A stretch of 56,993 nucleotides of DNA from a virus (taxonomy: Duplodnaviria; Caudoviricetes): IMG/VR virus record IMGVR_UViG_3300030389_002895, positions 1-56,993 of that record. One strand, 5' to 3'. Both the position numbers and the translations under genes were made by a program. This document shows positions 1-56,993 of the stretch, piece after piece. Within the stretch, counting starts at the first letter, position 1. The number at the start of each line of letters is the position of its first letter. The notes beneath the pieces are model-generated. The model worked only from the letters and a program-made list of their open reading frames with translations, was not told where the DNA came from and did not search any database.

Positions 1-101
1 CCGCCTGGATTTTGAAAAAACTCACCTTGTACTGGCATTACTTATGTCTCCTATGCAAATGCAAGTTGTGGTGCTCCTAGTTGAATACTTGCAGAAGCCT
101 T
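1..101 (+). repeat. Terminal direct repeat / assembly overlap, copy 1
   Basis: Identical to 56893-56993 except position 3 (g vs a). Confidence 0.97.
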
Positions 102-1016
102 AACAAAATATGGTATAATATCAACTGCATTAGCAGCTGTTGATATGGTTAAACCAGCACCACCAGCAGTTTCGTAATCTGTGCCTAAACTTAATGTTCT
201 ACTACCTGTACCATCTTGAATAAATACTATGATACCAGACTGTCCCACTGACTCAGTGCTAGGATTAGCTAAAGTTACGTTACCTGTTGCAGTCAGTACA
301 AAATTTTGATAGGTGTCAAAATCTAATGTCACACTACCTGTCTGTGAACCAGCAGTTTGTGTGCTACCTCTAAGTGCTTTTGTAAATGTTGTGTTAGCGT
401 TTGATGCTACAATATTAGCACCAGCTAAAGTGGTTGCACCAGTTCCACCCCCAGCTATAGGTAATGTTCCAAACTCTAATGCACTGCCGCCACTATTCAT
501 TTTTAATGCTTGATTTGCAGAACCTGCTGCTGTTAAACCTGTACCACCTTTTGTAATTGGCACTGTTGGTAAACTTGCTGTGCCAACTGCACCACCTAAA
601 CTATCTAGTGATACTTCAACAATATTTGTTCCATCTGCATATGCAAAATATATTTTTTGTTGGTCTGGAGAAAAACCAGTTCCACTTGCAGTTTTGATAG
701 TTAAGTTTGTTGGATTAGTTACACCTGTTACATCAAAAATATACATTTTTTCAATGCTGTCAGGCACTGTTAAAACAGTGGCTCCTGATAGGGTAACAGT
801 AGCCACTTTAACAACCATGTTTCTTGCGTTTGATATAGTGCCATCAGTCATTGCTAAAGCAACTGTGGCTCCATCTCCGACTGTCACTTGTTCAAAACCA
901 CCTATTGCTTGTTGTACTAAATTTAAATTATTATTTGTTTTAGTTCCCCATGTACCAGCGTTTTCACCAGTAGCCATGAGTTCCAGTTTTAAATCTGATG
1001 AGTATGTAGATGCCAT
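51..1016 (-). CDS. Tail fibre/tail structural protein
   Basis: 321 aa, Thr/Gly/Ala-rich, N-terminal GENAGTWG motif and GGTG fibre repeats; in tail module. Confidence 0.75.
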   Translation of the reverse strand: MASTYSSDLKLELMATGENAGTWGTKTNNNLNLVQQAIGGFEQVTVGDGATVALAMTDGTISNARNMVVKVATVTLSGATVLTVPDSIEKMYIFDVTGVTNPTNLTIKTASGTGFSPDQQKIYFAYADGTNIVEVSLDSLGGAVGTASLPTVPITKGGTGLTAAGSANQALKMNSGGSALEFGTLPIAGGGTGATTLAGANIVASNANTTFTKALRGSTQTAGSQTGSVTLDFDTYQNFVLTATGNVTLANPSTESVGQSGIIVFIQDGTGSRTLSLGTDYETAGGAGLTISTAANAVDIIPYFVKASASIQLGAPQLAFA

Positions 1017-1030
1017 ATTTTATCCTTTTT

Positions 1031-2170
1031 TTATGCCGCTGTAGTTATCTTAGTCCAGGTTACTGGTGTTCCAGTATCTACTCTGTTCCATGCTATTATT
1101 ATTACACTTCCAACATTACTCGTCAATACTACTCCAGTAACATCATCTACTATCCCAGTGCCTGTTACTTCTGCTACTGTACCAACCGCTGATGTCGTTG
1201 CTACACCTGTTACATCATATCCTGAAACTGGTGTTATAGAACCAACTGCACTTGTTGTTGATAAACCTGTTACATTTACTGTACCAGTCATTTCTAACAC
1301 AACAGTGCCTACGGAACTTGTTGCTGCTACACCTGTAACATCTACTAATGTTATTGGTGCAACTATCGCTGTACCAACACCTGATGTCATTGCTACACCT
1401 GTAGTTCCTGTTGTAGAATCACCATCAAAATCAACTGTTCCTATTGAACCTGTAAGAGATAAACCAGTAGGTGTAATCTCCACACCTTGTGTAGTAGTAA
1501 CAGATCCTACAGATGAAGTGGTAGATACTCCTGTTACAGCAACAGTAACAGAAGTCGTTCCTACAGCAGTTCCTATAGCAGTTGATGCACTCACACCTGT
1601 TGGTATAACAGAATAGGCACCACCCCAAACTCTATTACCCCAAGTTCCTCGACCCCATCCTAATCCTATCTCTGCATCAATCGTAACAGAACCTACAGCA
1701 GTAGTAGAGGCAACTCCAGTAACTGATATAGTTGTATCATTTTGATCACCCCAAGCACCTTGTCCCCAAGACAAAACACCCCAAGAAGTAGCTGCAACAG
1801 TGTTTGCAGTCCAACCCATATTGGAATGATTAGTGCAATAATAATAAAGAGTTGGTGCAGAATCAGCTACAATAATAGTAGTTTTTGCACCAGGATTACC
1901 AGGCACTCCTGTAACAGTTACACCTGTAGTATATTCACTCCCCCCAGAATGTGTTCCATTAGCTGTAGTAGAGAACCTTAAAGGGTGGTTAGAATTACTA
2001 TTATCTGATTGATCAAAAACATAAGTTCCACCTTCAGCAAGATATAATGTTACATCTGCTGTAGCAGTAGAACCATCTATTGCATATTTATTACTAGAAC
2101 CAACATTATGATACGGATGATTAGAAGGATTACCACCAACAACAGTAATAGTTAATGTTCTAGTAGTCAC
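1031..2170 (-). CDS. Virion structural protein with N-terminal cupredoxin-like domain and VTG/WG repeats
   Basis: HPLRFS...YYYCTNHSNMG motif, then many VTGV repeats; GTG start with GGAG RBS. Confidence 0.7.
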   Translation of the reverse strand: MTTRTLTITVVGGNPSNHPYHNVGSSNKYAIDGSTATADVTLYLAEGGTYVFDQSDNSNSNHPLRFSTTANGTHSGGSEYTTGVTVTGVPGNPGAKTTIIVADSAPTLYYYCTNHSNMGWTANTVAATSWGVLSWGQGAWGDQNDTTISVTGVASTTAVGSVTIDAEIGLGWGRGTWGNRVWGGAYSVIPTGVSASTAIGTAVGTTSVTVAVTGVSTTSSVGSVTTTQGVEITPTGLSLTGSIGTVDFDGDSTTGTTGVAMTSGVGTAIVAPITLVDVTGVAATSSVGTVVLEMTGTVNVTGLSTTSAVGSITPVSGYDVTGVATTSAVGTVAEVTGTGIVDDVTGVVLTSNVGSVIIIAWNRVDTGTPVTWTKITTAA

Positions 2171-2186
2171 AGAACTAGTCTCCTAA

Positions 2187-2624
2187 CTAAGCTATTCTTA
2201 TAATAGCGTCTGAAGCATTAGCAGTAGGGAACTGTATAGTAAATGTGCCTGAAGTAGCTGTTTTATCTCCACCAAAATCTAATACTGCAACTGCTGGATC
2301 ACCAGTAGCTGAATCATTATAAATTAAAGCTCCTCTTGCTGTGAGAGATACACCTACAAATGATAAATCTGCAAAGTCTACTACAGCAGTATCAGTGCTT
2401 AAAACTGGTGTTACCGCAGCTAAAGCTTTGCCACCACTGGTGTAACCAGATGGTGAAGATACTTGGTTATCCGAAGTAAAAGAAGTTGTTGATTTACCTA
2501 AAGTAGCACTTGAAGTATACATTGATAATTTAAAAGTGTTTCCGCCAGGATTTGTAAAATTATGCACGCCTTTTAAAACATCTGTTTTAAAGACATTACA
2601 TACTGCACTTGTTGTTATTGCCAT
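2187..2624 (-). CDS. Conserved virion structural (tail) protein
   Basis: 145 aa beta-rich ORF with strong RBS in structural module. Confidence 0.65.
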   Translation of the reverse strand: MAITTSAVCNVFKTDVLKGVHNFTNPGGNTFKLSMYTSSATLGKSTTSFTSDNQVSSPSGYTSGGKALAAVTPVLSTDTAVVDFADLSFVGVSLTARGALIYNDSATGDPAVAVLDFGGDKTATSGTFTIQFPTANASDAIIRIA

Positions 2625-2639
2625 TTTTTCTCCTTTAAG

Positions 2640-3287
2640 TTATGGGGATGGTGATTGCACTGGCAATCTCATAACCCCGTCATCATAATCAGCACGTCTA
2701 CGTTTACCCATTTGTGTAAGCATAAATGTCTGTATATTTTCATTATACTTATCCAAATACAGTTTGTACATATCCATAGGGCCTTTTAAATAACTAAAAC
2801 ACTCAACTAACACTCCATATAACAATAAATTTTCTGCATGTTGTGATAAAAATGTGCTTTGTGTAGATGTAAAATGTTGAGGATCTCTTATGTAATTCAT
2901 TTGTATTTCATATGCTTGATCAGGTATTGGTGCAAACACAATATTCTTATCATCCCAATTTGCATAGTATTTAGGTTGTCCTGTAGAATCACCTGGATTA
3001 AATTCAGCTATAAAAGATGTGTCTCTTTTTTCTAAAAAATCTCTTGTGCTGCTATTTATAATTTGCACAGATCGAATACTTATACAATCATCTGGCACGT
3101 TTAAGTATCTTGCGGTGCCTGTAACTGCAGTCACATATTCTCTTATGTCATCATAATCTACTTTATTAGCAATATCTAACTCTGTGTTTCTTATAAACTG
3201 ATCAATTAAACTATCTGTTAAAACATTCGAGTCTACTTCAGTGTAGTTTCTTATCTGTGTCAAGAAAGCTGAATGAGTAATTGTCAT
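2640..3287 (-). CDS. Head-tail adaptor / tail tubular-like protein
   Basis: IRNYTE...TGQPKYYA...APIPD pattern typical of podovirus adaptor proteins. Confidence 0.6.
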   Translation of the reverse strand: MTITHSAFLTQIRNYTEVDSNVLTDSLIDQFIRNTELDIANKVDYDDIREYVTAVTGTARYLNVPDDCISIRSVQIINSSTRDFLEKRDTSFIAEFNPGDSTGQPKYYANWDDKNIVFAPIPDQAYEIQMNYIRDPQHFTSTQSTFLSQHAENLLLYGVLVECFSYLKGPMDMYKLYLDKYNENIQTFMLTQMGKRRRADYDDGVMRLPVQSPSP

Positions 3288-3661
3288 GAGATCACCACAG
3301 TAAAATTAGTGCCAACAGATACTGTTGCTTCAACAGCTGTAAGTTTAGTACCTAAAATATTATCACTTTGTGCTACAGTCATACTTGTACCACCAATACC
3401 ACTGTCTCCGTTTTCTGCAAAAAAACCACTGGTTATAAATAATAAAAATTCTTTTTGGTTTTCTGGTGGTCTAGGTCTAGCATTAGCTAATGCTATCGGG
3501 TCAGCTGTAATATGTTTCTTTTTTATTTGTGGGTGTTTAGGCTCAAACTCAGATTTATGCACAAAAGACCCATTCCATTCTTTAACCATTTCCTTATATG
3601 GAAAAGCCATACCCGATCTATCAGATATTGCTTTTGCGTATTTACCTCTTGCGTAAGCCAT
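3284..3661 (-). CDS. Conserved hypothetical virion protein
   Basis: ISDRSG..FPY..M..EWNG...FEPKHPQ motif; translationally coupled to neighbours. Confidence 0.6.
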   Translation of the reverse strand: MAYARGKYAKAISDRSGMAFPYKEMVKEWNGSFVHKSEFEPKHPQIKKKHITADPIALANARPRPPENQKEFLLFITSGFFAENGDSGIGGTSMTVAQSDNILGTKLTAVEATVSVGTNFTVVIS

Positions 3662-4350
3662 TATGCACCTTGTGGGTAATAGTTTTGCGGAGTAATATAA
3701 ACAGAAGTTCTTTGACCATCCTCTGTTAACGCTCTTTGTAATTCATCTTCGTACACTAATTTAGTAGTTTGCACTAACTGTGGAGCTCTCTTCATAGAGA
3801 GATAATATGCAAGACCTGCAACCATACAGGGTATAAATCGAAATACCACGTCTGCTTGATTAGTATATGCACCTGCATCTTCAATCCTTTTTAAATAATA
3901 ATACTTTACATATTTATATGTAGAAGCATCTGGTGTCTGATACAAGGTTATTTTTGGTGTGGTTTGTCTGTCAATATAATACTGACTAGGTTGTCCTTGC
4001 GATCCTTTATTAGGTAATGCAGCATATTCACTTCTACTAATTTTAGTCAAGGATACATCATTAGTAGTAGATGATGTACCTGTTGTAGTAGATACATAAG
4101 CTTCTAAAATATCATTAGCATTTGATGGTGCATCATATACAGAAGTACCAGCTGTTAAAAGCTGTTCTTTTAATTCTACTTTCCACAAGTGTACACCTCT
4201 GTTGCCCCATTCAGAAAACAATATATTTAAACTTCTTCTTGCAGATTTTAAATCATAGCCAGAGTTTGTGCGCATACCACATCTCTCGTATGCCTCTTGT
4301 ATAATGTCGTCTATATTTAAATCAAAGGTAGTTGTCCCTGATGTTGCCAT
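3661..4350 (-). CDS. Head-tail adaptor / tail tubular protein A-like
   Basis: EAYERCG...ARRSLN...W.NRG and GQPSQYY motifs; paralogue-like to 2640-3287. Confidence 0.6.
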   Translation of the reverse strand: MATSGTTTFDLNIDDIIQEAYERCGMRTNSGYDLKSARRSLNILFSEWGNRGVHLWKVELKEQLLTAGTSVYDAPSNANDILEAYVSTTTGTSSTTNDVSLTKISRSEYAALPNKGSQGQPSQYYIDRQTTPKITLYQTPDASTYKYVKYYYLKRIEDAGAYTNQADVVFRFIPCMVAGLAYYLSMKRAPQLVQTTKLVYEDELQRALTEDGQRTSVYITPQNYYPQGA

Positions 4351-4754
4351 TACTTAACACCTGAAAATTTAATACCTCTTATTGCAGCTCTACCACCTCT
4401 TGCTATACCACCTTCTGCCTTACCTTTTATAATTAAATTAACCCCATATCTTTTTAACCTTATGTCTTTTTCTGCTTTTTTTACATCAGATGCTGTAATT
4501 CTTTTTCCTGCTGCTTTTTTCGTTGCTTCCTTATATGCGTCTTTCCTTAATGAAGTGCCACCCTTAGCTTTTCTATTTTTCTTAGCTTCTCTTTCTATGA
4601 TTTTACTAAGAGTGTTTGGGCCTGATGTAGCGTCTGGATCATAACCAAGTTTATCTAGTTGCTTTTTCATTCTTCTTTCATTTAACTTAGTTTTTACTTT
4701 CATACCAAGTTTTTTAGCACCTTTAATTAATGTACCTACTCCAGCTTTTTGCAT
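4350..4754 (-). CDS. Lys/Arg-rich putative internal virion protein
   Basis: 134 aa, very basic, AKGG/AEGG motifs, ends RGIKFSGVK. Confidence 0.7.
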   Translation of the reverse strand: MQKAGVGTLIKGAKKLGMKVKTKLNERRMKKQLDKLGYDPDATSGPNTLSKIIEREAKKNRKAKGGTSLRKDAYKEATKKAAGKRITASDVKKAEKDIRLKRYGVNLIIKGKAEGGIARGGRAAIRGIKFSGVK

Positions 4755-4764
4755 AATACTTCCT

Positions 4765-5859
4765 TTATGTTTTAGATATACTTCTTGGGTCTTTACCAGG
4801 TCTCATTGCAGCTCTACCAAAACCACTTGCAGAACCACCACCAGACATTCTTAACATACCACCACGTTTCTTGTAGCCCATTTTGTTTCTTACAGCAGTA
4901 GGTAATTTACGTAAGCCTCTACCTTTAGCACCTGCAGGAGGTGTTTTTAAACCCCTTGTAGTTTTATCGGACTGCATTTCATCTATTTTTATAGAACCTC
5001 CTCTTTTTTTCTTAGGAAATACTTTTTTGCCTTTATCACGATACTCTTTAAGATAACCAGCCTCCTCTACTTCATCTTGTCTTCTTTTAATTTTTTTAAA
5101 ACTATCCCCCATTCTTTTTCTTAATTCACCTTTTAATGCTGGTAATTTAATTTTACCCTCATCGAATTTTTTTACTAAATCAGTTGCTTTCTCAGATAAA
5201 AAATCGGCTTTTGGGCCCTTTATTTTACTAAATAAAACATCAAAAGCATCTTTACCTGCTTTTGCACCTGCTTTTGCTATTGCAAATTTACCTTTGACAG
5301 CTTTCGTTACTTTACCACCTTTAACAAAAGCACCTAAAGTGTCGTAAGGAGGAAGATTTAGTTTAAAATCTTTTTTTACTGGTCTTTTAACTTCTTTTTT
5401 AGGACCTTGTGTTCCTTTTGTTCCTAAGTTAAGTCCTGCACCTGCTCTAATTTTATTAGGGTCTTTTAAACCAGGATTTAAAGCCATAAGTTTTGCAACA
5501 GTTGTTCCAGATTTTTTTGCTATACCTGATAAGGTATCACCCTTTTGAATTTTGTATGAACCTTTAGTTCTTGGATATACACCTGTTGCTTTTTTTGTCT
5601 TAGTTATATTTGCACCAAACCTATCTCCAACTTTTGCTGTGCTTTGTTTTTTGGATCTGTAAGGATTACCAGATGTGTCCATACCTGCTGGTGTAGTATT
5701 TCTGTCAAACATAGCTTTTCTTTTAGCTGCCTTTTTTTCTTTTACAGATTTCTGTGTCATTATTTTACCAGTAACAGTATTGGCTCCACCTCTACCTCTA
5801 GTTCCCTCTGGCTTAACACCCTGTGTTTTTAGATATTCTAAAACTTCTTGTATTTTCAT
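4765..5859 (-). CDS. Basic protein with LysM domain
   Basis: YKIQKGDTLSGIAKK...LMALNPGLKDPNKIRAG is a canonical LysM pattern. Confidence 0.8.
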   Translation of the reverse strand: MKIQEVLEYLKTQGVKPEGTRGRGGANTVTGKIMTQKSVKEKKAAKRKAMFDRNTTPAGMDTSGNPYRSKKQSTAKVGDRFGANITKTKKATGVYPRTKGSYKIQKGDTLSGIAKKSGTTVAKLMALNPGLKDPNKIRAGAGLNLGTKGTQGPKKEVKRPVKKDFKLNLPPYDTLGAFVKGGKVTKAVKGKFAIAKAGAKAGKDAFDVLFSKIKGPKADFLSEKATDLVKKFDEGKIKLPALKGELRKRMGDSFKKIKRRQDEVEEAGYLKEYRDKGKKVFPKKKRGGSIKIDEMQSDKTTRGLKTPPAGAKGRGLRKLPTAVRNKMGYKKRGGMLRMSGGGSASGFGRAAMRPGKDPRSISKT

Positions 5860-5868
5860 AGCTTTCTC

Positions 5869-6294
5869 CTAGTTAATATCAATCATACCACCATAGTATT
5901 TCTTTGTAAACGTACTCACGTTTGTTGGTTTACCACCAACTCCTTGAGCTTTAGCTCTTTTTCTTTTAACTGCACTTTTTCTTTGACCTTCGGACATTCT
6001 TCTAGCTTTTGCTAAAGGAACGCATTTAGGATATTTTCTTTTTGCATCTGCTTTTTGTTTACTTCTACCACATGGTGCAAATGAACCATCAGCTCTTTTA
6101 CTACCTATATCAACCCACTTTTGATTAAACCACTCTGTAAGTCCACCCTTTTTTTTCTTTAATGGTTTAACTCCTTGTTTCTTATTATATGCTTTTACTG
6201 CCTTATCAAAATCTTTTTGATTTTTAAATCCTTCAATCCTACCTAACATTGGATGTATAAAAAAAGCTTTTCCTGTTTTTTTATCAACAGGCAT
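5869..6294 (-). CDS. Basic conserved phage protein
   Basis: GLTEWF..KWVDI...CGRS...YPKCVP motif. Confidence 0.7.
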   Translation of the reverse strand: MPVDKKTGKAFFIHPMLGRIEGFKNQKDFDKAVKAYNKKQGVKPLKKKKGGLTEWFNQKWVDIGSKRADGSFAPCGRSKQKADAKRKYPKCVPLAKARRMSEGQRKSAVKRKRAKAQGVGGKPTNVSTFTKKYYGGMIDIN

Positions 6295-6794
6295 TAGTCA
6301 AGCATACCTTTATAATAATCAACTGTAGATGGGTTTGTCTCGCTATATTCATCTTTTATGTAAGAACCAGATACAAAACCTCCAGAGCGCATACCTTCTG
6401 CTTCATTGTCTTGATTAAAACCATAATCCATATTCTGTTGTTTTTCCATAGCTCCTTGTTCAGCTTGAGCTCTACCAGCTCTTTTGCCTTGTTTTTTCAT
6501 CATGTTCATAATTGCTGCTGTTCCTAACAATCCAAGAACTGCACCCTTTGGTTTCTTAGTTAATCTGTTACCCATAATTGCTCCTTTATTAGCTTTTCTA
6601 ATTCTTCTTGCAGCAGCACCTGTACCACCTCCACCAGATGGTTTAGGTCCTTTAAAATCTTTTCTTCTTACACCCCTGTCATCTTTTGCTTTACCTGCAC
6701 ATATTTTTGAAGCATACGCATTAGCATATGCACTGGGATAAACCTTAAATTTTCTTTTAGCAGCTGCTTTTCCTCTCGGACATAATTTAGTCAT
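6294..6794 (-). CDS. Basic conserved phage protein
   Basis: LCPRGKAAAKRKFKVYPSAYAN motif; GGAGG RBS. Confidence 0.7.
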   Translation of the reverse strand: MTKLCPRGKAAAKRKFKVYPSAYANAYASKICAGKAKDDRGVRRKDFKGPKPSGGGGTGAAARRIRKANKGAIMGNRLTKKPKGAVLGLLGTAAIMNMMKKQGKRAGRAQAEQGAMEKQQNMDYGFNQDNEAEGMRSGGFVSGSYIKDEYSETNPSTVDYYKGMLD

Positions 6795-6827
6795 AAGACC
6801 TCCTTTTATTATTATAAAGTAGTGCAG

Positions 6828-6962
6828 TCATCGTGTAAATAACCTGCTCTTTGATTTGTTTTTGTTACCTTGTACTATTCTTACTCTTTTCTTTTTTATA
6901 AATTTTCTTTTTTGAGGACCTTTGGTTATTTGTTGCCTCATACTACCTCTACCTATAGCCAT
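6828..6962 (-). CDS. Small basic protein (44 aa, MAIGRGSMRQQITKG...), not in ORF track
   Basis: Manual translation; start coupled to peptidase stop by TAATG overlap. Confidence 0.7.
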   Translation of the reverse strand: MAIGRGSMRQQITKGPQKRKFIKKKRVRIVQGNKNKSKSRLFTR

Positions 6963-7423
6963 TATCGTAACCTATACCTAGTTTTGCCTTCTTTGTTTTT
7001 ATAAGCTTCTTTATATTCGAATCTATTTTCATCAGTGCTGTAGGAAACGTGTACCCATCCAGAGTGAGGATCTTTTTCTGGATTGTGAAACTCTAATATT
7101 AATTGATCATACTTTAAATTAGAGTGTATCCAATCACTTAATTCTAAATTGCCCACTTCTAAAACTTCGATGTCCGCTGCTTGACCTTGTACGTGTTGGG
7201 AGGTTATACTTCCTCCAATCTTAAGATTAAGTTCTGCACATCTAAACCCAGAACTAATAATCATAGGCTTCATAAAATAATCTCTTACTGGCTGTAAAAC
7301 ACTTACACATAAATTACGTAAATTAAATATTTGTTTATCACTAGGTGTATTATCAATATTATGTCTTATAGCCGTTTGCGACCTAGTAAACTCGTGTAAG
7401 CTAAAATTATCAGAAAGTTTCAT
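6962..7423 (-). CDS. Peptidase M15A (endolysin-type Zn peptidase)
   Basis: LS.NFSL.EF, SSGFRC, SQHVQGQAADI and WVHVS motifs. Confidence 0.9.
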   Translation of the reverse strand: MKLSDNFSLHEFTRSQTAIRHNIDNTPSDKQIFNLRNLCVSVLQPVRDYFMKPMIISSGFRCAELNLKIGGSITSQHVQGQAADIEVLEVGNLELSDWIHSNLKYDQLILEFHNPEKDPHSGWVHVSYSTDENRFEYKEAYKNKEGKTRYRLR

Positions 7424-7424
7424 G

Positions 7425-8042
7425 TTAATACATTTTCGTTTTTTTAGTTCTACCTAATTTAGTAGGAACTGTTACAGAACCACCTTTTTTTAATGCCTGT
7501 ATTATATATTTACGACCTTGTTTATATTTAGGCATTTTAGAAACTGGAGGTTTATACCCTTTAGGAAAAACAGGAACTAAATTAATACCTTCTTTTCTAA
7601 ATTTTACTTTTGAATTAAAAGGCATTATTTTATTTGCTAACTCTTTACCTTCATCTACTTTACCACCTTTATTTAAATTTATTCTTTTTCTTGATTTAAA
7701 AAGGCTCTTGGGAGTAGACTTTTCCATTTCTCTTGGTTTAAAAAGGTCTCTGGGATTAGACTTTTCTATTTTTCTTGGCCTATAAGGTCCTGTAATTGGT
7801 TTTGCAGGTGCCTTTTGCTTTCGACCTTGAGGTCTGTAAGGTTCTGCTATTGGTTTTGGTTTACTTTTAGATATTGGTTTAGCCCTTTCTCTTATTAAAC
7901 CACCATCATCAAATAACCCTGATAATAAATTAGTTATATCAGGAGCAGCCTCAACAAGAGTTGATGATGTTAATAAATCTCTTTTATACTTAGCAAGTTT
8001 TTGTTCTGCTTTAGTTAATACTTTATTTTTTTTCTTTGGCAT
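7425..8042 (-). CDS. Lys/Pro-rich protein with internal duplications
   Basis: KPI.xPYRP x2, EKS.P..LFK x2, LNKGG/LKKGG motifs. Confidence 0.7.
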   Translation of the reverse strand: MPKKKNKVLTKAEQKLAKYKRDLLTSSTLVEAAPDITNLLSGLFDDGGLIRERAKPISKSKPKPIAEPYRPQGRKQKAPAKPITGPYRPRKIEKSNPRDLFKPREMEKSTPKSLFKSRKRINLNKGGKVDEGKELANKIMPFNSKVKFRKEGINLVPVFPKGYKPPVSKMPKYKQGRKYIIQALKKGGSVTVPTKLGRTKKTKMY

Positions 8043-8351
8043 TTAACACTTCCATCTTCTTCTCGCTTGTCTTAATCGAGAGTTAGGATTTTTAGCTGCT
8101 TTAGGAAATTGTTTCATTTGACCAGCACTTCTTGCACAAAATGACTTACGTCTTTTTGCAGCTTTACTTCCTGGTTTAACTTTTCCTGTAACAGCTGTTT
8201 GTAATTTAGATCCAGGGTTTTTTCTTCTGTAAGCAGCAACACCTGCTTTAGTCATACCTGCACCAGCTTTAGTTGGTCTAAAGTTTTTCTTGTTTCGGGG
8301 AGGCATGCCTCCCCTTTTTAAACCAATCAAATCTGCTGTGTAATTATCCAT
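8043..8351 (-). CDS. Basic conserved phage protein
   Basis: GMTKAGV..YRR.NPGSKL...RRKSFCARS...RWKC motif. Confidence 0.75.
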   Translation of the reverse strand: MDNYTADLIGLKRGGMPPRNKKNFRPTKAGAGMTKAGVAAYRRKNPGSKLQTAVTGKVKPGSKAAKRRKSFCARSAGQMKQFPKAAKNPNSRLRQARRRWKC

Positions 8352-8652
8352 TATCTGTATCAGCTGTAATCGGTGTTACAAATACTGTAACAGAGGTTAC
8401 GTTACTAATAGTCAAGTGCATATCCGTTTTAAATAGTATACCATCCAAAGGCATATCCACTTGATATTGGTCAGCTGCACTTCCAGCAGGAGTAGCAATT
8501 ACTAATTTTTGTGTACCACTAGCTCCTCCATCTTTAAAAGTTAAAGTGCCAGCTGAAGCATGACCTACATAATAGATAGATAGCAAACGTGTTCTACCAG
8601 ACTGAATAGTACCAGTTGAGGTAAGCGTTTTTGCTCCTATATCTGAATTCAT
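8344..8652 (-). CDS. Small virion structural protein
   Basis: 102 aa beta-rich ORF downstream of MCP. Confidence 0.6.
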   Translation of the reverse strand: MNSDIGAKTLTSTGTIQSGRTRLLSIYYVGHASAGTLTFKDGGASGTQKLVIATPAGSAADQYQVDMPLDGILFKTDMHLTISNVTSVTVFVTPITADTDNG

Positions 8653-8666
8653 TGTGTACCTCTATA

Positions 8667-9128
8667 TTATGCAAAGTTTGTGTTTTGTTGATACAAAATA
8701 GTAATTCTTACTTCACCTGCATTAGTAGCAGCAGAATTAGTAAAATTAAGTCTTTGATCAGAAGTTCCAATATCTTCCCAAGCTAAAGCTCCACCAGATA
8801 CAGTAGTAGGATATTGTCTACCAGCAGTTGTTCCTATAGTGTGTGCATTTACTAATGCAGTAGCTGACCCACCAACAAAACCAACACTAATATTAGTAGA
8901 TGTATTTGCTGCTGTGATAATATCAAAAACACAATCAATTATTTGTGAATTAGCAGGAATAATTACATCTGATGCTACAGCCGCAAGTGCTCCTCCTGAT
9001 AGATCAACTGCATGACTTTGTGCCATTACAACTTGACCTGTGTTTTTCATATTTGTTCCTACAGTGGTACCAGTAGTTTCTTTAATTGTTCCTGCTTTAA
9101 TAGGACCTGAAAAAGTTGTTGTTCCCAT
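8667..9128 (-). CDS. Putative capsid-associated/decoration protein
   Basis: M.TTTFSGPIK N-terminus; first gene after the MCP terminator. Confidence 0.6.
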   Translation of the reverse strand: MGTTTFSGPIKAGTIKETTGTTVGTNMKNTGQVVMAQSHAVDLSGGALAAVASDVIIPANSQIIDCVFDIITAANTSTNISVGFVGGSATALVNAHTIGTTAGRQYPTTVSGGALAWEDIGTSDQRLNFTNSAATNAGEVRITILYQQNTNFA

Positions 9129-9221
9129 AATTTTCTCCTAGTTGTAGATATAGTTTTCTAGGTTATCTGCCAAGCCAGTCTATATCAATTATTATATTTC
9201 TTGGTAAATAAATTGTAACAT

Positions 9222-9248
9222 AAAAAAAGGGGCCTCGTAAGCCCCTTC
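9222..9248 (-). terminator. Rho-independent terminator after MCP
   Basis: Minus strand AAGGGGC-TTACGAG-GCCCCTT followed by T run. Confidence 0.85.
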
Positions 9249-9271
9249 TTTTAGTTTATTAAGGAGAAATT

Positions 9272-10183
9272 TTAAGCTGCACCAGGTGAGCCAAAAATAC
9301 CTCTAGGATCGGAGAATCCAAATGAATATCTCTCTCTTGCTTTAAATCTTACATTACCAGTATCAAAGTCTCCTTCAATTGCTGTTTTAATTGGTGCTCT
9401 AACAAATTGTTTTAGTCCGTTTGGAGCATCAGTCATAATGAAGAAAGCATCAGTATCAGTTAAATAATGATTTATTCTATAACCTTGTGGAATCATTCCC
9501 ATTGAAGCCATAGCATTAATATCATTGTCAGCTGTACCTACTCTTTGTGGAGATCTTAAAATTCTCTCAGCTGTAAATTGTAATTCTTTTGGAATTATCA
9601 TCTTTACACCTTGCATTGCAATTTTAAGTCCTCTCTCATCTACGAAAGCAGAAATATCAATTAATGATTGCTCAAGAGATGTTTCGGATAAGTCAGCAGC
9701 TGTTGCTAGTTCGTTAGCAAAAGTGCCTCCGCTTGATAGTGGATGTTGGTCGTGACATAAAGCAACACCATCTCCACCTGCGAAATTATTATCAAAAGCA
9801 TTGTTTAACACGTTAGCAGCTTTTACTTGCTTAGTGTTTGCCATTGATCTAGCTAATGCTCTAGTATAACGACCTGCTAATCTATCGTACAGATTATCTT
9901 CAATTGCTTCTTCAGTGATAGCAAATGCCATAGCAATAGTCTCATGTGTATACCTTGCGGTAAATGATTCATTTGCTTGGTCAAAGGTTACTGCTGCACC
10001 CTCAGTCTTTGTAGGTGCTGAACCAAAACCTGTTAGCATTACTTCTTCTTCAAAAGCTCTGTCTGATGCTTCTGCAGTAAAGATTTCTGCATGTTCGTTT
10101 TCATATCTTGCATATTCTAAGCCAAAGAGAGCATTCAAACCAGGCTCTAATTCTTTGACAAGTTGTGATCTTGAAATAGCCAT
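9272..10183 (-). CDS. Major capsid protein
   Basis: MAISRSQLVKELEPGL...ITEEAIEDNLY...RERYSFG motifs; follows scaffold and ends in a terminator. Confidence 0.9.
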   Translation of the reverse strand: MAISRSQLVKELEPGLNALFGLEYARYENEHAEIFTAEASDRAFEEEVMLTGFGSAPTKTEGAAVTFDQANESFTARYTHETIAMAFAITEEAIEDNLYDRLAGRYTRALARSMANTKQVKAANVLNNAFDNNFAGGDGVALCHDQHPLSSGGTFANELATAADLSETSLEQSLIDISAFVDERGLKIAMQGVKMIIPKELQFTAERILRSPQRVGTADNDINAMASMGMIPQGYRINHYLTDTDAFFIMTDAPNGLKQFVRAPIKTAIEGDFDTGNVRFKARERYSFGFSDPRGIFGSPGAA

Positions 10184-10195
10184 AATTTACCCCCT

Positions 10196-10786
10196 TTAAC
10201 CTGCTATACCAGTGGTTGCAGTCTTGTAGTAATGATTATTTATACGAACTAAAACATTGGTATTAGCTACTGAAGAATCAGAATTGTTTACATCTTGACT
10301 AATATCAATAACTTGTACCGGTAAAGCTGCGGTAGTAGCTTTTGTGGAATGGTCAAGTTCAACTTGAGATATTCCAGTTGTAGTACTACCACTACCAGTT
10401 ACATTAAAGTTTGCAAAAATATCAGCTACAGGAAAAGCCCCATCACTGTTCATTAAAAAAATTGTCATTGGATCATCAATAACGTTAGCAATAATATCTG
10501 AAGCAGCTGTGCTTGCAGGATAAAAATTACTAAAAGTTGGTTTGTTTGTTGTTGGATCAGTAAAAAAACATCCGTTAAACACACCGACAACTGCGTCACC
10601 CCCACTATTACTTGTAGGATCAAATCTTTGAATACCTCCAGTAGTGACTGGGATTACCAAATCACCTTGAAAAATATTCACCGCATAACCTGACGCAATT
10701 CGGTATCTATTCTGGGCATTATTCCACGGAGCACCACTCAACGATCTGTATGGTCTAAGACCAAATTTATCTGCTACGTTTGCCAT
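10196..10786 (-). CDS. Capsid-associated structural protein
   Basis: MAN...FGLRP, IFQGD, VGVFNGC motifs; directly upstream of MCP. Confidence 0.65.
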   Translation of the reverse strand: MANVADKFGLRPYRSLSGAPWNNAQNRYRIASGYAVNIFQGDLVIPVTTGGIQRFDPTSNSGGDAVVGVFNGCFFTDPTTNKPTFSNFYPASTAASDIIANVIDDPMTIFLMNSDGAFPVADIFANFNVTGSGSTTTGISQVELDHSTKATTAALPVQVIDISQDVNNSDSSVANTNVLVRINNHYYKTATTGIAG

Positions 10787-10829
10787 AATAAAACTCCTTT
10801 ATTGGCGTTAAAAATACGATGGTATTCAG

Positions 10830-11294
10830 TTAAGACTTTCTACCACCACCAAAAGATACACGAGTCTGTCTGTCAATATTGACAGGCATCTCTGGTCGTT
10901 GTTCCCTAAGAATGTCATTGTCAACGGCTTTAACTTGATCAGCTGTTATTTTTCTAAAATACTCTCTGCGTTCCATAACTACTTCTTCGGGTATCCTTGC
11001 CAACACAAGGCCACCAACCCCGATTAACCCCTGATATTGACCTTCTTGTATCACTGGATAATCATGATCGCCAAGCTGATTTTTAACTTCTTCAGCTCTG
11101 ACGAACTCCCAACCTTCTCTTAGTTTTTTAGATACGTTACCCGTATCCATAAAACCAACACTTTCGGTTCTTATCCAACGATGCTTAAAGCCTTGTGGTG
11201 CAGGCGGTGCATCCAGACTTGACGGAGGAGTCCAAGATTTTTTTCTTTCCACTCTTTCACTTGAACTGCGTAAAGTTCTATTCTTTTTTTCCAT
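10830..11294 (-). CDS. Conserved head-module protein
   Basis: W.PPSSLDAP..PQGF.HRWIR, REGWEFV, VGGL.LARIP motifs. Confidence 0.7.
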   Translation of the reverse strand: MEKKNRTLRSSSERVERKKSWTPPSSLDAPPAPQGFKHRWIRTESVGFMDTGNVSKKLREGWEFVRAEEVKNQLGDHDYPVIQEGQYQGLIGVGGLVLARIPEEVVMERREYFRKITADQVKAVDNDILREQRPEMPVNIDRQTRVSFGGGRKS

Positions 11295-11298
11295 AATA

Positions 11299-12213
11299 CT
11301 AATTCTCCTTTACGTGTTTTGCGTATTCTTCTAATGGCACCCCTAATCTTCTTGCAATAGCTTGCTGTGACTTGGTGAGTTTCACAGTTCTGCGACCCTG
11401 TTGTTTACGCCCTGCAGAGGCGACAGTTTGGATCGGTCTTTCACTGGCGAACTTATTAGGAAAATACCCTCTAAGTTTGTTATCTATTTCAGTATAGTAC
11501 TCATCGGACTCTGGGTCAAACCCCTGAGTGACTAAATCTTCATGAATTGCGAAAGCAGCATTTGTCATAACCTTGTCTTTTTGAAACCAGTCGTTTCTTG
11601 ACATCCAGTCTTTTGTTTTTTCACTAACAACTGGTTGTTGAGGTTGAGGCATAGCTTGTTCTTGTTCTGCTGCCGTTTTTTCTTGTGCTGCTTCTTCTTC
11701 TAACTGTAATTTTCGTACTCTTGCTTTTTCTTTCTCTACTGCCAAGGATGATAGTTTTTGATTAGCTTCTGCTATTTTATCTGTATCTTGGCTATCAAGA
11801 GCATTCTTAAGAAATGCTTTCGTTTGATTAGTTTCTATATCAACTCTTGCTTCATATTCATCTACAAAATTTTTATCTGTAGATTTTAATTCTTCCATAG
11901 TTTTTGAATATTTAGATTGCACCCCTTTTGCATAATCTAGAGCTGCTTTTTCTTTTCTTTCAGCCTCTCTTAATTTTCTTGTAAGTTGATTAATTCTCTT
12001 TTGCACTCCTTGAGAATATTCTTGTAGATCATCTTGTTTAGTTTCTGTTTTAACTACTTCAGCTTTTTCATCAGCTTTAATAGGATCTGTATAACCTAAA
12101 TCGACTGATTCAACTTTTGGCTCTGTGTCCTCTTGAGATTTTGATTCTGCAACTTGCACTTCTTGTTCTTGAAAACCATCAGTGTCTAGTTCTACTTGTT
12201 GTTGTTCTGCCAT
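11299..12213 (-). CDS. Putative capsid scaffolding protein
   Basis: Acidic coiled-coil (YS.GVQKRI) with C-terminal IA.RLGVPLEEYAK; between portal and MCP. Confidence 0.7.
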   Translation of the reverse strand: MAEQQQVELDTDGFQEQEVQVAESKSQEDTEPKVESVDLGYTDPIKADEKAEVVKTETKQDDLQEYSQGVQKRINQLTRKLREAERKEKAALDYAKGVQSKYSKTMEELKSTDKNFVDEYEARVDIETNQTKAFLKNALDSQDTDKIAEANQKLSSLAVEKEKARVRKLQLEEEAAQEKTAAEQEQAMPQPQQPVVSEKTKDWMSRNDWFQKDKVMTNAAFAIHEDLVTQGFDPESDEYYTEIDNKLRGYFPNKFASERPIQTVASAGRKQQGRRTVKLTKSQQAIARRLGVPLEEYAKHVKEN

Positions 12214-12222
12214 AACTACTCC

Positions 12223-12630
12223 TTAAAATAGTGCGAGGATGTCCTCGGGTTTTTTTATTGTTGCTATAATTTCATCATCGTTTAATATACGATGCTCTCC
12301 ATAGTTTGTTTTGAATCTTGCTCCTGCATACCTTCCATAAATTACAAACTGTCCTTCTTTGCACCATGGTCCTTCTGGAAACTTATCTTTGTCTTTATAA
12401 CAAAGCTCTCCCATCTTTACCACTAATCCAACTACAGTTGTAATCTCTTTTGTTTCTTGAGTCTTGTCTGTAAGTATAATACCGCCATCAGTTTTTGCTT
12501 TACCTGTCCATGGTCGAACAAGTATTCTATAGCCAACTGGGTCTGGCACTGTGTCTAAATATTTTTTTGTTTCTTCTTTACCTTGAGGGACTTTTACTTC
12601 TGATCTTCTTTTTAAGTTTAACATAGTCAT
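12223..12630 (-). CDS. groES: Co-chaperonin GroES (Cpn10) homologue
   Basis: P.GYRILV, T.GGIIL, V..GRYAG, RILNDDEI.A motifs. Confidence 0.88.
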   Translation of the reverse strand: MTMLNLKRRSEVKVPQGKEETKKYLDTVPDPVGYRILVRPWTGKAKTDGGIILTDKTQETKEITTVVGLVVKMGELCYKDKDKFPEGPWCKEGQFVIYGRYAGARFKTNYGEHRILNDDEIIATIKKPEDILALF

Positions 12631-12815
12631 AAATTTTCTTCCTTTTTTAGCAGGTCATTAATATCCTGAAGCAATGTTTCTAACGCATTGATCTTACCTC
12701 TAGCATATTGCAAGTTCTCCATTGTGTCTACACCATAAATGCAATCTTCTTTATATCTTGATATGCTATCTTTAATTTTAGATCTTAAAACTTGTAAAGT
12801 ATCAATATCGTACAT
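12627..12815 (-). CDS. Hypothetical protein
   Basis: 62 aa ORF coupled to neighbours. Confidence 0.65.
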   Translation of the reverse strand: MYDIDTLQVLRSKIKDSISRYKEDCIYGVDTMENLQYARGKINALETLLQDINDLLKKEENL

Positions 12816-13020
12816 TATTAAATATATTTAAATTACGAAAAAGCCATCTCCATATTGAAGAACGTACCACAGATACAACTGTAAATATCAATGCAATACC
12901 TAAACTATCAAGCATAGATGGATAAAGATCAAATAAAGGAAAGATAAAAATTTGTATTAAGATAGCTAACAAAAAACCACTACCTACATCAATTATACTT
13001 TGAGCAAAATCTTTTTTCAT
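12802..13020 (-). CDS. Small two-TM membrane protein
   Basis: Two hydrophobic segments; adjacent to holin. Confidence 0.65.
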   Translation of the reverse strand: MKKDFAQSIIDVGSGFLLAILIQIFIFPLFDLYPSMLDSLGIALIFTVVSVVRSSIWRWLFRNLNIFNNVRY

Positions 13021-13406
13021 TTCTTTAGTATCTTTGTATCAGTTTTTTTCAACTTGTCAAACGATCTGAGGCCTCCGAGGCCTAGGAGGCCGAGCAAAAG
13101 CGGCATCATGACCGACATATCAGCTTGAGGAATATTAATTCCAAACCCTGCACAAATCGGTGAAATCATATAATTAACCATTAAGGATATGCTACATACC
13201 CAACCTACAAGGGGTCGCCACGATGATTGAAACCAATTACCTTTTGCTTCTTCGGTGTTGAGTTTTATTTGAGCCAGAGCCAACTCTTGTGCATGTTTTT
13301 CTGCCATAGTCGATATTTCATGACTTAATTGAGCTGCTTTATCTTTATCTCTAACAAATTTTCCAATCAGTTTCGTTGCTGGTCCTATCAATGCAGTAAG
13401 TGCCAT
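13017..13406 (-). CDS. Holin (GTA 3TM-type)
   Basis: N.EEA...FQSSWRP.VGW...LGLGGLRSF.K motif. Confidence 0.85.
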   Translation of the reverse strand: MALTALIGPATKLIGKFVRDKDKAAQLSHEISTMAEKHAQELALAQIKLNTEEAKGNWFQSSWRPLVGWVCSISLMVNYMISPICAGFGINIPQADMSVMMPLLLGLLGLGGLRSFDKLKKTDTKILKK

Positions 13407-13618
13407 TATTTAACTCCTATAAATTTTTTACCTTTAATTTGAATATCTTTTATACCTTTTATGTCACTCATACCCACACCATTCTCTCTATGAGGACAAC
13501 CTGGTTTTTTTATCATTATCATAACACCAAGATTAAAACCAATACCTTGAGGTGTTGGTCCTTTTTTAGGTGGTGGTCCAAATTTTTTACCCTTCACTTT
13601 TAGCCTCTTCGTTTTCAA
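13406..13618 (-). CDS. Small basic protein
   Basis: GKKFGPPPKKGP.PQG motif; ends KGKKFIGVK; start uncertain. Confidence 0.65.
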   Translation of the reverse strand: MKTKRLKVKGKKFGPPPKKGPTPQGIGFNLGVMIMIKKPGCPHRENGVGMSDIKGIKDIQIKGKKFIGVK

Positions 13619-15974
13619 TTTTACGTTCTGTTAAATCTAACTTTTCATCAGCCACTCTTATTCTTTCTTGTGAGGCTGCTTCATTATCTTCTCTAATCAT
13701 TTTATCTAAATCTAATCTTTTTTCAAACTCATCCATTTTTCTCATTAGATCAGCATTATTTTGAGCAGCTCTGTTTTGAACATCCATTGCTTTGATATCT
13801 AATTCTCTACCTTTAAGTGCTACTAATGGATCTGGCTTAGTTCCACCTTGCTCCCCTTCTGTAAATAAGTTAGTTAGGACTGCAATTTGTTCTGCTATCA
13901 TACTTTCTGTTTCTGCTAAATAAGATTGTGGATCTCTTTGTTCTAGTGCAACTAAATCTGGTCTATTTGTTTTAACTTCAATTAAAACTTGTGCTCTAGC
14001 TTTATAACTTATGTGTTCTTGAACATGTGCTGTTAATAATGCGTGCACCATAGGATTAGCTTGTACCATTCTAGTCTTCATAAAAGCCACGTGTGATGCG
14101 ATATGTGCATCATGGTTTTGAAAATAAAAAGCAGTAGGTATTTCCATACGTAAAGCACCAGCATTTTCTACTCCAGGGTCTCTAGGTGTAGGTTTTACCT
14201 CTGGTTTTAGTAATTTATCAATTTCTTTTGTGCCCATAGCTTCATAAACACGTCTGTAAGCTTCTCTTATATTGTGAAGTTGTGGATTTGACTGTGCAAC
14301 TTGTAATTGTTGGCTTGCAAGAGTAATTCTTTGCGATAAACTAAAAATATTTGGGTCTGCAACTGGTATAATGTCAACTTCGGGACCAAAATCAGCTGCT
14401 TTTATTGTATTATCAGCACCAACTACTTGATATGGGTACACTGGAGGCAAATAAGTGCCAAAAACTTTGGCTAAAAGCTTAAATTCTAACCTCATCGCAT
14501 AGTAACAACGCTTATGAATAGCGGACATCACCCTAGAACCACGTTCTAAAAGTGCTAATGTGGTGCCAACAGCTCTATTTTGCTTATCTTCACCTGTTTG
14601 CATGTCCATAACACCAGCAAATTTTTGACCAGCTTGTACAACAAAGCCTAAAAGTTGAAATAATGTGTTACTTGGCTCTTTAAATGGTAACATCATAAAC
14701 TGATCTTTTATGTTTCCACCTGGTGCGTCAACATCTCTAAACTCTCCGGGTTGAAATGGTTGTTCATCATCACGAACACGTATACCTCTTGACTTAAAAC
14801 CAGCAGGTAAGTTTGATAATGTACCTGCATCTAGTAATTGTCTTAATGCAGCGGTTGCTGATTTTGATAAACCACCAATCATGTGTATTAAACCAAACCC
14901 ATAAAAACCCAAACCAGGTAAAAACTTATAATGAACAAAATAATCTATTCTTTTCATTAATTGATCATCAGGTCTGTAGTTTCTATAAATAGAAAGTATC
15001 TCTTGTGATCCTTCGTCTATAGTAACTATGTGTGGAACTTTAATATTTTTTTCATCATTATCTATATCTTCAAACTCTTCCAAATCTAAATCAACGTGCA
15101 TCTCTAAAATATTTAATTGGTAGTCAGTTGAGTTATCTGCTTCAGTAACTCCTTCTAGTTCATTATACTTATCTTGCACTTCATCATTTTTTGCTAGACT
15201 AGGAAGTATGTCTACATCTCTATAAAAACCAGCTTGTTGTTTTTTTAGCACTTCATTTTCTGACATTTTTATAACATGTGTTATTCTTTCACAATCTTTT
15301 AAATCTGTTGCATAATAAGGAACCACTAAATCTTCAGCAGGTATAAATTTTGATACAGCTCTTTGCATCACTTCATCATAATAAACTTTTTTAAAAGAAG
15401 AGCCTGCAAGAGGTAGATAAAATAAAAGTTGATCAAAGTCTGGTGTATACTCTTCCATTTCTTCAGTCAACATATAGTTCATAAACTCTTTTACTCTTTG
15501 AGCTTGTGCTTCTTTTTGCTCATCATCAGCCCCCACTACTTGAGTTCTTACTGGACCTTGAGCAGGTAAAAGTTCTTTATATGCTTGTGCTTGAAACTGC
15601 GTTACAGATTCTGCAAGTAAAGGATGAGTTACAGAGGATGCTCCAGAAAATGGTCTTGACTCATCAGTATATTTAAAACCTAATAAATCTAATCCTGATA
15701 TATAACCTTTTTCCCAATCACTTCTTGAGTCTCTATCTTTTCTGTAATCAGCAATAAGACCAGAGGCTAATCTTCCCAAAATAGTTTCATCCATATCTTC
15801 TGCGAGATTACCAAAAAAATCTTGACCCTGTTCTTCAAGTAAAGGCTCTTCTTCTCCCTCACGTATTATATCTATATCTATTTCTTCAGATCCAGGTAAC
15901 TGTTCAGGTAAACCTTCAGGCTCTTCAGTTACTGTTGTTTCTTCTATGTCTTGTTCTGTTACTTCATCTACCAT
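13587..15974 (-). CDS. Portal protein
   Basis: 795 aa; HPLLAE..TQFQA, LPLAGS.FKKVYYD, FLPGLGFYGFGLIH motifs; downstream of terL. Confidence 0.88.
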   Translation of the reverse strand: MVDEVTEQDIEETTVTEEPEGLPEQLPGSEEIDIDIIREGEEEPLLEEQGQDFFGNLAEDMDETILGRLASGLIADYRKDRDSRSDWEKGYISGLDLLGFKYTDESRPFSGASSVTHPLLAESVTQFQAQAYKELLPAQGPVRTQVVGADDEQKEAQAQRVKEFMNYMLTEEMEEYTPDFDQLLFYLPLAGSSFKKVYYDEVMQRAVSKFIPAEDLVVPYYATDLKDCERITHVIKMSENEVLKKQQAGFYRDVDILPSLAKNDEVQDKYNELEGVTEADNSTDYQLNILEMHVDLDLEEFEDIDNDEKNIKVPHIVTIDEGSQEILSIYRNYRPDDQLMKRIDYFVHYKFLPGLGFYGFGLIHMIGGLSKSATAALRQLLDAGTLSNLPAGFKSRGIRVRDDEQPFQPGEFRDVDAPGGNIKDQFMMLPFKEPSNTLFQLLGFVVQAGQKFAGVMDMQTGEDKQNRAVGTTLALLERGSRVMSAIHKRCYYAMRLEFKLLAKVFGTYLPPVYPYQVVGADNTIKAADFGPEVDIIPVADPNIFSLSQRITLASQQLQVAQSNPQLHNIREAYRRVYEAMGTKEIDKLLKPEVKPTPRDPGVENAGALRMEIPTAFYFQNHDAHIASHVAFMKTRMVQANPMVHALLTAHVQEHISYKARAQVLIEVKTNRPDLVALEQRDPQSYLAETESMIAEQIAVLTNLFTEGEQGGTKPDPLVALKGRELDIKAMDVQNRAAQNNADLMRKMDEFEKRLDLDKMIREDNEAASQERIRVADEKLDLTERKIENEEAKSEG

Positions 15975-15975
15975 A

Positions 15976-16269
15976 TCATGATAACCTTGTTTTTTTATTT
16001 TTAATTTCTTTTTTAGGTGGACACACTACAAACTTTCCAGTTTTTGCTCCTACTGTCTCTTTAGCTTTTTTTCTTACTGCCCTTGATATTGAACCACCAG
16101 GTATTGGATACATAGGACCTTTTTGTAAATCAGATATTCGTAACTTTCTATTTCTAGATTCAACTCCTGATAACATATCAGGTGCAGATATTTTAGGGAG
16201 CTTTTTTTTCTTAAGCAGCTCCTGTGCAAGTGATAATCTAGCTAAGTTTTTTTGAACTTTTTTTGACAT
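15976..16269 (-). CDS. Small basic protein
   Basis: 97 aa Lys-rich ORF. Confidence 0.6.
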   Translation of the reverse strand: MSKKVQKNLARLSLAQELLKKKKLPKISAPDMLSGVESRNRKLRISDLQKGPMYPIPGGSISRAVRKKAKETVGAKTGKFVVCPPKKEIKNKKTRLS

Positions 16270-16278
16270 ATGTAAATA

Positions 16279-19221
16279 CTACCATTTAAATAGATTAACT
16301 GCTAGTCCCCCTCTTTTATAAGTCTTGATAGGCATTTTAGCAAAGCCAGGTTTTATTTTTATTGCAAAAACTGTAAAGTAATCATCTGGCTCGTGAAGGA
16401 CTGTTTCACCTCTTTTTTTTCTAATAACCATTTGTGCGTTATCTCTTAAATTACCTTGCTCACCACCAAAATGACCGCCTTTATAAGGCAAGTTTTTCAA
16501 ATTATCAACTCCTAAATTTCTTAACTCCTCTTGAGTCATAGAACCAACATGCTCTTTAAAATCTGTTTCTTTGCCTGTTAGTTTATCAATAGTTTTTTGT
16601 TCTTTGTTTGCAATAAATTTAACTTCATCATTAGGATTAGATTTATACACCCTCACTTGTCTAACTTCTGTGCCGTGTTCTTCTGCAAACTTTTTTAAGA
16701 AACTAGGAAGAGTTGCACCTTGTGCACTTGCTGGTCTACTTAAAGTTCTAGTTTGCCCTTGTTGAGAACTGTTGCTTGATAAGTTAAAAAAGTCTGTTGC
16801 TCTACCCCCTTTTCTTAAATCTCCTCTACCTGCAGCATTACCATAAAATTCTAAATTGCCAAGTAAATTAGCTCCAGTTCTTGTATGATGTCCAACTTCA
16901 TAAGGAACAATACCAACCCATTGAACATCTTCTCTAGCTGCTTTTTTAATTAAATGTTTTAAAACTAAAGGACCCCATACTTCTTTATCCATTAATGGAA
17001 CATAGTCTACTTCAGTCATTTGTCTTTGTGTGTTTTGTGTAGGAATTAGTTCTCGTAAAGTATTAAATCTTTCTGAAAGTTTTTGAAAGTTTTTAATATC
17101 TTCTGGAGTTCTTGATAAACCTTTATCTACGTTTTCTCTCATTTCCTCTACTAAAGTAAGAAGTCTGTCATTGTAAGTAGCAGAAGTAATGGTGTTTAAG
17201 TTAAACATATTTTTACGCATTTCTTCTTCTTTAAAAACATATCTATCACCAAAATCTTTGCTAGGTTTTGTATACAAATCTGCATATGCTGTAGGAGACA
17301 TGTTAGATAATTCTTGATCTAATTTGGTATCACCTATTCTAGGTGCTCCACTTGCAGTGGTTTGTAAATCTCTTAATTGTCTATAATGAGCTCTAGCTAA
17401 TTTTTGTTTTCTTTCCTTAAATTTTTTTTGAGCTCCTTGTTGTTTATCACTTTGTGCTTCATCTAATAACATTATTTTAGGATGTTCTGTTCCTGCAGGT
17501 TTATTTGATAAAGGAGCTTCGTGATCTACCGCATCTACAAATCTTGTGTGATAACGGACATGAGCAATTTGTGCATTTTCTGTTTTTCCATCAGGTCCTT
17601 TTAAAAAATGCCTTGGACTCATTCTCATACTACCTGGTAATGTTTTTAAACCTTTTTCATTTATAACTAATGTGTCTTCTTCATATTTAAATCCACCTAA
17701 AGTTCTGTACACTCTATCTAATGGATACTGTGTTACTGAAGATGTTCTTTTCCCTAATCCCCCTGTCAAAGGATTTAAAATATTTGTAGCTGTGTCATCT
17801 CTGTCAAAAACATCTTTTGCAGGAGACAAATTGTGAAAATTCATATGGACACCTTCTGCAATTTTTAAACTGTTTATTTGTTCTTTTGGTCCAACTTCTT
17901 TTAACAGTTCTACAAACTTATCGTTTTTAGGACTTCTAAATTCTGGCTTACTTAGTTGTTTAATTGCGTCTTCTGCAAATAAATAAAAAGGTATGTGGTG
18001 ATTAATATTATTCCAACTATTAGGTACTTTTGGATCATGGTTTGTTGCTGCTTCACTCATATGTTTTATACCAACAGGTCCTATCATTTCTTGATGCTTA
18101 CCTATAGCTTTACTTTGTTGTAACGCCTGGTGCATTAATCTTATGTATTTATATCTTTCTCTATCAACAGGATTTGCTGCATTGTCTTCTAAGTCAATTA
18201 AACGAGCAAGTTTTGTTGTTAATATTCCATCTGGATCTTTTTTCGCACCAATATTTGCATCTGCTTTAAAAACATCATCTAAAAAATTAGCTGCATTTTT
18301 ATGATGTATGTTGTTATAGTATTTAACAAAATTTGAAGAATAACTTACAACACTAATATTATTTGCGGGTGCTTTTTGTATCAACTCCATTAAAGTAACA
18401 GGATCAACTTTTATTTCTCCTGCCTCACCACCTAATTTATTTATATCATCTATGTATTTTAAATATCCGCCAACCAGTTTTACTTCTCTATCAAAGATTG
18501 TTTTTTCTTCATCTATAATTTTATTGTATCTTCTTTCTCTTTCTATACCTTGTCTATCTAAAAATTTTTCCTTTAGGATGGGTAAAGTTTTATCATCCTT
18601 ATCTAATATTTTTTTACCTTTTATGGTCTTAGTTCTTGTTGTTGGCGTAATTCTAAACTCAGCAATATTAGCGTCTTTAAGTTCATCAAGCGTGACTCTT
18701 GCTTTTACTCTATTGCCATCTGCTAAATACGTAATTTCTTTAGGAGCCTTAGATGTAAAATAGTCAACCCAAAAACTAACTGGCATGGGTTTGATACCTT
18801 TGTAGTCTACAGCTAAATGATTAAATAAAGCAGACCCACCAGGTAAGTCAGCAGTATCAACTTGTCCTCCAAGCGTGAAAGGATTTTCTCGTTCTGCCTT
18901 AGCCATCTTTTCTTTATACTCTAAATTTGCTTTTCTAATTTGTTCGGCAATGCTTTGTGTTTTTACAACTTCTGGATCTACAGGAATATCTGTAGTAACA
19001 AGTTCTTTACTTGCACTAACTCTTTCTTCTGGTCTTGTGTAAGGTATTTGCAGGGCATCTGGATCTCTTGGTCTTGTAACAGATTTAAAATCTTCTACAT
19101 AATTTTTTACAAACTTTCCTATTGGCTTTCTAAAAATTATAGAAGCACCGACAGAACCTAATCCTGCTAAAGCACCCAGTCCTAAACCAGAACCTTCTTC
19201 TTCCTCAATATAATCACTCAT
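16279..19221 (-). CDS. Large protein of unknown function, probably virion-packaged
   Basis: 980 aa ORF between terL and portal; HVR...LDEAQSD motif; C-terminal YKRGG. Confidence 0.7.
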   Translation of the reverse strand: MSDYIEEEEGSGLGLGALAGLGSVGASIIFRKPIGKFVKNYVEDFKSVTRPRDPDALQIPYTRPEERVSASKELVTTDIPVDPEVVKTQSIAEQIRKANLEYKEKMAKAERENPFTLGGQVDTADLPGGSALFNHLAVDYKGIKPMPVSFWVDYFTSKAPKEITYLADGNRVKARVTLDELKDANIAEFRITPTTRTKTIKGKKILDKDDKTLPILKEKFLDRQGIERERRYNKIIDEEKTIFDREVKLVGGYLKYIDDINKLGGEAGEIKVDPVTLMELIQKAPANNISVVSYSSNFVKYYNNIHHKNAANFLDDVFKADANIGAKKDPDGILTTKLARLIDLEDNAANPVDRERYKYIRLMHQALQQSKAIGKHQEMIGPVGIKHMSEAATNHDPKVPNSWNNINHHIPFYLFAEDAIKQLSKPEFRSPKNDKFVELLKEVGPKEQINSLKIAEGVHMNFHNLSPAKDVFDRDDTATNILNPLTGGLGKRTSSVTQYPLDRVYRTLGGFKYEEDTLVINEKGLKTLPGSMRMSPRHFLKGPDGKTENAQIAHVRYHTRFVDAVDHEAPLSNKPAGTEHPKIMLLDEAQSDKQQGAQKKFKERKQKLARAHYRQLRDLQTTASGAPRIGDTKLDQELSNMSPTAYADLYTKPSKDFGDRYVFKEEEMRKNMFNLNTITSATYNDRLLTLVEEMRENVDKGLSRTPEDIKNFQKLSERFNTLRELIPTQNTQRQMTEVDYVPLMDKEVWGPLVLKHLIKKAAREDVQWVGIVPYEVGHHTRTGANLLGNLEFYGNAAGRGDLRKGGRATDFFNLSSNSSQQGQTRTLSRPASAQGATLPSFLKKFAEEHGTEVRQVRVYKSNPNDEVKFIANKEQKTIDKLTGKETDFKEHVGSMTQEELRNLGVDNLKNLPYKGGHFGGEQGNLRDNAQMVIRKKRGETVLHEPDDYFTVFAIKIKPGFAKMPIKTYKRGGLAVNLFKW

Positions 19222-19223
19222 AC

Positions 19224-19337
19224 TTAACCCTTTTTTGGTCTACCTCTTCCTCTTTTCTTTTTAGGAAGACACTCACATATTTTACCGAATAATCTTTTTT
19301 TAATTTTATTAAATATATTTTTGATTTTTTGTATCAT
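19224..19337 (-). CDS. 37-aa basic peptide with AT-hook-like RGRGRPKK
   Basis: Likely start ATG at 19337 with GAGG RBS, inside track ORF 19224-19412. Confidence 0.6.
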   Translation of the reverse strand: MIQKIKNIFNKIKKRLFGKICECLPKKKRGRGRPKKG

Positions 19338-19344
19338 ACAATCC

Positions 19345-20820
19345 TCAATAATAGTTGTACTCTTTTGGTGGTCTATCTTCGTTATCGACATAATCAGAAT
19401 ATAGTTCCACAAAATTACCTTGTCTATATCGTAGCATAGCTTGTGTCATACTGTCCACATAGTCATCATTTGCACCATGAGGAAAAGCAGCACATTCATC
19501 TATTACATCATCTGCAAACTTTTCTCCATATGGAAACCATACAGCACCACTTTCAAACATTGGTGATACTGCATTTACTCTTGTAAATTTGTCATTACCT
19601 TTTGCAGGAACGAATGGTACAACAGGTATACCCATTCTTCTAAACTCTTGAGTCAATGGTTCTCCACTAGCTTTTTGTTCTATGATCACAGACTCTGGCT
19701 CCCAGTATCGGTAATGCTCTAACGCAACAGCTTTGAGTTCTGGAAAATCAAACTTGCCACGAAAAGCATCTAACAAAATTACTTGTGGTCCTCCACCCTC
19801 TTCTGGTAAAAAGACACCCCATGTTGTAATCGCACTATAGTCTGCTGTTTCTTTTTTACTAAATGCTGTATCATAACTTTGTATGACATGTACCAAATCA
19901 GGTATGCCATCTCTTTTCCAGGGCATCCACCATTCCCGTTTTATAATCGCACCTTCATCGGAAGTTGGTTCTTGCATGTATTGTGCTGACCAGTTTCTAA
20001 TTGGCACAGAAGACTTGATTGTTTCTAGTTCCTCTAAGTTCCAGTACTCAGGCCAGACTGGGTTGCCAGAAGGCAAAATAGCAGGAAAACTTATCTGGCG
20101 CCAGGAATCGGCTTTCGGTTCTGTTTGAGCCTTGAGTAATCTACCAGTTAAATCATCCTCAGCCCATCGTGTCATTACTAAAAGTATCGAGCCTCCAGGT
20201 TGTAATCTTTGTCTGGGTCCTGATGTGTACCAATCATATGCACGTTCCATAGCAACATCAGACATAGAATCTTGTTCCGTGTGTGGATCATCAATAATCA
20301 ATAAATCTGCACCACGACCCGTGATTGACGCACCAACACCAGCTGCATAATATTCTCCACCTTTGTTTGTTTCCCATCTACCTTTTGCTTTTGAGTCTTC
20401 TCTTAATTTAACATCCCCGAAAATTTGTTTGTACTCTGGTGAGTCTATGATGTTACGCACTTTACTCCCGAACCTTACTGCCAGTTCAGTATTATGAGAC
20501 ACTTGCATAATTTTCATTTTTGGATACTTACCAATAATCCAAGCAGGGAAGTACACGGATGCAAACTCAGACTTAGTATGTCTAGGAGGCATATTTATTA
20601 TGAGCCTCCCTTTTTTTTCTTTAGCTATGTCAGAAAATTCATTAGCTATAATCTGATGGTGTCCAAATTTTTTAGGATTATTAGTCTTACGATATATGAA
20701 ATCAGGCCATACCTCCTTAACAAAATATAAAAAATTGTCTTGGCAAAGCTGGACATGTTTAATCCAGAGCCTCTCTACTTCTAATCTTAATTTATCTGTA
20801 GTTAGATTTGTAGAGTCCAT
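19345..20820 (-). CDS. terL: Terminase large subunit
   Basis: MPPRHTKS Walker A variant, GRGADLLIIDDP Walker B, C-terminal nuclease DTA and DDYVDS motifs. Confidence 0.95.
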   Translation of the reverse strand: MDSTNLTTDKLRLEVERLWIKHVQLCQDNFLYFVKEVWPDFIYRKTNNPKKFGHHQIIANEFSDIAKEKKGRLIINMPPRHTKSEFASVYFPAWIIGKYPKMKIMQVSHNTELAVRFGSKVRNIIDSPEYKQIFGDVKLREDSKAKGRWETNKGGEYYAAGVGASITGRGADLLIIDDPHTEQDSMSDVAMERAYDWYTSGPRQRLQPGGSILLVMTRWAEDDLTGRLLKAQTEPKADSWRQISFPAILPSGNPVWPEYWNLEELETIKSSVPIRNWSAQYMQEPTSDEGAIIKREWWMPWKRDGIPDLVHVIQSYDTAFSKKETADYSAITTWGVFLPEEGGGPQVILLDAFRGKFDFPELKAVALEHYRYWEPESVIIEQKASGEPLTQEFRRMGIPVVPFVPAKGNDKFTRVNAVSPMFESGAVWFPYGEKFADDVIDECAAFPHGANDDYVDSMTQAMLRYRQGNFVELYSDYVDNEDRPPKEYNYY

Positions 20821-20955
20821 ATCGTTTCAGAATATTGTGCGTGTATAAAACTTGCACACTTTACTGTGTTTGTCAAGCACACCCCCTTGCCCTCTTCGGG
20901 AATTGGTAACCTGCAAAGCTACGGCAAATGTCAAAAGAGCCTTGTAAACAACGGC

Positions 20956-20998
20956 AAAAAAATGGGATTACCAACACAACGGCAATCCCATTAAAAAA
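20956..20998 (-). terminator. Rho-independent terminator closing the early module
   Basis: 12-bp stem AATGGGATTGCC/GGTAATCCCATT plus T run on minus strand. Confidence 0.8.
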
Positions 20999-21001
20999 GT
21001 A

Positions 21002-21280
21002 CTACCTCATATTACCATTTGTAGAAGTAATAATTTGTAATTCTGCTAATGCTTGATGTACTTGTTCTTTTAAATAATTTGTACTTTCTGCATTAGGATA
21101 ATTTACAAAGGTTTCTATAATTGCTTTTTCTAATGCAGTACAGATAAGCTGATAATTAATTTGCAATTTAGCTTGTTCAATATCCTCTGCATTACTATTT
21201 TGAATTATGTTTTCTCTAATTCTATCAATAGAAGTACCATTCACTAAATTATCTTTTAATAAAGAAATAATATCAGTCAT
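21002..21280 (-). CDS. Hypothetical early protein
   Basis: 92 aa, GGAGG RBS, TAATG coupling. Confidence 0.7.
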   Translation of the reverse strand: MTDIISLLKDNLVNGTSIDRIRENIIQNSNAEDIEQAKLQINYQLICTALEKAIIETFVNYPNAESTNYLKEQVHQALAELQIITSTNGNMR

Positions 21281-21612
21281 TAGTTTACCTCCTCAATATG
21301 TTGAGTATGTAAAGTAACAACAGGTCTATCCTTAATTAAATATTTTTCGTGTAATTGTGGATAATCTTTTTTAAATGATTTGACATCAAAATCATCTCTA
21401 GTTGTAACAGTCCTTTGAACATATCCTTTCCAACCTTTGATATTCTCTAAATGAATTTCATTAGTTTTAAGGTTATCAAGAATTGATAAAACAATCGCTT
21501 TCTTTTTTGCAAATGACTTATTATATTTTTTTCTCTCTTTATCATCAAGAGCTAAATCAATTACTAATTCGCAAATTGCTTTTCCGTCTAATTTAAGTTT
21601 TTTATCTTTCAA
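21280..21612 (-). CDS. Hypothetical early protein
   Basis: Probable TTG start 5 nt after ACCAATGGAGG; C-terminal FD.KSFKKDYP.L..KY motif. Confidence 0.65.
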   Translation of the reverse strand: MKDKKLKLDGKAICELVIDLALDDKERKKYNKSFAKKKAIVLSILDNLKTNEIHLENIKGWKGYVQRTVTTRDDFDVKSFKKDYPQLHEKYLIKDRPVVTLHTQHIEEVN

Positions 21613-21656
21613 TTTTTCCTCCATTGGTTTTTGATTAATAATTAAACTTATATATA

Positions 21657-21684
21657 AGTATAAGGATATTATCCGATATAGCAA
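21657..21684 (-). promoter_or_regulatory. Sigma70-like early promoter
   Basis: TTGCTA-16-TATACT upstream of ACCAATGGAGG RBS. Confidence 0.65.
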
Positions 21685-21892
21685 GGATTATTTTTATTAT
21701 TTTCAAATTTTTTTTTCATCACAAAACTATCCACAGCCTCGAAGACCACCTGGACAAAGTTCGCTGGCGCTTCTTTAATGGGAAGTGGGAAGTGGGATGC
21801 CCAAAACTCTGGTGTGGGAAATGGGAATCCCAGCCCGTGCGATCCGCGGCCAGCTGCGGCCCCTCCTCCGAGCAAAAATGAATCGCAATAAT

Positions 21893-21916
21893 GGGAAGTG
21901 GGAAGTGGGAAGTGGG
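21893..21916 (+). repeat. (GGGAAGT)3GGG tandem G-tract repeat
   Basis: Directly visible; related runs at 21780-21825, 22751-22765, 23360-23381 and 24070-24093. Confidence 0.9.
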
Positions 21917-21997
21917 CTAGGTGAAAAAATATAAAAGGGCAAGAGTGCAGACTAAATATAGTCCACACTCTATGAAGAAAGATAAGTAGGCTAACAA
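21917..21997 (-). CDS. Possible 26-aa hydrophobic peptide (MLAYLSFFIECGLYLVCTLALLYFFT)
   Basis: TTG start overlapping upstream stop, with GGAGG about 9 nt before; overlaps a 12-bp hairpin at 21943-21970. Confidence 0.4.
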   Translation of the reverse strand: MLAYLSFFIECGLYLVCTLALLYFFT

Positions 21998-22584
21998 ATT
22001 TGAAAGCCTCCAGATTCACGACAGAAACGCATAAAGTTAATTACATTTTCTTCTGAAAATGGATAACTTGCTTCCCAATCATATTGATTTTGTATATCCT
22101 CCCATTGTTGTTTAAATGGTTCTGGATATTTAACAGGTGCTAGTTTTTGTCCTGTCTTATCCCACACAATCTTTTCGAGTTCATTTCTTTTTTTCTCAAG
22201 AACTTTATTTTTTGCACTTGCTCGTTTCATCTTCTCTTGATAAAAACCCTCAACTGTTTTTACTCTTTTTGTTTTTAGTTCTTGCTCAAGTCTATCAGCA
22301 ATTTTTCTAGCTTGTTCTTCGCTTACTTCATAGCCGTCATTGTGATGCCAACTTTTTTGCTCATCTTCTGTGAACTCATTTCCCATTAACTGCAAAACAT
22401 AATTTGCTAATGGTCTCCACCACCATACATTATTTCTAAAGTAATGACCTGGATTTTCTGTCTCAAACTTTGCCCTTGCTTTAAAATATTCGTCTTTTTC
22501 TTTATCGGTTGGTTTTTTATCCCAATCAATACTTGGTTCTTCTCCTTTTAGTTTTGGATTTTGTCCGTATAAATCAAATCCCAT
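21991..22584 (-). CDS. Conserved early phage protein
   Basis: MGFD.YG, YFRNNVWWWRPL, F..ENV..F..F...SGGF.IC motifs; start corrected to ATG after RBS. Confidence 0.8.
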   Translation of the reverse strand: MGFDLYGQNPKLKGEEPSIDWDKKPTDKEKDEYFKARAKFETENPGHYFRNNVWWWRPLANYVLQLMGNEFTEDEQKSWHHNDGYEVSEEQARKIADRLEQELKTKRVKTVEGFYQEKMKRASAKNKVLEKKRNELEKIVWDKTGQKLAPVKYPEPFKQQWEDIQNQYDWEASYPFSEENVINFMRFCRESGGFQIC

Positions 22585-22613
22585 TTTTACCTCCATTGGT
22601 TAGTTAAAATTAA

Positions 22614-22641
22614 ATTATACTATATATAACGGATAATGCAA
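22614..22641 (-). promoter_or_regulatory. Sigma70-like early promoter
   Basis: TTGCAT-16-TATAAT. Confidence 0.75.
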
Positions 22642-22770
22642 ACTATTTTTTCATTCAAATGTAGGACAAACAAGAATGTGATTGAACCCAGCCCGTGCTG
22701 CGGCCCTGGCCAGCCAGCTTCCAAAAAGAAAAAAGTCCCCGTTCTATGATGGGAACGGGAACGGGATTTG

Positions 22771-23025
22771 TCAGCTTTGTTGTTTATCTACATCATTTTC
22801 AAGATAACTGTGCATAGCTCCAAGCAAGACCATTGTAGCAAAATTACAAGATGGTGCAGTATTATGTGCAAATTGAGTTATAAAGTATTGAGTACCGAAA
22901 ACAAAATTTGGAGCAGACACATCTTTAGACTTAAGTCTTTTTTTTAACTTCTCCATTTCTTCATTTACTATTTCTAATTGTTTCGGTGTAGATAGCTTTC
23001 TTTTTTTTATTTTACGCATCTTCAT
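22771..23025 (-). CDS. Hypothetical early protein
   Basis: 84 aa ORF coupled to upstream gene. Confidence 0.65.
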   Translation of the reverse strand: MKMRKIKKRKLSTPKQLEIVNEEMEKLKKRLKSKDVSAPNFVFGTQYFITQFAHNTAPSCNFATMVLLGAMHSYLENDVDKQQS

Positions 23026-23206
23026 CTACCTTCGGGAAATGATCAGGAGCTATTCCAAAGTTGTCGTAATACTTTTGGAGTCCTTCCTTGTCCACGATTT
23101 CGATACCCTCGTTTCCTTTTACTTTAATGTAACCTCTGTCTTCTAGGTCTTTCATTGCTTGTATGAACATAGGGTCCATCAACATTAATTTTGTTAAGTC
23201 GTCCAT
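23012..23206 (-). CDS. Hypothetical early protein
   Basis: Start corrected to ATG after CAATGGAGG. Confidence 0.7.
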   Translation of the reverse strand: MDDLTKLMLMDPMFIQAMKDLEDRGYIKVKGNEGIEIVDKEGLQKYYDNFGIAPDHFPKVDEDA

Positions 23207-23228
23207 TTTTTCCTCCATTGTTATTTAT

Positions 23229-23256
23229 ATAATACTATATTTAACGGATAAGTCAA
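23229..23256 (-). promoter_or_regulatory. Sigma70-like early promoter
   Basis: TTGACT-16-TATTAT. Confidence 0.7.
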
Positions 23257-23384
23257 ACCTTTTTTAACACACCTTCTTGTTTCCAGCTAGTGCAACTCCG
23301 TGCGATCCGCGGCCAGACGGCTGCTGGCCCATGTCAGGATGCCCTTTCATCAATAAAACGGGAACGGGAACGGGAAGTGGGACT

Positions 23385-23492
23385 CTAGAAAATTGCCCAT
23401 GCTAGTAAAAGCATGAGCACCAGGGCCACGTACCCTGTCAGCTTAGGAGCAAACAGGGCAGCGATAAAAACAAAAATTAAAAAGCCGACCAT
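23385..23492 (-). CDS. 35-aa membrane peptide (MVGFLIFVFIAALFAPKLTGYVALVLMLLLAWAIF), not in ORF track
   Basis: Manual translation; TAATG coupling to upstream gene; almost entirely hydrophobic. Confidence 0.65.
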   Translation of the reverse strand: MVGFLIFVFIAALFAPKLTGYVALVLMLLLAWAIF

Positions 23493-23776
23493 TAGAACTG
23501 CCTAATGAGTACACGACCCTCAGGTAAATTAGCCACCCACGTCTTGCCCTCTAAATCGTCAAAGGTTTTTATATTATTATAATCTTCTTTGAGCTTGTCG
23601 AATGTCTCATACTCTGCATAGTCACAGCAAAACGAAACTGGATCATACTCAATGTCCGAGTCCATCTCCTCCTCCCACTCGAAGATTTGCTCCCAAGCCT
23701 CATAGCTAAACTGCTTCCAGCGTGAGTGCTGCCGCACCTGCTCCAAAAAATTTTGTTTGTTTAAAGTTATTTTCAT
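23492..23776 (-). CDS. Acidic early protein
   Basis: QFSYEA...IF.W...E.DP..FCCDY.EY motif; start corrected to ATG after RBS. Confidence 0.75.
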   Translation of the reverse strand: MKITLNKQNFLEQVRQHSRWKQFSYEAWEQIFEWEEEMDSDIEYDPVSFCCDYAEYETFDKLKEDYNNIKTFDDLEGKTWVANLPEGRVLIRQF

Positions 23777-23801
23777 AATTCTCTCCATTGGTTATCCTTT
23801 A

Positions 23802-23830
23802 TATATATACAGGATTTTACAGGAAGTCAA
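23802..23830 (-). promoter_or_regulatory. Sigma70-like early promoter
   Basis: TTGACT-17-TATATA. Confidence 0.65.
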
Positions 23831-24006
23831 GCCCTGAAAAAAAATGCTGCCAGATCCACGCCTGGGAAGAAAACCCCAGAAACACGGCTTTTGAGCCAGC
23901 GACCATGCGCGCAGCCGGCGGGGACGCATCCTAGCTGGAATCCAGGAAATTAGGTAGTTTGTGGATGACAACGGGCACGGGGATTTGCAGCGCAGCCAGC
24001 CCAGGA

Positions 24007-24414
24007 TCATGCAGCACGGGCCTGTAGCCAGATTATAATCTCCTCAACGGGGGTGGGCATTTGGTTGGTGGGAACGGGAACGGGAACTCCGGGCTCACGA
24101 ATCTCGTATAGTTTGGCAGGTACGTGAAAGAGGGGCCAGTTCAAGATGTATGCAGCTCCACCAGCTTCTCTGTAGTTAAGATGCCAAGAGATTTGATATT
24201 TTGATATGTTCAAATTCTTAGCTTGATTAGCTTTCAACTCTAGCCAAAAAGATACACCTACATAACAACAATGAACATCAGGGATTCCGTTGATTGTAGA
24301 GCTTTCTATTTTAGTAAAATGTGCCTCAGATTTATCTTTTTGATACAGGTTAAGGTAATTCCAAATTTTTTTTTCAGTTAACCTTTTTAATTTTCTTTTT
24401 TTCTGGTGTGACAT
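24007..24414 (-). CDS. PD-(D/E)xK nuclease, VRR-NUC/Holliday junction resolvase-like
   Basis: IES...GIPDV...FWLELK...Q..WH motifs; start uncertain. Confidence 0.8.
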   Translation of the reverse strand: MSHQKKRKLKRLTEKKIWNYLNLYQKDKSEAHFTKIESSTINGIPDVHCCYVGVSFWLELKANQAKNLNISKYQISWHLNYREAGGAAYILNWPLFHVPAKLYEIREPGVPVPVPTNQMPTPVEEIIIWLQARAA

Positions 24415-24895
24415 CTATAATAGTACTCCCATCATCTATCTTTTTTTCTAATTCTTTTAATCTTTTTTCTAATTGTTCTCTACTCATACCTTCAAGAGTA
24501 CTATGTAAAACTTCTTTTTTTTCTACAAATTGTCCAGCTAATTGACCTGAACGAAACTCTGCTGCTATCGCACCTGTATACTGTCCTTTTGCTTCAGCAC
24601 CATCACGTAATCTTTCAAAAGTTTTATATCTTCTTAATTTATCTTTTTCATATTTTTCTTGTTCCTTACCAAGTTTGTGTTCAAGGTACCTACATACATG
24701 TGGGTTGTAATTTGGATTTGTAAGTTTACTAGCCATAACCATTGCAGCGTCTTTTGTTTTAGTTTTGTAACCAGCTTGTAACAACGCATCAGTTTTTGAT
24801 ATTTGTCCCCACTGGCTAACTAATATATCAATAAACTTTTTTTGCTTAACTGTTAAATCTTCAATTGTTCTTACTTGTTTACTTCGTTGTGGCAT
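24374..24895 (-). CDS. terS: Terminase small subunit (putative)
   Basis: LT.KQ.KF...A..AGY HTH-type N-terminus; AE..SGQ..G.F.EK C-terminus. Confidence 0.7.
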   Translation of the reverse strand: MPQRSKQVRTIEDLTVKQKKFIDILVSQWGQISKTDALLQAGYKTKTKDAAMVMASKLTNPNYNPHVCRYLEHKLGKEQEKYEKDKLRRYKTFERLRDGAEAKGQYTGAIAAEFRSGQLAGQFVEKKEVLHSTLEGMSREQLEKRLKELEKKIDDGSTIIDVTPEKKKIKKVN

Positions 24896-24955
24896 ATATA
24901 TCTCTATACAAAAAATATTTATTTTTTATTTTTTTCTGCAAAACAGTCCTCTCTT

Positions 24956-25046
24956 TTCCCAAAAAACAGGAAAAATTCCCAAAACTTTCCCAAAACTATT
25001 TCTCTGTAATACTATGTTTTCTCTTGTTTTTTCCATTTTCCCAAAA
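24956..25046 (+). repeat. Four TTCCCAAAA direct repeats in AT-rich intergenic DNA
   Basis: Copies start at 24956, 24976, 24987 and 25038. Confidence 0.8.
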
Positions 25047-25138
25047 CTTTTGCCTATTTTACACTTATGTTTTTAAAAAAAAGTTTGTATAGACATATAT
25101 AGTATTATAGTAAAATTATAAAAAAATACAAAATTTTA

Positions 25139-25167
25139 TTGACTTATCCTGTAAAATCTAATAATTT
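25139..25167 (+). promoter_or_regulatory. Plus-strand sigma70-like promoter with no downstream ORF
   Basis: TTGACT-17-TAATTT; spacer TATCCTGTAAAATC matches the promoters at 23802-23830 and 28065-28093. Confidence 0.65.
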
Positions 25168-25172
25168 AAATT

Positions 25173-25262
25173 AAGTTCGATTCACAAAATCGAGCCTCCA
25201 TTGGTGTGGGTATCTAATCTTACTCTTTTTTAACATACTGAATATAGTTCAGGTACCCACCA
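25173..25262 (+). ncRNA. Candidate anti-Shine-Dalgarno small RNA
   Basis: Promoter, 8-bp and 10-bp stems whose G-U pairs favour the plus strand, and single-stranded CCUCCAUUGGU between them. Confidence 0.55.
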
Positions 25263-25763
25263 TTAACTAACAATCACAGACACCAAAGCAACAGTAACAT
25301 AACAGTTACTTCCAAGAACAGCTTCTTTTCTACTTAATTTTAATTGTTTTTTCAAAGAACTTTTTTGAGAAACACTACAAGCTTTTTGCCATTTTTTTAA
25401 AAGTAAACTATATTTTTTCCATTTTACCTGACTTTGTTTAAAACGTATTTTATTTTTAAGTATAGCTTTTTTGTAAGCAGCTCTTACATCATCAGGATCT
25501 AACATAGCCCAATTACAAACCTGGTCAAAATCAGAACAAGCACTCATAATCCAGTTATGTGCAGCTCCTTTTAATACAGCAGACTTTCTGTCAACTCTTT
25601 CTATCATAGTATCTTCCAGGGCATTTATAACTACACCTCTCCACATATAATTTTCAGGCATCATATTATCGTGAGACAATAACATTCTTGAAAATCTATA
25701 TCCTAGTTTTTTTAAAAATTCTGTTGAGGGAGGTTGAAATTGTTGTTTAGTCGCCATTGACAA
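25263..25763 (-). CDS. Conserved hypothetical protein
   Basis: WRGV..NALED...A.NW......DF..VC..A.LDP motif. Confidence 0.7.
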   Translation of the reverse strand: MSMATKQQFQPPSTEFLKKLGYRFSRMLLSHDNMMPENYMWRGVVINALEDTMIERVDRKSAVLKGAAHNWIMSACSDFDQVCNWAMLDPDDVRAAYKKAILKNKIRFKQSQVKWKKYSLLLKKWQKACSVSQKSSLKKQLKLSRKEAVLGSNCYVTVALVSVIVS

Positions 25764-25977
25764 TCTTGAACTTTAAAATATTGTTTTTTCTTTTCCTTGT
25801 TCTAGGTTGAAAGATAGCATTGTCAAACTCAGCATCGTAGCCGTGATTGAATTCAAAATCATCTCTATATTTTAAAGAACGCATAACGCCAGTAACGTAG
25901 TTATAATCTTCATTGTTAAGATTATCCCTAAGTATTTCTAACGCTATGTAAAAATCTTTTTTGTTTCTGTCAGCCAT
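25747..25977 (-). CDS. Hypothetical protein
   Basis: 76 aa ORF with AGGA RBS. Confidence 0.6.
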   Translation of the reverse strand: MADRNKKDFYIALEILRDNLNNEDYNYVTGVMRSLKYRDDFEFNHGYDAEFDNAIFQPRTRKRKNNILKFKIVNGD

Positions 25978-26053
25978 AAATATCCTAATGATGATAACAA
26001 ATGATCCATGGCTCGTGTTTCTTGTATCTAATTTAACAAATCAAAATATTTTT

Positions 26054-26275
26054 TCAACCTCTAATACTATCCCCTTCTTCTTTAGACTTTTGTATCATCT
26101 GGTCTTTAAATTTTGTTACACCGACCCTTCTTTGTTTTGCTACAGATTCAATGTAATCGTTTATGAGCATAGTAAGTGTACCTGTAAATTTTCTTTGCTG
26201 CAGGAATGATACCCCACGTACTGCGTGATAATCATTTATGTTTAAAGTTATGCTCTTCCATTTAGTTTTGTCCAT
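26054..26275 (-). CDS. Putative ribbon-helix-helix-like DNA-binding protein
   Basis: MDKTKWKSITL beta-strand-like start then helices; AGGAGG RBS; fold is inferred. Confidence 0.5.
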   Translation of the reverse strand: MDKTKWKSITLNINDYHAVRGVSFLQQRKFTGTLTMLINDYIESVAKQRRVGVTKFKDQMIQKSKEEGDSIRG

Positions 26276-26289
26276 AATACCTCCTATAG

Positions 26290-27123
26290 TTAATCGTGAC
26301 AAAAACACACGTCATCAGACTTATCAAAATCAAATAAATCTAACTGGCTTTTACTTATATCCAACAGCGTTTTGTAATCTGCTCTATCGTGTCGAAAAAC
26401 AAAACCATCTTTAGATTTATCACCTAATTGTTTCTTTTCTTGGTCTATCCACCATTGTGCTTTCTCTGGATAGTTTTTCATTATATTCATAATGGTGTTC
26501 TTACCCTTCAAGAAACATAAATCACAATTACCAAGTGGTGTCTTACCTTTAATACCTGGTAATCGTAAATCAAAGTCACAGTTCTCCCAAAATTTTGCTA
26601 CATCTCTAACTGTTTTCTTTGCCCCATGTAGAGGTGCTTCACTCTCCCACCTCTCTTTATCTTTTGCTCTTAATAATCTAGCTACCCTATGTGGTTCATC
26701 ATAACGCAAACCAACATAGTTAAACCAGCTTTTGTGTCCTCTTGCCATCATAAATTCTTTCATAGGTCTTATCTTTAATTCTGATGTGCAATATCTTGTT
26801 ACTGGATTTGGTAAAAATTTTCTTTTGTTTATTAGTTTATCGTAAGGCTCCCCGTTTCGTGATGCGGAGTTATGGTTTACTTCTACAATCTTTTTCTCTT
26901 CATCCCACTCAATCCAATGGATTTTTACATCCCAGTTGACTGCACAATCACGTACAAAATCTAAAGTAGCATCCATTTCTTTACCGGTATTTGCAAAAAC
27001 TACATAGAGCTGCTCGGGTAGTTTGTCATCAAAATGGTCTAGTATTTCACGTAACATAAAGCCAGAGGTTCGCCCCCCTGAGAAACTTAATAGACCAGGT
27101 GTTCGTATGTTATATAAACTCAT
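26290..27123 (-). CDS. PAPS reductase-family (adenine nucleotide alpha hydrolase, PP-loop) protein
   Basis: SFSGGRTS, FANTGKE, RYCTSELK, VGLRYDE, GNCDLCFLKG and C-terminal CFCHD. Confidence 0.85.
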   Translation of the reverse strand: MSLYNIRTPGLLSFSGGRTSGFMLREILDHFDDKLPEQLYVVFANTGKEMDATLDFVRDCAVNWDVKIHWIEWDEEKKIVEVNHNSASRNGEPYDKLINKRKFLPNPVTRYCTSELKIRPMKEFMMARGHKSWFNYVGLRYDEPHRVARLLRAKDKERWESEAPLHGAKKTVRDVAKFWENCDFDLRLPGIKGKTPLGNCDLCFLKGKNTIMNIMKNYPEKAQWWIDQEKKQLGDKSKDGFVFRHDRADYKTLLDISKSQLDLFDFDKSDDVCFCHD

Positions 27124-27439
27124 CTTGTTTTTTTCTATAGATATACTCTATGTGACTAGTATCTTCTCTTATTTTTAACAGCACCATTTTTATTGCAGTT
27201 CTTCTGTCAAATAAATTATGTCTATTGCCTTCGCTATCATAAAAATTTATTTTTGTTATATTTCGTATGGTTCTTTTATAATCGTAAGCGGTACTTTTGT
27301 TACCTTTTTCATTAATACCACTTACGTTATCTAATTGGTAAGATAAGGCGTCAAACAGTTCTTCTTTAGTTTGACAACGCATACTAACAATTACCTCCCT
27401 CACCATGTATGAGATCCATTTCTTTTTGTGCCTCTTCAA
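27110..27439 (-). CDS. Hypothetical protein
   Basis: 109 aa ORF in operon; start uncertain. Confidence 0.55.
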   Translation of the reverse strand: MKRHKKKWISYMVREVIVSMRCQTKEELFDALSYQLDNVSGINEKGNKSTAYDYKRTIRNITKINFYDSEGNRHNLFDRRTAIKMVLLKIREDTSHIEYIYRKKQDEFI

Positions 27440-27626
27440 AATAATCTTTTACAGCTTGTTTTTGTTCAACTGGCATACCTTCTAACAAACAAACCCTAAT
27501 GTTCTCATCTCTTAACATCTGGTTCATCGCTTCAGTTTTGGTAATCTTCTTAGCCCTAAACTCTACCATAATTTCTTCTACTTTTTTTTCTGCTAACTCT
27601 GTGCAGTAATCAAATAATTTACTCAT
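27384..27626 (-). CDS. Hypothetical protein
   Basis: 80 aa ORF coupled to neighbours. Confidence 0.6.
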   Translation of the reverse strand: MSKLFDYCTELAEKKVEEIMVEFRAKKITKTEAMNQMLRDENIRVCLLEGMPVEQKQAVKDYFEEAQKEMDLIHGEGGNC

Positions 27627-27870
27627 AATATTCTTCTACCTTTCCTTTGTTTTTTGATTTCATAAAATCTTTACCGAATGCAGCTTCATTTATTTTTTGT
27701 ATTTGTTTTTTATATTGCACTATTTTATTTTCACACATTTCTATACAAATACCAGCTAAGCCAATCAAAGGACTTTGTTGAGCTTTCGCTATTAAATCCT
27801 CCTGTCTTTTTATTTTTTTTAATAGGCTATCTAATCTAGCTTTATTTATGTTAACAACATTACTCATCAT
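27619..27870 (-). CDS. Hypothetical protein
   Basis: 83 aa ORF with GGAG RBS. Confidence 0.6.
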   Translation of the reverse strand: MMSNVVNINKARLDSLLKKIKRQEDLIAKAQQSPLIGLAGICIEMCENKIVQYKKQIQKINEAAFGKDFMKSKNKGKVEEYYE

Positions 27871-27898
27871 GTTTCGTGCTCCGTTATGTTAATAAATT

Positions 27899-28058
27899 AA
27901 ATGGGTAGATACCAAACGTGGTCTTCTGAGAATTTATATACCTACCCACCTTTTTCCAAATAAATAAATAAATAAAAGTATGGAGACACTTTTATTTAAG
28001 TATGAATTACGCAAGGATAGGGCTTGAAAAATCAATAAAGAGCCCAAACGTAACCCAT
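27899..28058 (-). ncRNA. Candidate structured small RNA or regulatory leader with UCUCCA loop
   Basis: Promoter upstream; three stems, G-U pairs favour minus strand. Confidence 0.45.
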
Positions 28059-28064
28059 ATACTA

Positions 28065-28093
28065 TATATAAGTGATTTTATCGGATATGTCAA
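28065..28093 (-). promoter_or_regulatory. Sigma70-like promoter
   Basis: TTGACA-TATCCGATAAAATCACT(17)-TATATA. Confidence 0.7.
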
Positions 28094-28098
28094 TACCC

Positions 28099-29973
28099 TT
28101 ACATCGCTTCGCCAAAGTTTTTTCCTAACGCTATATCTACAACACTAGGCACATTTAGATCCATACAGTTCTCCATAGTATTCTTTATTTTTTCTATCTG
28201 GCTCTTATTTTCTACATTAAAACATAATTCATCATGTATCTGTAGTATTGGTTGTATGCCTAGCTCTTCTTTACAAGCAACGATTGCTGCTTTAGTTTGA
28301 TCGGCTGCACTACCCTGTATTAATCTATTTAATGCTTTGTAGGTATAACATCTTTTAATATTGTTTCTACCATACTTTGCTACTGCGTTATCAAATTTTT
28401 CTGGTGTGTATACTCCAAAGTCTTTCGGCTCCCACATATTAAATCTACACTTACGACCTTTCTTAGTTCGTATGACACCGGTCTCATTTGCTTTACGCAT
28501 ACAACGATCCGAGAGCTGCTTAACAAAAGGCACCTTATCATTGTATTTGTTTATCAATGCTATTGCCTCATCATACTCAAGACCTAACATGTTCGATAGT
28601 TTGTGTTTACCCATACCATACATCAGACCAAGTCCGATGGTCTTTGCTTCCTTACGACCAATACCACATATGTCAGCTACAGTTTGATGAAAGTCAGCAT
28701 CTGCATTTGCATAAGCTTCAACAAGTTCCTGGCTACCTTCGTACCCTTCACCGATACTACTAGCATAATGTACTACCAGTCTAGGCTCCTGTTGAGAGTA
28801 GTCAAAACTACCCCATTCACATTTTTCTTCTGGTAAAAATAACCCTCTTATCAGTGGACCAAAATCTTTGTTTCTAGCAGGTAGTTGTTGTAGGTTAGGG
28901 TTTGACATAGATAACCTGCCAGAAACAGTCCCACCATTGTCAGATCGTAGCTGATTAATCTCACCATAAATCCGACCATTGTGTTCGTATTTCATTATAC
29001 TAGATAAAAATGTATTATGAAACTTATTTATCTCTCTTGTTTGTACAATGAGTTTACTAAATTCATGTGTACTATTTGATAACCAGTTTTGTGTAAAGCT
29101 TGGCTCTTTTGACTTTTCTGTTCTAGGATACTCAACACCTAGTTTGTCATACGCCCAGGCTATTTGTCGAGCTGCCCATATGTCTATATCTTTACCAATC
29201 ATTTTGTTTATCTTATGTAATAAATCTTTTTCTTTTTTTATAAAGTTTTGTCGAAGTAGAGCTGCTTCTTGCACATCTACACGAACACCCTTCCATCTCA
29301 TATCAATAAGTATAGGTAATAAATCTCTTTCCATTTGCCATACTGTATCTAAACTTTCTTTATTTATTACATGTTTGAAGTGCTGCCATAAAAGATACGT
29401 GAGCCGTGCATCTTGCTCAGCGTAATGTCCAACATGTTCAGCTGGCAACTTCCACATCTCAGCCTTCGGATCTACACCAAACATTTTAGCTGCCTCATTT
29501 AAATCTGTTTCTGCTTTTATCTCACCAAGATAATCTTTTGCTAAACTGTTTAACCTGTAAGAGTACCTGTTCTCATCAATCAATGCTCCAGCAATCATGG
29601 TATCGACAATCTCCCCTTTGACCTCAATACCATGAGCTCGAAGCCATCCCACATCGTAGGGTGCGTTGTGAAATATCTTACGACAAGGCAGCGCACATAT
29701 CTTTTTCATATAATTAATTACTTGTTCTTTAATTAAATTACCACCTCCATAATGATCCATAGGATAGTAACCCTGCCAACCATCAGTAGCTACAGCAAAA
29801 CCAACTATCTTACCTTTGTTTAAAGCCCAGCCAGCCCCTAATCCTTCATTAATACCATCATCTCTAGTTTCTAAATCTATTGCGATCTCTTTTGCATAGG
29901 TCAAATCCTTATATTCTACTGGTGCAGACCATATATTCTTCTTATAATTAAAAACTAACTGTAAATTAGCCAT
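28099..29973 (-). CDS. polA: Family A DNA polymerase with 3'-5' exonuclease domain
   Basis: IDLET and FHNA.YD exo motifs; SGRLS..NPNLQQ, DYSQQE.R (A), R..AKT..LG..YG (B), QIHDEL (C). Confidence 0.96.
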   Translation of the reverse strand: MANLQLVFNYKKNIWSAPVEYKDLTYAKEIAIDLETRDDGINEGLGAGWALNKGKIVGFAVATDGWQGYYPMDHYGGGNLIKEQVINYMKKICALPCRKIFHNAPYDVGWLRAHGIEVKGEIVDTMIAGALIDENRYSYRLNSLAKDYLGEIKAETDLNEAAKMFGVDPKAEMWKLPAEHVGHYAEQDARLTYLLWQHFKHVINKESLDTVWQMERDLLPILIDMRWKGVRVDVQEAALLRQNFIKKEKDLLHKINKMIGKDIDIWAARQIAWAYDKLGVEYPRTEKSKEPSFTQNWLSNSTHEFSKLIVQTREINKFHNTFLSSIMKYEHNGRIYGEINQLRSDNGGTVSGRLSMSNPNLQQLPARNKDFGPLIRGLFLPEEKCEWGSFDYSQQEPRLVVHYASSIGEGYEGSQELVEAYANADADFHQTVADICGIGRKEAKTIGLGLMYGMGKHKLSNMLGLEYDEAIALINKYNDKVPFVKQLSDRCMRKANETGVIRTKKGRKCRFNMWEPKDFGVYTPEKFDNAVAKYGRNNIKRCYTYKALNRLIQGSAADQTKAAIVACKEELGIQPILQIHDELCFNVENKSQIEKIKNTMENCMDLNVPSVVDIALGKNFGEAM

Positions 29974-30076
29974 GAAACCCCCTGTGAGCTTGTGTTTGAA
30001 AGTAAAACCCGTTTAAATGACCGCTGAGTGCCTCTAAAAATGTTTTGCTTATGATTCTACCTTGGTTTTTAGCCAT
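29966..30076 (-). CDS. Possible 36-aa peptide (MAKNQGRIISKTF...)
   Basis: Fills the gap with 8-bp ATGGCTAA overlaps at both ends. Confidence 0.4.
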   Translation of the reverse strand: MAKNQGRIISKTFLEALSGHLNGFYFQTQAHRGFHG

Positions 30077-30281
30077 AATCTCTCTCTAATATCATTTCTA
30101 AGTAATGTATTGCTTTTTTAATATCATCAGCTTTACCTTTACTTTGATGACGACACACATACTTAATTACATTACCTTCTGCAAATAATAACTTATTGTC
30201 ATTTATAAATTGTGAAGGTTGTATCTTAAAATCCTGGTAGTGACTTCCGCCTTTTTGCCACAAGTCTTTTTTCTCTTTCAT
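30069..30281 (-). CDS. DUF3310 / T7 gp1.7-like putative nucleotide kinase domain
   Basis: GG.HY....IQP..FI......FAEGNVIKY..RH..KG..DD.KKA.HY. Confidence 0.85.
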   Translation of the reverse strand: MKEKKDLWQKGGSHYQDFKIQPSQFINDNKLLFAEGNVIKYVCRHQSKGKADDIKKAIHYLEMILERDYG

Positions 30282-30399
30282 GTTCCTCCTTAGTTTTCAA
30301 TACAAAACCATCTCTAATTAAATCAAACAATTTATTTTCTACTTCTGATTTAGTAGGTCTAGTTTTAAATTCTAATGTTATGTTAATTTTATAACTCAT
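30226..30399 (-). CDS. Hypothetical protein
   Basis: Probable start MSYKINI at 30399. Confidence 0.55.
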   Translation of the reverse strand: MSYKINITLEFKTRPTKSEVENKLFDLIRDGFVLKTKEEHEREKRLVAKRRKSLPGF

Positions 30400-30464
30400 A
30401 TTACACCAGCATTTTGTAAACCTATTATAGTGCTGATTATTGTATATATCCAAATTATCTCCAT
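30396..30464 (-). CDS. Possible 22-aa hydrophobic peptide (MEIIWIYTIISTIIGLQNAGVI)
   Basis: TAATG and ATGA couplings on both sides. Confidence 0.45.
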   Translation of the reverse strand: MEIIWIYTIISTIIGLQNAGVI

Positions 30465-32098
30465 TATTTTTTCTCCCTTAAGTAAATTAAATAATCTTCA
30501 CCTATCGGATAATTATATCTATAATTACTAGATAGTATATGTAAAGTGTCTCTGGCTCTCGTGGCTCCTGTGTAATATACTCTCTTCTCATCACTCTTAT
30601 CACCTGCATCTTTTTTATTTACGTATGATGCAGGCCAATTTGTTTTACTATACAAAACTACATTGTTAGCTTCACCACCTTTAACACTATGTATCGTATC
30701 AATAATTATCTGTGGCTCATCATCTAAACTCTTTTGTCCATAGCGCTGCAATAATCTTATAAAATATTCTGTTTGACTGGGAGTAAAGTTTCTTTGTAGT
30801 ATTTGCCACCAAGGTTTCGTTGCAGCCTCATCATTTAAATTTAATCCACACCAATCACACAAAGCATCAAAGTCATACTTTTGTGTGTCAGGTAAATCAA
30901 TCCAAAAACTTAATCTTCTATAACTATGATCTTTTATTTCTCTTATGTATCGCATCATCACTTCAGCATCTTGTTTACTGATCTCCTTACCTTTTGATAT
31001 TGCAGTCCAAGCTTTGATAGCTCTCCATTGTTTGACATCAAAAGATTTATTACCTCGATTATCAGCAAAATATAAGCCAGCCTCTTTTGCACTTAGTCGT
31101 AATTCATTTACAGTAGTGTTTACTCTACCTAATATGTACCAAGTTCCGGGCAGCTCGCCTATTGGTATTTCTGCGAAATTTAAATATCTTTTTACATAGC
31201 CATCTTTTTCTAAATGTTCATAATCTTTTTCAATGCTATCTAATATACCTCTTCTAATGATCTGGCTAAAATGATGTATCGCTTCACCAAACCTTCTTGT
31301 TTGTCTAAGTATTACTTTACGCCCTGGAAAATATGTTGTGAAATATTTAGGATCACTACCATTAAATTTATATATACCTTGGTCATCATCACCGGCAAGA
31401 TACACTCGTCTAGCATTTTGTGCTAACTTATACAGCACACTCCATTGTAATGGTGTGAAGTCTTGAGCTTCATCTAATATTAATACCTCTAATTGTGGAA
31501 AGTCTACCTCATCAATAGTGCGTTCTATCATATCAGTGAAATCTATAAAGCTGTCTTTTTTGTAATGATTGTAAGTATCTATCTTTCTGAGATAAATATC
31601 TAGGCTATCCATTTTGTGCTGCTCTTTTTTATATACTTCTACAGGATCCATCATCATGTTCCGTGACTTGTCATACACACCTAGTGACCAATCTTTATAT
31701 GTAAAATTGTCATCAGATAATCTTTTGTCAGATGTTTTAATTATGCTAGCTTGTAATGCGTAATCTAACATACAAGCTTTAGGATCAAAAACTTCTTCCT
31801 CAAAATATCTTCTACAAAATTTATGTAATGTTTTAAATCTTGCAAAGTCATCTGTGTCATATTGTGGAAAAGCTTTTAATGCTCTATCTACTGCTGTGTT
31901 AACTGCTTTGTTTGTAAAAGAAACAAATGCAATATCTATAGGTTTTACACCTCTAGCCAAATGACCTTTTAAAACTCTTTCTACTAGAGTGTGTGTTTTA
32001 CCAGTACCAGGTGGACCAAATATTTTAATGGTCTTTTGATACAGAGCTCTGTGTCTTTGAAGCTCGGAACTTTTTGTGGTAGTCATCATCCATCTCAC
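30464..32098 (-). CDS. UvrD/REP (SF1) helicase
   Basis: GPPGTGKT, SFTNKA, DEAQD, GDDDQ.IY, TIHSVKGGE and YTG.TRA motifs; start uncertain. Confidence 0.92.
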   Translation of the reverse strand: MRWMMTTTKSSELQRHRALYQKTIKIFGPPGTGKTHTLVERVLKGHLARGVKPIDIAFVSFTNKAVNTAVDRALKAFPQYDTDDFARFKTLHKFCRRYFEEEVFDPKACMLDYALQASIIKTSDKRLSDDNFTYKDWSLGVYDKSRNMMMDPVEVYKKEQHKMDSLDIYLRKIDTYNHYKKDSFIDFTDMIERTIDEVDFPQLEVLILDEAQDFTPLQWSVLYKLAQNARRVYLAGDDDQGIYKFNGSDPKYFTTYFPGRKVILRQTRRFGEAIHHFSQIIRRGILDSIEKDYEHLEKDGYVKRYLNFAEIPIGELPGTWYILGRVNTTVNELRLSAKEAGLYFADNRGNKSFDVKQWRAIKAWTAISKGKEISKQDAEVMMRYIREIKDHSYRRLSFWIDLPDTQKYDFDALCDWCGLNLNDEAATKPWWQILQRNFTPSQTEYFIRLLQRYGQKSLDDEPQIIIDTIHSVKGGEANNVVLYSKTNWPASYVNKKDAGDKSDEKRVYYTGATRARDTLHILSSNYRYNYPIGEDYLIYLREKK

Positions 32099-33605
32099 TT
32101 ACATCATCTTTAGGTTTTTGTTTTACTGTTTTATGTTTTACGAACTCAGGCATCTCGACAGTCCATATATTCTTTTCTCCTTCGTGATAATCTATCTTTT
32201 TACAATTCAACATACGCAAAGCTATCATTGGATTAGCAAAACTTCTTGTACCACTTTTTTGTAAAAAGTTAGCCAACGTAATCTTTTTAAAATAACATAT
32301 ATTAGTGTTACTATCCAAGACAACGTAACCATCCTTAAGTTTTTCAAACCTATCTTGTTCTATATGACTTTCAAAAAACTTCTTTAGTATTTCATAACGT
32401 TCCTCTTCTACACTATCTGCATATCTATGATCTTGACTTTCTACTGATTTTTCTACAATAGCTTTCATTAACATTTCAAATTGACTTGGACCTTTTCTTG
32501 GTTTTGGTAATGTCAGCCAGTACACTCTATATCGTAATAATTTCACTCTCCAACTTTTCTCATCTTTCATATCATCAGGGGTAACTGTTATGTGTTGACC
32601 TTCGTAATCAAATTCAAACCATACACTTTTTGTGTCCTGAACATAGGTGATGTTTGTAAACTTATCTATGATACCAGGTGTCTCCTCACCTCTACCCAAC
32701 TTCCTAGTCTTACATAATTCATAATTACATATTGGTTGATACTCATTATGCTTCGGTGGACACTGATAACCATATCCTTCTTTGTGAATACCTTTTGTCA
32801 TCTGTGCTACTTCTGTGTGAGGTAAAGGATTGGTAAATATTTTTTTATTTCTTTCCTGCATTATCTTTTCAAGTTCTACATAATTTATACCAACTCTTTT
32901 TTTCATTTCTAATACGGCAACATTATATAAAAACTGATGTCTCATTTTACCTGCCCAACCATCTTGCACTAACTTTTGTACACAAGGTGGATAGTGTTTC
33001 CAATCTCTTTCAACATCATTATCTTGTAATTGAAAATTTAAAAATTCTTTTGGTGCTATAGCTTTTGACTTTACTATTTCTAAAAACTGACCTACCAATA
33101 CTGGTGTGCCTTGATTATTGTATGCAAACTCCATTGTGCTGTTCATATTGAAGTAAGGCATATTTATAGTTTTATTACACGGAAATACTTCATTACTTAA
33201 AAAATACATCTCGTTAAATTCTTGTAACTTTTTTCTCATTACATCTGCTTTTACAAACCCTTTTAAAAATACAAAAAAGTGTAAGCCACCTGATTTTGAT
33301 AAGACAGGTACAAAGGGTAAATTAAATTTTTGTACTACTTGTATATATTTTTGTGCTGAATAATTTTCATAATCTGTAGGGTCTAGATCAATACAACCCC
33401 AAGAACATTCGTCTTCTACTTCTGGTTTTATACCTATTCCATATTTACCATCTAAATGGTCTTTCCATATCTTTGGTGTTACTGGCTCGTGTATCGTGAC
33501 ATATTTTGCTTGTTTCTTACCATTTGTATCACTCTCCCCCGTAAGGGAGAGCTTTACAAATGACTTCTCACCTGTCACAAAAAGCTTGTACAGTTCTTTG
33601 TGCAT
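32025..33605 (-). CDS. Primase (AEP/primase-polymerase-like)
   Basis: W.DHL.G..GIG, WGCIDLD and SKSGGLH motifs; Cys-containing region after PPC. Confidence 0.75.
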   Translation of the reverse strand: MHKELYKLFVTGEKSFVKLSLTGESDTNGKKQAKYVTIHEPVTPKIWKDHLDGKYGIGIKPEVEDECSWGCIDLDPTDYENYSAQKYIQVVQKFNLPFVPVLSKSGGLHFFVFLKGFVKADVMRKKLQEFNEMYFLSNEVFPCNKTINMPYFNMNSTMEFAYNNQGTPVLVGQFLEIVKSKAIAPKEFLNFQLQDNDVERDWKHYPPCVQKLVQDGWAGKMRHQFLYNVAVLEMKKRVGINYVELEKIMQERNKKIFTNPLPHTEVAQMTKGIHKEGYGYQCPPKHNEYQPICNYELCKTRKLGRGEETPGIIDKFTNITYVQDTKSVWFEFDYEGQHITVTPDDMKDEKSWRVKLLRYRVYWLTLPKPRKGPSQFEMLMKAIVEKSVESQDHRYADSVEEERYEILKKFFESHIEQDRFEKLKDGYVVLDSNTNICYFKKITLANFLQKSGTRSFANPMIALRMLNCKKIDYHEGEKNIWTVEMPEFVKHKTVKQKPKDDVSEMDDDYHKKFRASKTQSSVSKDH

Positions 33606-33607
33606 GA

Positions 33608-34390
33608 CTAGAACGGAACTTTGTCTGTACTTTTCTTAGTTGGTTCCCCTTGCTCATCTTCAGATTCAAAATACATATTAAAATCTTTTGCAAAATGAGC
33701 AAATTCTCTTGATTGAGCTAAAGTATGAACATTTTTGTTATCGTCAAGATAATCCTCAAACTTTATCTGCCAACCAAAGTATTTATATTTACCTGATTCT
33801 TGTCTAGTGACACTCATACGATAAATACATTTATACATAGGTGGTGTAAGTGGTTTACCATCGACTAACAAACTATTACTTTTTAATTTTTGTAACCATT
33901 CATTACTTTTCTTTTTCTGCGTTGATTTCATAGTAACCATACCTTGATCAATAACATTTCTATCTTTGTCTAATATTAAGATAAACCAGTTACCTGTATC
34001 TTCTACATAGTTACCATTTGGTAAAATATCCTTATTACCATTTCTTGTAAGTCCTAATGGTTTTTCTTTATGAACTGCTACAGGTCTATTGTTACCCTCA
34101 TCCATTTCTTTCCACTCATTAAAACTTCTTTTGTACATACAAGGAACTGCATAAAAACCTTGCTTTCCATCATATGCTTTTTCACTTGTTTGATTAAACA
34201 CACAACCTTCAGCAACATCTGTACCTGATACAGTTTTGTCTACACCATCTGGCATATTGCTTGAGTATAATATTTTAATCAAAGGGAGTTTAAATTCATC
34301 TTGTGCTGCATCCTCTAAACCCATACCTGCATCTTCTGTCCAATCTACTTTTGCTGGAACTTTATCTTCCTTTACCGCTACTTTATTCAT
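33608..34390 (-). CDS. Putative ssDNA-binding/annealing protein
   Basis: MKSTQ.KKS..W motif, acidic tail ending VPF; in replication module. Confidence 0.6.
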   Translation of the reverse strand: MNKVAVKEDKVPAKVDWTEDAGMGLEDAAQDEFKLPLIKILYSSNMPDGVDKTVSGTDVAEGCVFNQTSEKAYDGKQGFYAVPCMYKRSFNEWKEMDEGNNRPVAVHKEKPLGLTRNGNKDILPNGNYVEDTGNWFILILDKDRNVIDQGMVTMKSTQKKKSNEWLQKLKSNSLLVDGKPLTPPMYKCIYRMSVTRQESGKYKYFGWQIKFEDYLDDNKNVHTLAQSREFAHFAKDFNMYFESEDEQGEPTKKSTDKVPF

Positions 34391-34973
34391 CGTTTTTTCC
34401 TTTCTCAATTTTTGTTTCGGTTTTCAAAAATACTTTAAATAAATCATCTTCAAATGGTAAGTTCTTTTCTTTCACTGCTCTTATGTGTGCGTTCAAAGAA
34501 TTTGCATTTACGGATTCATTTAAAGTTGGAGTGAGTCCTCTCTCTTCTAGCTCAGCTTTCAAAGCTTTCGCTTCATTGTCTTGACCTTTGCTAAAAGGAA
34601 CAGATAACTCGTTCTTCACTAAAGACCTATGACCCTCATCATTACTTAAATACTGTAAGCATTTTTCTCTTCGGTCGGCTAGTTCTTTATCTTTAAGACA
34701 AGCTTTTATAGTAGGTATGTAACCAGTATAAAAACTTTTTATCTTAATCTTATCACCCTTATCAGTAACAAATTCCTGCATACCAATATCTTTCATTTTG
34801 GTAGGAATGTCTACTTCTGATAATTGTCTTTGAGTTGCTTTCAGAGCCGCAAGAGCTGACATTAAATCTTCGATAGCCTTTTCATTCTTCAGCATATCTT
34901 CAACTAATTGACTTAACTCTTTTAGTTGGTCGTCTCCAAAATTCATTTCGATCTTTACTTCTTCTTGATTCAT
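34383..34973 (-). CDS. Conserved replication-module protein
   Basis: LSE..IP..M...G, VKNE..V.F.KGQD and V....L.A motifs; start corrected. Confidence 0.7.
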   Translation of the reverse strand: MNQEEVKIEMNFGDDQLKELSQLVEDMLKNEKAIEDLMSALAALKATQRQLSEVDIPTKMKDIGMQEFVTDKGDKIKIKSFYTGYIPTIKACLKDKELADRREKCLQYLSNDEGHRSLVKNELSVPFSKGQDNEAKALKAELEERGLTPTLNESVNANSLNAHIRAVKEKNLPFEDDLFKVFLKTETKIEKGKNDE

Positions 34974-35001
34974 GTTTTCCTCCATTAAAAATAACAAGTT
35001 A

Positions 35002-35040
35002 TATTATTTACTTGTATTGTCAACAAAAAAATCCTATATT
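35002..35040. promoter_or_regulatory. Divergent promoter region
   Basis: Plus strand TTGTAT-17-TATATT just before SNF2 ATG; minus strand TTGACA toward replication operon. Confidence 0.5.
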
Positions 35041-35046
35041 TCTAAT

Positions 35047-36450
35047 ATGTCACATATATACAAGAGAAAACCTTTAGAACATCAACGAGAAGCGTTAAAT
35101 AAAAGCTTTGATAAAAAGTATTTTTTATACCTTATGGGTATGGGTACAGGTAAAACAAAAGTGGCTATTGACAATGCAGTATTTTTATTTAACCAGGGCG
35201 AAATAGATACTGTATTCATAGTTGTACCTAATAGCATTACACATAACTGGCTAAAAGAAATAGATGTAGATAGTTCTGCAAAAGGTTTTAAATATTTATT
35301 TCGTAGAGACACTTTTGATTATCATTTGAAGGATCATATAAATTGGTATGTAATGAATGTTGAAGCTTTATCTCACGCTAGTGGAGTTAAAGTAGCAAAA
35401 AAATTAATTGATAAACATGGTGATAGAATGTACATGGTTGTGGATGAATGCACTACCATAAAAAATCACAAAGCTAAAAGAACAAAAAATATAATTAAGA
35501 TTGCAAAAAATGTAAAATACAAAAGAGGAATGACAGGATCACCTACAGCAAAAAGTCCTCTTGATTTATATAGTCAATGTGAATTTTTAAAAGATGGTTT
35601 ATTAGGTTTTAGTTCTTACTATTCTTTTCAAGCTCGATATGCAAAACTAAGACCTCTTACTCGAGAAGGATTTAGACAAGCTATGATACCATATGATTAC
35701 CAAAACTTAGCTGAGTTGTTTAATAAAGTAAAACCTTTTTCATATAGAAAGATAAAAGAGGAGTGTTTAGATTTACCACCAAAGATACACACGAGAAGAG
35801 AACTAAGTATGTCAACACAACAACTTGAAATTTATAACCAACTTAAAAAATATGCCAGAGCTGTTTTGTTAGATAAAAAAACTAGCTATACAAATAAACT
35901 AACAGAGATATTAAGATTACATCAAGTGACCTGTGGTTTTTTTAAATCTGATACTGGTGAGATACAAGAATTAAATAATCCAAAATTAAAAGAGCTTATA
36001 AATATTTTAGAAGAGATGGATGGTAAAGTAATTATTTGGGCTAACTACATTTATAATATAGAACAGATAATTAAAACACTTAAAGATAAGTTTCCTTATG
36101 ATAGAACAGTTAGTGTATATGGTGCGGTAAGTGTAACTGATAGAGATAAAGCAGTTGAGAACTTTCAAAAAGATCCTTACACAAAATTTTTAGTAGGTAA
36201 TCCTGCAACAGGAGGGTATGGTTTAAATCTTACAGAGGCTGATACAGTCATATATTATAGTAACAGTTATGACTTAACTGTAAGAGAACAGTCAGAAGAC
36301 AGAGCCCACAGAAAAGGTCAGACAAAAAGTGTAACTTATATTGATTTAGTTATGACAGGAACTATAGATGAGTTTATATTAAAAGCACTCAATGATAAAA
36401 AAAGAATGTCAGCTCAAGTTTTAGGAGAAGAGGTACTTAACTTTTTATAA
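35047..36450 (+). CDS. SNF2-family (SF2) helicase
   Basis: HQ, MGTGKT, VDEC, TGSP, GGYGLNLT and QSEDRAHRKGQ motifs; likely start ATG 35047. Confidence 0.92.
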   Translation: MSHIYKRKPLEHQREALNKSFDKKYFLYLMGMGTGKTKVAIDNAVFLFNQGEIDTVFIVVPNSITHNWLKEIDVDSSAKGFKYLFRRDTFDYHLKDHINWYVMNVEALSHASGVKVAKKLIDKHGDRMYMVVDECTTIKNHKAKRTKNIIKIAKNVKYKRGMTGSPTAKSPLDLYSQCEFLKDGLLGFSSYYSFQARYAKLRPLTREGFRQAMIPYDYQNLAELFNKVKPFSYRKIKEECLDLPPKIHTRRELSMSTQQLEIYNQLKKYARAVLLDKKTSYTNKLTEILRLHQVTCGFFKSDTGEIQELNNPKLKELINILEEMDGKVIIWANYIYNIEQIIKTLKDKFPYDRTVSVYGAVSVTDRDKAVENFQKDPYTKFLVGNPATGGYGLNLTEADTVIYYSNSYDLTVREQSEDRAHRKGQTKSVTYIDLVMTGTIDEFILKALNDKKRMSAQVLGEEVLNFL

Positions 36451-37178
36451 TATTCATAAGCCTTCTCCATCCATTTATTTTCATACTCTAATAATTTATT
36501 ATAATTCATAACAAAACTTTGATACTCATAATTCTTTGTGCATACAGCTATGAGGCCTTGCTCTATCTCTCCGTAGTAAGCTTTGTGTGCTAATGAGTAT
36601 GCTGCGATTTGATAATAGTAATCTTCTATCCATTCTTCTTTTTTCAATCTATTAGATTGTTTAAAATCTATTATTGTAGGCTTATCATCATACAAACCAA
36701 CCACATCTGTCTGACCAGCCCAAGCCATTTTTTTAGGATCAGGATATAATGAAGGACAATAATCTTCATAAATTAAATTAACCTCACTACCCCAAACTTC
36801 TTTGAGTTTATCTAAATTTTCTATTATTGTGTGAGCCATCATCCGTGATTGATTACCTTGTGGAGTTACATTAAAATAAGGTTTGCCTTGACAGTACTTT
36901 TCTAATACCAAGTGCATTTCAGTTCCTCGTCTGGCTGCATCTATCGTGATCCGTGTAGCTTGTTCTTGTCCTACTCTTTGTCTCCAATTACATAAAGCTT
37001 TTCTTTTTTCTTCGCTTTGTGTTGCTGATAGTATAGTTGTTACAGACGGAAACTTTTGTCCATCTACATTGTAGGTTCTAATCTTTTCATCATTTCTTGT
37101 ATAGTCTTTATATTTGTATTTATCTACAATTTTAAAATCGCAAATAGTAAAACCATTTTTACTTCTTTTTATCTGCAT
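36414..37178 (-). CDS. PD-(D/E)xK exonuclease (Cas4/MGME1-like)
   Basis: PSVTTILS, RGT.MH, AG.TD, IIDFKQS and Q.AAY motifs; start corrected. Confidence 0.85.
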   Translation of the reverse strand: MQIKRSKNGFTICDFKIVDKYKYKDYTRNDEKIRTYNVDGQKFPSVTTILSATQSEEKRKALCNWRQRVGQEQATRITIDAARRGTEMHLVLEKYCQGKPYFNVTPQGNQSRMMAHTIIENLDKLKEVWGSEVNLIYEDYCPSLYPDPKKMAWAGQTDVVGLYDDKPTIIDFKQSNRLKKEEWIEDYYYQIAAYSLAHKAYYGEIEQGLIAVCTKNYEYQSFVMNYNKLLEYENKWMEKAYEYYKKLSTSSPKT

Positions 37179-37833
37179 ACAGATTATCGAAGGTTGTTTC
37201 CCAATCCATATAGCTATCATGTTCTTCGGCACTATGTGTATATTGACTAGGTATAAAATCAGGAGGGCCATCACCAGTTACCCACATAGCAGGTGAAGTT
37301 ACACGTACTCTGTTATTAGGTAATGCAACCATACAACCTTTCCAAGGACCATTAGTTAAATGTAATACATGACTTTGTTTGTGTTGTGCTGGATCATCAG
37401 CTATTTCATTACCAGTATAATCCACTGTAAAATGATATTTACCAGTATAAAATTCTCCATCTATTTTACATATCCAAGGACTAGAACTGGTTCTATCAAA
37501 ATGTATTATTGAATGTTCTCTACTTGAACAATCCCATGGTTGAGCTAAATGAGTTGGCATAGGACTTGGCCATTCATCAAGTGGGTCATCAAAGATTAGA
37601 GACGTAATCGGGAGTCGAGCCCACATTGCCCCACCATGAGGATTTTCCAAACGATTATCTTCATCCTCACAACCAGTAAAGATGACTTGAAAGGACAAGC
37701 ATCGGTCTGGAATAGTTGTAACAGCTATAGCCAACGCATGTAAGTAATCATCCTGATACCTTCGATGGTTTACTGTAAACTCTCTTCTCACCCATACTTT
37801 AAAGTACGGAATATTTGATATTAAATTTCCCAT
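37159..37833 (-). CDS. Conserved hypothetical marine-phage protein
   Basis: NIP, GGAMWARLPI, WDC, Y.FTVD, QHKQSH and PNNR motifs. Confidence 0.75.
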   Translation of the reverse strand: MGNLISNIPYFKVWVRREFTVNHRRYQDDYLHALAIAVTTIPDRCLSFQVIFTGCEDEDNRLENPHGGAMWARLPITSLIFDDPLDEWPSPMPTHLAQPWDCSSREHSIIHFDRTSSSPWICKIDGEFYTGKYHFTVDYTGNEIADDPAQHKQSHVLHLTNGPWKGCMVALPNNRVRVTSPAMWVTGDGPPDFIPSQYTHSAEEHDSYMDWETTFDNLYADKKK

Positions 37834-37867
37834 ACCTCACTATATATACAGGAAATATATTTACAAG

Positions 37868-38503
37868 TTATTTCTTTAACTTGGTTGTATATTTTTTACC
37901 TTGGTAAGTAAAAGTTTTCTTACCAGCTTTTCTAGCTTTAGCAAAAGAAGTTTCAAACGCTGACATTTTTTTCTTTTTCTTTCTATTTGATAAAGCAGGA
38001 ATACCCACTGTAGCTGCACCTGTATAAGCTGCACCAGTTAAAAACCCTTGTCCATAACCTGGTTTCTTTTTACGTGTAGCTGTTGGAATAGGTGTCTTTC
38101 TTCGTCTTGCTTCTAACGCTGCGCTAGCTTTTTTTGTAGCTGGTGTTGGAACTTTTCCTGTTGTAAAGTATTTAGCTGCTCTTTCTAAATCTTTTTTCAT
38201 AATCGGATCAGACATTTTAAATCCTGGTCTTACTTTTCCTAAAGCTTTTTTAAGTGCTACCATAGTAAGACCTCCAAGAGAAGCTTTCATCATTCTAGCT
38301 CCACCCTTAGAGTATCCTTTTGCCATCTTACCACCTCTGGCTCTCATCATACGAGCTCCGCCTTTCGAGTAGCCTTTTGCCATCTTGCCACCCATAGCTT
38401 TCATCATTCGTGCTCCGCCTTTAGAATAACCTTTAGCCATTTTACCACCTCTGGCTCTCATCATTCTAGCACCACCTTTACTATAACCTTTTGTTTTTCT
38501 CAT
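37868..38503 (-). CDS. Highly basic repeat protein (KGYSKGGARMMxAxGGKMA repeats)
   Basis: About four 19-aa repeats; C-terminal F...F..AR.AG..TF...GK.YTT motif. Confidence 0.8.
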   Translation of the reverse strand: MRKTKGYSKGGARMMRARGGKMAKGYSKGGARMMKAMGGKMAKGYSKGGARMMRARGGKMAKGYSKGGARMMKASLGGLTMVALKKALGKVRPGFKMSDPIMKKDLERAAKYFTTGKVPTPATKKASAALEARRRKTPIPTATRKKKPGYGQGFLTGAAYTGAATVGIPALSNRKKKKKMSAFETSFAKARKAGKKTFTYQGKKYTTKLKK

Positions 38504-38535
38504 AAGAAACTCCTGTTGTTAACATTATTATTATA

Positions 38536-39195
38536 CTATTTTTCTTCATCATCGACAATCCAGTTATTCAATTGTTTTTTGTACTCTAAATATAACTCTG
38601 TATCTGCAAACTCTCTACCTTCATTCATACATATCATAAAATACTTAGGGTTATATACTAAACAGGTATCATCATCGTATTCTAAATTATGTGCATATAC
38701 TTTGTTAGTAACTGATACAAAAAATTTAAATGTGACACCAATAGCTACACCTATAAAAGCAATAGTGACTACAGTAATAAGCCCATACTTAATATATTCT
38801 GCTATCTCTTGTTGTTTTTTTAATTTTGCAGCTCTTGCTTCTTTCATAGCTTGCTTCTTTGCATCAATACGTTTTTTTCTTTCTTGTAAAATAAACTCCC
38901 AGGTACCAGGTCCAAAACGTAAGTTAATTAAATTCTTCATTTCATTTAATTGTTCTCTAGCTAATCTAGCATCTATAACTTCTTGGGCCACGTTGTTTAT
39001 TGCGAAATGGTCGACATTTTTTGAATCCCGAGCCTTTATTACTTGTTGCTCACCCATCATAGCTTTGTCTATGTGACCAACTAATTCACCAATATCATTA
39101 CACGTTTGTATTTGCTGTTTAACAAAGTCAACACTTTGTCTTACTAATTTAATTCCTGAAAGTACAGCTGCTCCAGCAGTAACTGGATCAACCAT
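38536..39195 (-). CDS. Membrane-anchored coiled-coil protein
   Basis: MVDP.T start, RFG..TW..I..ER..RI, C-terminal TM helix. Confidence 0.7.
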   Translation of the reverse strand: MVDPVTAGAAVLSGIKLVRQSVDFVKQQIQTCNDIGELVGHIDKAMMGEQQVIKARDSKNVDHFAINNVAQEVIDARLAREQLNEMKNLINLRFGPGTWEFILQERKKRIDAKKQAMKEARAAKLKKQQEIAEYIKYGLITVVTIAFIGVAIGVTFKFFVSVTNKVYAHNLEYDDDTCLVYNPKYFMICMNEGREFADTELYLEYKKQLNNWIVDDEEK

Positions 39196-39418
39196 TGTTC
39201 TTCTCAATAAACCTATCTAGTTTTGCTTCTAGTCTACGAAGTTGTTCTAGAATTTGAGAAGTCTGTGACTTTGCATCGTCACGAGGCAGGTACTCTTCCC
39301 TGGTTTTATTGAGTAGTATTTGTAATCTTTTTACTTCTGAAAACATTTTGCTAAACGCCCAACCAAAAGCAGACGCAATTATTGTAAGCAAAATATTCCA
39401 AAACATCATTTCATCCAT
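39188..39418 (-). CDS. Small membrane protein (possible lysis accessory)
   Basis: N-terminal TM, LLNKTREEY, coiled-coil. Confidence 0.65.
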   Translation of the reverse strand: MDEMMFWNILLTIIASAFGWAFSKMFSEVKRLQILLNKTREEYLPRDDAKSQTSQILEQLRRLEAKLDRFIEKNNG

Positions 39419-42400
39419 CAGCTTGCTCTAGTTTGTTTTGTTTGAGCTATGGCTTGTCCTGTTGCATCTTGAGGAAATAAAAAACTATAATTTTTTGCAA
39501 GTTGTACACTTGGAGTCGCAGATGTAGGTGTTGCTGGTGCTTTTGGTGTTTCTGCAACCATAGTTTCTGCAGGTGCTTCTGGTGTTTCTTCTGGCACCTG
39601 TTGTAGTTCATTATTATCTTGTGTTTTTTGTTGTTTAGCTTTTGCAGCACCCTCTAACATTTTTAAATATGCAGCTCTTTCTTCAGGTGGTAACTCTTTA
39701 AACGCTATGTACTCAGGATAATATTTTCTTATTACACTCTCTGGCAATTGTGCAATACTAACTTTAGGATTAGGAATGTTACTTGTGTCAGGTATTCTAT
39801 CTAAGTAATTATTTATATCTTCAATACTTATATTGTCCGCAGTATACACAGGATCATTTTGAGGACTAACTAAATAATTCATAATATTAGCAACATTTCT
39901 TGCCCTATTAGGTCCCATAAATTTACCTAAAGGTTGTGTAGGATCAATTAGTCCAAATATATTACTTGTGTCTTCGTTTCTAAATATACCAAATTTTCTT
40001 GGTTGTGCATCTAATATTGCTTTTCTCTCTTGCTCTGTTGTTAAACCTAAAAGTTCTTTTGTTACTTTTGGATTTGCTAATGCTTTACCATAACCTCTCA
40101 TACCAAGAGTTATTGCTATGGAAGTTCCTAGTCCACCTAAATATCCTGTTCCTGTAAAATAACCTGAAGCTATACCAGCTCCTGCAATACTACCTCCTAT
40201 TGCTAATCTTCTGAGTAAAAAATTAGAAGGATCTGTTACACCTACAGCTATACTCTGCTCTAATAATTGTAAGTACTTACCAATATTTTCTGCATGTTCT
40301 TTGCCATATAATTCTGTTGCCATTTGTATGCCCTCTTCAGATCCAAAACCAAGAGCATTTTTGAACTTATCTATGTTAAAAGTGCTTAAATCTAAATTAG
40401 AAAAATTAAACTCCATTTCACTATTGCCTAATATTCTACCTATTTCATCAGCATCCTCTTTTGCTATTTTGCCGCTTTGTATGTAGTCGAATAGTTGTTT
40501 GTCTACTGCAAAATTAGCTACATCATCAAACTTTTCTGCGTATAAGTCAGCATATTTTTCTTTCAATAAATCTTTTACAGCTAATTCTTTGCCAGCTAAA
40601 TTTTCATTTAATACTCTTGAGTTAACTCCAAAAGATTCTATAAAAGCATCGTACACATTTCTTGCTGCTACTTTTTCCATAAATAACTTAGCGTATTCTC
40701 CCTTAGCACCTTTTTCACCCACACCTAATAATTTTTTAAATTGTCTTAAGGCTTGAGCATTAGGTTGATTTTTACCTGTGCCTGTAGTTGGGTTTCCTCT
40801 AATAGCTACTTTTATCATTCTATCAAAAACATCTTGCGGGTTTACATCAGAATTAGCAGTAAATAATTTAGCACCTAAGACTTGATCTTTTTCAAACTGT
40901 TTTGCCATATTATTATCAAAAGGATTCATTGTAAAATGAAATACTGCATTTGCTTTTTTAGCAGATTTTGCAAATGTTTGTAATTTTTTTGTAGCCATTT
41001 TAATATTATCTTCTTGTGTAGCTTGACCTTGTTTATTTACAAAGTTTAAAAAATCACCCTGTTGTAATAATTCCGGTGTTATATTTAAATTTTCAAAAGA
41101 AGCTAAATCATCATCAAGTGCTTTTCTTATGTTAATACCTTGTTGTGCTAAATTGACATTTTTTGTATTTGCTGTCATGTCTGTGACTATCTTTTTAAAA
41201 AAAGCATGATCTTGTAAACTCATAAAAGGTTGGTTTTCAAATATTTCTAAAGACATTAATGAGTATTGTTCTAAAGCTTGCTTTTCTGCTTTCGTTAGTT
41301 TTTCAGGACTTAAATCGCCTTTTAAATATGCTTGATATAAATTATTAGTTTGTCCTCTAAGCTCATCTTTCATTTCAGCCAATACTCTTTTAACATTAGT
41401 GGTTGGAATTACTTGAGGATTTTCTAAAGCAATAGCTTCATTTAACAAAGTTCTATGATTATCTCTAAGCAAAGCTATATTATCTTTGTAATTTTGTCCT
41501 ATTTTAGCAGCTGCTTCTGCTCCTAAAGGAGCCTGACCATATATAAAAGCAGCAGTTGTACTAGGTTGTAGAGTATCACCAGGCATAGAAAAAGTTTTTT
41601 TATTACCTGCTGTAGCCCCTGCTGGAAATAAAAATTCTCTATAGTTTTTTAATAATCCTTCTCTTCCAGGTCTACCTATAAAAGGTATAACTGCAAACAC
41701 TTTAAAAAAATTCTTAGCTAAAAATCCTGCACCAGAACCTGTTGATGCTTGTGAAGGTGTAATTGGTATACCCATTTTAAACGCTAATTCTGCTGTCTCT
41801 ACAGCACCATCACTATTTAAACCAAACAATGTTTTTTTACCTGCCTTGTAACCTCTTGCCATAACATTACCTGCAGCTGAACCAGCGATACCAAATACTA
41901 AAGAATTAGTCATAGCATTCATAGCATGTGTTGTCATTCTACCAGCAAAACTCATTTGATTTATTTCATCTTCGGTAGCATCTCCTAAATCTAAAGTAGC
42001 ATTAGTAGCGATCTGTTTTTGTAATGTTAAAATATCATAAGTAGCTGAACCAGCACCTGCTCCAAGAGATCCTGCTGCAAGACTGGCTATCTCGGTTCGT
42101 GCTACTGGTCTTAATAAACTTCTAGTAGCATCACCTGTTCTTATTGCAGCTGCTTCAGCTCTTGTTATTTGACCTACACCTTGTGCAGCTTTTTCTAAAG
42201 TACCTATAGTTCTAGCAAACAATCTTCCAGCTCTTGTTGCACCACCTATAATAGGTAGTCTTTCTAAGACATTTGCTAAACCTGTTATACTTTTATTCAT
42301 TCTGTCTAATTTAAAATTTTGTTTGCCTGAGGGTTTAGTAAACTTTTGTAAGTTTCCTTCATTATCTGTAACACCTGCAGTTATGTCTTTTGTAATCTCA

Positions 42401-42729
42401 TCTGCATTCATAAGATAAGGTGCAAAAGATCCAACTACATCACCAACTAATTCAAAAGATTCTCTCTCTGACATAACTGTTCCGAATGGAGTGGCTATAC
42501 CACCTAAACGATCAGCTTCCATTCTTTCTTCTAACAAACCCTCTGATGCTATTCTAGTTTCACCAGCAATTTGACCTATACCACCTGCAGGACCTTTAAG
42601 TGCTCCTCTTCTTATAAGTTCATTCAAAGCGTTTTGTTGTGCTTCTGTCATAGGTCTACCAGGACCATTGAAGTTTCTTATATCTAAGGTGTTGTTATCT
42701 AATTGTGTTTGTAATTCGTTTACATTCAT
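39418..42729 (-). CDS. Large internal virion (ejection) protein
   Basis: 1103 aa, helical, Gly/Ala hydrophobic patches; last of the ejection operon. Confidence 0.7.
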   Translation of the reverse strand: MNVNELQTQLDNNTLDIRNFNGPGRPMTEAQQNALNELIRRGALKGPAGGIGQIAGETRIASEGLLEERMEADRLGGIATPFGTVMSERESFELVGDVVGSFAPYLMNADEITKDITAGVTDNEGNLQKFTKPSGKQNFKLDRMNKSITGLANVLERLPIIGGATRAGRLFARTIGTLEKAAQGVGQITRAEAAAIRTGDATRSLLRPVARTEIASLAAGSLGAGAGSATYDILTLQKQIATNATLDLGDATEDEINQMSFAGRMTTHAMNAMTNSLVFGIAGSAAGNVMARGYKAGKKTLFGLNSDGAVETAELAFKMGIPITPSQASTGSGAGFLAKNFFKVFAVIPFIGRPGREGLLKNYREFLFPAGATAGNKKTFSMPGDTLQPSTTAAFIYGQAPLGAEAAAKIGQNYKDNIALLRDNHRTLLNEAIALENPQVIPTTNVKRVLAEMKDELRGQTNNLYQAYLKGDLSPEKLTKAEKQALEQYSLMSLEIFENQPFMSLQDHAFFKKIVTDMTANTKNVNLAQQGINIRKALDDDLASFENLNITPELLQQGDFLNFVNKQGQATQEDNIKMATKKLQTFAKSAKKANAVFHFTMNPFDNNMAKQFEKDQVLGAKLFTANSDVNPQDVFDRMIKVAIRGNPTTGTGKNQPNAQALRQFKKLLGVGEKGAKGEYAKLFMEKVAARNVYDAFIESFGVNSRVLNENLAGKELAVKDLLKEKYADLYAEKFDDVANFAVDKQLFDYIQSGKIAKEDADEIGRILGNSEMEFNFSNLDLSTFNIDKFKNALGFGSEEGIQMATELYGKEHAENIGKYLQLLEQSIAVGVTDPSNFLLRRLAIGGSIAGAGIASGYFTGTGYLGGLGTSIAITLGMRGYGKALANPKVTKELLGLTTEQERKAILDAQPRKFGIFRNEDTSNIFGLIDPTQPLGKFMGPNRARNVANIMNYLVSPQNDPVYTADNISIEDINNYLDRIPDTSNIPNPKVSIAQLPESVIRKYYPEYIAFKELPPEERAAYLKMLEGAAKAKQQKTQDNNELQQVPEETPEAPAETMVAETPKAPATPTSATPSVQLAKNYSFLFPQDATGQAIAQTKQTRAS

Positions 42730-45476
42730 TAGTTTTGTCCAGGTCTAGGAAAAGCTCTAGTGCCACCTAAATCAATATTTAAAACTCCAAATAGACTATC
42801 TGTGTCTGTATTTTCAAAAGTTGATTGAGTGTTAGGAATATCTTGTCCAGTGCGTTTCATCCATCTTCTTACATAATCTAAATGAGTAAGATTTTTAACT
42901 AAACTCATATCTCCTGCTTGTGCATTAAATTGTGTTGCTAATTGATTAGCTCTTGCATTCAAAGTCTGTTTCAAAGCTGTATAGTTTGCTCTAACTGTTT
43001 TACCTGCTTTTAAGAATTCAAAAATAGCTGTGGTTTGTGCAGCATTGTTAACGTCTGCAACTGTCAATCTATCTTCACCCTTATCAGCATTAGCCACAAT
43101 ATATTTCATACGATTTTGTATCAAACGTAATTCAGCTAATTGTCTTATTTTTTTATTTCTCAAACCTAAATCTTTAGTAGCAAGTACTTCTTTTCTAGCA
43201 TCACCTTTTATTAAATTAGATACTTGACCTTTATCCATAGCTGCTATAATTTCTTCATAATCATTCACAGCTTCTTCTTGATCTTTATTATATTGAGCTA
43301 ATAATCTGTTTCTTTCTCTAGTTACTTTATCCTTGTTTATAACTGCATCTTTATCCATACCTTCGTAGCCAGCGTTATTAATTAACATTTCTTGAATTTT
43401 AGCATCTACCATCGTATTGTTTTTAAGACTAGATATATCACCAGCATAAGCAGGACTACCATTATTTAATATTCCTGTCATACTACCCCACTCATCCATA
43501 AGATCAGTAAAGTTAGTAAAGAATCCTTCAATAGCACCACCAGTACCTAAAAACTTAGTATCTGCTGCTATAACTCGGTCAGCAAATTCAATTCCTAAGT
43601 TTAAAGCACTTAATTGACTCATAACTTTAGATGTTCTTTCAGGAGACAAAGGTTCTATAGCAGTACCACCCTCAGTTAAAGGCACCATTTTTTCACCAAC
43701 TCCTGGTTCACCAGTTTGTATTATTTCATATCTTTTACCATCTTTTCCTATGGCTATTTCTTTTCTTCTTTTACCTTCAAAGCCATTAGGATCATTTACC
43801 ATAATAAACTGTCTATTTTTATCATACGACATTTGTTTATTAGCTGCGTCTTTTCTAGCGTTTATTCTGTCTTGAAGATCGGCTATTGCTATTAAGTTGT
43901 TAAAATATTGTTGTCTGCTATTTACTTCTTCGTTAGCTATGTCAGTTTGTAAAGCTACATCATTTTGTAAAGCTGTTAGTTCTCCAGCATCAAGATACTT
44001 TTGTAAATCTTGTTCATACTGCAAGAAAGAAGCTCCGATAGCTTGTCTTTCAGCTCTTTGCTGTGCTTGTATAGCTGCTACATCATCTGCATATACTAAA
44101 CCAGCTTGACCCGCAATATCTAAGAACCCCATAAGTCCAGCTTCATTAGTTCTACCTGTCATCATAGCCATAGCCCATTTAAACATTGCTAAGTTCTTTT
44201 CTTCTGCAAAATCACCACCACCTAAAATATCTTTATATTTTTCTTGATATTGTTCAAAGGTCATCATTTTATCTCTTTTACCTTGTAAGTGTTCTTCATA
44301 TCTTTTCATTGCTGCCTTAACACCTTCAAAGTCTTTTTTCATAAATTCAGCTCTTACTGTAATACCTCCAATGTCAATACTTGCTGGTGGTAGAATAGCT
44401 GGATTGTTTTTATCTCCTGTAGGATTACCAGGATTTTTTAACAAATCAGTTGCAGTTTTATCTGCATCATTTACAGCAGCTTCTGGGTTTTTATTAATAT
44501 CAATCTCTGTTGTGCCTGGTGGTTTTTCTGTAGTCAATGCACTATCTGGATCTTCTACAGCTCCATCAATAGCTTGTTTATCAGTGACAGGAGGTTCACC
44601 TCCATCTCCTGGAGGTTGAGCTGCCTCTCCTGGAGTAATAGGCTCTTCTTGTTTTTCTTGTGCTGCTGCAGCTCTGTCTGTGGCTCTAGCTGTTTCCATC
44701 ATAGAATTTATTTCTTCTTCGTTATAAGGTTTGCCAATCTGTCTTTTTTGCTCAATATCTCTTAAAACTTCTTTTACTTTTGGACCTTCAACTTCTTGTA
44801 TTAAATTATTGAATTGGTTTGCATCATCTTCTAAACCTAAAGTTAGTTCAGGTGTCTTTGGCACTTCAAGTTTTGGTTTAGGTCCAAACATATCATAAAC
44901 TGTTGCTGTACCTCCTAATCCAAGACCTGCATATACTGCTCTATCAAAAGGTCTTTCTATTTTTCTGTCTAATTTTGTTACATCTAAACTTTCTTTTCCA
45001 CCTTTTCTGGTTGCATCTTTATCTAAACCTAATCTTTGAAATGATCTTCTAGTTGCTCTTCCTAAAGGAACAAGTCCAGCTAAACCAGCTAAGCCAAAAG
45101 CAGCATTTGCTGCTGTAAAATCTTCACCTTCTTGAAACAAAGGAGCAAATTGATAGCCAGTTCCAACAACGTCAGCACCTAATGCAACTGGAGTTGCAAT
45201 ATCTCTAGCCTTTCCAAGTACTGTTCTTTTTTCAAATTTGCGTGTTTTAGGTTGTCTTAATAGATTTTTACCTAATATTTTTGTTTGTCGTAATCCCTCA
45301 GCACCTGTTTGTTTTGCACCTTGAAATGTTCTATCAACAGTCTCTCCTGCTTGAGATAATTTTTCTTTTGCAGTAGGAGCTTTTTTTTCGTAATACTTTT
45401 TACCTTTCTTTGCGTATCTTTTAAGACCTAATTTACCTGCTTCAAATAAACCTTTTCCAAAAGTGTAAATACTCAT
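42729..45476 (-). CDS. Internal virion (ejection) protein
   Basis: 915 aa helical ORF, TAATG-coupled. Confidence 0.7.
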   Translation of the reverse strand: MSIYTFGKGLFEAGKLGLKRYAKKGKKYYEKKAPTAKEKLSQAGETVDRTFQGAKQTGAEGLRQTKILGKNLLRQPKTRKFEKRTVLGKARDIATPVALGADVVGTGYQFAPLFQEGEDFTAANAAFGLAGLAGLVPLGRATRRSFQRLGLDKDATRKGGKESLDVTKLDRKIERPFDRAVYAGLGLGGTATVYDMFGPKPKLEVPKTPELTLGLEDDANQFNNLIQEVEGPKVKEVLRDIEQKRQIGKPYNEEEINSMMETARATDRAAAAQEKQEEPITPGEAAQPPGDGGEPPVTDKQAIDGAVEDPDSALTTEKPPGTTEIDINKNPEAAVNDADKTATDLLKNPGNPTGDKNNPAILPPASIDIGGITVRAEFMKKDFEGVKAAMKRYEEHLQGKRDKMMTFEQYQEKYKDILGGGDFAEEKNLAMFKWAMAMMTGRTNEAGLMGFLDIAGQAGLVYADDVAAIQAQQRAERQAIGASFLQYEQDLQKYLDAGELTALQNDVALQTDIANEEVNSRQQYFNNLIAIADLQDRINARKDAANKQMSYDKNRQFIMVNDPNGFEGKRRKEIAIGKDGKRYEIIQTGEPGVGEKMVPLTEGGTAIEPLSPERTSKVMSQLSALNLGIEFADRVIAADTKFLGTGGAIEGFFTNFTDLMDEWGSMTGILNNGSPAYAGDISSLKNNTMVDAKIQEMLINNAGYEGMDKDAVINKDKVTRERNRLLAQYNKDQEEAVNDYEEIIAAMDKGQVSNLIKGDARKEVLATKDLGLRNKKIRQLAELRLIQNRMKYIVANADKGEDRLTVADVNNAAQTTAIFEFLKAGKTVRANYTALKQTLNARANQLATQFNAQAGDMSLVKNLTHLDYVRRWMKRTGQDIPNTQSTFENTDTDSLFGVLNIDLGGTRAFPRPGQN

Positions 45477-46381
45477 TAACCAAAACCTCCTACGCTAGTT
45501 CCTTTACCTCCAGGACCTACCATTTGATATGCACTATATGCTCCAACACCAGCACCTATAGCTTGTGCAAATGGATTAGTACCAGGACCCGTGGTTCTAG
45601 TTACTTGAGATGCAGCAGTTGGTAATGTTGTCATTATACCTTTTGCAAATTCTAATCTTTGGAATGGCTCATATTGTCTTGCAACCTCGGTAGCTCTTGC
45701 AGCTGCAAGTCCTCTATCAGCTAAAGCTCTTTGTGTAGCACCAGCTTGACCTAATTGAGCAATATCTCTTTGTTGCATCGCTTGTTGTTGGGCACCAAAA
45801 CCTTTTAATTGACCTGCTACACTTAATGCAGCATCGGTTTGAAATTGTTGTTGTTTTTGTGCAGCACCTAACGCTGACTTAAAACCAGATTCTTGTAATT
45901 GACCTATGACACCTAATCTTCTAGCTTCTTCTTCTGCTCTTTGCACTCCCTCTCTACCACCTCCAAAAGCACCAGCTTGCACCGCTTGTGCAGCCATTTG
46001 GTTTTGTTTTATTTTAGATTGTCTATTAACTTCATCAATAACATATCGTTGGTAAGGATTCATAAAAGCATCTATATCTGGCTGTTGAGCTGCTGTTAAA
46101 CTGCCACTTAAGACTGACGCTATACCAGCAGCAGTGGTTTGTTGACCTGTTCCTGTTTGTCCTGCCATTTTAAAAGCTTCTTGTTCTAAAGGTGCAGGAC
46201 CAGCTACCTGATATTCAGGAACCTCAATAGGTTGTGATGCTAATTTTATTGCTTCATCATATAAAGCAAGTTTTCTTCCCTCTATTGCAGGAGCTTCTCT
46301 TGTAATATTAGTTTGTGTGCCAGTTTGTGGGCCGCCACCGCCGCCACCGCCGCCACCGCCGCCGCCAAAAATGAAACTCAT
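45476..46381 (-). CDS. Internal virion / DNA pilot-like protein
   Basis: Gln/Ala-rich; FMNPYQ..VID and AGAFGG.R motifs; N-terminal poly-Gly. Confidence 0.75.
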   Translation of the reverse strand: MSFIFGGGGGGGGGGGGPQTGTQTNITREAPAIEGRKLALYDEAIKLASQPIEVPEYQVAGPAPLEQEAFKMAGQTGTGQQTTAAGIASVLSGSLTAAQQPDIDAFMNPYQRYVIDEVNRQSKIKQNQMAAQAVQAGAFGGGREGVQRAEEEARRLGVIGQLQESGFKSALGAAQKQQQFQTDAALSVAGQLKGFGAQQQAMQQRDIAQLGQAGATQRALADRGLAAARATEVARQYEPFQRLEFAKGIMTTLPTAASQVTRTTGPGTNPFAQAIGAGVGAYSAYQMVGPGGKGTSVGGFG

Positions 46382-46716
46382 ACTATTTTCCTTCTAAGTA
46401 ATACTGCTTGTTTTTTGTAATCAGGTAAAACTTTTTCCCAACCACATCTTCCTAAAATGTCAACATGACTAAACCACATGCTTTTAGCATATTCATAAAT
46501 TTCTTTTTCTATTTCAACCAAATCTTCCAAATCACCACCAGCTAAACCAATACGAAGAGTATTGTTAATTTTATTTGTTACAGCTGCACTTTTATTTTTT
46601 ATCCACAATTTAAATTCACCAGTTGCTAATCTATCCTCTATATCTTGTCTAGTAGCAAAATCTCCTATCTCAGCAGCAGGCTTTAAAACAGCCCATATTT
46701 CATCAGACATAACCAT
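46378..46716 (-). CDS. Putative GNAT-fold protein (P22 gp14/T7 gp13-like position)
   Basis: LAGG.L and I.GR.GW.KVL motifs; before ejection genes. Confidence 0.5.
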   Translation of the reverse strand: MVMSDEIWAVLKPAAEIGDFATRQDIEDRLATGEFKLWIKNKSAAVTNKINNTLRIGLAGGDLEDLVEIEKEIYEYAKSMWFSHVDILGRCGWEKVLPDYKKQAVLLRRKIV

Positions 46717-47522
46717 CAGCTAGTTAAGTCATAAATCCTTTTCAACTGATCTTGTTGATTATAAAAAAATTTTGCTCCTTTTTGTCTCATCTCCTTAAAA
46801 TCTTTAGGGTTGGCACCACTCATAATACCAGCACCTAAAACTGCATCTGCTCTACTTACAAATTCTCCGTCAGCTAATTGTGCTAACATGGTGTCCTCAT
46901 CTTTATCTGCAATATCAGTTGCGTCCTCAATATATCCCTTTGCTCTCATATAATTAGTTTTGTCTTTTTCATCATGATCTAATTTACTTGGTAAGTAAGT
47001 AACCCCACCAGTTTTAAATCCAGGAATACCTCCAACTATGCCACCAGTGCTCATTTGAGGCATATTATATACACTTGGATTATTTACCATAGTTTGTGCT
47101 GGACCTTCATAATTAAATCTATCACCTATACCTTGTACAGCTTGTCTTTGTTGATTGTACGCAGCTGCATATTCAGCTTCATCAAAAGGTGGTTTAAAAG
47201 GTTTTTGTTTTTGACCTCCCATTAATAATGGTGACGCCACTGCTGCTCCTAGACCAAGTTGTTGTGCTGTGCTTAAACCTTTTAGTGTAGGCATCAACCC
47301 TACATTTGCTGGTGCTACTCCTGCTGCAGTAGGTGGTCCTGCTACTGGTATACCACTAAGACCTCCACCTAAAGTAGAGGGCATAGCATAACCTCCTACA
47401 GTTCCTAAAGCACCACCTATCAAGGCGTTTTTAATCATGTCTCTGTTGGAGCCTCCAGAAGCTTTTGTGTATACTGCTCCTAATCCTGCTCCTATTAAAG
47501 CTGCCATCACTGGAAATGCCAT
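46716..47522 (-). CDS. Internal virion protein with D..LAQL.DGEFV motif
   Basis: Gly/Ala hydrophobic N-terminus; MSTGG/FKTGG; DTMLAQLADGEFVSRADAV. Confidence 0.7.
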   Translation of the reverse strand: MAFPVMAALIGAGLGAVYTKASGGSNRDMIKNALIGGALGTVGGYAMPSTLGGGLSGIPVAGPPTAAGVAPANVGLMPTLKGLSTAQQLGLGAAVASPLLMGGQKQKPFKPPFDEAEYAAAYNQQRQAVQGIGDRFNYEGPAQTMVNNPSVYNMPQMSTGGIVGGIPGFKTGGVTYLPSKLDHDEKDKTNYMRAKGYIEDATDIADKDEDTMLAQLADGEFVSRADAVLGAGIMSGANPKDFKEMRQKGAKFFYNQQDQLKRIYDLTS

Positions 47523-47551
47523 TCTTGTCTCCTTAATATTATACTTATAGT

Positions 47552-48334
47552 CTAACTCTTTTTCTCTTGTCTATCAAGACCCACGGGTATCATTTCATCA
47601 ATCAACCTACCAGTATACTGATACTCACCAACATGCGTAATATATTCTGTTATAAGAGCATAACATTTACCACCAATATCACGCCATAATTTAGAAAAAG
47701 CAAAGTCTTCTCCATAATATCTTTTATCTTTTTCATCATAATGCGTGTCAAAAAAATTATACAAGTTAGGCTTTACAGTCATTTTTCCATCTACCATACT
47801 CTCTTGGTGTATAATTTTGTTAGGATAAAATTTTATAAGTTTGTCAAACACTTCTTTCTTTAACAAAAGACAGCCAGTAGGAGCATAATTCAATTCAATC
47901 ATCTCATTAGTAAATGAGACATTGTCTTCATTATCTTTTATCTTAACAGGAAATTTATTACCGCTTGTATGTTTTTGTAATTTTGTCATATTAGGTATGT
48001 CTTCATATTTCTTATATACCTTATCCCAATTAATCACCTTCATGGGGTAAGGTATGCTACATACCTCAACATCTTTATCAATCATTTTAAAAATAGAATT
48101 AGGATAAAATAATATGTCACTATCAATAAACAAAAGATGCGTATAATCATCAGATAAGAAATGAGACACTAATGTGTTTCTACCTTGTGTTACCAAAGAA
48201 CTTTTCATCATATCTACAGTAATGTGAATATTTTTATGTAAACACTCAGATTGAAATTTTAACATAGACTGCATGTAATGTATGGAAACATCACTGTGAA
48301 CTGGTGTTGCTACAAATAATTTAATTTCTTTCAT
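47552..48334 (-). CDS. GT-A fold glycosyltransferase
   Basis: VATP, SLV..GRN, HLLFIDSDI (DxD), TG.LL and GEDFAFS motifs. Confidence 0.85.
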   Translation of the reverse strand: MKEIKLFVATPVHSDVSIHYMQSMLKFQSECLHKNIHITVDMMKSSLVTQGRNTLVSHFLSDDYTHLLFIDSDILFYPNSIFKMIDKDVEVCSIPYPMKVINWDKVYKKYEDIPNMTKLQKHTSGNKFPVKIKDNEDNVSFTNEMIELNYAPTGCLLLKKEVFDKLIKFYPNKIIHQESMVDGKMTVKPNLYNFFDTHYDEKDKRYYGEDFAFSKLWRDIGGKCYALITEYITHVGEYQYTGRLIDEMIPVGLDRQEKKS

Positions 48335-49250
48335 TCAACGCACCTTGTAAAAAATTTGTCCACTCTATCTTTTTCTTTTCCCAACTATAAAATTTTTTAA
48401 CAAAGTTTTGTTGCATTTGTAAGTGTTCAAACACCTCTGGCTCGTGTATCGTGTTTACTGCTTGTCGTATTGCAGATGCAAATTTACTAGCAAGTCTTTT
48501 CGTATCTTTCTCATAGGTAACGTATACAGGAAACTCAGAGCAAGTTTCATACAAAGCACCAAAGTTTGTAACTATACAAAATAATCCAGCAGCCATTGAC
48601 TCAAGAGCTGCATTACAACTTGTCTCCTCCCATGTGCTAGGATAAGCAAACATATGATAACGATAAATATATTTTTGTATAAAAGAATGTTCTTTATAAC
48701 CTATGTAAGTTACGTTTTCTAATTTTCTTGCTTGTTCATACAATGGTTCATATTGACTGTCGTTTGCTTTTTCAAATTCTTCTCCGTATATTTTACAACT
48801 ACTAAACACATCTACATGCACGTTACAGTCTTTTAATAAACTCATAGCACCTAATAAAACATTAAGACCCCTCCATGGTGTGACATGAAAAAGCATACGA
48901 ACCATATTACCTTCTTTAAAAGGTGTTAATGTAGGAAAGTTGTTTACACCATTTTTTATTACATGACATCTTTCAGTGGGTAGATCAAATCTATATCTAT
49001 ACTTTTCATAATTCCAATGGCTGTTAAAAACATACCAATCAAATTTGTCATGGTTAGTTTTATCTTCAAACCATGGATATATATTAGGTTGGTCATGACT
49101 ATTTTTTTGCCATAATATATTTATTTTATCTTTACTTAATTTTACTTTACCAGGTATTGATGTGCATATTTGGAAGTTATCTAAAAGTTTATCATTCACA
49201 TAATGAGACAAAAATCTATGTTGTATTTCTGTTCCTCCTTGCGGAATCAT
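48321..49250 (-). CDS. GT-B fold glycosyltransferase (GT4 / Glycos_transf_1-like)
   Basis: GGTE, TPWRGL and YPSTWEETSC..ALE (E-x7-E) motifs. Confidence 0.88.
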   Translation of the reverse strand: MIPQGGTEIQHRFLSHYVNDKLLDNFQICTSIPGKVKLSKDKINILWQKNSHDQPNIYPWFEDKTNHDKFDWYVFNSHWNYEKYRYRFDLPTERCHVIKNGVNNFPTLTPFKEGNMVRMLFHVTPWRGLNVLLGAMSLLKDCNVHVDVFSSCKIYGEEFEKANDSQYEPLYEQARKLENVTYIGYKEHSFIQKYIYRYHMFAYPSTWEETSCNAALESMAAGLFCIVTNFGALYETCSEFPVYVTYEKDTKRLASKFASAIRQAVNTIHEPEVFEHLQMQQNFVKKFYSWEKKKIEWTNFLQGALNERN

Positions 49251-49564
49251 CTCCCATACTCCAACAGTAACTCTTGACCTTGTTTTATTTTTTTAATTGT
49301 CATAACTTTGTATACAAGGTAATCATCCCAGTCTAAATCAATAAACAAACGACAGTTTGGTTCGTCACTATGATTTAAAAAACCTCCCATAGGAGTTCTA
49401 ACATACCCGTGTATAATTGGTATTTTTATATGACTCATACCTAAATCATATTTTTTAGGCAAATCAGATTTAGCAAAGACACCATGTCCATGAGTAGAAC
49501 TAACCCCAATCATTAACTCCTCTGGCAAAGGATTGTAGTAAAACCTGTCGTATTTAATTTTCAT
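49247..49564 (-). CDS. SET-domain protein (putative lysine methyltransferase)
   Basis: S.HG.GVFA, GFLNHSDEPNC and I..GQEL..EY SET signature motifs. Confidence 0.9.
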   Translation of the reverse strand: MKIKYDRFYYNPLPEELMIGVSSTHGHGVFAKSDLPKKYDLGMSHIKIPIIHGYVRTPMGGFLNHSDEPNCRLFIDLDWDDYLVYKVMTIKKIKQGQELLLEYGR

Positions 49565-49754
49565 CTTTGGTTTTACTAATCATAGATAAAGCTTCTTTTG
49601 GTACTATAATATTTACATCGCACGCTATATCTTCTTGTTTAGTATCTGTATTTGGATTATCTACATCGTGCTGAGCATCTTCTTTAGTAGCATACCTTAA
49701 ATTAGTTTTTTTATTTCTATAAGTTTCTTGTGAAGTGCATCGTATTGTTTTCAT
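49554..49754 (-). CDS. Hypothetical protein
   Basis: 66 aa ORF, DV..PNT.T..EDI motif. Confidence 0.65.
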   Translation of the reverse strand: MKTIRCTSQETYRNKKTNLRYATKEDAQHDVDNPNTDTKQEDIACDVNIIVPKEALSMISKTKDEN

Positions 49755-49792
49755 AAAAACAATATCCTATAAATATTAGAAAAAATCAAGTA

Positions 49793-50359
49793 TTAACTAA
49801 ACCAACAAACTATACTGTATCTAGTGCCAGATAAAACAGGTTCTACAGAATGAGGGTACATAAAATTACTAGGAAACATAATTAAATCTCCTGTGTGCAA
49901 ATTTACTTTACTATATGGTTGTTGATTATGTGGGTAATAAAAAATTATTTCTCCACCTTTGTAGTTTTCGTTTAAATTAATTATAAAAGATAATTGTCTA
50001 TTTTCTTGATGAAAAGAATCAGTATGTCTTTTGTAAAAATTACCTGTTTCATATTTTAATAAATTAATTGATTCGAATTTTAATTCTTGATGTAAACTGG
50101 GAAATATTTTTTGATATTCTTGTATAGATTTACAACAAGTATTAAATATAAGCTTATGATATAAAGCATCATGTTCATTATCAGGGTTTAAAGGAACAGT
50201 AGAAACATTTCTATACTTTGTATCAACAAAATTAGTATTATCTTTTAACATTGTAGCTTTATAACTAGGACTTAAATCTATATGTTCACATAGGTTTTTA
50301 CAAACTTTTTTATCTAAAGCCTGATCTATTTTAAAAATAGCAGAACTTATTCTATCCAT
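49793..50359 (-). CDS. 2OG-Fe(II) oxygenase (prolyl 4-hydroxylase-like)
   Basis: Y..HTD, LN..Y.GGE, FPSNFMYPH.V.PV..G.RYS. Confidence 0.92.
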   Translation of the reverse strand: MDRISSAIFKIDQALDKKVCKNLCEHIDLSPSYKATMLKDNTNFVDTKYRNVSTVPLNPDNEHDALYHKLIFNTCCKSIQEYQKIFPSLHQELKFESINLLKYETGNFYKRHTDSFHQENRQLSFIINLNENYKGGEIIFYYPHNQQPYSKVNLHTGDLIMFPSNFMYPHSVEPVLSGTRYSIVCWFS

Positions 50360-50702
50360 TCTCTTGAGAACGATCTATTAAAGCATAACTTACTAAACCT
50401 TGTATTTTACTACTGCCTGTGGCTGCTTGAACAGTTATGGCATCACCAGCTTCTAAATTTAAACCTTGAGGAGAAGCATTAACTTGTGACTTAGCCGCTA
50501 TGTCATCTCTAAAAAATTCATACTCAGTGCTAGAATCAGATGAGTCAACAAAATTCATGTTTACTAAAATAGCTGATGACGCATCATTGTTAGCTAAATA
50601 AATACTTTTAATTATAACTGTTCCATTAGTAGGACATGTAAATACTGTAGTTTTGCTTGTGTCGGTTTGTTTAAAACCTTGGTTTTTATATTGTATTGTC
50701 AT
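50352..50702 (-). CDS. Small tail/structural protein
   Basis: YKN, T.IIKSI..AN and L.LE.GD.I motifs. Confidence 0.65.
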   Translation of the reverse strand: MTIQYKNQGFKQTDTSKTTVFTCPTNGTVIIKSIYLANNDASSAILVNMNFVDSSDSSTEYEFFRDDIAAKSQVNASPQGLNLEAGDAITVQAATGSSKIQGLVSYALIDRSQENG

Positions 50703-50863
50703 GATAAAAAATACTCAAAAGCTTGTTGATCATTTTTGATTTCTTGTTGATAACTAAAATTTAATTTTTGTATAATTTGAGTTAAAGCTAAATTAATTAA
50801 TCTTTGGTTTTCAATATTATATTCTTCTTTTGGTTCCGGAATAAATGTATTAATTTTAGCCAA
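50699..50863 (-). CDS. 54-aa protein (MAKINTFIPEPKEEY...), not in ORF track
   Basis: Manual translation from TTG; coupled at both ends. Confidence 0.65.
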   Translation of the reverse strand: MAKINTFIPEPKEEYNIENQRLINLALTQIIQKLNFSYQQEIKNDQQAFEYFLS

Positions 50864-51137
50864 TTTGTTTCTTTCTTTTTAATGCTACTTTACCAGCTTT
50901 GGCAATTCTTACTACTTCTGCTTTACCCATAACTTTCGCACGTTGTTCCATAACAGTCAATATTTGTATTTTTCTAGCGTAGGGTTTTGATATTTTTTTT
51001 ACTTTTGCAACAGTTGCTCTTGCATCAGCTGGTGTTGCAAATTTAATACGCACTGTATCTTTAGGGTTTTCGTCTGTATACAACCTACGACCTGTGCCTT
51101 TAGGTTTTTTACCTCTTCCTTTTTTTGGATCTGCCAC
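50856..51137 (-). CDS. Basic conserved phage protein
   Basis: DP..G.GKKPKG.GRRLYTDENPKDTV.IKFAT motif. Confidence 0.75.
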   Translation of the reverse strand: MADPKKGRGKKPKGTGRRLYTDENPKDTVRIKFATPADARATVAKVKKISKPYARKIQILTVMEQRAKVMGKAEVVRIAKAGKVALKRKKQIG

Positions 51138-51237
51138 TTATGACTCCTTTTAATGTTTTAGCTTGACCTGCATGTAATTTAGAAGCTTTTTTTAACCCTT
51201 TTATTACTTTTTTAATTTTGTTTTTACTTTTATTCAT
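51109..51237 (-). CDS. 42-aa Lys-rich peptide (…KKVIKGLKKASKLHAGQAK…), not in ORF track
   Basis: Manual translation; fills the intergenic gap. Confidence 0.6.
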   Translation of the reverse strand: MNKSKNKIKKVIKGLKKASKLHAGQAKTLKGVISGRSKKRKR

Positions 51238-51548
51238 TTACGTTTGCCTTTCTTTTTTTCGGGTGCTTTTCTTAATACTTTATATATTATATCAGGAGGA
51301 GCCCATAAATAACAGTATTCTTTTATATTTAAAATTTTAAAGGATTTTTGTTTATGTAGACCCCATTTAAAATCTTCTGCATTTTGTTTAATCATATCAA
51401 AATAAAATTTATATTGATCAGGCCATTCGTTTTTTGTGAACTTCCATATTTTTTTTGCGTTCAATACGATTGCATATGGGTTTGATGTATGATCGCTTTT
51501 CCATATTTTTTCATTATCGATGCTTACAATGTTTTTAACGTCTACCAT
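51234..51548 (-). CDS. Hypothetical protein
   Basis: Probable start MVDVKNI at 51548. Confidence 0.55.
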   Translation of the reverse strand: MVDVKNIVSIDNEKIWKSDHTSNPYAIVLNAKKIWKFTKNEWPDQYKFYFDMIKQNAEDFKWGLHKQKSFKILNIKEYCYLWAPPDIIYKVLRKAPEKKKGKRK

Positions 51549-53706
51549 CTGGCTGCACATCTGCTTTAAAAGTTCCATACCTCCAGTTTTCATCAGTAGT
51601 AATATTTTCTATTTTTAAACTAGCTGCTCGACCTCTTGCTCTTGTATCTACTTTTTGTGTTGATGAAGATATAGTAAAAGGACCCAAGCTACTACTAGAT
51701 TCTGTATCACTAGGGAAATCTTTTAAATTAATTGTTACTTTAGCATTACCTGCTAAAGCTCTGAAGTCTGGTATAAATCTTCTTATTTTCATAAAAAATT
51801 CACCACGTATACCGCCTCCAGCTTCTACTTCAAAATCACCACTTTCAATACTACCTATTATCGCAGTGGTAGTGCCATCAGTTTTTACCTGATTAGTTCC
51901 TTTTTCATGTGCATATAAAGTTGTAGCTCCATTAGTAGATGTGGCTCCTTGTATTATAGGAAAACTAGGTATACTAGTGGTGCTATATTCTGTTGCATAA
52001 GGATTATCATATATTGTTTTGTCATAGTAAGTTGTTCTTGACAATGAGCCAATAGTCCACAAACCCTCTGCGTAATTATAACTAACTACCCTATCTATTT
52101 GTGTAGATCCTGCTTTAGGGTAAAACCAATTTATTTCACTAAACAATGAATTATATCCAGCATACACTACATCTGCTGCATCAAAGTTTAATCCTAAATC
52201 ATCTTCATCTTGTGTAGTAAAAACAAAATCTTCAACTTGACAAGATATTTTCTTTACTGTTCCATCAAATAAATAAAAGCCACCTGCTTGACCCATCCAA
52301 TAAACCACTCCATTAACTGCCACTATAGCGTGTTGAGATATTAAACCACAATTAGCTCCCACTTGCTGTATACCAAACGTAAAAGGTGGACCAACAAATT
52401 GCATAGTGTATGCAGAAGTATCTGTTAAAATTAAAATAAAACTACCTGCATTCACAGCACCAACTATTTTTGTACCACTATCTATCCTAAAAGTACCTGC
52501 CGTATTAGTAGATGTAGGTGTATAATCCTCAAAGTTTTCTTGATCTGCAAAACGTATAAACATTTTATCTTGAGAACTTGTTCCTATAGTGGTTTCAGTG
52601 CCTAAATGAATTAAATGTCTATCTCTGTCAGAGACTACAGTCATCACACTTTGTATTGGTGCGTTGTTTATGACTGTAGCTCTTGTTGACAGAGCCGAGG
52701 CACTGCTCGGGTTCCATTGAAAAGTCTTATTGTTTTTTACAGTCGCAACTAATATTTGCCCAAAATTATCTAATGACCAGTTCCCTGGTTCTAATGTTAC
52801 CTCACCAGTAGGTGAAGCATCACCCCATCCGGTAAAGCTAGAAGCCTCTTGCACCACAGCACCATCACTGTGCGCTGATCTAGTTGATCCAGAAGCTCCT
52901 CTTGCAATTCCTGTAACAGTGCTACCTGCTACACCAGTATAAGTTATTAATTCTTCTCCTACTTTTAATGTGCCACCACTACTACTAAAACCAGACACAG
53001 AAGTTAAAGTTATTGCAGTACCTGAGCCGCCCGTTCCATTTGCATCATCTAATAATGCACCATTTAATGTAGTGCTAGTTATTGAAGGGTTTGTACCACC
53101 ATATAAGCCAGTTCCAAAACCATAACCTGTAACTTGTACAGCGTCACCCACTTTAAAATATGGAGATAAAGTCACACTACCTCCAGCACTAAAACCAGAA
53201 CCTGATTCAACTTTACCTGCTGTTACAGTAAAAGTGTCAGAAGTTCTCGTTATAACCTCAAAAGTATTTTGTGTAAAATCTGCACTAACAAAACCAGTGC
53301 TGCCGCCTGGTAAGGTTACACTAGAAAATAAAAATAAATCTCCTACCTCTAATCCATGAGCTGCTTTATTGACAGTGACAGTTGCTGAGTTATTAGTGGT
53401 GGTTAAAGTACAAGATGTTATGTTTGTATCTAAAGGTGATATATCATAAAAAGCACCATCATGATGTAAAAATAAACCCTTATTTGTTCCTATTACTATG
53501 TACCTTTTACCTAATAAGTCACTCCAAATGTGCATGTCTCTACCTACACCAACTAACGTGCTAGAGGTGGTTTGTTCCCATCCACCTATTTTTTCTGGAA
53601 AACCATAACGAAATCTTACATTATCACAGTCAACCCATTTACCTTGTGCTCCTGTAGGTGTAACTTGTTTATTTATACCGCCAATAATCTTGACTTCACT
53701 AAGCAT
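51535..53706 (-). CDS. Tail stabilisation/nozzle protein (P22 gp10-like)
   Basis: NVRFR.G.PEKIGGW start, beta-propeller-like repeats, C-terminal R.RGR...PDGRR. Confidence 0.75.
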   Translation of the reverse strand: MLSEVKIIGGINKQVTPTGAQGKWVDCDNVRFRYGFPEKIGGWEQTTSSTLVGVGRDMHIWSDLLGKRYIVIGTNKGLFLHHDGAFYDISPLDTNITSCTLTTTNNSATVTVNKAAHGLEVGDLFLFSSVTLPGGSTGFVSADFTQNTFEVITRTSDTFTVTAGKVESGSGFSAGGSVTLSPYFKVGDAVQVTGYGFGTGLYGGTNPSITSTTLNGALLDDANGTGGSGTAITLTSVSGFSSSGGTLKVGEELITYTGVAGSTVTGIARGASGSTRSAHSDGAVVQEASSFTGWGDASPTGEVTLEPGNWSLDNFGQILVATVKNNKTFQWNPSSASALSTRATVINNAPIQSVMTVVSDRDRHLIHLGTETTIGTSSQDKMFIRFADQENFEDYTPTSTNTAGTFRIDSGTKIVGAVNAGSFILILTDTSAYTMQFVGPPFTFGIQQVGANCGLISQHAIVAVNGVVYWMGQAGGFYLFDGTVKKISCQVEDFVFTTQDEDDLGLNFDAADVVYAGYNSLFSEINWFYPKAGSTQIDRVVSYNYAEGLWTIGSLSRTTYYDKTIYDNPYATEYSTTSIPSFPIIQGATSTNGATTLYAHEKGTNQVKTDGTTTAIIGSIESGDFEVEAGGGIRGEFFMKIRRFIPDFRALAGNAKVTINLKDFPSDTESSSSLGPFTISSSTQKVDTRARGRAASLKIENITTDENWRYGTFKADVQPDGRR

Positions 53707-53710
53707 AACA

Positions 53711-54346
53711 TTATCTTATGTAGTCGGTTACAGTAGAATCTGATGTCCACCTATCAATTCTATTTACTTGTGTCACAACACCTTCACTGTTCATAGTATC
53801 TGCATACAATGCTTTAAATGCAGTCATATCACTTGCGTTATCAATTGCTGTACAGATAGCGGCACAATCAGTTCTAATTGCAGCACAATACGTTGTGACT
53901 GCACTAGGTATTGTAGCACTACTATCCATAGTGACTCTTTGCACTAGCCAGTCAAACCTTTGAATTAAAGTATGCGCTCTCTTTTTAGCTTGATTTTTAG
54001 CTAATGTTTTTAAACCATAATTAATTACCTTATTACCCTCAAGGTCTAATATATTTTTACCATCTTCATCTTTAGCTTCTAAATCATCTAATACTTTGTC
54101 TGTAGTAGTATATTTAGTAGAAACTTTTTTATTAGAACTATCAAATGTATAAGTAGGTTGACTTGTTATTTCAAACCTATCATCACCTTGTGTTCCAGCT
54201 TCTACTGTATAAATACCTATGGCATTAAGTTCATCCCAAGTCCAAGATGTAAATATTCTACGAGAATGTCTTACATCATCTATGACCATATCTTTGGGTC
54301 TAGCGATTATCTCCTCTACTTTATTATCTTTTATATATGCCCACAT
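53711..54346 (-). CDS. Tail fibre assembly/chaperone-like protein
   Basis: W...EL..IGIY, DW.V.R and IP..V..Y..AIRT motifs; follows fibre gene. Confidence 0.65.
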   Translation of the reverse strand: MWAYIKDNKVEEIIARPKDMVIDDVRHSRRIFTSWTWDELNAIGIYTVEAGTQGDDRFEITSQPTYTFDSSNKKVSTKYTTTDKVLDDLEAKDEDGKNILDLEGNKVINYGLKTLAKNQAKKRAHTLIQRFDWLVQRVTMDSSATIPSAVTTYCAAIRTDCAAICTAIDNASDMTAFKALYADTMNSEGVVTQVNRIDRWTSDSTVTDYIR

Positions 54347-54363
54347 ATTATCACCTCCTTAAA

Positions 54364-56118
54364 TTATCTAGCGTTACTATACTTGGAAGGTTGGTCTCCC
54401 CAACAAGCATAAATATATCTAGCACCATCAGTATTAATGTTACTATTTGTACTTTTTATTTTAAAACCTTTTGAATACAGATCCATTTCTCTACTTGCAG
54501 AACTTCCAGTTACTTCAGCTGCAGTTGTGTCAAGTTCTAACCTTCCTGGTCCATTATCATCATTATTAGTATATCTTGCTGTATCTATTATAGTCCAACC
54601 ACTTGTGCCATCTGAACGTTTTATAATTATGATACGAGGTCTCATATTAGTCATTATGTAAGGACCATCTGTTGTGCCTGTGCCAACATAATATCCGAAC
54701 TTACTCATTCCATCAATTTCTGACCAGCAATAATGAACATATGTTGAACCACTTGCATTTACATTTGCAGCACTTCCTACGGAAAAAACACTACTTGTAG
54801 GAGCTGTATCATTCCATATTAAGTTGTAATCAGAAAATCCTCCATTACTATCTAAATGCATATATCCGAGTTCTCCACCACTCCCACTTGCTCCTTGATT
54901 AGGATGATAAGTTACCCAAGAATAAGTGCTATTTAATTGTTTAGATAAAATTAATTTAGGAACTGCACCCAATCCATGTCCTATAGTTGCATTACCTCCG
55001 TTGCCTGTTGTCTGTACGATACTAAACCCAGCATTTTGATTGGCTTGTACTGTAGAAGTTATTGAACCATCTGAATTACTAGCTGTTGTTCCTCCGTTTG
55101 CTCTCCAACACCAAGCCACATAAGTTTGACTATTATCATTAGGATTAGAACCACTACTTGCTAAAGTAAATCCATCACTATCATAACTTGTCATAAAAGG
55201 ACCATTGCTTGTTTGTTGCGCATTATTTGCACTACTAAATATTAAACCTTGCCCTCTTGAACTATCTATTAAAATACCATTTTGAGTAGAACTTCTCATT
55301 TTTGCCCAGACTAAATCTGGTTGAAATCCTAGTCCAGTTATAGCATTACTACTACCATTACCTGTATAAAGAACTGCGCCACATTGTGCAGAAGGATGGT
55401 CAGTATTAGTTTCGGCTGGATCAATATTTGAAGAAGTCGGCATATTGGCCGAGCACATCGCTAAATAATTTGTACTTGGAGCATAATAAAAATCACCGAA
55501 GCCATTTGAGTCTGTATTATTTTGTCCTGTAGTTGTACCTTGAAAACTGCTGTCCTGCCCAAAATTAACGTGAGTGTTAGAAGGAGCACCTGTTTTATTT
55601 GTACCTACCATTGGGTAAAAAATTTGTCCTTGTAAAGCAGCTGGTATGTCAAAACCATTTCCAGCAGTAGGAGTTCTAGCAGTGCCATCGGATTCTTGAA
55701 CAAAATTATTATCTCCATGCCAATACACTTTATTATTATCTAAATCTAAATAAGTACCAACAACTTTTGTATTTGTATTATAATAACTTGGAACTGTTGG
55801 GTCTGGTGACTGATTACTACCATTTAACACAACAGTACCTAACTGCGACCAATTAAGAGAACCAGTCATACCAGAACTAATTTCTGTCAAGTAAGTATCA
55901 TCTATGTTAGCAATACACCAACCAAAAACAAAATATGAACCATAGTTGTGTCCTACTCTTAATTCATAATACCATTTTCCAGAACTTACACCAACTGAAC
56001 CTATAGCAGTAGAATCATAACTTGCTCCTGGCATATAAAGATTGCCATTTTGTATTAGAGTGCTTGCACTACTTTTATTAGTTTGTAACATTGTAGGAAA
56101 ATTTGAAAAAGTTGTCAT
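54364..56118 (-). CDS. Tail fibre / receptor-binding protein (SPRY-like plus repeat domains)
   Basis: SGKWYYE, NFGQD, YTGNG..ITGLGFQPDLVW.K, YVAWCW and GHGLG motifs. Confidence 0.8.
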   Translation of the reverse strand: MTTFSNFPTMLQTNKSSASTLIQNGNLYMPGASYDSTAIGSVGVSSGKWYYELRVGHNYGSYFVFGWCIANIDDTYLTEISSGMTGSLNWSQLGTVVLNGSNQSPDPTVPSYYNTNTKVVGTYLDLDNNKVYWHGDNNFVQESDGTARTPTAGNGFDIPAALQGQIFYPMVGTNKTGAPSNTHVNFGQDSSFQGTTTGQNNTDSNGFGDFYYAPSTNYLAMCSANMPTSSNIDPAETNTDHPSAQCGAVLYTGNGSSNAITGLGFQPDLVWAKMRSSTQNGILIDSSRGQGLIFSSANNAQQTSNGPFMTSYDSDGFTLASSGSNPNDNSQTYVAWCWRANGGTTASNSDGSITSTVQANQNAGFSIVQTTGNGGNATIGHGLGAVPKLILSKQLNSTYSWVTYHPNQGASGSGGELGYMHLDSNGGFSDYNLIWNDTAPTSSVFSVGSAANVNASGSTYVHYCWSEIDGMSKFGYYVGTGTTDGPYIMTNMRPRIIIIKRSDGTSGWTIIDTARYTNNDDNGPGRLELDTTAAEVTGSSASREMDLYSKGFKIKSTNSNINTDGARYIYACWGDQPSKYSNAR

Positions 56119-56120
56119 AT

Positions 56121-56930
56121 TTAACTCCCTGCTCCGTTGGTAGGGCTATCAATAACTTGATAATGTGTTCCCATACCTGTTGTAAAGTCATTACCATTTC
56201 CTGAACTGTCATTACCTAAATCGCTTGCATTTTCAAATTTAAGATGAAAACCATTATTACCAAATGTAGTACCACTTGGGTCTTTTGGAATCCACACACC
56301 ATTTTTAGTTTCACCAAATTGAGTAGGTGCGTAAGCTTGTCCATCTGCGAAGATAGCTTCAGCTTGATAGCCATTAAAATTATATACTCCGTAATAAGCT
56401 TCTGTCCCTAAAACATATTGTGTAGCACCACTTGTGTTAAATTTAAAATCTTCATTTTGTGGGTAATGACCACTACTAACAGTGCCAGACATATCTATTT
56501 GACTACCATTAACATAAACTTTTACTCTATCACCTGAACTTGATTGTGCTGAATCAAAAACCACTACTATATGATAGAAACTAGATGTATCTCTAAATTG
56601 AGCTGTACTTTTATGACCATAACTTGTGCCACCTCTTTGTCCTTGTAATGTAATTTTATCATCACCATCAAAATGAAGCATATCAAATTGAGTATTACCA
56701 GTTCCTCCATAAAACCAAGCATTGAAATCACCGCCAGTAGATACTTCACTTCTTTTCACCCAAGCACTTAAAGTGCCTTTATCAACATTTGAAGGTGTTC
56801 CAACACTTGTTTTTTTAAGAGTATAATTGTCTCCAGAAGTGCCATCGCCTCTTACCGACTGATTGATTTGATATTCATAGAAGCCACTAGCTCCACCTGG
56901 ATTTTGAAAAAACTCACCTTGTACTGGCAT
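56121..56930 (-). CDS. Concanavalin A-like (LamG) tail fibre protein
   Basis: T.SAWVKRS, FRD.S..YHIVV, YVNG and GFHLKF...LG.DSSGNGNDF motifs. Confidence 0.8.
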   Translation of the reverse strand: MPVQGEFFQNPGGASGFYEYQINQSVRGDGTSGDNYTLKKTSVGTPSNVDKGTLSAWVKRSEVSTGGDFNAWFYGGTGNTQFDMLHFDGDDKITLQGQRGGTSYGHKSTAQFRDTSSFYHIVVVFDSAQSSSGDRVKVYVNGSQIDMSGTVSSGHYPQNEDFKFNTSGATQYVLGTEAYYGVYNFNGYQAEAIFADGQAYAPTQFGETKNGVWIPKDPSGTTFGNNGFHLKFENASDLGNDSSGNGNDFTTGMGTHYQVIDSPTNGAGS

Positions 56931-56993
56931 TACTTATGTCTCCTATGCAAATGCAAGTTGTGGTGCTCCTAGTTGAATACTTGCAGAAGCCTT
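56893..56993 (+). repeat. Terminal direct repeat / assembly overlap, copy 2
   Basis: Matches 1-101 with one mismatch. Confidence 0.97.

Follow-up and report, generated by a model that had tools for sequence, protein, structure and literature searches.

The window, i.e. the whole stretch of 56,993 nt that was analysed, is a pelagiphage of the HTVC023P type (an uncultured phage of SAR11) and carries nearly all of its genes on the minus strand. A gap of 367 bp upstream of terS separates the replication genes from the terS-terL block, and a candidate unit sits in this gap on the strand opposite the genes. The unit and its neighbours are listed below.

24374..24895, minus strand: terS-like gene downstream of the gap, the anchor for finding relatives
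25139..25167, plus strand: sigma70-like promoter of the unit, read from the sequence (-35 TTGACT at 25139-25144, 17-nt spacer, -10 TAATTT at 25162-25167)
25175..25195, plus strand: 5' hairpin (stem 1) of the MFE fold, 25175-25182 with 25188-25195, 8 bp including one U·G, 5-nt loop
25195..25205, plus strand: linker and candidate seed CCTCCATTGGT, complement of the ribosome-binding site (RBS) tag ACCAATGGAGG, unpaired in the MFE and centroid folds
25206..25260, plus strand: 3' hairpin (stem 2) in its long form, an inverted repeat in the MFE fold, 25206-25215 with 25251-25260, 10 bp including one U·G, 35-nt loop
25226..25231, plus strand: U6 run within the 35-nt loop of stem 2, where the RNA might end instead
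25263..25763, minus strand: convergent upstream gene of 166 aa without a family, stop codon at 25263-25265

The terS-like product matches PHROG 641 (E 5.6e-05) and, under the cut-off of that model, Pfam Terminase_2; it shares 56% identity with the annotated TerS of HTVC023P. On its other side, the unit adjoins the 166-aa gene, whose stop codon lies 3 nt past the 3' hairpin. No tRNA or tmRNA was detected in the window, and blastn of positions 24300-26300 against GenBank phages gave zero matches. A tblastn search of GenBank phages with TerS matched three records, none of which has the unit, and thus yielded no cultured phage with it. Of the 20 sequencing runs listed as containing the region, none is recorded as RNA. 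The sequence GGTACCCACCA at 25252-25262 was weighed as an attP site or tRNA end and dropped.

The promoter TTGACT-17-TAATTT is present on the plus strand as originally predicted, and it faces DNA in which no plus-strand ORF of at least 30 aa starts 3' of it inside the element. Its -10 box agrees with the consensus at only 3 of 6 positions, and for this reason a consensus promoter scan did not list it. That scan returned 12 sites in the window, with 10.2 ± 3.2 expected, so the promoter taken alone is not above chance. The -35 box and the spacer resemble the coding-strand promoter of the gene starting at 23776. Among relatives, neither TTGACT nor TA.TT. nor the spacer length of 17 nt varies (19/19 distinct units), whereas the letters of the spacer do. 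The 5' hairpin begins 4-8 nt past the -10 box across the units; computationally, each RNA would thus have a promoter of its own, as is asked of sRNAs, and from the distance to the -10 box a transcript start at about 25174-25176 is predicted for the window. A small ORF on the sense strand (AAGTCAA..ATG) is open in 16 of 17 relatives. It was rejected as an explanation of the unit, being 24-77 aa long, shifting in frame and missing from the window; its Shine-Dalgarno (SD) sequence and ATG overlap the -35 box in the same 16 of 17 relatives and could add to the conservation there.

Folding of positions 25175-25262 (plus strand) with RNAfold reproduces a hairpin, a linker and a second hairpin exactly where the original prediction had placed them, with an MFE of -23.0 kcal/mol. 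Shuffles of the same segment reach -12.95 ± 2.75 kcal/mol (z = -3.65), and 0/200 fold as well. Of the linker bases, C25195 alone is paired in the MFE and centroid folds, as it closes the 5' hairpin. The 3' hairpin of the window has no U-run behind it. The region of the U6 run resembles the 3' half of a terminator hairpin and its U-run in the relatives L002 and L003, and if the RNA ended at U6, it would be about 57 nt long and the run would follow a weak 5-bp hairpin. The 3' hairpin of L210-L212 is compact (8-10 bp) and has the same GTGGGT...ACCCAC ends as that of the window.

The unit occurs in all 20 distinct terS-upstream regions whose TerS is at least 81% identical, and in 0/36 below that identity. 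Each of 14 tested units folds as a 5' hairpin, an unpaired linker and a 3' hairpin; for none of them do any of 200 shuffles fold as well (z from -3.65 to -7.38). Conservation along the predicted RNA is highest in the unpaired linker, and the stem sequences turn over between units via compensatory and G·U changes. Since the stems differ too much between groups, a MAFFT alignment of all units proved structurally unusable, and covariation was assessed on nine sequences in an alignment fitted to the structure model. Here, 93.9% of the cells pair (79.8% in shuffles) and 14/19 pairs change on both sides (5.5 in shuffles); 0/500 shuffles reach the observed value of either measure, and slid controls are 36-62% paired. 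Compensatory changes are also seen within groups (the window and L210, L002 and L003, L012 and L245), e.g. in the 5' hairpin of L210 and L211, where a G-C pair of the window is replaced by A-U with the U·G pair retained. Retention of the element by relatives had been named beforehand as a check, and it is borne out by the 20 clade members; the constancy of promoter hexamers and spacing and the covariation of the stems are likewise in favour of the original prediction.

The 3' part of the unit is less uniform. As read from the unit sequences, a plus-strand run of at least five U follows the 3' hairpin in 9/19 units, L007 alone has four U, and a further 9/19, among them the window, L210-L212, the L012-L014 group and L005, are without a U-run. 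As a control, a loose collection scan for TTGACTT..TCCGTT..TTTTTT was used, the matches of which are almost all unrelated; the layout of two hairpins with a free linker is displayed by 3 of the 114 unrelated viral contigs. Covariance models were built from one group and then iterated (R1, R2). With default filters neither found the unit of the window. With filters off, R2 recovered it at 25172-25232, ending on the U6 run, with 8.5 bits (E 0.31 in 701 nt), and the family model gave 15.6 bits on L210; homology of the window copy therefore rests on synteny, promoter and layout. A match of R1 and R2 at 21932-22011 on the minus strand (24-30 bits) was judged unrelated, as it consists of two hairpins at a gene end and has no linker motif.

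The linker is complementary to sequences in front of a small set of genes in the window. These tags are given below with their predicted duplex energies.

22590..22600, minus strand: tag ACCAATGGAGG of the 197-aa gene (start 22584), exact complement, -22.3 kcal/mol, best predicted target
21618..21628, minus strand: tag ACCAATGGAGG of the 110-aa gene (TTG start 21612), exact complement, -20.6 kcal/mol
23782..23792, minus strand: tag ACCAATGGAGA of the 94-aa gene (start 23776, own promoter TTGACT 23830-23825), -17.5 kcal/mol
23212..23222, minus strand: tag AACAATGGAGG of the 64-aa gene (start 23206, own promoter TTGACT 23256-23251), -16.1 kcal/mol
34979..34986, minus strand: shorter tag AATGGAGG of the 196-aa gene (start 34973), -14.0 kcal/mol, weaker candidate target

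As had been claimed, the linker is the exact complement of the tags before the genes starting at 21612 and 22584 (11 nt) and matches most of those at 23776 and 23206 (10/11 each) as well as AATGGAGG at 34973. By duplex energy, four genes stand out (-22.3 to -16.1 kcal/mol); the value of the 34979 tag is within what ordinary GGAGG sites show. Of 78 leaders, seven have -14 kcal/mol or less, a number attained by 0/200 shuffled linkers. Allowing at most one mismatch, ACCAATGGAGG has five copies in the window, all on the minus strand (21618, 22590, 23212, 23782 and 25195), compared with a mean of 0.65 for its shuffles, of which 0/100 reach five; the complementarity of the linker and this fifth copy of the RBS motif, which has the same sense as the others on the coding strand, are one and the same fact. 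AATGGAGG has six copies, again all on the minus strand and including that at 34979, and 0/100 shuffles reach six. The tag lies 5-7 nt upstream of the start in 4-6 of 77-78 predicted genes, with all copies on the coding strand. The tagged small genes fall within the terS-terL interval, and a separate sigma70-like promoter precedes each of them. The RBSs of structural genes are plain AGGAG or GGAGG sites, and the earlier statement that late genes have AGGAG-type RBSs holds.

Across the clade, the linker follows the tags of its own genome. In 11 genomes, the mean complementary run of a linker is 9.97 nt with the RBS set of its own genome and 8.37 nt with those of the others, and the mean energies are -14.9 and -12.4 kcal/mol, respectively; 0 and 1 of 20000 permutations reach the observed run and energy. 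Each linker thus pairs best with its own tags, the outcome named beforehand as a check, and the match extends beyond the SD core, as originally noticed, to the 3-4 nt on its 5' side. Two relatives deviate by one base: L014 has AACGAAG in the unit and AACGGAG in the tags, and L011 has AACGGAT in the unit and AATGGAGG in the tags, i.e. an L008-type linker together with window-type tags. Both differences would still pair as G·U in the RNA duplex. Presence of the unit and of the tags also goes together, with 57 tagged RBSs in 93,359 nt of 15 unit-bearing loci versus 5 in 133,876 nt of 19 unit-lacking loci, so that relatives lacking the unit are largely without the tag, too. Orthologues of the 197-aa gene bear AAYGGAG tags in the clade and an untagged RBS in 3/3 unit-lacking relatives; the latter set comprises L015, L021 and L091, and loci from which the upstream region is absent (L036, L038-L040, L044, L048, L050, L054, L208, L221, L222 and L247) were left out. 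Co-variation and co-occurrence of this kind would also arise from one factor reading the same sense motif or from gene conversion, and the clade-level co-occurrence of unit and tag may represent a single evolutionary event.

The unit is probably a new family of phage sRNAs with an anti-RBS seed, a reading to which about an even chance is given. It draws its support from the anatomy of the unit, the conservation of promoter, architecture and linker throughout the clade, the covariation of the stems, the matching of linker and tags, and the co-occurrence of unit and tags. According to this reading, the plus strand of the terS-upstream gap would encode a non-coding RNA, about 60-90 nt long according to where it ends, transcribed by the host RNA polymerase from TTGACT-17-TAATTT. 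The RNA would consist of a 5' hairpin, an exposed linker of about 10 nt with an anti-SD core, and a 3' hairpin at its end. The linker would pair with an RBS tag extended on its 5' side (AAYGGAG and another 3-4 nt), with which the very short leaders of a few small, separately promoted phage genes begin; in the window these would be the genes starting at 22584, 21612, 23776 and 23206. As pairing would cover the SD sequence and block binding of the 30S subunit, one RNA could turn down a whole tagged set of phage mRNAs. From the sequence we infer that the RNA is produced, where it ends, that it pairs in vivo with a repressive effect, and when it acts. Of the original proposal that a single sRNA governs a class of the phage's own mRNAs, the pairing of unit and tags has gained comparative support, and the repression stays a presumed consequence. 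A wider model, held more tentatively and put at somewhat below an even chance, regards this pelagiphage-clade sRNA as the RNA counterpart of a translational repressor, the seed and tags of which co-evolve, so that one class of the phage's own mRNAs would be pulsed and then silenced with other translation untouched. The seed would differ from an ordinary anti-SD sequence at an 'address' base matching the C/U just 5' of GGAG, and G·U wobble would buffer transitions as seed and tags evolve together.

Several other explanations have to be weighed against the sRNA reading, and the strand of the element bears on one of them. With five motif copies, all on the coding strand, the unit could act as a sense-strand element, in which read-through RNA of the coding strand displays an orphan RBS-like tag between two hairpins. 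This tag might serve as a decoy or standby site, or it might be bound by a protein or RNA factor, of phage or host origin, that reads the tags of the small genes, too. Under such a shared reader, identical sense motifs are expected to co-vary and co-occur, and for the start-associated sequences (SAS) of mycobacteriophages, the study describing them likewise did not decide between a protein and an RNA as the reader (PMC3203893). Hairpins form on either strand. In 10/14 units the plus-sense RNA has the more stable fold, in 4/14 the sense RNA is slightly more stable, and one-sided changes that keep pairing number 28 for the plus strand versus 8 for the other, counted over redundant ordered pairs. 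The original claim that the G-U pairs work on the plus strand only is backed by the relatives; the window itself does not discriminate, its minus strand (-22.9 kcal/mol, z = -2.93) being as stable as the plus strand. G·U-preserving changes in L046, L008 and L014, which would be C·A mismatches on the sense strand, are left unexplained by a sense-strand element, as are the invariant TTGACT-17-TA.TT. on the opposite strand and the plus-strand U-runs of 9/19 units. Moreover, the unit motif has decayed as an SD sequence in several relatives (GGAT in L005, L008 and L011; GAAG in L014), and no candidate factor was identified. A sense-strand element is thus considered unlikely. The same grade, though a fraction higher, is assigned to a module insulator or cis-antisense unit, i.e. 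an antisense promoter with hairpins that acts only locally: its short RNA would duplex with read-through from the replication module, or terminate or process transcripts at the boundary, and the likeness of linker and tag would have no function in trans. The position of the unit fits well, as it sits precisely where the replication genes give way to the terS-terL block, with its 3' hairpin next to the stop codon of the convergent gene; from units without a U-run, transcription would run on antisense into that gene, and in HTVC023P-like relatives the same place is occupied by a protein gene on the antisense strand with its own promoter and terminator. Purely local action does not explain, however, why conservation peaks in the linker and why the linker tracks the tag of its genome including flanking bases, nor why unit and tags co-occur.

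Two further explanations are far less probable. The motif could have served as RBS for a minus-strand gene since deleted or decayed, with the plus-strand promoter and the stems due to chance, an outcome that had been named as refuting the original prediction. In the window, the motif is followed by a frame of 4 codons (GTG start) and one of 11 codons (ATG inside the motif), L010 alone has a 57-aa frame there, and the promoter by itself is, as stated, not above chance. Nevertheless, motif, hairpins and opposite-strand promoter are kept in 20/20 clade members while the hairpin sequences are replaced, and the layout is rare among the pattern-matched control loci (3/114). Because the motif is conserved between hairpins with sequence turnover, and no ORF after it on the coding strand is conserved among relatives, a relic RBS is regarded as very improbable. 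Least credible is a degenerate SAM-V riboswitch on the minus strand (25267-25220), just after the 166-aa gene. A whole-window scan against Rfam gave nothing at gathering score, and a search of the element at E values up to 1 gave only two sub-threshold matches (SAM_V and mir-889). SAM_V (RF01826) reached 29.6 bits with E 0.003 in searches of 171-221 nt, and the class is known from the host SAR11, having been described in Pelagibacter. Yet this score is below the gathering score of 41, E rises to near 1 when scaled to the whole window, and 26 positions of the model (the inner hairpin) are replaced by 8 nt. Furthermore, the corresponding region of HTVC023P gave no hit, 20 related loci gave none that reached the gathering score, and the site is not followed by a gene start.

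Pelagiphages of this type are the most abundant in the ocean, and their host is noted for sparse regulation. To our knowledge, almost nothing is known about the timing of gene expression in pelagiphages. In the sole transcriptome study of the type, that on HTVC027P, early genes are all of unknown function and the temporal classes form a mosaic; the gene classes (Table S3 of PMC12753301) might bear on the label 'early'. If the sRNA reading is true, the unit would give pelagiphages their first proposed post-transcriptional regulator, would unite a set of small promoter-proximal genes in one regulon, and would offer a compact, testable model of the co-evolution of tag and anti-tag. It may also bear on what reads the start-associated sequences of some mycobacteriophages.

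Among known systems, AbcR is an alphaproteobacterial sRNA with an anti-SD motif. The c4 RNA of P1/P7, sar of P22 and OOP of lambda are short phage RNAs whose exposed bases pair with the RBS region of a phage mRNA, c4 acting via short complementary patches on a transcript made elsewhere. These RNAs belong to lysogeny and immunity circuits and have one target each; sar and OOP are encoded in cis, and c4 is processed from the same operon. The candidate, in contrast, is preceded by a promoter of its own, occupies a gap where the other strand carries no gene, and matches at least four separately transcribed genes. It is not a cis-antisense RNA of the OOP or sar kind, since the 88-nt unit (25175-25262) ends before the stop codon at 25263-25265 and has no ORF opposite; where the U-run is missing, read-through into the convergent gene may occur. 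RegA of T4 is a protein that turns down translation of early phage mRNAs at their initiation regions. The logic, one product for a set of genes, is the same, but the effector proposed here is an RNA with Watson-Crick addressing, able to co-evolve with its tags.

The cuckoo (RSs0680) RNAs, as described in PMC4615179, consist of 2-4 adjacent hairpins with highly variable stems and carry CCUCCUCCC in each loop, a C-rich motif that resembles an anti-SD sequence and is presumed to pair with RBSs. Adjacent variable hairpins, a conserved C-rich, anti-SD-like motif and an alphaproteobacterial host are common to both (PMC4615179). The motif of the candidate (CCUCCAUUGG or UCCGUU) differs in sequence, however, and is found once, in the linker, which sets the unit apart from the cuckoo family; in addition, the candidate RNA is phage-encoded and its best predicted targets are the phage's own genes. 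A literature search for pelagiphage sRNAs found none. Phage-encoded sRNAs acting post-transcriptionally in trans have been reported (10.1101/2024.10.31.621285; reviewed in PMC12197685); as far as the excerpts of these sources go, they are enterobacterial or vibrio systems with experimental support, whereas the candidate belongs to pelagiphages and is known from sequence alone. For the tags, the closest parallel in kind is provided by the SAS of Cluster K mycobacteriophages, conserved asymmetric motifs with an SD core, which lie a few bases upstream of the starts of some non-structural genes and almost always point the same way, and for which the portion of the paper at hand reports no partner RNA (PMC3203893). 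The tag is likewise asymmetric, contains an SD core and marks a gene subset in one orientation. This is a likeness of kind, not of homology; sequence, phage group and host differ, and the tags described here are accompanied by a candidate complementary RNA in the same genomes.

The window comprises a whole IMG/VR virus record of 56,993 bp, estimated to be ~95% complete, with a G+C content of 30-37% and nearly all ORFs of at least 100 aa on the minus strand. Its large terminase shares 72.8% identity with the Pelagibacter phage HTVC023P protein and its TerS-like protein 56.4% with the annotated TerS of this phage, which identifies the window as an uncultured HTVC023P-type pelagiphage. The candidate plus-strand sRNA element (25139-25262, here denoted the unit) consists of a promoter, a 5' hairpin, a linker (25195-25205) as the proposed seed, and a 3' hairpin, and is located as follows:

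24896-25262: gap of 367 bp, holding the unit
25263-25763, minus strand: 166-aa gene of no known family, flanking the gap; last gene after a PolA/PAPS-reductase-like block
24374-24895, minus strand: terS-like gene, the other flank of the gap

The promoter-like site, the stems, and the linker named in the original prediction are each found in the window sequence, and the predicted fold was reproduced for 25175-25262 (+) (-23.0 kcal/mol, z = -3.65; 0/200 shuffles as stable). By itself, the promoter is at chance level (12 sites in a consensus scan vs 10.2 expected), its -10 matching three of six consensus positions. The argument that the G-U pairs work on the plus strand only is not decisive in the window, since the minus strand folds to -22.9 kcal/mol. 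With at most one mismatch, ACCAATGGAGG occurs five times in the window, a number reached by none of 100 shuffles. As the minus strand carries all five copies, the linker as 'exact complement' of the RBS motif and as its 'fifth same-sense copy' are one fact. A sub-threshold SAM-V riboswitch match (25220-25267, minus strand; 29.6 bits vs 41) lacks the inner hairpin and was taken as a remnant or a chance match. On the coding strand, the word TGGTGGGTACC stands after the last pre-gap gene in the window (25252-25262), where it is the 3' arm of the long hairpin, and in HTVC023P (~1690-1702 of its locus); the remainder of the gap differs between both phages despite this common word.

Loci of relatives were collected by TerS searches of viral and metagenome contigs (48 and 46 loci). 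The ~200 nt upstream of and adjacent to terS are well conserved among clade members, and the stretch with the unit is far more variable in sequence. As anticipated in the original prediction, relatives retain the element: despite the variable sequence, one architecture is found opposite to the gene strand, namely TTGACT, 17 nt, TA.TT., a hairpin, an unpaired linker, and a second hairpin. The linker core is UCCGUU, except for UCCAUU in the window and in L210-L212 and UUCGUU in L014 (L numbers denote loci of relatives). This architecture is present in 20/20 distinct upstream regions with a TerS at least 81% identical and in 0/36 more distant ones, which at this place show no gap or an antisense-strand protein gene. 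The latter occurs in HTVC023P-like relatives (L025-L031, L037, L047, and L091, i.e. HTVC023P, 1922-2320); in HTVC023P it is gp20, with its own sigma70-like promoter and a hairpin/U-run terminator, and terminators of this gene type weakly match the unit models (20.8-27.8 bits).

Immediately upstream of terS, the block 24895-25101 is bordered by an 18-nt inverted repeat (24895-24912 with 25084-25101, 94% complementary) and encloses four GTTTTGGGAA-type direct repeats (minus-strand reading, 24954-25050). Relatives conserve the block with a lineage-dependent repeat word (TTTTAGGAA or AACTAGGAA in HTVC023P and the more distant relatives); it may serve as a binding array, for packaging or for a regulator. 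In HTVC027P, a cultured relative, the gp34-gp35 gap near the terS region contains a sequence that strongly matches the Flavobacterium-1 RNA of Rfam (RF02976; 5754-5874, minus strand of locus L092; 90.2 bits, E 1e-15), a different non-coding RNA close to terS in the same phage type. A coding-strand SD (AGGAG or AGGAT) and ATG overlap the unit's -35 in 16/17 relatives (e.g. L008:2757-2873 region), opening a small ORF of 24-77 aa that often ends ...FFKNISVK and whose frame, compared with the conserved DNA, changes with T-run length; in the window (25110-25150) it is absent, ATA replacing ATG.

The -35 TTGACT, the 17-nt distance between the hexamers, and four of six -10 positions are the same in all 19 distinct units; the spacer sequence varies. 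The 5' hairpin follows the -10 at a distance of 4-8 nt. All 14 units tested are more stable than each of 200 shuffles (z -3.65 to -7.38) with the linker core unpaired, three weak linker pairs being seen in L002 and L046. Stability is lower for the complementary strand in 10/14 units, by up to 13.6 kcal/mol, and slightly higher in 4/14, by 0.9-3.1 kcal/mol. Stem covariation is borne out by compensatory double changes within alignable groups (5' hairpin, window/L210; 3' hairpin, L002/L003 and L012/L245), and one-sided changes in L046, L008, and L014 give G.U on the unit strand and C.A on the opposite one. Counted over redundant ordered pairs, 28 one-sided changes retain pairing on the unit strand vs 8 on the other, with 30 vs 40 broken pairs.

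R1, a covariance model seeded with one group, recovered units of three other groups on the correct strand (E 1e-7 to 2e-4). In the resulting 9-sequence alignment, which is model-fitted and hence biased towards the model, 93.9% of cells are paired vs 79.8% in shuffles, and 14/19 pairs change on both sides vs 5.5; neither value is reached in 500 shuffles, and slid controls are 36-62% paired. As an independent control, two hairpins with a free linker occur in only 3/114 unrelated viral contigs matching the bare pattern, and these are weaker than the units. The iterated model R2, run with filters off, scores L245, L012, L014, L210, and L005 at 27.1, 22.7, 18.8, 15.6, and 13.8 bits, and the window unit at only 8.5 bits (E 0.31 in 701 nt), in a shortened alignment that stops at an internal U-run. 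After the 3' hairpin, at least five U are found in 9/19 units and four U in one; the U-run is missing in nine, among them the window, in which the 5' half of an L002/L003-type terminator hairpin appears to be lost and its 3' half and the U6 (25226-25231) retained within a new, longer stem. At the end of the 197-aa gene, a pair of neighboring hairpins (21932-22011, minus strand) scores 24-30 bits with the unit models, lacks the linker motif, and may be a coding-strand terminator-like structure.

The RBS tag, an extended RBS motif complementary to the linker, precedes the starts 22584 (the 197-aa gene), 21612, 23776, and 23206, and in a shorter form 34973 and 27870; the sites of structural genes are plain AGGAG or GGAGG. 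Duplex predictions for the linker and 78 leaders rank the first four of these genes highest (-22.3, -20.6, -17.5, and -16.1 kcal/mol, in this order), followed by ordinary GGAGG sites at ~-14 kcal/mol; none of 200 shuffled linkers reaches the observed number of seven leaders at or below -14 kcal/mol. At 35-45 nt upstream of its tag, each tagged gene has a sigma70-like promoter, an arrangement shared by relatives, for example:

23830, minus strand: -35 TTGACT of a tagged-gene promoter, sharing the -35 and much of the spacer with the unit promoter
23256, minus strand: -35 TTGACT of a tagged-gene promoter

These two and a -35 at 28093 belong to a minus-strand sigma70-like family with a shared spacer word (TTGAC[T/A]-TATCCG.TAAA...-TATAAT-like), with related sites upstream of 22584 and 21612. 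Its members front several small genes of the terS-terL interval, one being located after polA, have leaders of only ~20-30 nt, and recur at orthologous genes in relatives. For HTVC027P, a distant relative with the only transcriptome of this phage type, early genes all of unknown function and temporal classes interleaved along the genome are reported (PMC12753301).

The expected covariation of linker and tags was observed: orthologous genes of relatives carry AACGGAG (AATGGAG in the window) and their units the matching UCCGUU. Three to four nucleotides at the 5' side track as well: L005, L008, and their tags have ACT-, L012-L014 have TTA-, and the window and L210-L212 have ACC-. In a comparison over 11 genomes, pairing of each linker is better with the RBS set of its own genome than with those of others (observed run length reached in 0/20000 permutations, energy in 1/20000). 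Two exceptions, L011 (L008-type linker, window-type tags) and L014 (one linker change relative to its tags), keep pairing through G.U. Tagged RBSs number 57 per 93,359 nt in 15 unit-bearing loci, a count in which some loci are related and one site, in L010, is the unit itself, vs 5 per 133,876 nt in 19 unit-lacking loci, and 197-aa gene orthologues in unit-lacking relatives have untagged sites (3/3).

The simplest account of these sequence features together would be a small plus-strand transcription unit, whose RNA exposes an anti-RBS seed for the phage's own tagged leaders; as the leaders are very short, pairing would cover both the 5' end and the SD of the tagged mRNAs. The main alternative is that the sense-strand motif is what matters. 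With all motif copies on one strand, it is compatible with both the co-variation and the co-occurrence data, but it leaves the invariant opposite-strand promoter, the U-runs, and the wobble pattern unexplained. Of the original prediction, the observation is real, and its interpretation as an sRNA is partly supported, by evidence that is all comparative.

No Rfam family matches the unit, no paper in a full-text literature search combines 'pelagiphage' and 'sRNA', and the HTVC023P passages searched mention no promoter, antisense, non-coding/noncoding, or small RNA. Judged from sequence, the unit probably represents a new phage sRNA family of a mechanistic kind already known, a candidate that merits experimental test. 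Its RBS tags are similar to start-associated sequences in Cluster K mycobacteriophages, for which either an RNA or a protein is considered as the reader (PMC3203893). The cuckoo family is defined by a motif in hairpin loops, a feature the unit fails to show (PMC4615179). In its predicted working, the unit is like the alphaproteobacterial anti-SD sRNAs. The proposed RNA also resembles phage anti-RBS RNAs, e.g. c4 and sar, and, in logic, T4 RegA.

Follow-up and report, generated by a model that had tools for sequence, protein, structure and literature searches.

What lies in the 228 nucleotides that separate, in an uncultivated phage, the stop codon of the DNA polymerase gene from the next start codon (27870, minus strand)? 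A preliminary description had listed a promoter and three stems there, and had offered two interpretations: an anti-Shine-Dalgarno small RNA, paralogous to a second element near position 25173, or an attenuating leader for the operon 27870-25263. The question is thus whether the gap encodes a structured RNA, on which strand, and whether such an RNA would act on the operon that follows it or elsewhere. The window, in what follows, is the whole stretch of DNA that was analysed, that is, the complete 56,993-bp virus record.

The completeness of this record is estimated at 95% (CheckV), its first 101 bases are repeated at its end with 99% identity, and the G+C content of the genome is 30-40%. All long open reading frames are on the minus strand except 34972-36450, which encodes a SNF2-type helicase. 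Near the gap, domains identify the family A DNA polymerase, a UvrD-like helicase and a protein with an AEP-type primase domain; a scan of 10 large proteins revealed no phage RNA polymerase domain, and neither the window nor six relatives contain tRNA or tmRNA genes. The polymerase gene is 72.6% identical, over 280 nt, to that of Pelagibacter phage HTVC023P, the single record among 50,697 records of cultured phages with a match at the DNA level, and this match covers the polymerase part only. Since HTVC023P is the sole cultured relative at that level, we label the phage HTVC023P-like; it is probably a marine phage of this kind, with a relationship to Pelagibacter phages drawn from the polymerase gene only. 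Table 1 gives the coordinates of the features discussed below.

Table 1. Features of the polymerase gap and of its surroundings, in positions of the window.
Feature	Positions	Strand	Description and basis
DNA polymerase gene (family A, 624 aa)	28099..29973	-	Open reading frame and translation
-35 hexamer TTGACA	28088..28093	-	Read from sequence; perfect -35
Spacer motif TATCCGATAAA	28077..28087	-	Near-palindrome TATCnGATA; invariant in the six-sequence alignment
-10-like hexamer TATATA	28065..28070	-	17 nt after the -35 hexamer
Helix 1	28001..28059	-	12-bp outer and 5-bp inner stem; folds, RNAalifold
Helix 2	27970..27997	-	A/U-rich 12-bp stem, CUCC tetraloop at 27982-27985; folds
Helix 3	27901..27949	-	12-bp stem GUGGGUAGGUAU/GUAUCUACCCAU; folds, RNAalifold
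Shine-Dalgarno GGAG, first gene of operon 27870-25263	27879-27882	-	Read from sequence
ATG, first gene of operon 27870-25263	27868-27870	-	Read from sequence; GGAG-8 nt-ATG
25173 element	25139..25260	+	Promoter-like word TTGACTTATCCTGTAAAAT and type A hairpin; converges on the end of the operon
Terminase large subunit	19345-20820		Domain scan of large proteins

The promoter begins 5 nt after the polymerase stop codon (28099-28101). A generic sigma-70 consensus scan does not list the site (28093-28065, minus strand), since its -10 has no T at position 6; we call it a promoter, as the preliminary description did, because of its perfect -35, its spacing and its conservation in relatives. There, the block TTGAC-N-TATCCGA(T/G)AAAAT is kept, and relatives with other -10 words have the same geometry: a -35, 17 nt, a TA-rich hexamer, 7-8 nt, and TGGG. 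Judging from the position of the promoter, transcription would start near 28058. The spacer motif TATCCGATAAA is found 11 times in the window with at most one mismatch, versus 3.5 expected; exact copies occur in promoter-like sites at 23240-23250 and 22625-22635, both on the minus strand, and a further one at 21670-21680. It characterizes a promoter family of this phage. The promoter word recurs some 5-6 times in the window and, at three mismatches or fewer, has two sites (minus strand, 28075-28093; plus strand, 25139-25157) versus 0.02 expected. The other promoters of the same family in the genome have short leaders, devoid of hairpins.

Here the promoter is followed by an array of three helices, the first of which begins at the predicted +1. 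The outer stem of helix 1 pairs 28059-28048 with 28012-28001, and its inner stem, GGGCU/AGCCC, pairs 28045-28041 with 28024-28020: the GGGCU/AGCCC hairpin noticed earlier is real, but it is the inner tip of a larger helix and not a hairpin of its own. The 3' internal loop of helix 1, UAUCCUU, is conserved; a boxA-like word in the same helix, GCUCUUUA, was discarded, being present in the window copy and not kept in relatives. The arms of helix 2 are 27997-27986 and 27981-27970. Its 12-bp stem had been recognized correctly, but the supposed hexaloop UCUCCA is a tetraloop, CUCC, to which the closing U-A pair had been added. A U-rich tail, UUUAUUUAUUUAUUU, comes next (27950-27969). Helix 3 pairs 27949-27938 with 27912-27901, with G.U pairs as announced; about 14 bp had been claimed, and the minimum-energy fold has 12 bp plus inner pairs. 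The helix has a conserved 25-nt loop (AAAUUCUCAGAAGAYCAC) and the tail UUUAAUUUAUU.

Helices 2 and 3 are both preceded by an A-rich run and followed by a U-rich run. An intrinsic terminator scan called neither, because G-C pairs are too scarce or the loop is oversized: helix 2 has a single G-C pair, helix 3 has its 25-nt loop, and the tails are UUUAUUUAUUU and UUUAAUUUAUU. The same genome does have canonical terminators with U7 tails at other places. The array does not encode a protein: its sole open reading frame (27934-28047, 37 aa, TTG start) is broken by a 35-nt indel in one relative, L187, and by a matching gap in another, L003.

Is this structure more than what any sequence of the same composition would produce? 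The minus strand of 27871-28060 folds at -47.5 kcal/mol, versus -32.8 +/- 3.7 for shuffled sequences (z -3.97), and none of 200 shuffles folds as well. For the gap, z is -4.23 on the minus strand versus +0.21 on the plus strand (30 shuffles each), the second strongest sense-strand value among the 13 intergenic gaps of the genome. This z of -3.97 and a folding confined to the minus strand indicate that the features, which are all present on that strand and at the places first described, are real and not due to chance. The pattern GGTGGGTA-N15-45-TACCCA, which was chosen post hoc, has two occurrences in the window (27902-27950 and 25207-25261), where 0 are expected.

Relatives were collected with polymerase-based searches, which found hundreds of them and supplied 80 loci each from IMG/VR and from metagenomes, with a scan for the promoter word (8 stretches), and with the protein of the relatives' first gene (9 loci). 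Five more distinct contigs have the array behind their polymerase gene: L187, a record of 56.8 kb with terminal repeats; L102 (= L185); L186, which is scaffold G005; L003, in which the array is cut by the contig end; and L103 (= L183), in which it is cut after helix 1. Searching with nhmmer for each module over 248 loci and the window gave no further copies, and scans of viral contigs for the ribosome binding site cassette, the 3' arms of helices 1 and 3, the loop of helix 3 and the loop and arm of helix 2 returned the known contigs and chance coding hits only. Phages HTVC023P and HTVC027P do not carry the array. The helix 1 pattern had 0 hits in the genome contigs, and the first-gene protein query led to new leaders of the type A described below, and to no new array. 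The hairpin modules occur once in the window, once each in the related records G001 and G004, and in neither G002 nor G003.

The alignment of the window with these five contigs comprises six closely related sequences, in which five helices were named. Base pairs are possible in 202 of its 210 stem cells (96.2%), versus 32-52% in controls with the 3' partners displaced by 1-3 columns, and 16 further pair types appear, versus 4-8 in the same controls. Structural conservation in related phages, which the preliminary description had proposed to look for, is thus observed, and the helices of the proposed minus-strand RNA are kept through one- and two-sided changes and many G.U pairs. Both partners have changed in two pairs; in 13 others a single partner has changed and pairing persists. 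In the outer stem of helix 1, 98.6% of the cells are paired in the six sequences, with 4 pairs that vary one-sidedly and still pair; helix 2 is 100% paired in its three carriers, with one two-sided change (U-A to C-G) and 5 one-sided; helix 3 is 95.8% paired, with one two-sided change (A-U to G-C) and 4 one-sided. RNAalifold recovers helices 1, 2 and 3 unaided. G.U pairs, which the opposite strand would turn into mismatches, occupy 36 stem cells, and on that strand 167 of the 210 cells (79.5%) would pair. In a shuffle control, the covariation score was reached by 16 of 500 shuffles, and the count of two-sided pairs by 131 of 500. Because this control is weak and the sequences are few and close, covariation is suggestive but not decisive; together, these results suggest that selection has kept the structure of the array, on the minus strand.

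The array matches no family of Rfam. Rfam 15 at the gathering threshold gives 0 matches in the whole window; its E-value mode applied to 24850-28200 gives nothing in 27871-28098; and the homologous units of five relatives (L186, L002, L005, L102 and L187) have no match either, so that the Rfam search proposed at the outset did not connect the array to a described RNA.

The comparison of relatives also reveals how the locus changes. In 8 of 14 distinct contigs (L101, L002, L004, L005, L006, L313, L317 and L318) the array is replaced by a single hairpin, called type A: GUGGGNNN-loop-NNNCCCAC, behind the same type of promoter and, in some of them, behind an extra structured domain. Among 11 type A sequences, which include hairpins elsewhere in G005 and in the window, the stem covaries at 3 positions, and G.U pairs occur only in the orientation of the promoter. 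Phages at 67-80% polymerase identity have different genes at the site following the polymerase.

The arrays themselves differ by whole hairpins. Helix 2 is present in three of the five arrays in which the stretch is visible (window, L102 and L186); it is absent from L187, by the clean 35-nt indel mentioned above, and from L003, by a somewhat longer gap; it is an optional module. Helix 3 is doubled, as 3a and 3b, in L102 and L186, and the single helix 3 of the window has a loop as in 3a, and arms and a tail as in 3b. In G005, helix 3b and its tail conclude the array and, 17 nt further on, a second copy of the promoter appears with a leader, a ribosome binding site and a gene. This junction is seen again, with small differences, after a gap of 10 N, in what is one metagenomic scaffold with evident strain variants and a 27-nt repeat shared by the two promoters. 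Since the second promoter copy comes after the array, the array can be a unit without an open reading frame. A type A hairpin is also found behind the array of G005.

The downstream end is a cassette containing the ribosome binding site, AACATAACGGAGCACGAAACATG, which is identical in L187 and L102 and to which the array is joined in the window, L187 and L102. The ATG of this cassette opens, in relatives, an 87-aa gene (MKQKRK...). That first gene is present in L101, L102 and L187, and is precisely missing in the window, where its start codon is fused in frame to the start of the next gene. Pfam and PHROGs assigned neither the small proteins of the operon nor the first gene of the relatives to a family pointing to an RNA-binding partner. 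Every hairpin type opens with (A/G)UGGGU, 7-8 nt downstream of the -10, and closes with ACCCA(C/U). As the module evolves, whole hairpins are gained, lost and recombined at the shared stem base (U/G)UGGGU...ACCCA.

This stem base sheds light on the second element of the window, near 25173, which the preliminary description regarded as a paralogue on account of a common promoter sequence and a common GUGGGUA core. The promoter sequences do correspond: the word at 25139-25157 (plus strand) matches at 16 of 19 positions, and at 17 of 20 in a longer comparison with the promoter of the polymerase gap. It is followed by a small hairpin, CCUCCAUU, and a hairpin of type A at 25206-25260, with 9 pairs from the TGGG anchor, or 10 with the preceding G-C, one of them a U.G pair that would be a mismatch on the minus strand; in plus orientation, 19 nt of its loop are identical with L004. 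The gap 25262-24896 has a z of -3.84 on the plus strand versus -1.77 on the minus strand. In their transcribed parts, however, the two elements align no better than shuffles, of which 29 out of 500 score at least as high, and the GUGGGUA core is the stem-base word shared by all hairpin types and not the trace of a common RNA. As judged from these alignments, the two elements share a class of promoter and a hairpin ‘grammar’, and not one RNA. A weak match of the SAM-V riboswitch (RF01826) at 25207-25267, minus strand, with 29.6 bits, involves single-stranded words (UGAACU.UAUU ... UAAAAA.GAGUAA). It was rejected: the score is below the gathering score of 41, the E-value is 0.055 for 3.3 kb and about 1 for the whole window, that strand has no start codon in reach and no open reading frame following, and both the homologues of the hairpin and its G.U pair indicate the opposite strand.

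What, then, is the role of the array? We give a probability of about 0.5 to the reading in which the gap is a promoter followed by a cis-acting structured leader, or an intercistronic RNA module, between the polymerase gene and the next operon. The array lies between a promoter and a ribosome binding site, where the attenuating leader had been placed, and has the strand-specific, compensated structure of a cis-regulatory leader. In the mechanism that we propose, the sigma-70-type RNA polymerase of the host would start near 28058; helix 1 would form at the very 5' end of the RNA and cap it; and the RNA would continue through helices 2 and 3 into the ribosome binding site (27882-27868). These two helices could be leaky terminators, or hairpins that process the RNA or protect its 3' ends, and they would end or trim part of the transcripts, both those coming from the polymerase gene and those starting at the promoter. 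In this way the polymerase transcript would be insulated and the amount of RNA entering the operon would be set by the module, with a stable leader RNA, about 105-165 nt long, as a by-product. Several observations count against this cis-acting reading. Since 8 of 14 related contigs do without it, the array is dispensable; a purely structural role does not explain why the loop of helix 3 and the CUCC word are conserved in sequence; and the -10 is imperfect, no terminator is called, and the sequences compared are only 6, all of them close.

The conserved CUCC is at the heart of the main idea of the preliminary description, which we consider tentative and rather unlikely: a stand-alone phage sRNA, about 105-165 nt long and in relatives as long as 215 nt, with its own promoter and an end at helix 2 or 3, whose anti-Shine-Dalgarno word would pair in trans with phage or host mRNAs at their ribosome binding sites. 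The sense strand has few CUCC words, 67 in 56,993 nt versus 233 on the other strand, yet each array has one CUCC predicted to be unpaired with a probability of at least 0.94, a pattern that was noticed post hoc and covers two lineages only. The word is the tetraloop of helix 2 in the window, L102 and L186, and part of CCUCCUU in the internal loop of helix 1 in L187, L003 and L103, a position occupied by UAUCCUU in the others. The loop CUCC is the same in the window and L186, while 7 of 24 stem positions differ; the L186 loop, UCUCCGU, is the exact complement of ACGGAGA in the ribosome binding site of its own operon; and the array of G005 has no open reading frame and a promoter copy directly after it. 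However, any CUCC trivially complements GGAG, and complementarity beyond the Shine-Dalgarno core extends to 7 nt at best, in two lineages only. The pairing first pointed out, of UCUCCAU with AUGGAGA in the ribosome binding site before the ATG at 23776, is real, but it consists of this core and three flanking bases, and two bases of that loop word form the closing pair of the stem. A 4-nt loop on a 12-bp stem leaves little room for pairing, and the anti-Shine-Dalgarno hairpin that carries it is dispensable, being missing in L187 and L003. Moreover, the arrays of the window, L187 and L102 lead straight into a ribosome binding site, with no second promoter, and a tight terminator there would silence the operon. 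Finally, the scan found no canonical terminator, and Rfam no sRNA match, in the array.

A wider version of this idea is more doubtful still. A dedicated middle-type promoter would produce an RNA with one exposed anti-Shine-Dalgarno word on a swappable scaffold, and during host takeover this RNA would act in trans on phage or host ribosome binding sites, or else serve as a decoy for the tail of the rRNA; CUCC and CCUCCUU are the same word as the 3' end of 16S rRNA. Should the RNA indeed act in trans, phages would have in it a tool of a new kind, directed at the translation apparatus of SAR11-like hosts, and it would be a translational regulator carried by a phage whose host lineage is known to have very few regulators.

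The absence of the array from 8 of the 14 related contigs, the comings and goings of single hairpins and the close kinship of the sequences, whose pairing could partly reflect shared ancestry, also suit a sceptical reading: there would be no selected function beyond the promoter, and the hairpins would be drifting filler or remnants of recombination. We find this distinctly improbable, given that the 15 varying pairs of helices 1 (outer stem), 2 and 3 all keep pairing except in 3 cells, that pair changes pass through G.U intermediates on one strand only, and that stability is strongly strand-asymmetric.

We give still less credit to a translational switch in cis, in which CUCC, or the 5' half of helix 1, would pair with the Shine-Dalgarno region of the operon and gate its first gene. 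Both CUCC and GGAG are on one RNA; the minimum-energy fold of L102 opens helix 1 and pairs it with the ribosome binding site region, leaving the Shine-Dalgarno bases unpaired with a probability of only 0.02-0.05; and in 6 of 11 type A hairpins the loop has ACUCC on its 5' side, some 45 nt upstream of the Shine-Dalgarno. In the ensemble, however, the modular fold is dominant and the Shine-Dalgarno is mostly free, with unpaired probabilities per base of 0.62-0.98 in the window and 0.17-0.96 in L187; the window loop pairs with its own ribosome binding site (ACGGAGC) over 4 bp plus one; and, in the 11 type A hairpins, the type of loop (CUCC, CUCUUUUUU or CUUUUUUUU) does not covary with the type of ribosome binding site, on which ground a loop-Shine-Dalgarno pseudoknot was rejected for these hairpins.

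The faintest of the alternatives is an element acting as DNA, either a replication origin or priming site (a promoter with an A/T-rich stretch, or strand-specific hairpins in single-stranded DNA) or a recombination hotspot with hairpins as by-product: the adjoining primase, helicase and polymerase genes, the A/T-rich runs (TTTATTTATTTATTTATTT), the tandem promoters of G005, the module swaps at shared TGGGT/ACCCA words and the tolerance of DNA hairpins for G.T pairs would fit, but the first helix starts exactly at the predicted transcript start of the promoter in every variant, the gap contains no iterons, and the window has no turning point of GC skew. An iteron-like array does exist near 24960-25050, away from the polymerase gap.

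For the relatives of the group, a set of transcription units can be recognized by TTGAC-N-TATCCGATAAA, a promoter word that is conserved. The text outside the supplements of a study of the genomics of the group (PMC9599517) makes no mention of promoters, noncoding or intergenic elements, RNA polymerase or terminators, and that of a transcriptome study (PMC12753301), again outside the supplements, no mention of promoters, noncoding or intergenic elements, or sRNA. For these relatives the array is a first structured RNA that has evolutionary support and matches no Rfam family, and it offers a clear case of regulatory hairpins exchanged as modules at one genomic site.

Several known systems resemble parts of this module. 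The alphaproteobacterial sRNAs AbcR and alpha-r14, or ‘cuckoo’, have several hairpins with a C/U-rich anti-Shine-Dalgarno word in a loop. The array also has several hairpins and an exposed word of this kind, but it is encoded by a phage, has neither homology to them nor an Rfam hit, has a putative terminator and putative targets, and shows one CUCC, in a tetraloop or an internal loop, where the sRNAs have repeated long motifs. The put sites of HK022 and the nut sites of lambda are promoter-proximal stem-loops for antitermination in cis, followed by terminator-like hairpins, and they act on their own polymerase. The array has the same succession of stem-loops right after a promoter and then terminator-like hairpins, but it has no Rfam match, its boxA-like word is that of the window alone, and no strong terminator is shown downstream. 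In phage T7, irregular RNase III processing hairpins of about 50 nt lie between the host-type promoter and the first gene, and between cistrons, and leave protective hairpins at the ends of the RNAs after cutting. Hairpins between a host-type promoter and a first gene, in a podovirus-like genome with transcription in one direction, are found here too; the sequences are unrelated, and cleavage of the array is a prediction.

In parts and in evolutionary behaviour, the closest system is, as far as the cited accounts go, the PeSL cassette of T4-type phages, which combines a strong sigma-70-like promoter, one or more stem-loops, and the Shine-Dalgarno and start of the next gene (PMC2839356, PMC4122927). 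In these accounts PeSLs are present in many copies per genome, flanking variable genes, and the array occurs once per genome, only its promoter word being repeated. The single G/C-rich stem-loop of a PeSL is described as lying upstream of, within or overlapping the promoter and as terminating upstream transcription (PMC2839356), while the array has 1-4 hairpins of 30-60 nt downstream of the promoter, in a leader of 130-215 nt: all its helices are past the -10, and 5 nt separate the polymerase stop from the -35. The sequences of the two show no relation. Yet the array cassette, too, runs from a sigma-70-like promoter, with an imperfect -10, through a Shine-Dalgarno and a start codon. PeSLs are located at boundaries of indels or replacements between close relatives, and recombination between cassettes has been proposed to shuffle genes (PMC2839356, PMC4122927); the array of the window is also at the boundary of a gene indel, that of the missing first gene. 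The swapping of hairpins behind the polymerase gene thus parallels, in an unrelated group of phages, the PeSL cassettes of the T4 type.

In three metagenomic relatives of the phage (L101, L102 and L187), the structured RNA leader behind the DNA polymerase gene is directly followed by a gene of 87 amino acids (MKQKRKIRSF...). The window does not have this gene: comparison with the three relatives shows that, at 27862-27870, its start codon ATG runs in frame into that of the following gene (ATGATGAGT). Several of the features discussed here are collected in the table below, including a PAPS-reductase-like gene that belongs to the operon behind the leader.

Features of the window, with position and reading strand
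Feature	Position	Strand	Details
Promoter-like site family	21657-21684, 22614-22642, 23229-23256, 23801-23830	minus (all)	spacer word TATCCG(A/T)TA or CCTGTAAAA
PAPS-reductase-like gene	26290-27123	minus	PHROG 424, E 4e-46; Pfam PF01507, E 3e-6
Promoter-like word and type A hairpin	25139-25260	plus	orientation opposed to all neighbouring genes, converging on the operon 3' end
Iteron-like repeats (A)GTTTTGGGAAA(A), 4-5 copies	24960-25050	minus-strand reading	inside the long gap that precedes the terminase-small-subunit-like gene (24374-24895)
In-frame tandem repeats inside coding region	38282-38493		57-nt units x3
In-frame tandem repeats inside coding region	1161-1575		30-66-nt units x7

All four minus-strand promoter-like sites share, after a short leader, the RBS cassette AACCAATGGAG(G/A). 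The ORF listing places the gene starts at 23788, 22596 and 23218 on an ATG that lies within this cassette; the true starts probably lie 12 nt beyond these positions, as with the ATG at 23776.

The promoter-like word and hairpin that face the 3' end of the operon may form an antisense RNA unit. The related record G001 has an antisense promoter-like word, TTGACTTCATCCTGTAAAT, in a similar position, but its hairpin differs. On the strand opposite to the element, a SAM-V match was rejected, at 29.6 bits against a threshold of 41. Next to this element, the stretch 24896-25120 is kept in three related records (G001, G002 and G004), and the iteron-like repeats are present in G001 too; a regulator array, a pac site and an origin are possible readings.

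Elsewhere in the window, the gap 9129-9271 has the highest stability among the 13 intergenic gaps tested, with z-scores of -5.8 (minus strand) and -5.3 (plus strand); since it is stable on both strands, its hairpin is strand-symmetric. The two sets of tandem repeats probably encode repetitive structural proteins. The record, classed as linear in IMG/VR, carries a direct repeat of 101 nt with 99% identity at its ends (1-101 and 56893-56993), which is either a pair of short terminal repeats or, if the genome is circularly permuted, an overlap left by the assembly.

Some relatives (L002, L005, L186 at 5714-5850, and L317) have an extra structured domain that separates the promoter from the type A hairpin; it measures about 100 nt, is closed by the stem AUGUAUU.../...GAAUACAU and has no Rfam or tRNA match. 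In more distant relatives (L004-L016, L104-L107), the polymerase gene is followed by a small ORF on the opposite strand. Beyond that ORF, ahead of a small gene (MDTTRWKSVAVKVEDH...), lies a divergent region that carries the inverted repeat TGTCAA...TTGACT as well as the promoter word TTGACTTATCCCATA. The arrangement may represent a switch-like regulator pair.

Follow-up and report, generated by a model that had tools for sequence, protein, structure and literature searches.

Accessory SET and 2OG oxygenase genes beside a conserved glycosyltransferase pair in the late virion operon of an HTVC023P-type pelagiphage: enzymes that probably decorate phage proteins

In mycobacteriophages, capsid and tail proteins are reported to be glycosylated by phage-encoded glycosyltransferases (GTs). 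Protein-modification enzymes are also encoded by giant viruses, namely vSET, a prolyl 4-hydroxylase and A64R in PBCV-1, and R655/R699 and the lysyl-hydroxylase/GT in Mimivirus; the target of vSET is the host histone H3. The SET protein of Methanosarcina methylates the chromatin-like protein MC1-alpha. The crenarchaeal virus STIV encodes A197 (PDB 2c0n), a small stand-alone GT-A of 191 aa for which we know of no established acceptor.

The stretch of DNA analysed here (the window, 56,993 nucleotides) is the whole genome of an HTVC023P-type pelagiphage. Pelagiphages of this type are podoviruses with SAR11 as host and are a very abundant kind of ocean phage. On the minus strand, flanked by tail genes and ejection-like genes, lies a block encoding a P4H/PKHD-type 2OG oxygenase, a 105-aa SET protein, a GT-B (GT4-like), a GT-A and a 112-aa GNAT-fold protein (Table 1). 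The observation of the first-pass annotation, which had placed these genes between tail and ejection genes, was confirmed. Each of the five enzyme calls holds, though some are stronger than others, and the setting is a late virion operon. A tail fibre is encoded upstream (DUF7483, E 3.9e-96), and downstream, besides g301, there are two large proteins without annotation. From g116 to g1103 the coordinates show neighbouring genes overlapping by 1-14 nt or spaced by 29-38 nt; 2OG shares 8 nt with g116, and SET shares 11 nt with g66 and 4 nt with GT-B. Promoter- and terminator-like sites in the scan showed no excess over shuffled sequence. A KD of 1.6 was reached by no 19-residue window in GT-A, GT-B, SET, 2OG or g112, and in our best reading these are soluble enzymes.

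Table 1. Features of the enzyme block and its surroundings in the window
Feature	Coordinates	Strand	Layer, position and matches
g301, ejection-protein-like, 301 aa	45476..46381	-	after block; phrog_4287 'DNA ejection protein', weak, 2.4e-7
g112, short GNAT-fold protein, 112 aa	46378..46716	-	AF2 model; fold matches
g268, Gly-zipper protein	46716..47522	-	backbone; Gly-zipper_YMGG 0.0013, under cut-off
GT-A glycosyltransferase, 260 aa	47552..48334	-	backbone; phrog_1574, 4.6e-32; AF2 fold
GT-B glycosyltransferase (GT4-like), 309 aa	48321..49250	-	backbone; PF00534, 2.3e-12; PF13692, 1.2e-11
Mini-SET, candidate lysine methyltransferase, 105 aa	49247..49564	-	accessory; PF00856
g66, small conserved ORF before GT-B	49554..49754	-	backbone; function unassigned
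2OG-Fe(II) oxygenase, P4H/PKHD type, 188 aa	49793..50359	-	accessory, variable island; PF13640, E 7.8e-20
g116 + g54	50352..50863	-	backbone; tail-side border of variable island; present in related loci
g93_KR, 93-aa Lys/Arg-rich protein	50856..51137	-	K+R 30%; candidate SET substrate by neighbourhood only
42-aa Lys/Arg-rich ORF paired with g93_KR	51109..51237	-	K+R 40%
g723, virion structural (tail) protein	51535..53706	-	upstream of block; phrog_3287, 3e-82

The likeness to the mycobacteriophage systems lies in phage GT genes beside structural genes; the phage and host groups differ, the pair here being a GT-B and a GT-A of a SAR11 podovirus for which glycosylation of virion proteins is proposed, and only the pelagiphage has a neighbouring island with 2OG, SET and other tailoring enzymes. 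The giant viruses likewise hold the same enzyme kinds within one viral genome, and PBCV-1 vSET is also a minimal SET (119 aa); however, they infect eukaryotes, whereas the pelagiphage has a bacterial host and keeps these genes together in a virion operon. In the published text of an HTVC023P-type annotation (PMC9599517), GTs and eight 2OG-Fe(II) oxygenase families were already given as auxiliary metabolic genes. The terms 'SET domain', 'methyltransferase' and 'lysine' do not occur in its main text, two of its supplement files contain no PF00856, 'SET domain' or 'acetyltransferase', and the fixed virion-operon position of the GT pair is not discussed in these parts of the source. The isolation preprint for this phage group has no occurrence of 'mass spectrometry'.

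The comparison with related loci showed that the block consists of two layers, a fixed GT-B/GT-A backbone (with g66, g268 and the GNAT-fold gene) and the accessory SET and 2OG genes. GT-B directly adjoins GT-A in 72 of 75 related contigs, g268 lies downstream of GT-A in 41/49 loci, and 53/73 have a g66 homologue no more than 700 nt upstream of GT-B. SET is carried by 2 of 69 loci and, in the wider set, by 2 of 82 related GT loci (absent from 80/82), and the window-type 2OG by 6/69. These conservation counts are not independent events, because the related loci all come from one phage group. The interpretation offered in the first-pass annotation, a protein-modification toolkit, was partly supported: real enzymes are present in a late virion operon, but the five genes are not inherited together as a single toolkit. 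The GNAT-fold gene is backbone, as is the GT pair, and in other phages SET occurs in replication, packaging or other contexts. The genes g66, which has no family match in Pfam, PHROG or NCBIfam, and g268 also lie within the stretch described in that annotation and are absent from its text.

In the relative HTVC027P, gp80 (GT-B), gp81 (GT-A), gp73 (2OG), gp75, gp78, gp82 and gp85 belong to the 'Late' cluster and the DNA polymerase to the 'Middle' cluster (Table S3, PMC12753301). GT-B matches phrog_2170 (6.4e-25), and an E-x7-E stretch is readable in its translation. Against a role in virion glycosylation, LPS/EPS synthesis too typically employs GT4 and GT2-like enzymes. GT-A has nothing above the Pfam cut-off (Anp1, 23.4 bits vs 28.8), 2535 relatives at E<=1e-3 and occurrences on at least 591 viral contigs; its D71-S-D73 (DxD) motif is invariant in 30 sequences, and its AF2 model (pLDDT 82) has a GT-A fold. 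The best structural match is STIV A197 (Z 17.0, rmsd 2.5, 163 residues aligned, 23% identity; Foldseek 1e-7), with which no sequence match was detectable in a PDB profile search. The next-best matches are LH3/ColGalT1 (Z 15.6), Mnn9 (15.1) and Mimivirus R699 (14.8), while polysaccharide synthases reach Z <=12.6; Foldseek gave the same trend, with LH3/PLOD3 and COLGALT1 at 3e-6 to 5e-6 and PBCV-1 A64R at 1e-4, fold neighbours which do not in themselves fix the acceptor.

A route of prolyl or lysyl hydroxylation followed by glycosylation had been invoked for the block. This gains some ground from the GT-A model, which has among its closest solved folds those of viral GTs and of the glycosyltransferases that act on collagen hydroxylysine, and from a 2OG hydroxylase encoded near the GT, as in the collagen-type system. 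The 2OG enzyme here, however, is of P4H/PKHD and not of PLOD type, 2OG and GT are separate proteins, and collagen-like G-X-Y repeats are absent from the phage proteome, the only runs found there being one of 12 residues and a tract of poly-Gly.

The GNAT-fold protein g112 has no Pfam, PHROG or NCBIfam match, and its AF2 model (pLDDT 79) was built on 7 sequences only. All 50 matches listed by VIA-align belong to the GNAT superfamily (Z up to 10.1, 103-112 of 112 residues aligned), as do nearly all Foldseek rows (best E 3.6e-3); inspection by eye did not find a canonical acetyl-CoA motif. The g112 HMM matches 22 of 82 related loci, each directly downstream of a g268 homologue where one was detected. 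This gene product may be an acylating enzyme with a neighbouring protein as its target, or it may lack catalytic activity. Gene g268, with an N-terminal hydrophobic stretch (KD19 1.65), probably encodes a membrane-active internal or ejection protein.

The variable island lies directly upstream of GT-B, the gap between g116 and GT-B measuring 120-2448 nt in 69 loci. Its cargo across relatives comprises at least 10 different families, including several 2OG families, a carbamoyltransferase (7.2e-53) and RMNT_CmcI (1.8e-15), and is far from a random set of genes, with a strong skew to oxygenases and group-transferases. A 2OG gene of the same family as that of the window was found inside the tail/GT region in 26 of the 33 loci with a full upstream flank. 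All of 17 sequences keep H112 and D114 (HxD), the distal H170 and R180, and among PDB sequences the enzyme matched a PKHD-type hydroxylase (3.4e-6), PHD2/EGLN1 (~1e-4) and the bacterial hydroxylase 4iw3 (8.9e-4), which we take to be the EF-Tu hydroxylase.

The SET assignment is given by Pfam (E 1.9e-8, 35.1 bits vs a cut-off of 22.4), and the family profile matches MLL SET domains (1.9e-11) and PBCV-1 vSET (6.9e-8); a match to LegAS4 was also obtained (7.9e-4). The residues G28, N64, H65, N70, E98 and Y103 do not vary among 17 sequences. The protein resembles the prokaryotic SETs of Methanosarcina and the effector LegAS4 in being small with intact SAM and catalytic-Tyr motifs; it differs in belonging to a phage-specific clade. 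A tree calculated without vSET placed it, well away from cellular SETs, in an exclusively viral clade that comprises 51 rows (SH-like support 99). The mini-SET family is large (685 representatives at E<=1e-10 in a profile search) and mostly viral, the Atlas clusters being 93-100% viral; homologues also occur in chromosomes of Pelagibacteraceae, the host clade, and of Marinimicrobia. Elsewhere the gene lies after nrdAB (P-SSM7), beside baseplate genes (P-RSM6) or between helicase and polymerase genes (L019), and its neighbours in further phages include terminase, portal, primase and PDDEXK genes. Where SET loci hold a 2OG of the window's subfamily, it stands within three genes of SET in 11 of 12 (4 of 20 SET clusters), and the two genes overlap in 7 loci.

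The claim of more than ten Lys/Arg-rich proteins holds for the window, in which 13 minus-strand ORFs have K+R >=25%, one of them a nested shadow ORF; four KGYSKGG repeats lie within the Lys/Arg-rich ORF 37868-38503. That such basic proteins are the targets received mixed support. A K/R-rich ORF adjoins SET in 13/79 SET loci, and g93_KR homologues do so in 8/79; together with L017, the SET-adjacent K/R-rich loci cover 6 of 20 SET sequence clusters and at least 3 gene orders. In L119 a 47-aa ORF homologous to the 42-aa ORF precedes g93_KR and SET, and g93_KR is present in 15/15 SET-bearing close relatives. Same-strand K/R-rich ORFs amount to 0.57/kb within 500 nt of SET vs ~0.05/kb beyond 1 kb (~10x), in a test which was designed after examples had been seen and which counts ORFs, not called genes. 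Against this, the first neighbour test gave no K/R enrichment (23/390 neighbours, 5.9%, vs 5.0% background), and among complete isolate genomes the records with g93_KR homologues (9) and SET homologues (8) show no overlap. The basic DNA-associated substrate of prokaryotic SETs offers a precedent for the proposed targets; the 'chromatin-like code' is speculation.

The enzyme families, the intact catalytic motifs, the conserved gene order, the late transcription of orthologues in one relative and the recurrent neighbourhoods are established. On this basis we tentatively prefer the explanation that a soluble two-layer enzyme set acts in the host cytoplasm, ahead of assembly, to modify late proteins made by the phage itself. 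A less likely but serious rival is that there is no common pathway and that the gap between g116 and GT-B is a permissive insertion site gathering mobile accessory genes, SET and 2OG acting on host translation factors, ribosomal or nucleoid proteins for host takeover. The variable length and diverse cargo of the island and the many genomic contexts of SET agree with this; cellular targets exist for mini-SET-type enzymes, since homologues occur in Pelagibacteraceae and Marinimicrobia chromosomes, and the solved 2OG relatives include prolyl hydroxylases of cellular proteins, the bacterial hydroxylase 4iw3 being matched as well. The skew of the cargo, the repeated adjacency of SET to K/R-rich phage proteins and to one 2OG subfamily, and the distance of the viral-only clade from cellular SETs argue the other way, and the late expression of the HTVC027P 2OG orthologue would be tardy for takeover.

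Remodelling of the host envelope is likewise a less likely but serious rival. Here the GT pair, with the tailoring enzymes of relatives, would act late in the infection cycle to alter a glycan or glycoprotein on the SAR11 surface, which could block superinfection or keep progeny off debris. SET, 2OG and the GNAT-fold protein would then be cargo with no part in the process. GT-B is weakly similar in NCBIfam to EPS/LPS GT4 enzymes (EpsE 7.4e-7, LPS GlcNAc-transferase 2e-5, both far under cut-offs), GT-B and 2OG fall into the PHROG class 'moron, auxiliary metabolic gene and host takeover', carbamoyl- and O-methyl-transferases also suit polysaccharide tailoring, and phage GTs are interpreted as LPS or cell-wall modifiers in passages of PMC9599517 and PMC12801897. 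The pair is nevertheless a fixed, late-transcribed backbone of a lytic phage's virion operon, neither GT has the hydrophobic window sought above, the top GT-A fold neighbours are protein-glycosylating or viral GTs, and Pfam and PHROG scans of the window found no flippase, polymerase or sugar-nucleotide synthesis gene. Hypermodification of DNA, with 2OG hydroxylating and the GTs glycosylating a base as in T4 or base-J-like systems, is highly improbable, because no hydroxymethylase was found and the GT orthologues are expressed later than the polymerase; this alternative, left standing in the first-pass annotation, is disfavoured. Remote relatives of GT-A in phage Cr30 and a spring-water phage (30-34% identity) do lie in replication/recombination regions, a setting which also counts against virion glycosylation, and according to parts of PMC9599517 thymidine is hypermodified in some HTVC023P-type clades, with a putative hmC glucosyltransferase near their polymerase. 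Yet Pfam and PHROG scans of ORFs >=80 aa revealed no thymidylate-synthase-like hydroxymethylase, TET/JBP, dNMP kinase or aG/PT-PPlase, the 2OG is not of TET/JBP type, and the GT pair is kept where the window-type 2OG is missing.

In the preferred explanation, modification of the phage's own late proteins, the GT pair would belong to the backbone shared by every HTVC023P-type phage, have its translation coupled to that of the tail and ejection genes, and put a short glycan on at least one virion protein, drawing on host nucleotide sugars. The adjoining island enzymes, varying among relatives, would tailor the acceptor or the glycan, as 2OG hydroxylases and, in relatives, as a carbamoyltransferase and a CmcI-type sugar O-methyltransferase, while g112, sited among ejection genes, might contribute the acylation considered above. 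In the accessory layer of this sub-lineage the mini-SET would methylate g93_KR and related phage proteins, all small and very basic, on their lysines, and the P4H-type 2OG would hydroxylate a protein side chain, on the same substrates as SET or on tail proteins. The enzymes thus probably decorate the phage's own proteins, each substrate and its membership of the virion being what we infer from the genes.

The window was found to be the complete, circularly permuted genome (56,993 bases) of an HTVC023P-type pelagiphage. On comparison with the phage collection its DNA was matched only by the Pelagibacter phages HTVC023P and HTVC027P, at 68-69% identity over one quarter of a 5-kb query, and both have a gene order in common with it. 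The minus strand carries nearly all of the genes. The order of the modules on that strand, deduced from Pfam and PHROG searches that covered every ORF of at least 80 aa, runs across the ends of the record through replication, small and large terminase, portal, holin, GroES, capsid, endolysin, adaptors and tail fibres to a LamG protein, a DUF7483 tail fibre, the virion structural protein g723 and the enzyme block; these are followed by the ejection-like protein g301, two large unannotated proteins and the replication genes again. Between g116 and a 1103-aa protein, neighbouring genes share 1-14 nt or are spaced by 29-38 nt, and a scan of this stretch showed no excess of promoter- or terminator-like sites over shuffled sequence. 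A gene for a GroES co-chaperonin (Cpn10, 5e-12) is located between the portal/holin and capsid genes, an arrangement also described for HTVC023P and HTVC027P, and a PAPS-reductase-like gene (phrog_424, 4.4e-46; PF01507, 3.3e-6) is found near the small terminase gene.

Positions of the genes of the enzyme block and of other features in the window and in loci on other contigs (L-numbers)
Feature	Position	Strand	Description
g723	51535..53706	-	723 aa
g93_KR	50856..51137	-	93 aa, Lys/Arg-rich
g116 and g54	50352..50863	-
2OG	49793..50359	-	putative oxygenase
g66	49554..49754	-
SET	49247..49564	-	105 aa, mini-SET
GT-B	48321..49250	-	putative glycosyltransferase
GT-A	47552..48334	-	predicted glycosyltransferase
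g268	46716..47522	-	Gly-zipper
g112	46378..46716	-	predicted GNAT fold
g301	45476..46381	-	301 aa
Tail-fibre-like proteins	1034-2182, 2190-2639	-	Ser/Thr-rich tracts
GroES co-chaperonin	12223-12630	-
PAPS-reductase-like gene	26290-27123	-
KGYSKGG-repeat protein	37868-38503	-	211 aa
Genes replacing SET and 2OG	L049:3504-5006; L054:4445-5266
PDDEXK nuclease - SET - 2OG	L135:5579-6871; L148:1388-2680
Antisense shadow ORFs	L119:4993-5328, 6303-6941	-
Mini-SET, Marinimicrobia	L191:3974-6913; L188
Mini-SET, Pelagibacteraceae	L238:3998-4438; L259; L261:4004-4444

The five enzyme assignments made for the block in the first-pass annotation were upheld, those of SET, 2OG and GT-B by Pfam cut-offs and catalytic residues and those of GT-A and the GNAT-like g112 by structural models. 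GT-B scored 47.2 bits against the GT4-like family PF00534 (cut-off 26.4), and the E-x7-E motif, which is the named motif of GT4-like GT-B enzymes, could be read in its translation; the protein is a putative GT-B glycosyltransferase of GT4-like type. Its profile gave no meaningful match among the sequences of solved structures, and PADLOC returned three weak GajA matches to it (E 9.4e-4 to 5.6e-3). For GT-A nothing in Pfam exceeded the cut-off, and its profile found among solved-structure sequences only GlfT2, at E 0.5. The model of GT-A (pLDDT 82) showed the GT-A fold with two aligners (Foldseek gave 105 matches at E<=1e-3 and the structural alignment 104 chains at Z>=8), and D71-S-D73 was invariant in the alignment, so that the protein is predicted to be a GT-A fold glycosyltransferase with a DxD motif. 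The top tier of its fold neighbours comprised STIV A197 (Z 17.0, the best), LH3/ColGalT1 (15.6), Mnn9 (15.1) and Mimivirus R699 (14.8), polysaccharide synthases scoring two Z units below it; PBCV-1 A64R was also among the Foldseek matches. The closest neighbours of the modelled fold are viral or protein-glycosylating enzymes, a kinship that does not fix the acceptor. Assignment to the GT62 (Anp1-Mnn9) mannosyltransferases was rejected (PF03452, 23.4 bits against 28.8, residues 33-93 only), and Mnn9 is only a fold neighbour (rmsd 5.3).

When IMG/VR was scanned with the GT-A family, at least 591 contigs were retrieved, of which the best 80 were examined. Among these, GT-B abutted GT-A in 72 of the 75 loci with room upstream, g66 preceded GT-B in 53 of 73 and g268 followed GT-A in 41 of 49, the backbone order being g723 - g54 - g116 - [variable] - g66 - GT-B - GT-A - g268 - (g112-like) - g301. 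The gap between g116 and GT-B varied from 120 to 2448 nt across related loci, and within it SET was found in 2/69 loci and a 2OG of the window's type in 6/69. The single toolkit of five genes proposed in the first-pass annotation is not co-inherited: the GT pair is conserved, and SET and 2OG occur in the gap at the low frequencies just given. Other cargo of the gap included 2OG-FeII_Oxy_5, further Oxy_3 genes, genes of DUF6445 and JmjC_2-like type, a carbamoyltransferase and the sugar O-methyltransferase RMNT_CmcI. At two loci a NodU/CmcH-type carbamoyltransferase (Carbam_trans_C, 7.2e-53) or RMNT_CmcI (1.8e-15) takes the place of SET and 2OG.

The model of g112 (pLDDT 79, from an alignment of only 7 sequences) was matched almost only by GNAT-superfamily proteins in Foldseek (best E 3.6e-3), and in the structural alignment all 50 among the matches listed belonged to this superfamily, with Z values reaching 10.1 and 103-112 of the 112 residues aligned. 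The description of g112 as GNAT-like is, for this reason, right for the predicted fold by two aligners, and catalysis by the protein is left as a candidate property. No family match was obtained in Pfam, PHROG or NCBIfam, and the nearest named Atlas clusters, viral GNATs at 0.86-0.88, are a lead only. The acetyl-CoA-binding motif A of GNATs is R/Q-x-x-G-x-G/A; it could not be placed by eye in the alignment of this protein. At 112 aa, g112 is also shorter than the stand-alone GNAT chains among the matches listed, which have 130 to about 200 aa. Its HMM matched 22/82 related loci (best of at least 591 contigs), directly downstream of the g268 homologue wherever the latter was detected, the distant matches being stop-to-stop frames of about 140-157 codons. 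HTVC023P gp80 (152 aa), which occupies the g112 position, was rejected as a homologue since BLASTP showed no similarity (E 6.5).

The orthologues of GT-B and GT-A in HTVC027P are gp80 (52% identity) and gp81 (44%), and gp75 and gp78 are the homologues of g723 and g116. HTVC023P and HTVC027P, both of which can be grown on HTCC1062, have the GT pair and a 2OG and lack SET. In the accessible part of the published infection time course of this phage, gp80 and gp81 belong to the 'Late' cluster together with the 2OG gp73, gp75, gp78 and the genes that follow the GT pair, gp82 and the structural protein gp85; the DNA polymerase is in the 'Middle' cluster, and the late cluster is tied to morphogenesis and lysis (PMC12753301). 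The GT genes are thus part of a structural operon and, by the data on their HTVC027P orthologues, are expressed late, as is expected for virion glycosylation. Neither GT-A nor GT-B contains a strongly hydrophobic 19-residue window, and no gene for the synthesis of sugar nucleotides, flipping or polymerisation could be assigned in Pfam and PHROG scans of the window. Taken with the late expression and the position among tail and ejection genes, this suggests a soluble acceptor made late in infection. The sugar-tailoring cargo of the relatives fits a decorated glycan. Therefore, from the late soluble acceptor, the viral or protein-glycosylating fold neighbours and the tailoring cargo, glycosylation of virion proteins is favoured as the function of the GT pair. 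Freeman et al. 2023 reportedly provide a precedent for virion glycosylation in mycobacteriophages. It is tempting to speculate that Ser/Thr-rich tracts (15-16/30 residues), which were observed in two tail-fibre-like proteins, are possible acceptors of O-glycosylation.

Other acceptors have to be weighed against this reading. LPS and EPS are usually synthesised by GT4 and GT2-like enzymes, which was counted against virion glycosylation, as was the finding that the GT-A homologues of Caulobacter phage Cr30 and a spring-water phage (30-34% identity) lie among recombination and replication genes. Phage GT genes are, in the accessible parts of two papers, annotated as modifiers of the host surface or of DNA (PMC9599517, PMC12801897). 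Glycosylation of DNA by the block enzymes, in the manner of T4, is the weakest rival. Pfam and PHROG scans of every ORF of at least 80 aa detected neither a hydroxymethylase nor a TET/JBP enzyme, a kinase or an aG/PT-PPlase, a hydroxymethyl-pyrimidine pathway was not recognised in the window, expression is late, and the oxygenase is of P4H/PKHD type. Identification of the latter as a TET/JBP nucleic-acid dioxygenase was rejected, TET_JBP being absent from the five Pfam families at E<=0.01 and the nearest nucleic-acid family, Oxygenase-NA, scoring 16.5 bits, below its cut-off of 26.2.

The oxygenase scored 72.1 bits against PF13640 (cut-off 27), and the HxD...H iron triad (H112, D114, H170) and the 2OG-binding R180 were invariant in 17 sequences, which characterise it as a putative P4H/PKHD-type 2OG-Fe(II) oxygenase. 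The generic '2OG' model on this protein (6.5e-22) was the sole strong match of PADLOC. A search of the phage proteins for collagen-like or (PAPK)n-like hydroxylase substrates gave no convincing repeats. The 2OG family is a steady resident of the region: where 6.9 kb or more of upstream sequence was available, 26/33 loci contain a member, in most cases directly upstream of g723.

The SET protein scored 35.1 bits against PF00856 (cut-off 22.4), and the profile of its family matched MLL SET domains at 1.9e-11. The hallmarks of the SAM pocket and catalytic site of SET domains are GxG, NH(S/C)xxPN and E...Y with the catalytic Tyr. G28, N64, H65, N70, E98 and Y103 were invariant in 17 sequences, the conserved residues aligning with NHS...PN and EL..Y of MLL; in an alignment of 60 sequences G28, N64, E98 and Y103 were still invariant, and H65 and N70 at least 90% conserved. 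Judged by profile and motifs, the protein is a putative SET-domain lysine methyltransferase. It belongs to a family of stand-alone mini-SET proteins of about 95-135 aa, for which the profile search gave 2032 representatives at E<=1e-3 and 685 (50% identity) at E<=1e-10. Members were present on at least 599 viral contigs, and the Atlas clusters are 93-100% viral. Cellular homologues exist, SET matches in genome_contigs making up 257 of 260 matched stretches. A Marinimicrobia homologue overlaps metK, followed by ahcY; a Pelagibacteraceae SET (146 aa) is flanked by an alanine dehydrogenase/aminotransferase III on one side and a DAO+GCV_T dehydrogenase on the other, and in another setting adjoins a Rieske oxygenase, a class I methyltransferase and an M24 peptidase. 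These contexts are neighbourhoods of methyl-group metabolism. A recent host origin of the window's SET was rejected, since FastTree (151 rows, 114 columns, many forks unresolved) placed it in a viral-only clade, at path distances of at least 2.7 from cellular rows and about 1 from other viral rows.

SET was found after nrdAB in P-SSM7, next to baseplate genes in P-RSM6, in the replication module of one further locus, and in other phages beside terminase, portal, primase or PDDEXK genes; given these varied contexts, SET is not tied to the GT pair. Of the 12 2OG genes of the window's subfamily in 79 SET loci (+-6 kb), 11 lay no more than three genes away from SET and were spread over 4/20 SET sequence clusters, a linkage shown for this subfamily only because the HMM was built from SET-linked sequences. 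Most GT loci have 2OG without SET. One lineage has a 20-nt overlap of SET and 2OG, with neither GTs nor structural genes around them. The 20-nt overlap was observed at two loci of a different phage type with a serine recombinase, in the order PDDEXK nuclease - SET - 2OG, with a C5 DNA methylase opposite.

The first-pass annotation had also noted more than ten Lys/Arg-rich (K/R-rich) proteins, and 12 real ones are encoded in the window. In one of them, of 211 aa with 28% K+R, four tandem KGYSKGG-containing repeats were observed, and akin KGY/KGG-repeat proteins occur in K/R blocks adjoining SET at L116 and L017. A first test of the neighbours of SET showed no enrichment of K/R-rich genes (23/390, 5.9%, against 5.0% background). 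This count was distorted, because greedy longest-ORF gene calls favour antisense ORFs: K/R-rich genes of AT-rich phages carry long antisense ORFs and were displaced by these shadows, as at L119. On reading, SET was embedded in blocks of K/R-rich genes at some loci. In a post hoc test of ORF density, on SET loci that are not independent, K/R-rich ORFs reached 0.57/kb within 500 nt of SET against about 0.05/kb beyond 1 kb. A K/R-rich ORF abuts SET in 13/79 loci and, with L017 added, adjacent loci fall in 6/20 SET clusters. In 8 loci SET directly adjoins a homologue of g93_KR, and either gene may come first. In the HTVC023P type g93_KR was present in 15/15 SET-bearing loci, and seven loci have it without a local SET. 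No isolate record combines the two, g93_KR homologues being found in 9 records and SET homologues in 8 others. The window's sub-lineage accounts for 15 of the 18 loci found with the window's SET, and its order, where the contig reaches, is g723 - g119 - g93_KR - g54 - g116 - 2OG - g66 - SET - GT-B - GT-A. We read the linkage of SET to K/R-rich proteins as real and non-obligate.

The first-pass annotation was right in what it observed, and its interpretation was right only in part. The GTs form a conserved glycosylation pair which, together with the GNAT-fold protein, is an integral part of the virion operon, and the hot spot beside the pair collects protein- and glycan-tailoring enzymes, here SET and the hydroxylase. 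The comparative links of these two point to small basic phage proteins as candidate substrates; for SET the candidates would be g93_KR, a 42-aa K/R-rich ORF, the DUF6321 protein (8043-8351) and the KGYSKGG-repeat protein. It would be a further, and in our estimate rather improbable, step to suppose that many marine phages mark their packaged small, extremely basic, probably DNA-associated proteins before packaging by a phage-only mini-SET, often with a P4H-type hydroxylase, and that in the HTVC023P type, the pelagiphage group that is most abundant in the ocean, this would join an obligatory glycosylation of virion proteins in a virus-encoded post-translational code.

The GT and 2OG genes of the HTVC023P-type group are already listed as auxiliary metabolic genes (AMGs) in the accessible part of PMC9599517. 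In our literature search no publication came up that deals with the GNAT-fold gene, with the constant place of the GT pair in the virion operon, with SET proteins in phages or with a link of SET to K/R-rich proteins. The mini-SET family is large and almost wholly viral, and the g93_KR family provides a defined candidate substrate, so that the mini-SET is directly testable. Glycosylation of the virions and methylation of the basic proteins, if real, would affect adsorption and host range, and also the stability, stickiness and decay of the particles in seawater. The tally of auxiliary metabolic genes would change too, as the GT and 2OG genes would in that case be genes of morphogenesis and not metabolic.
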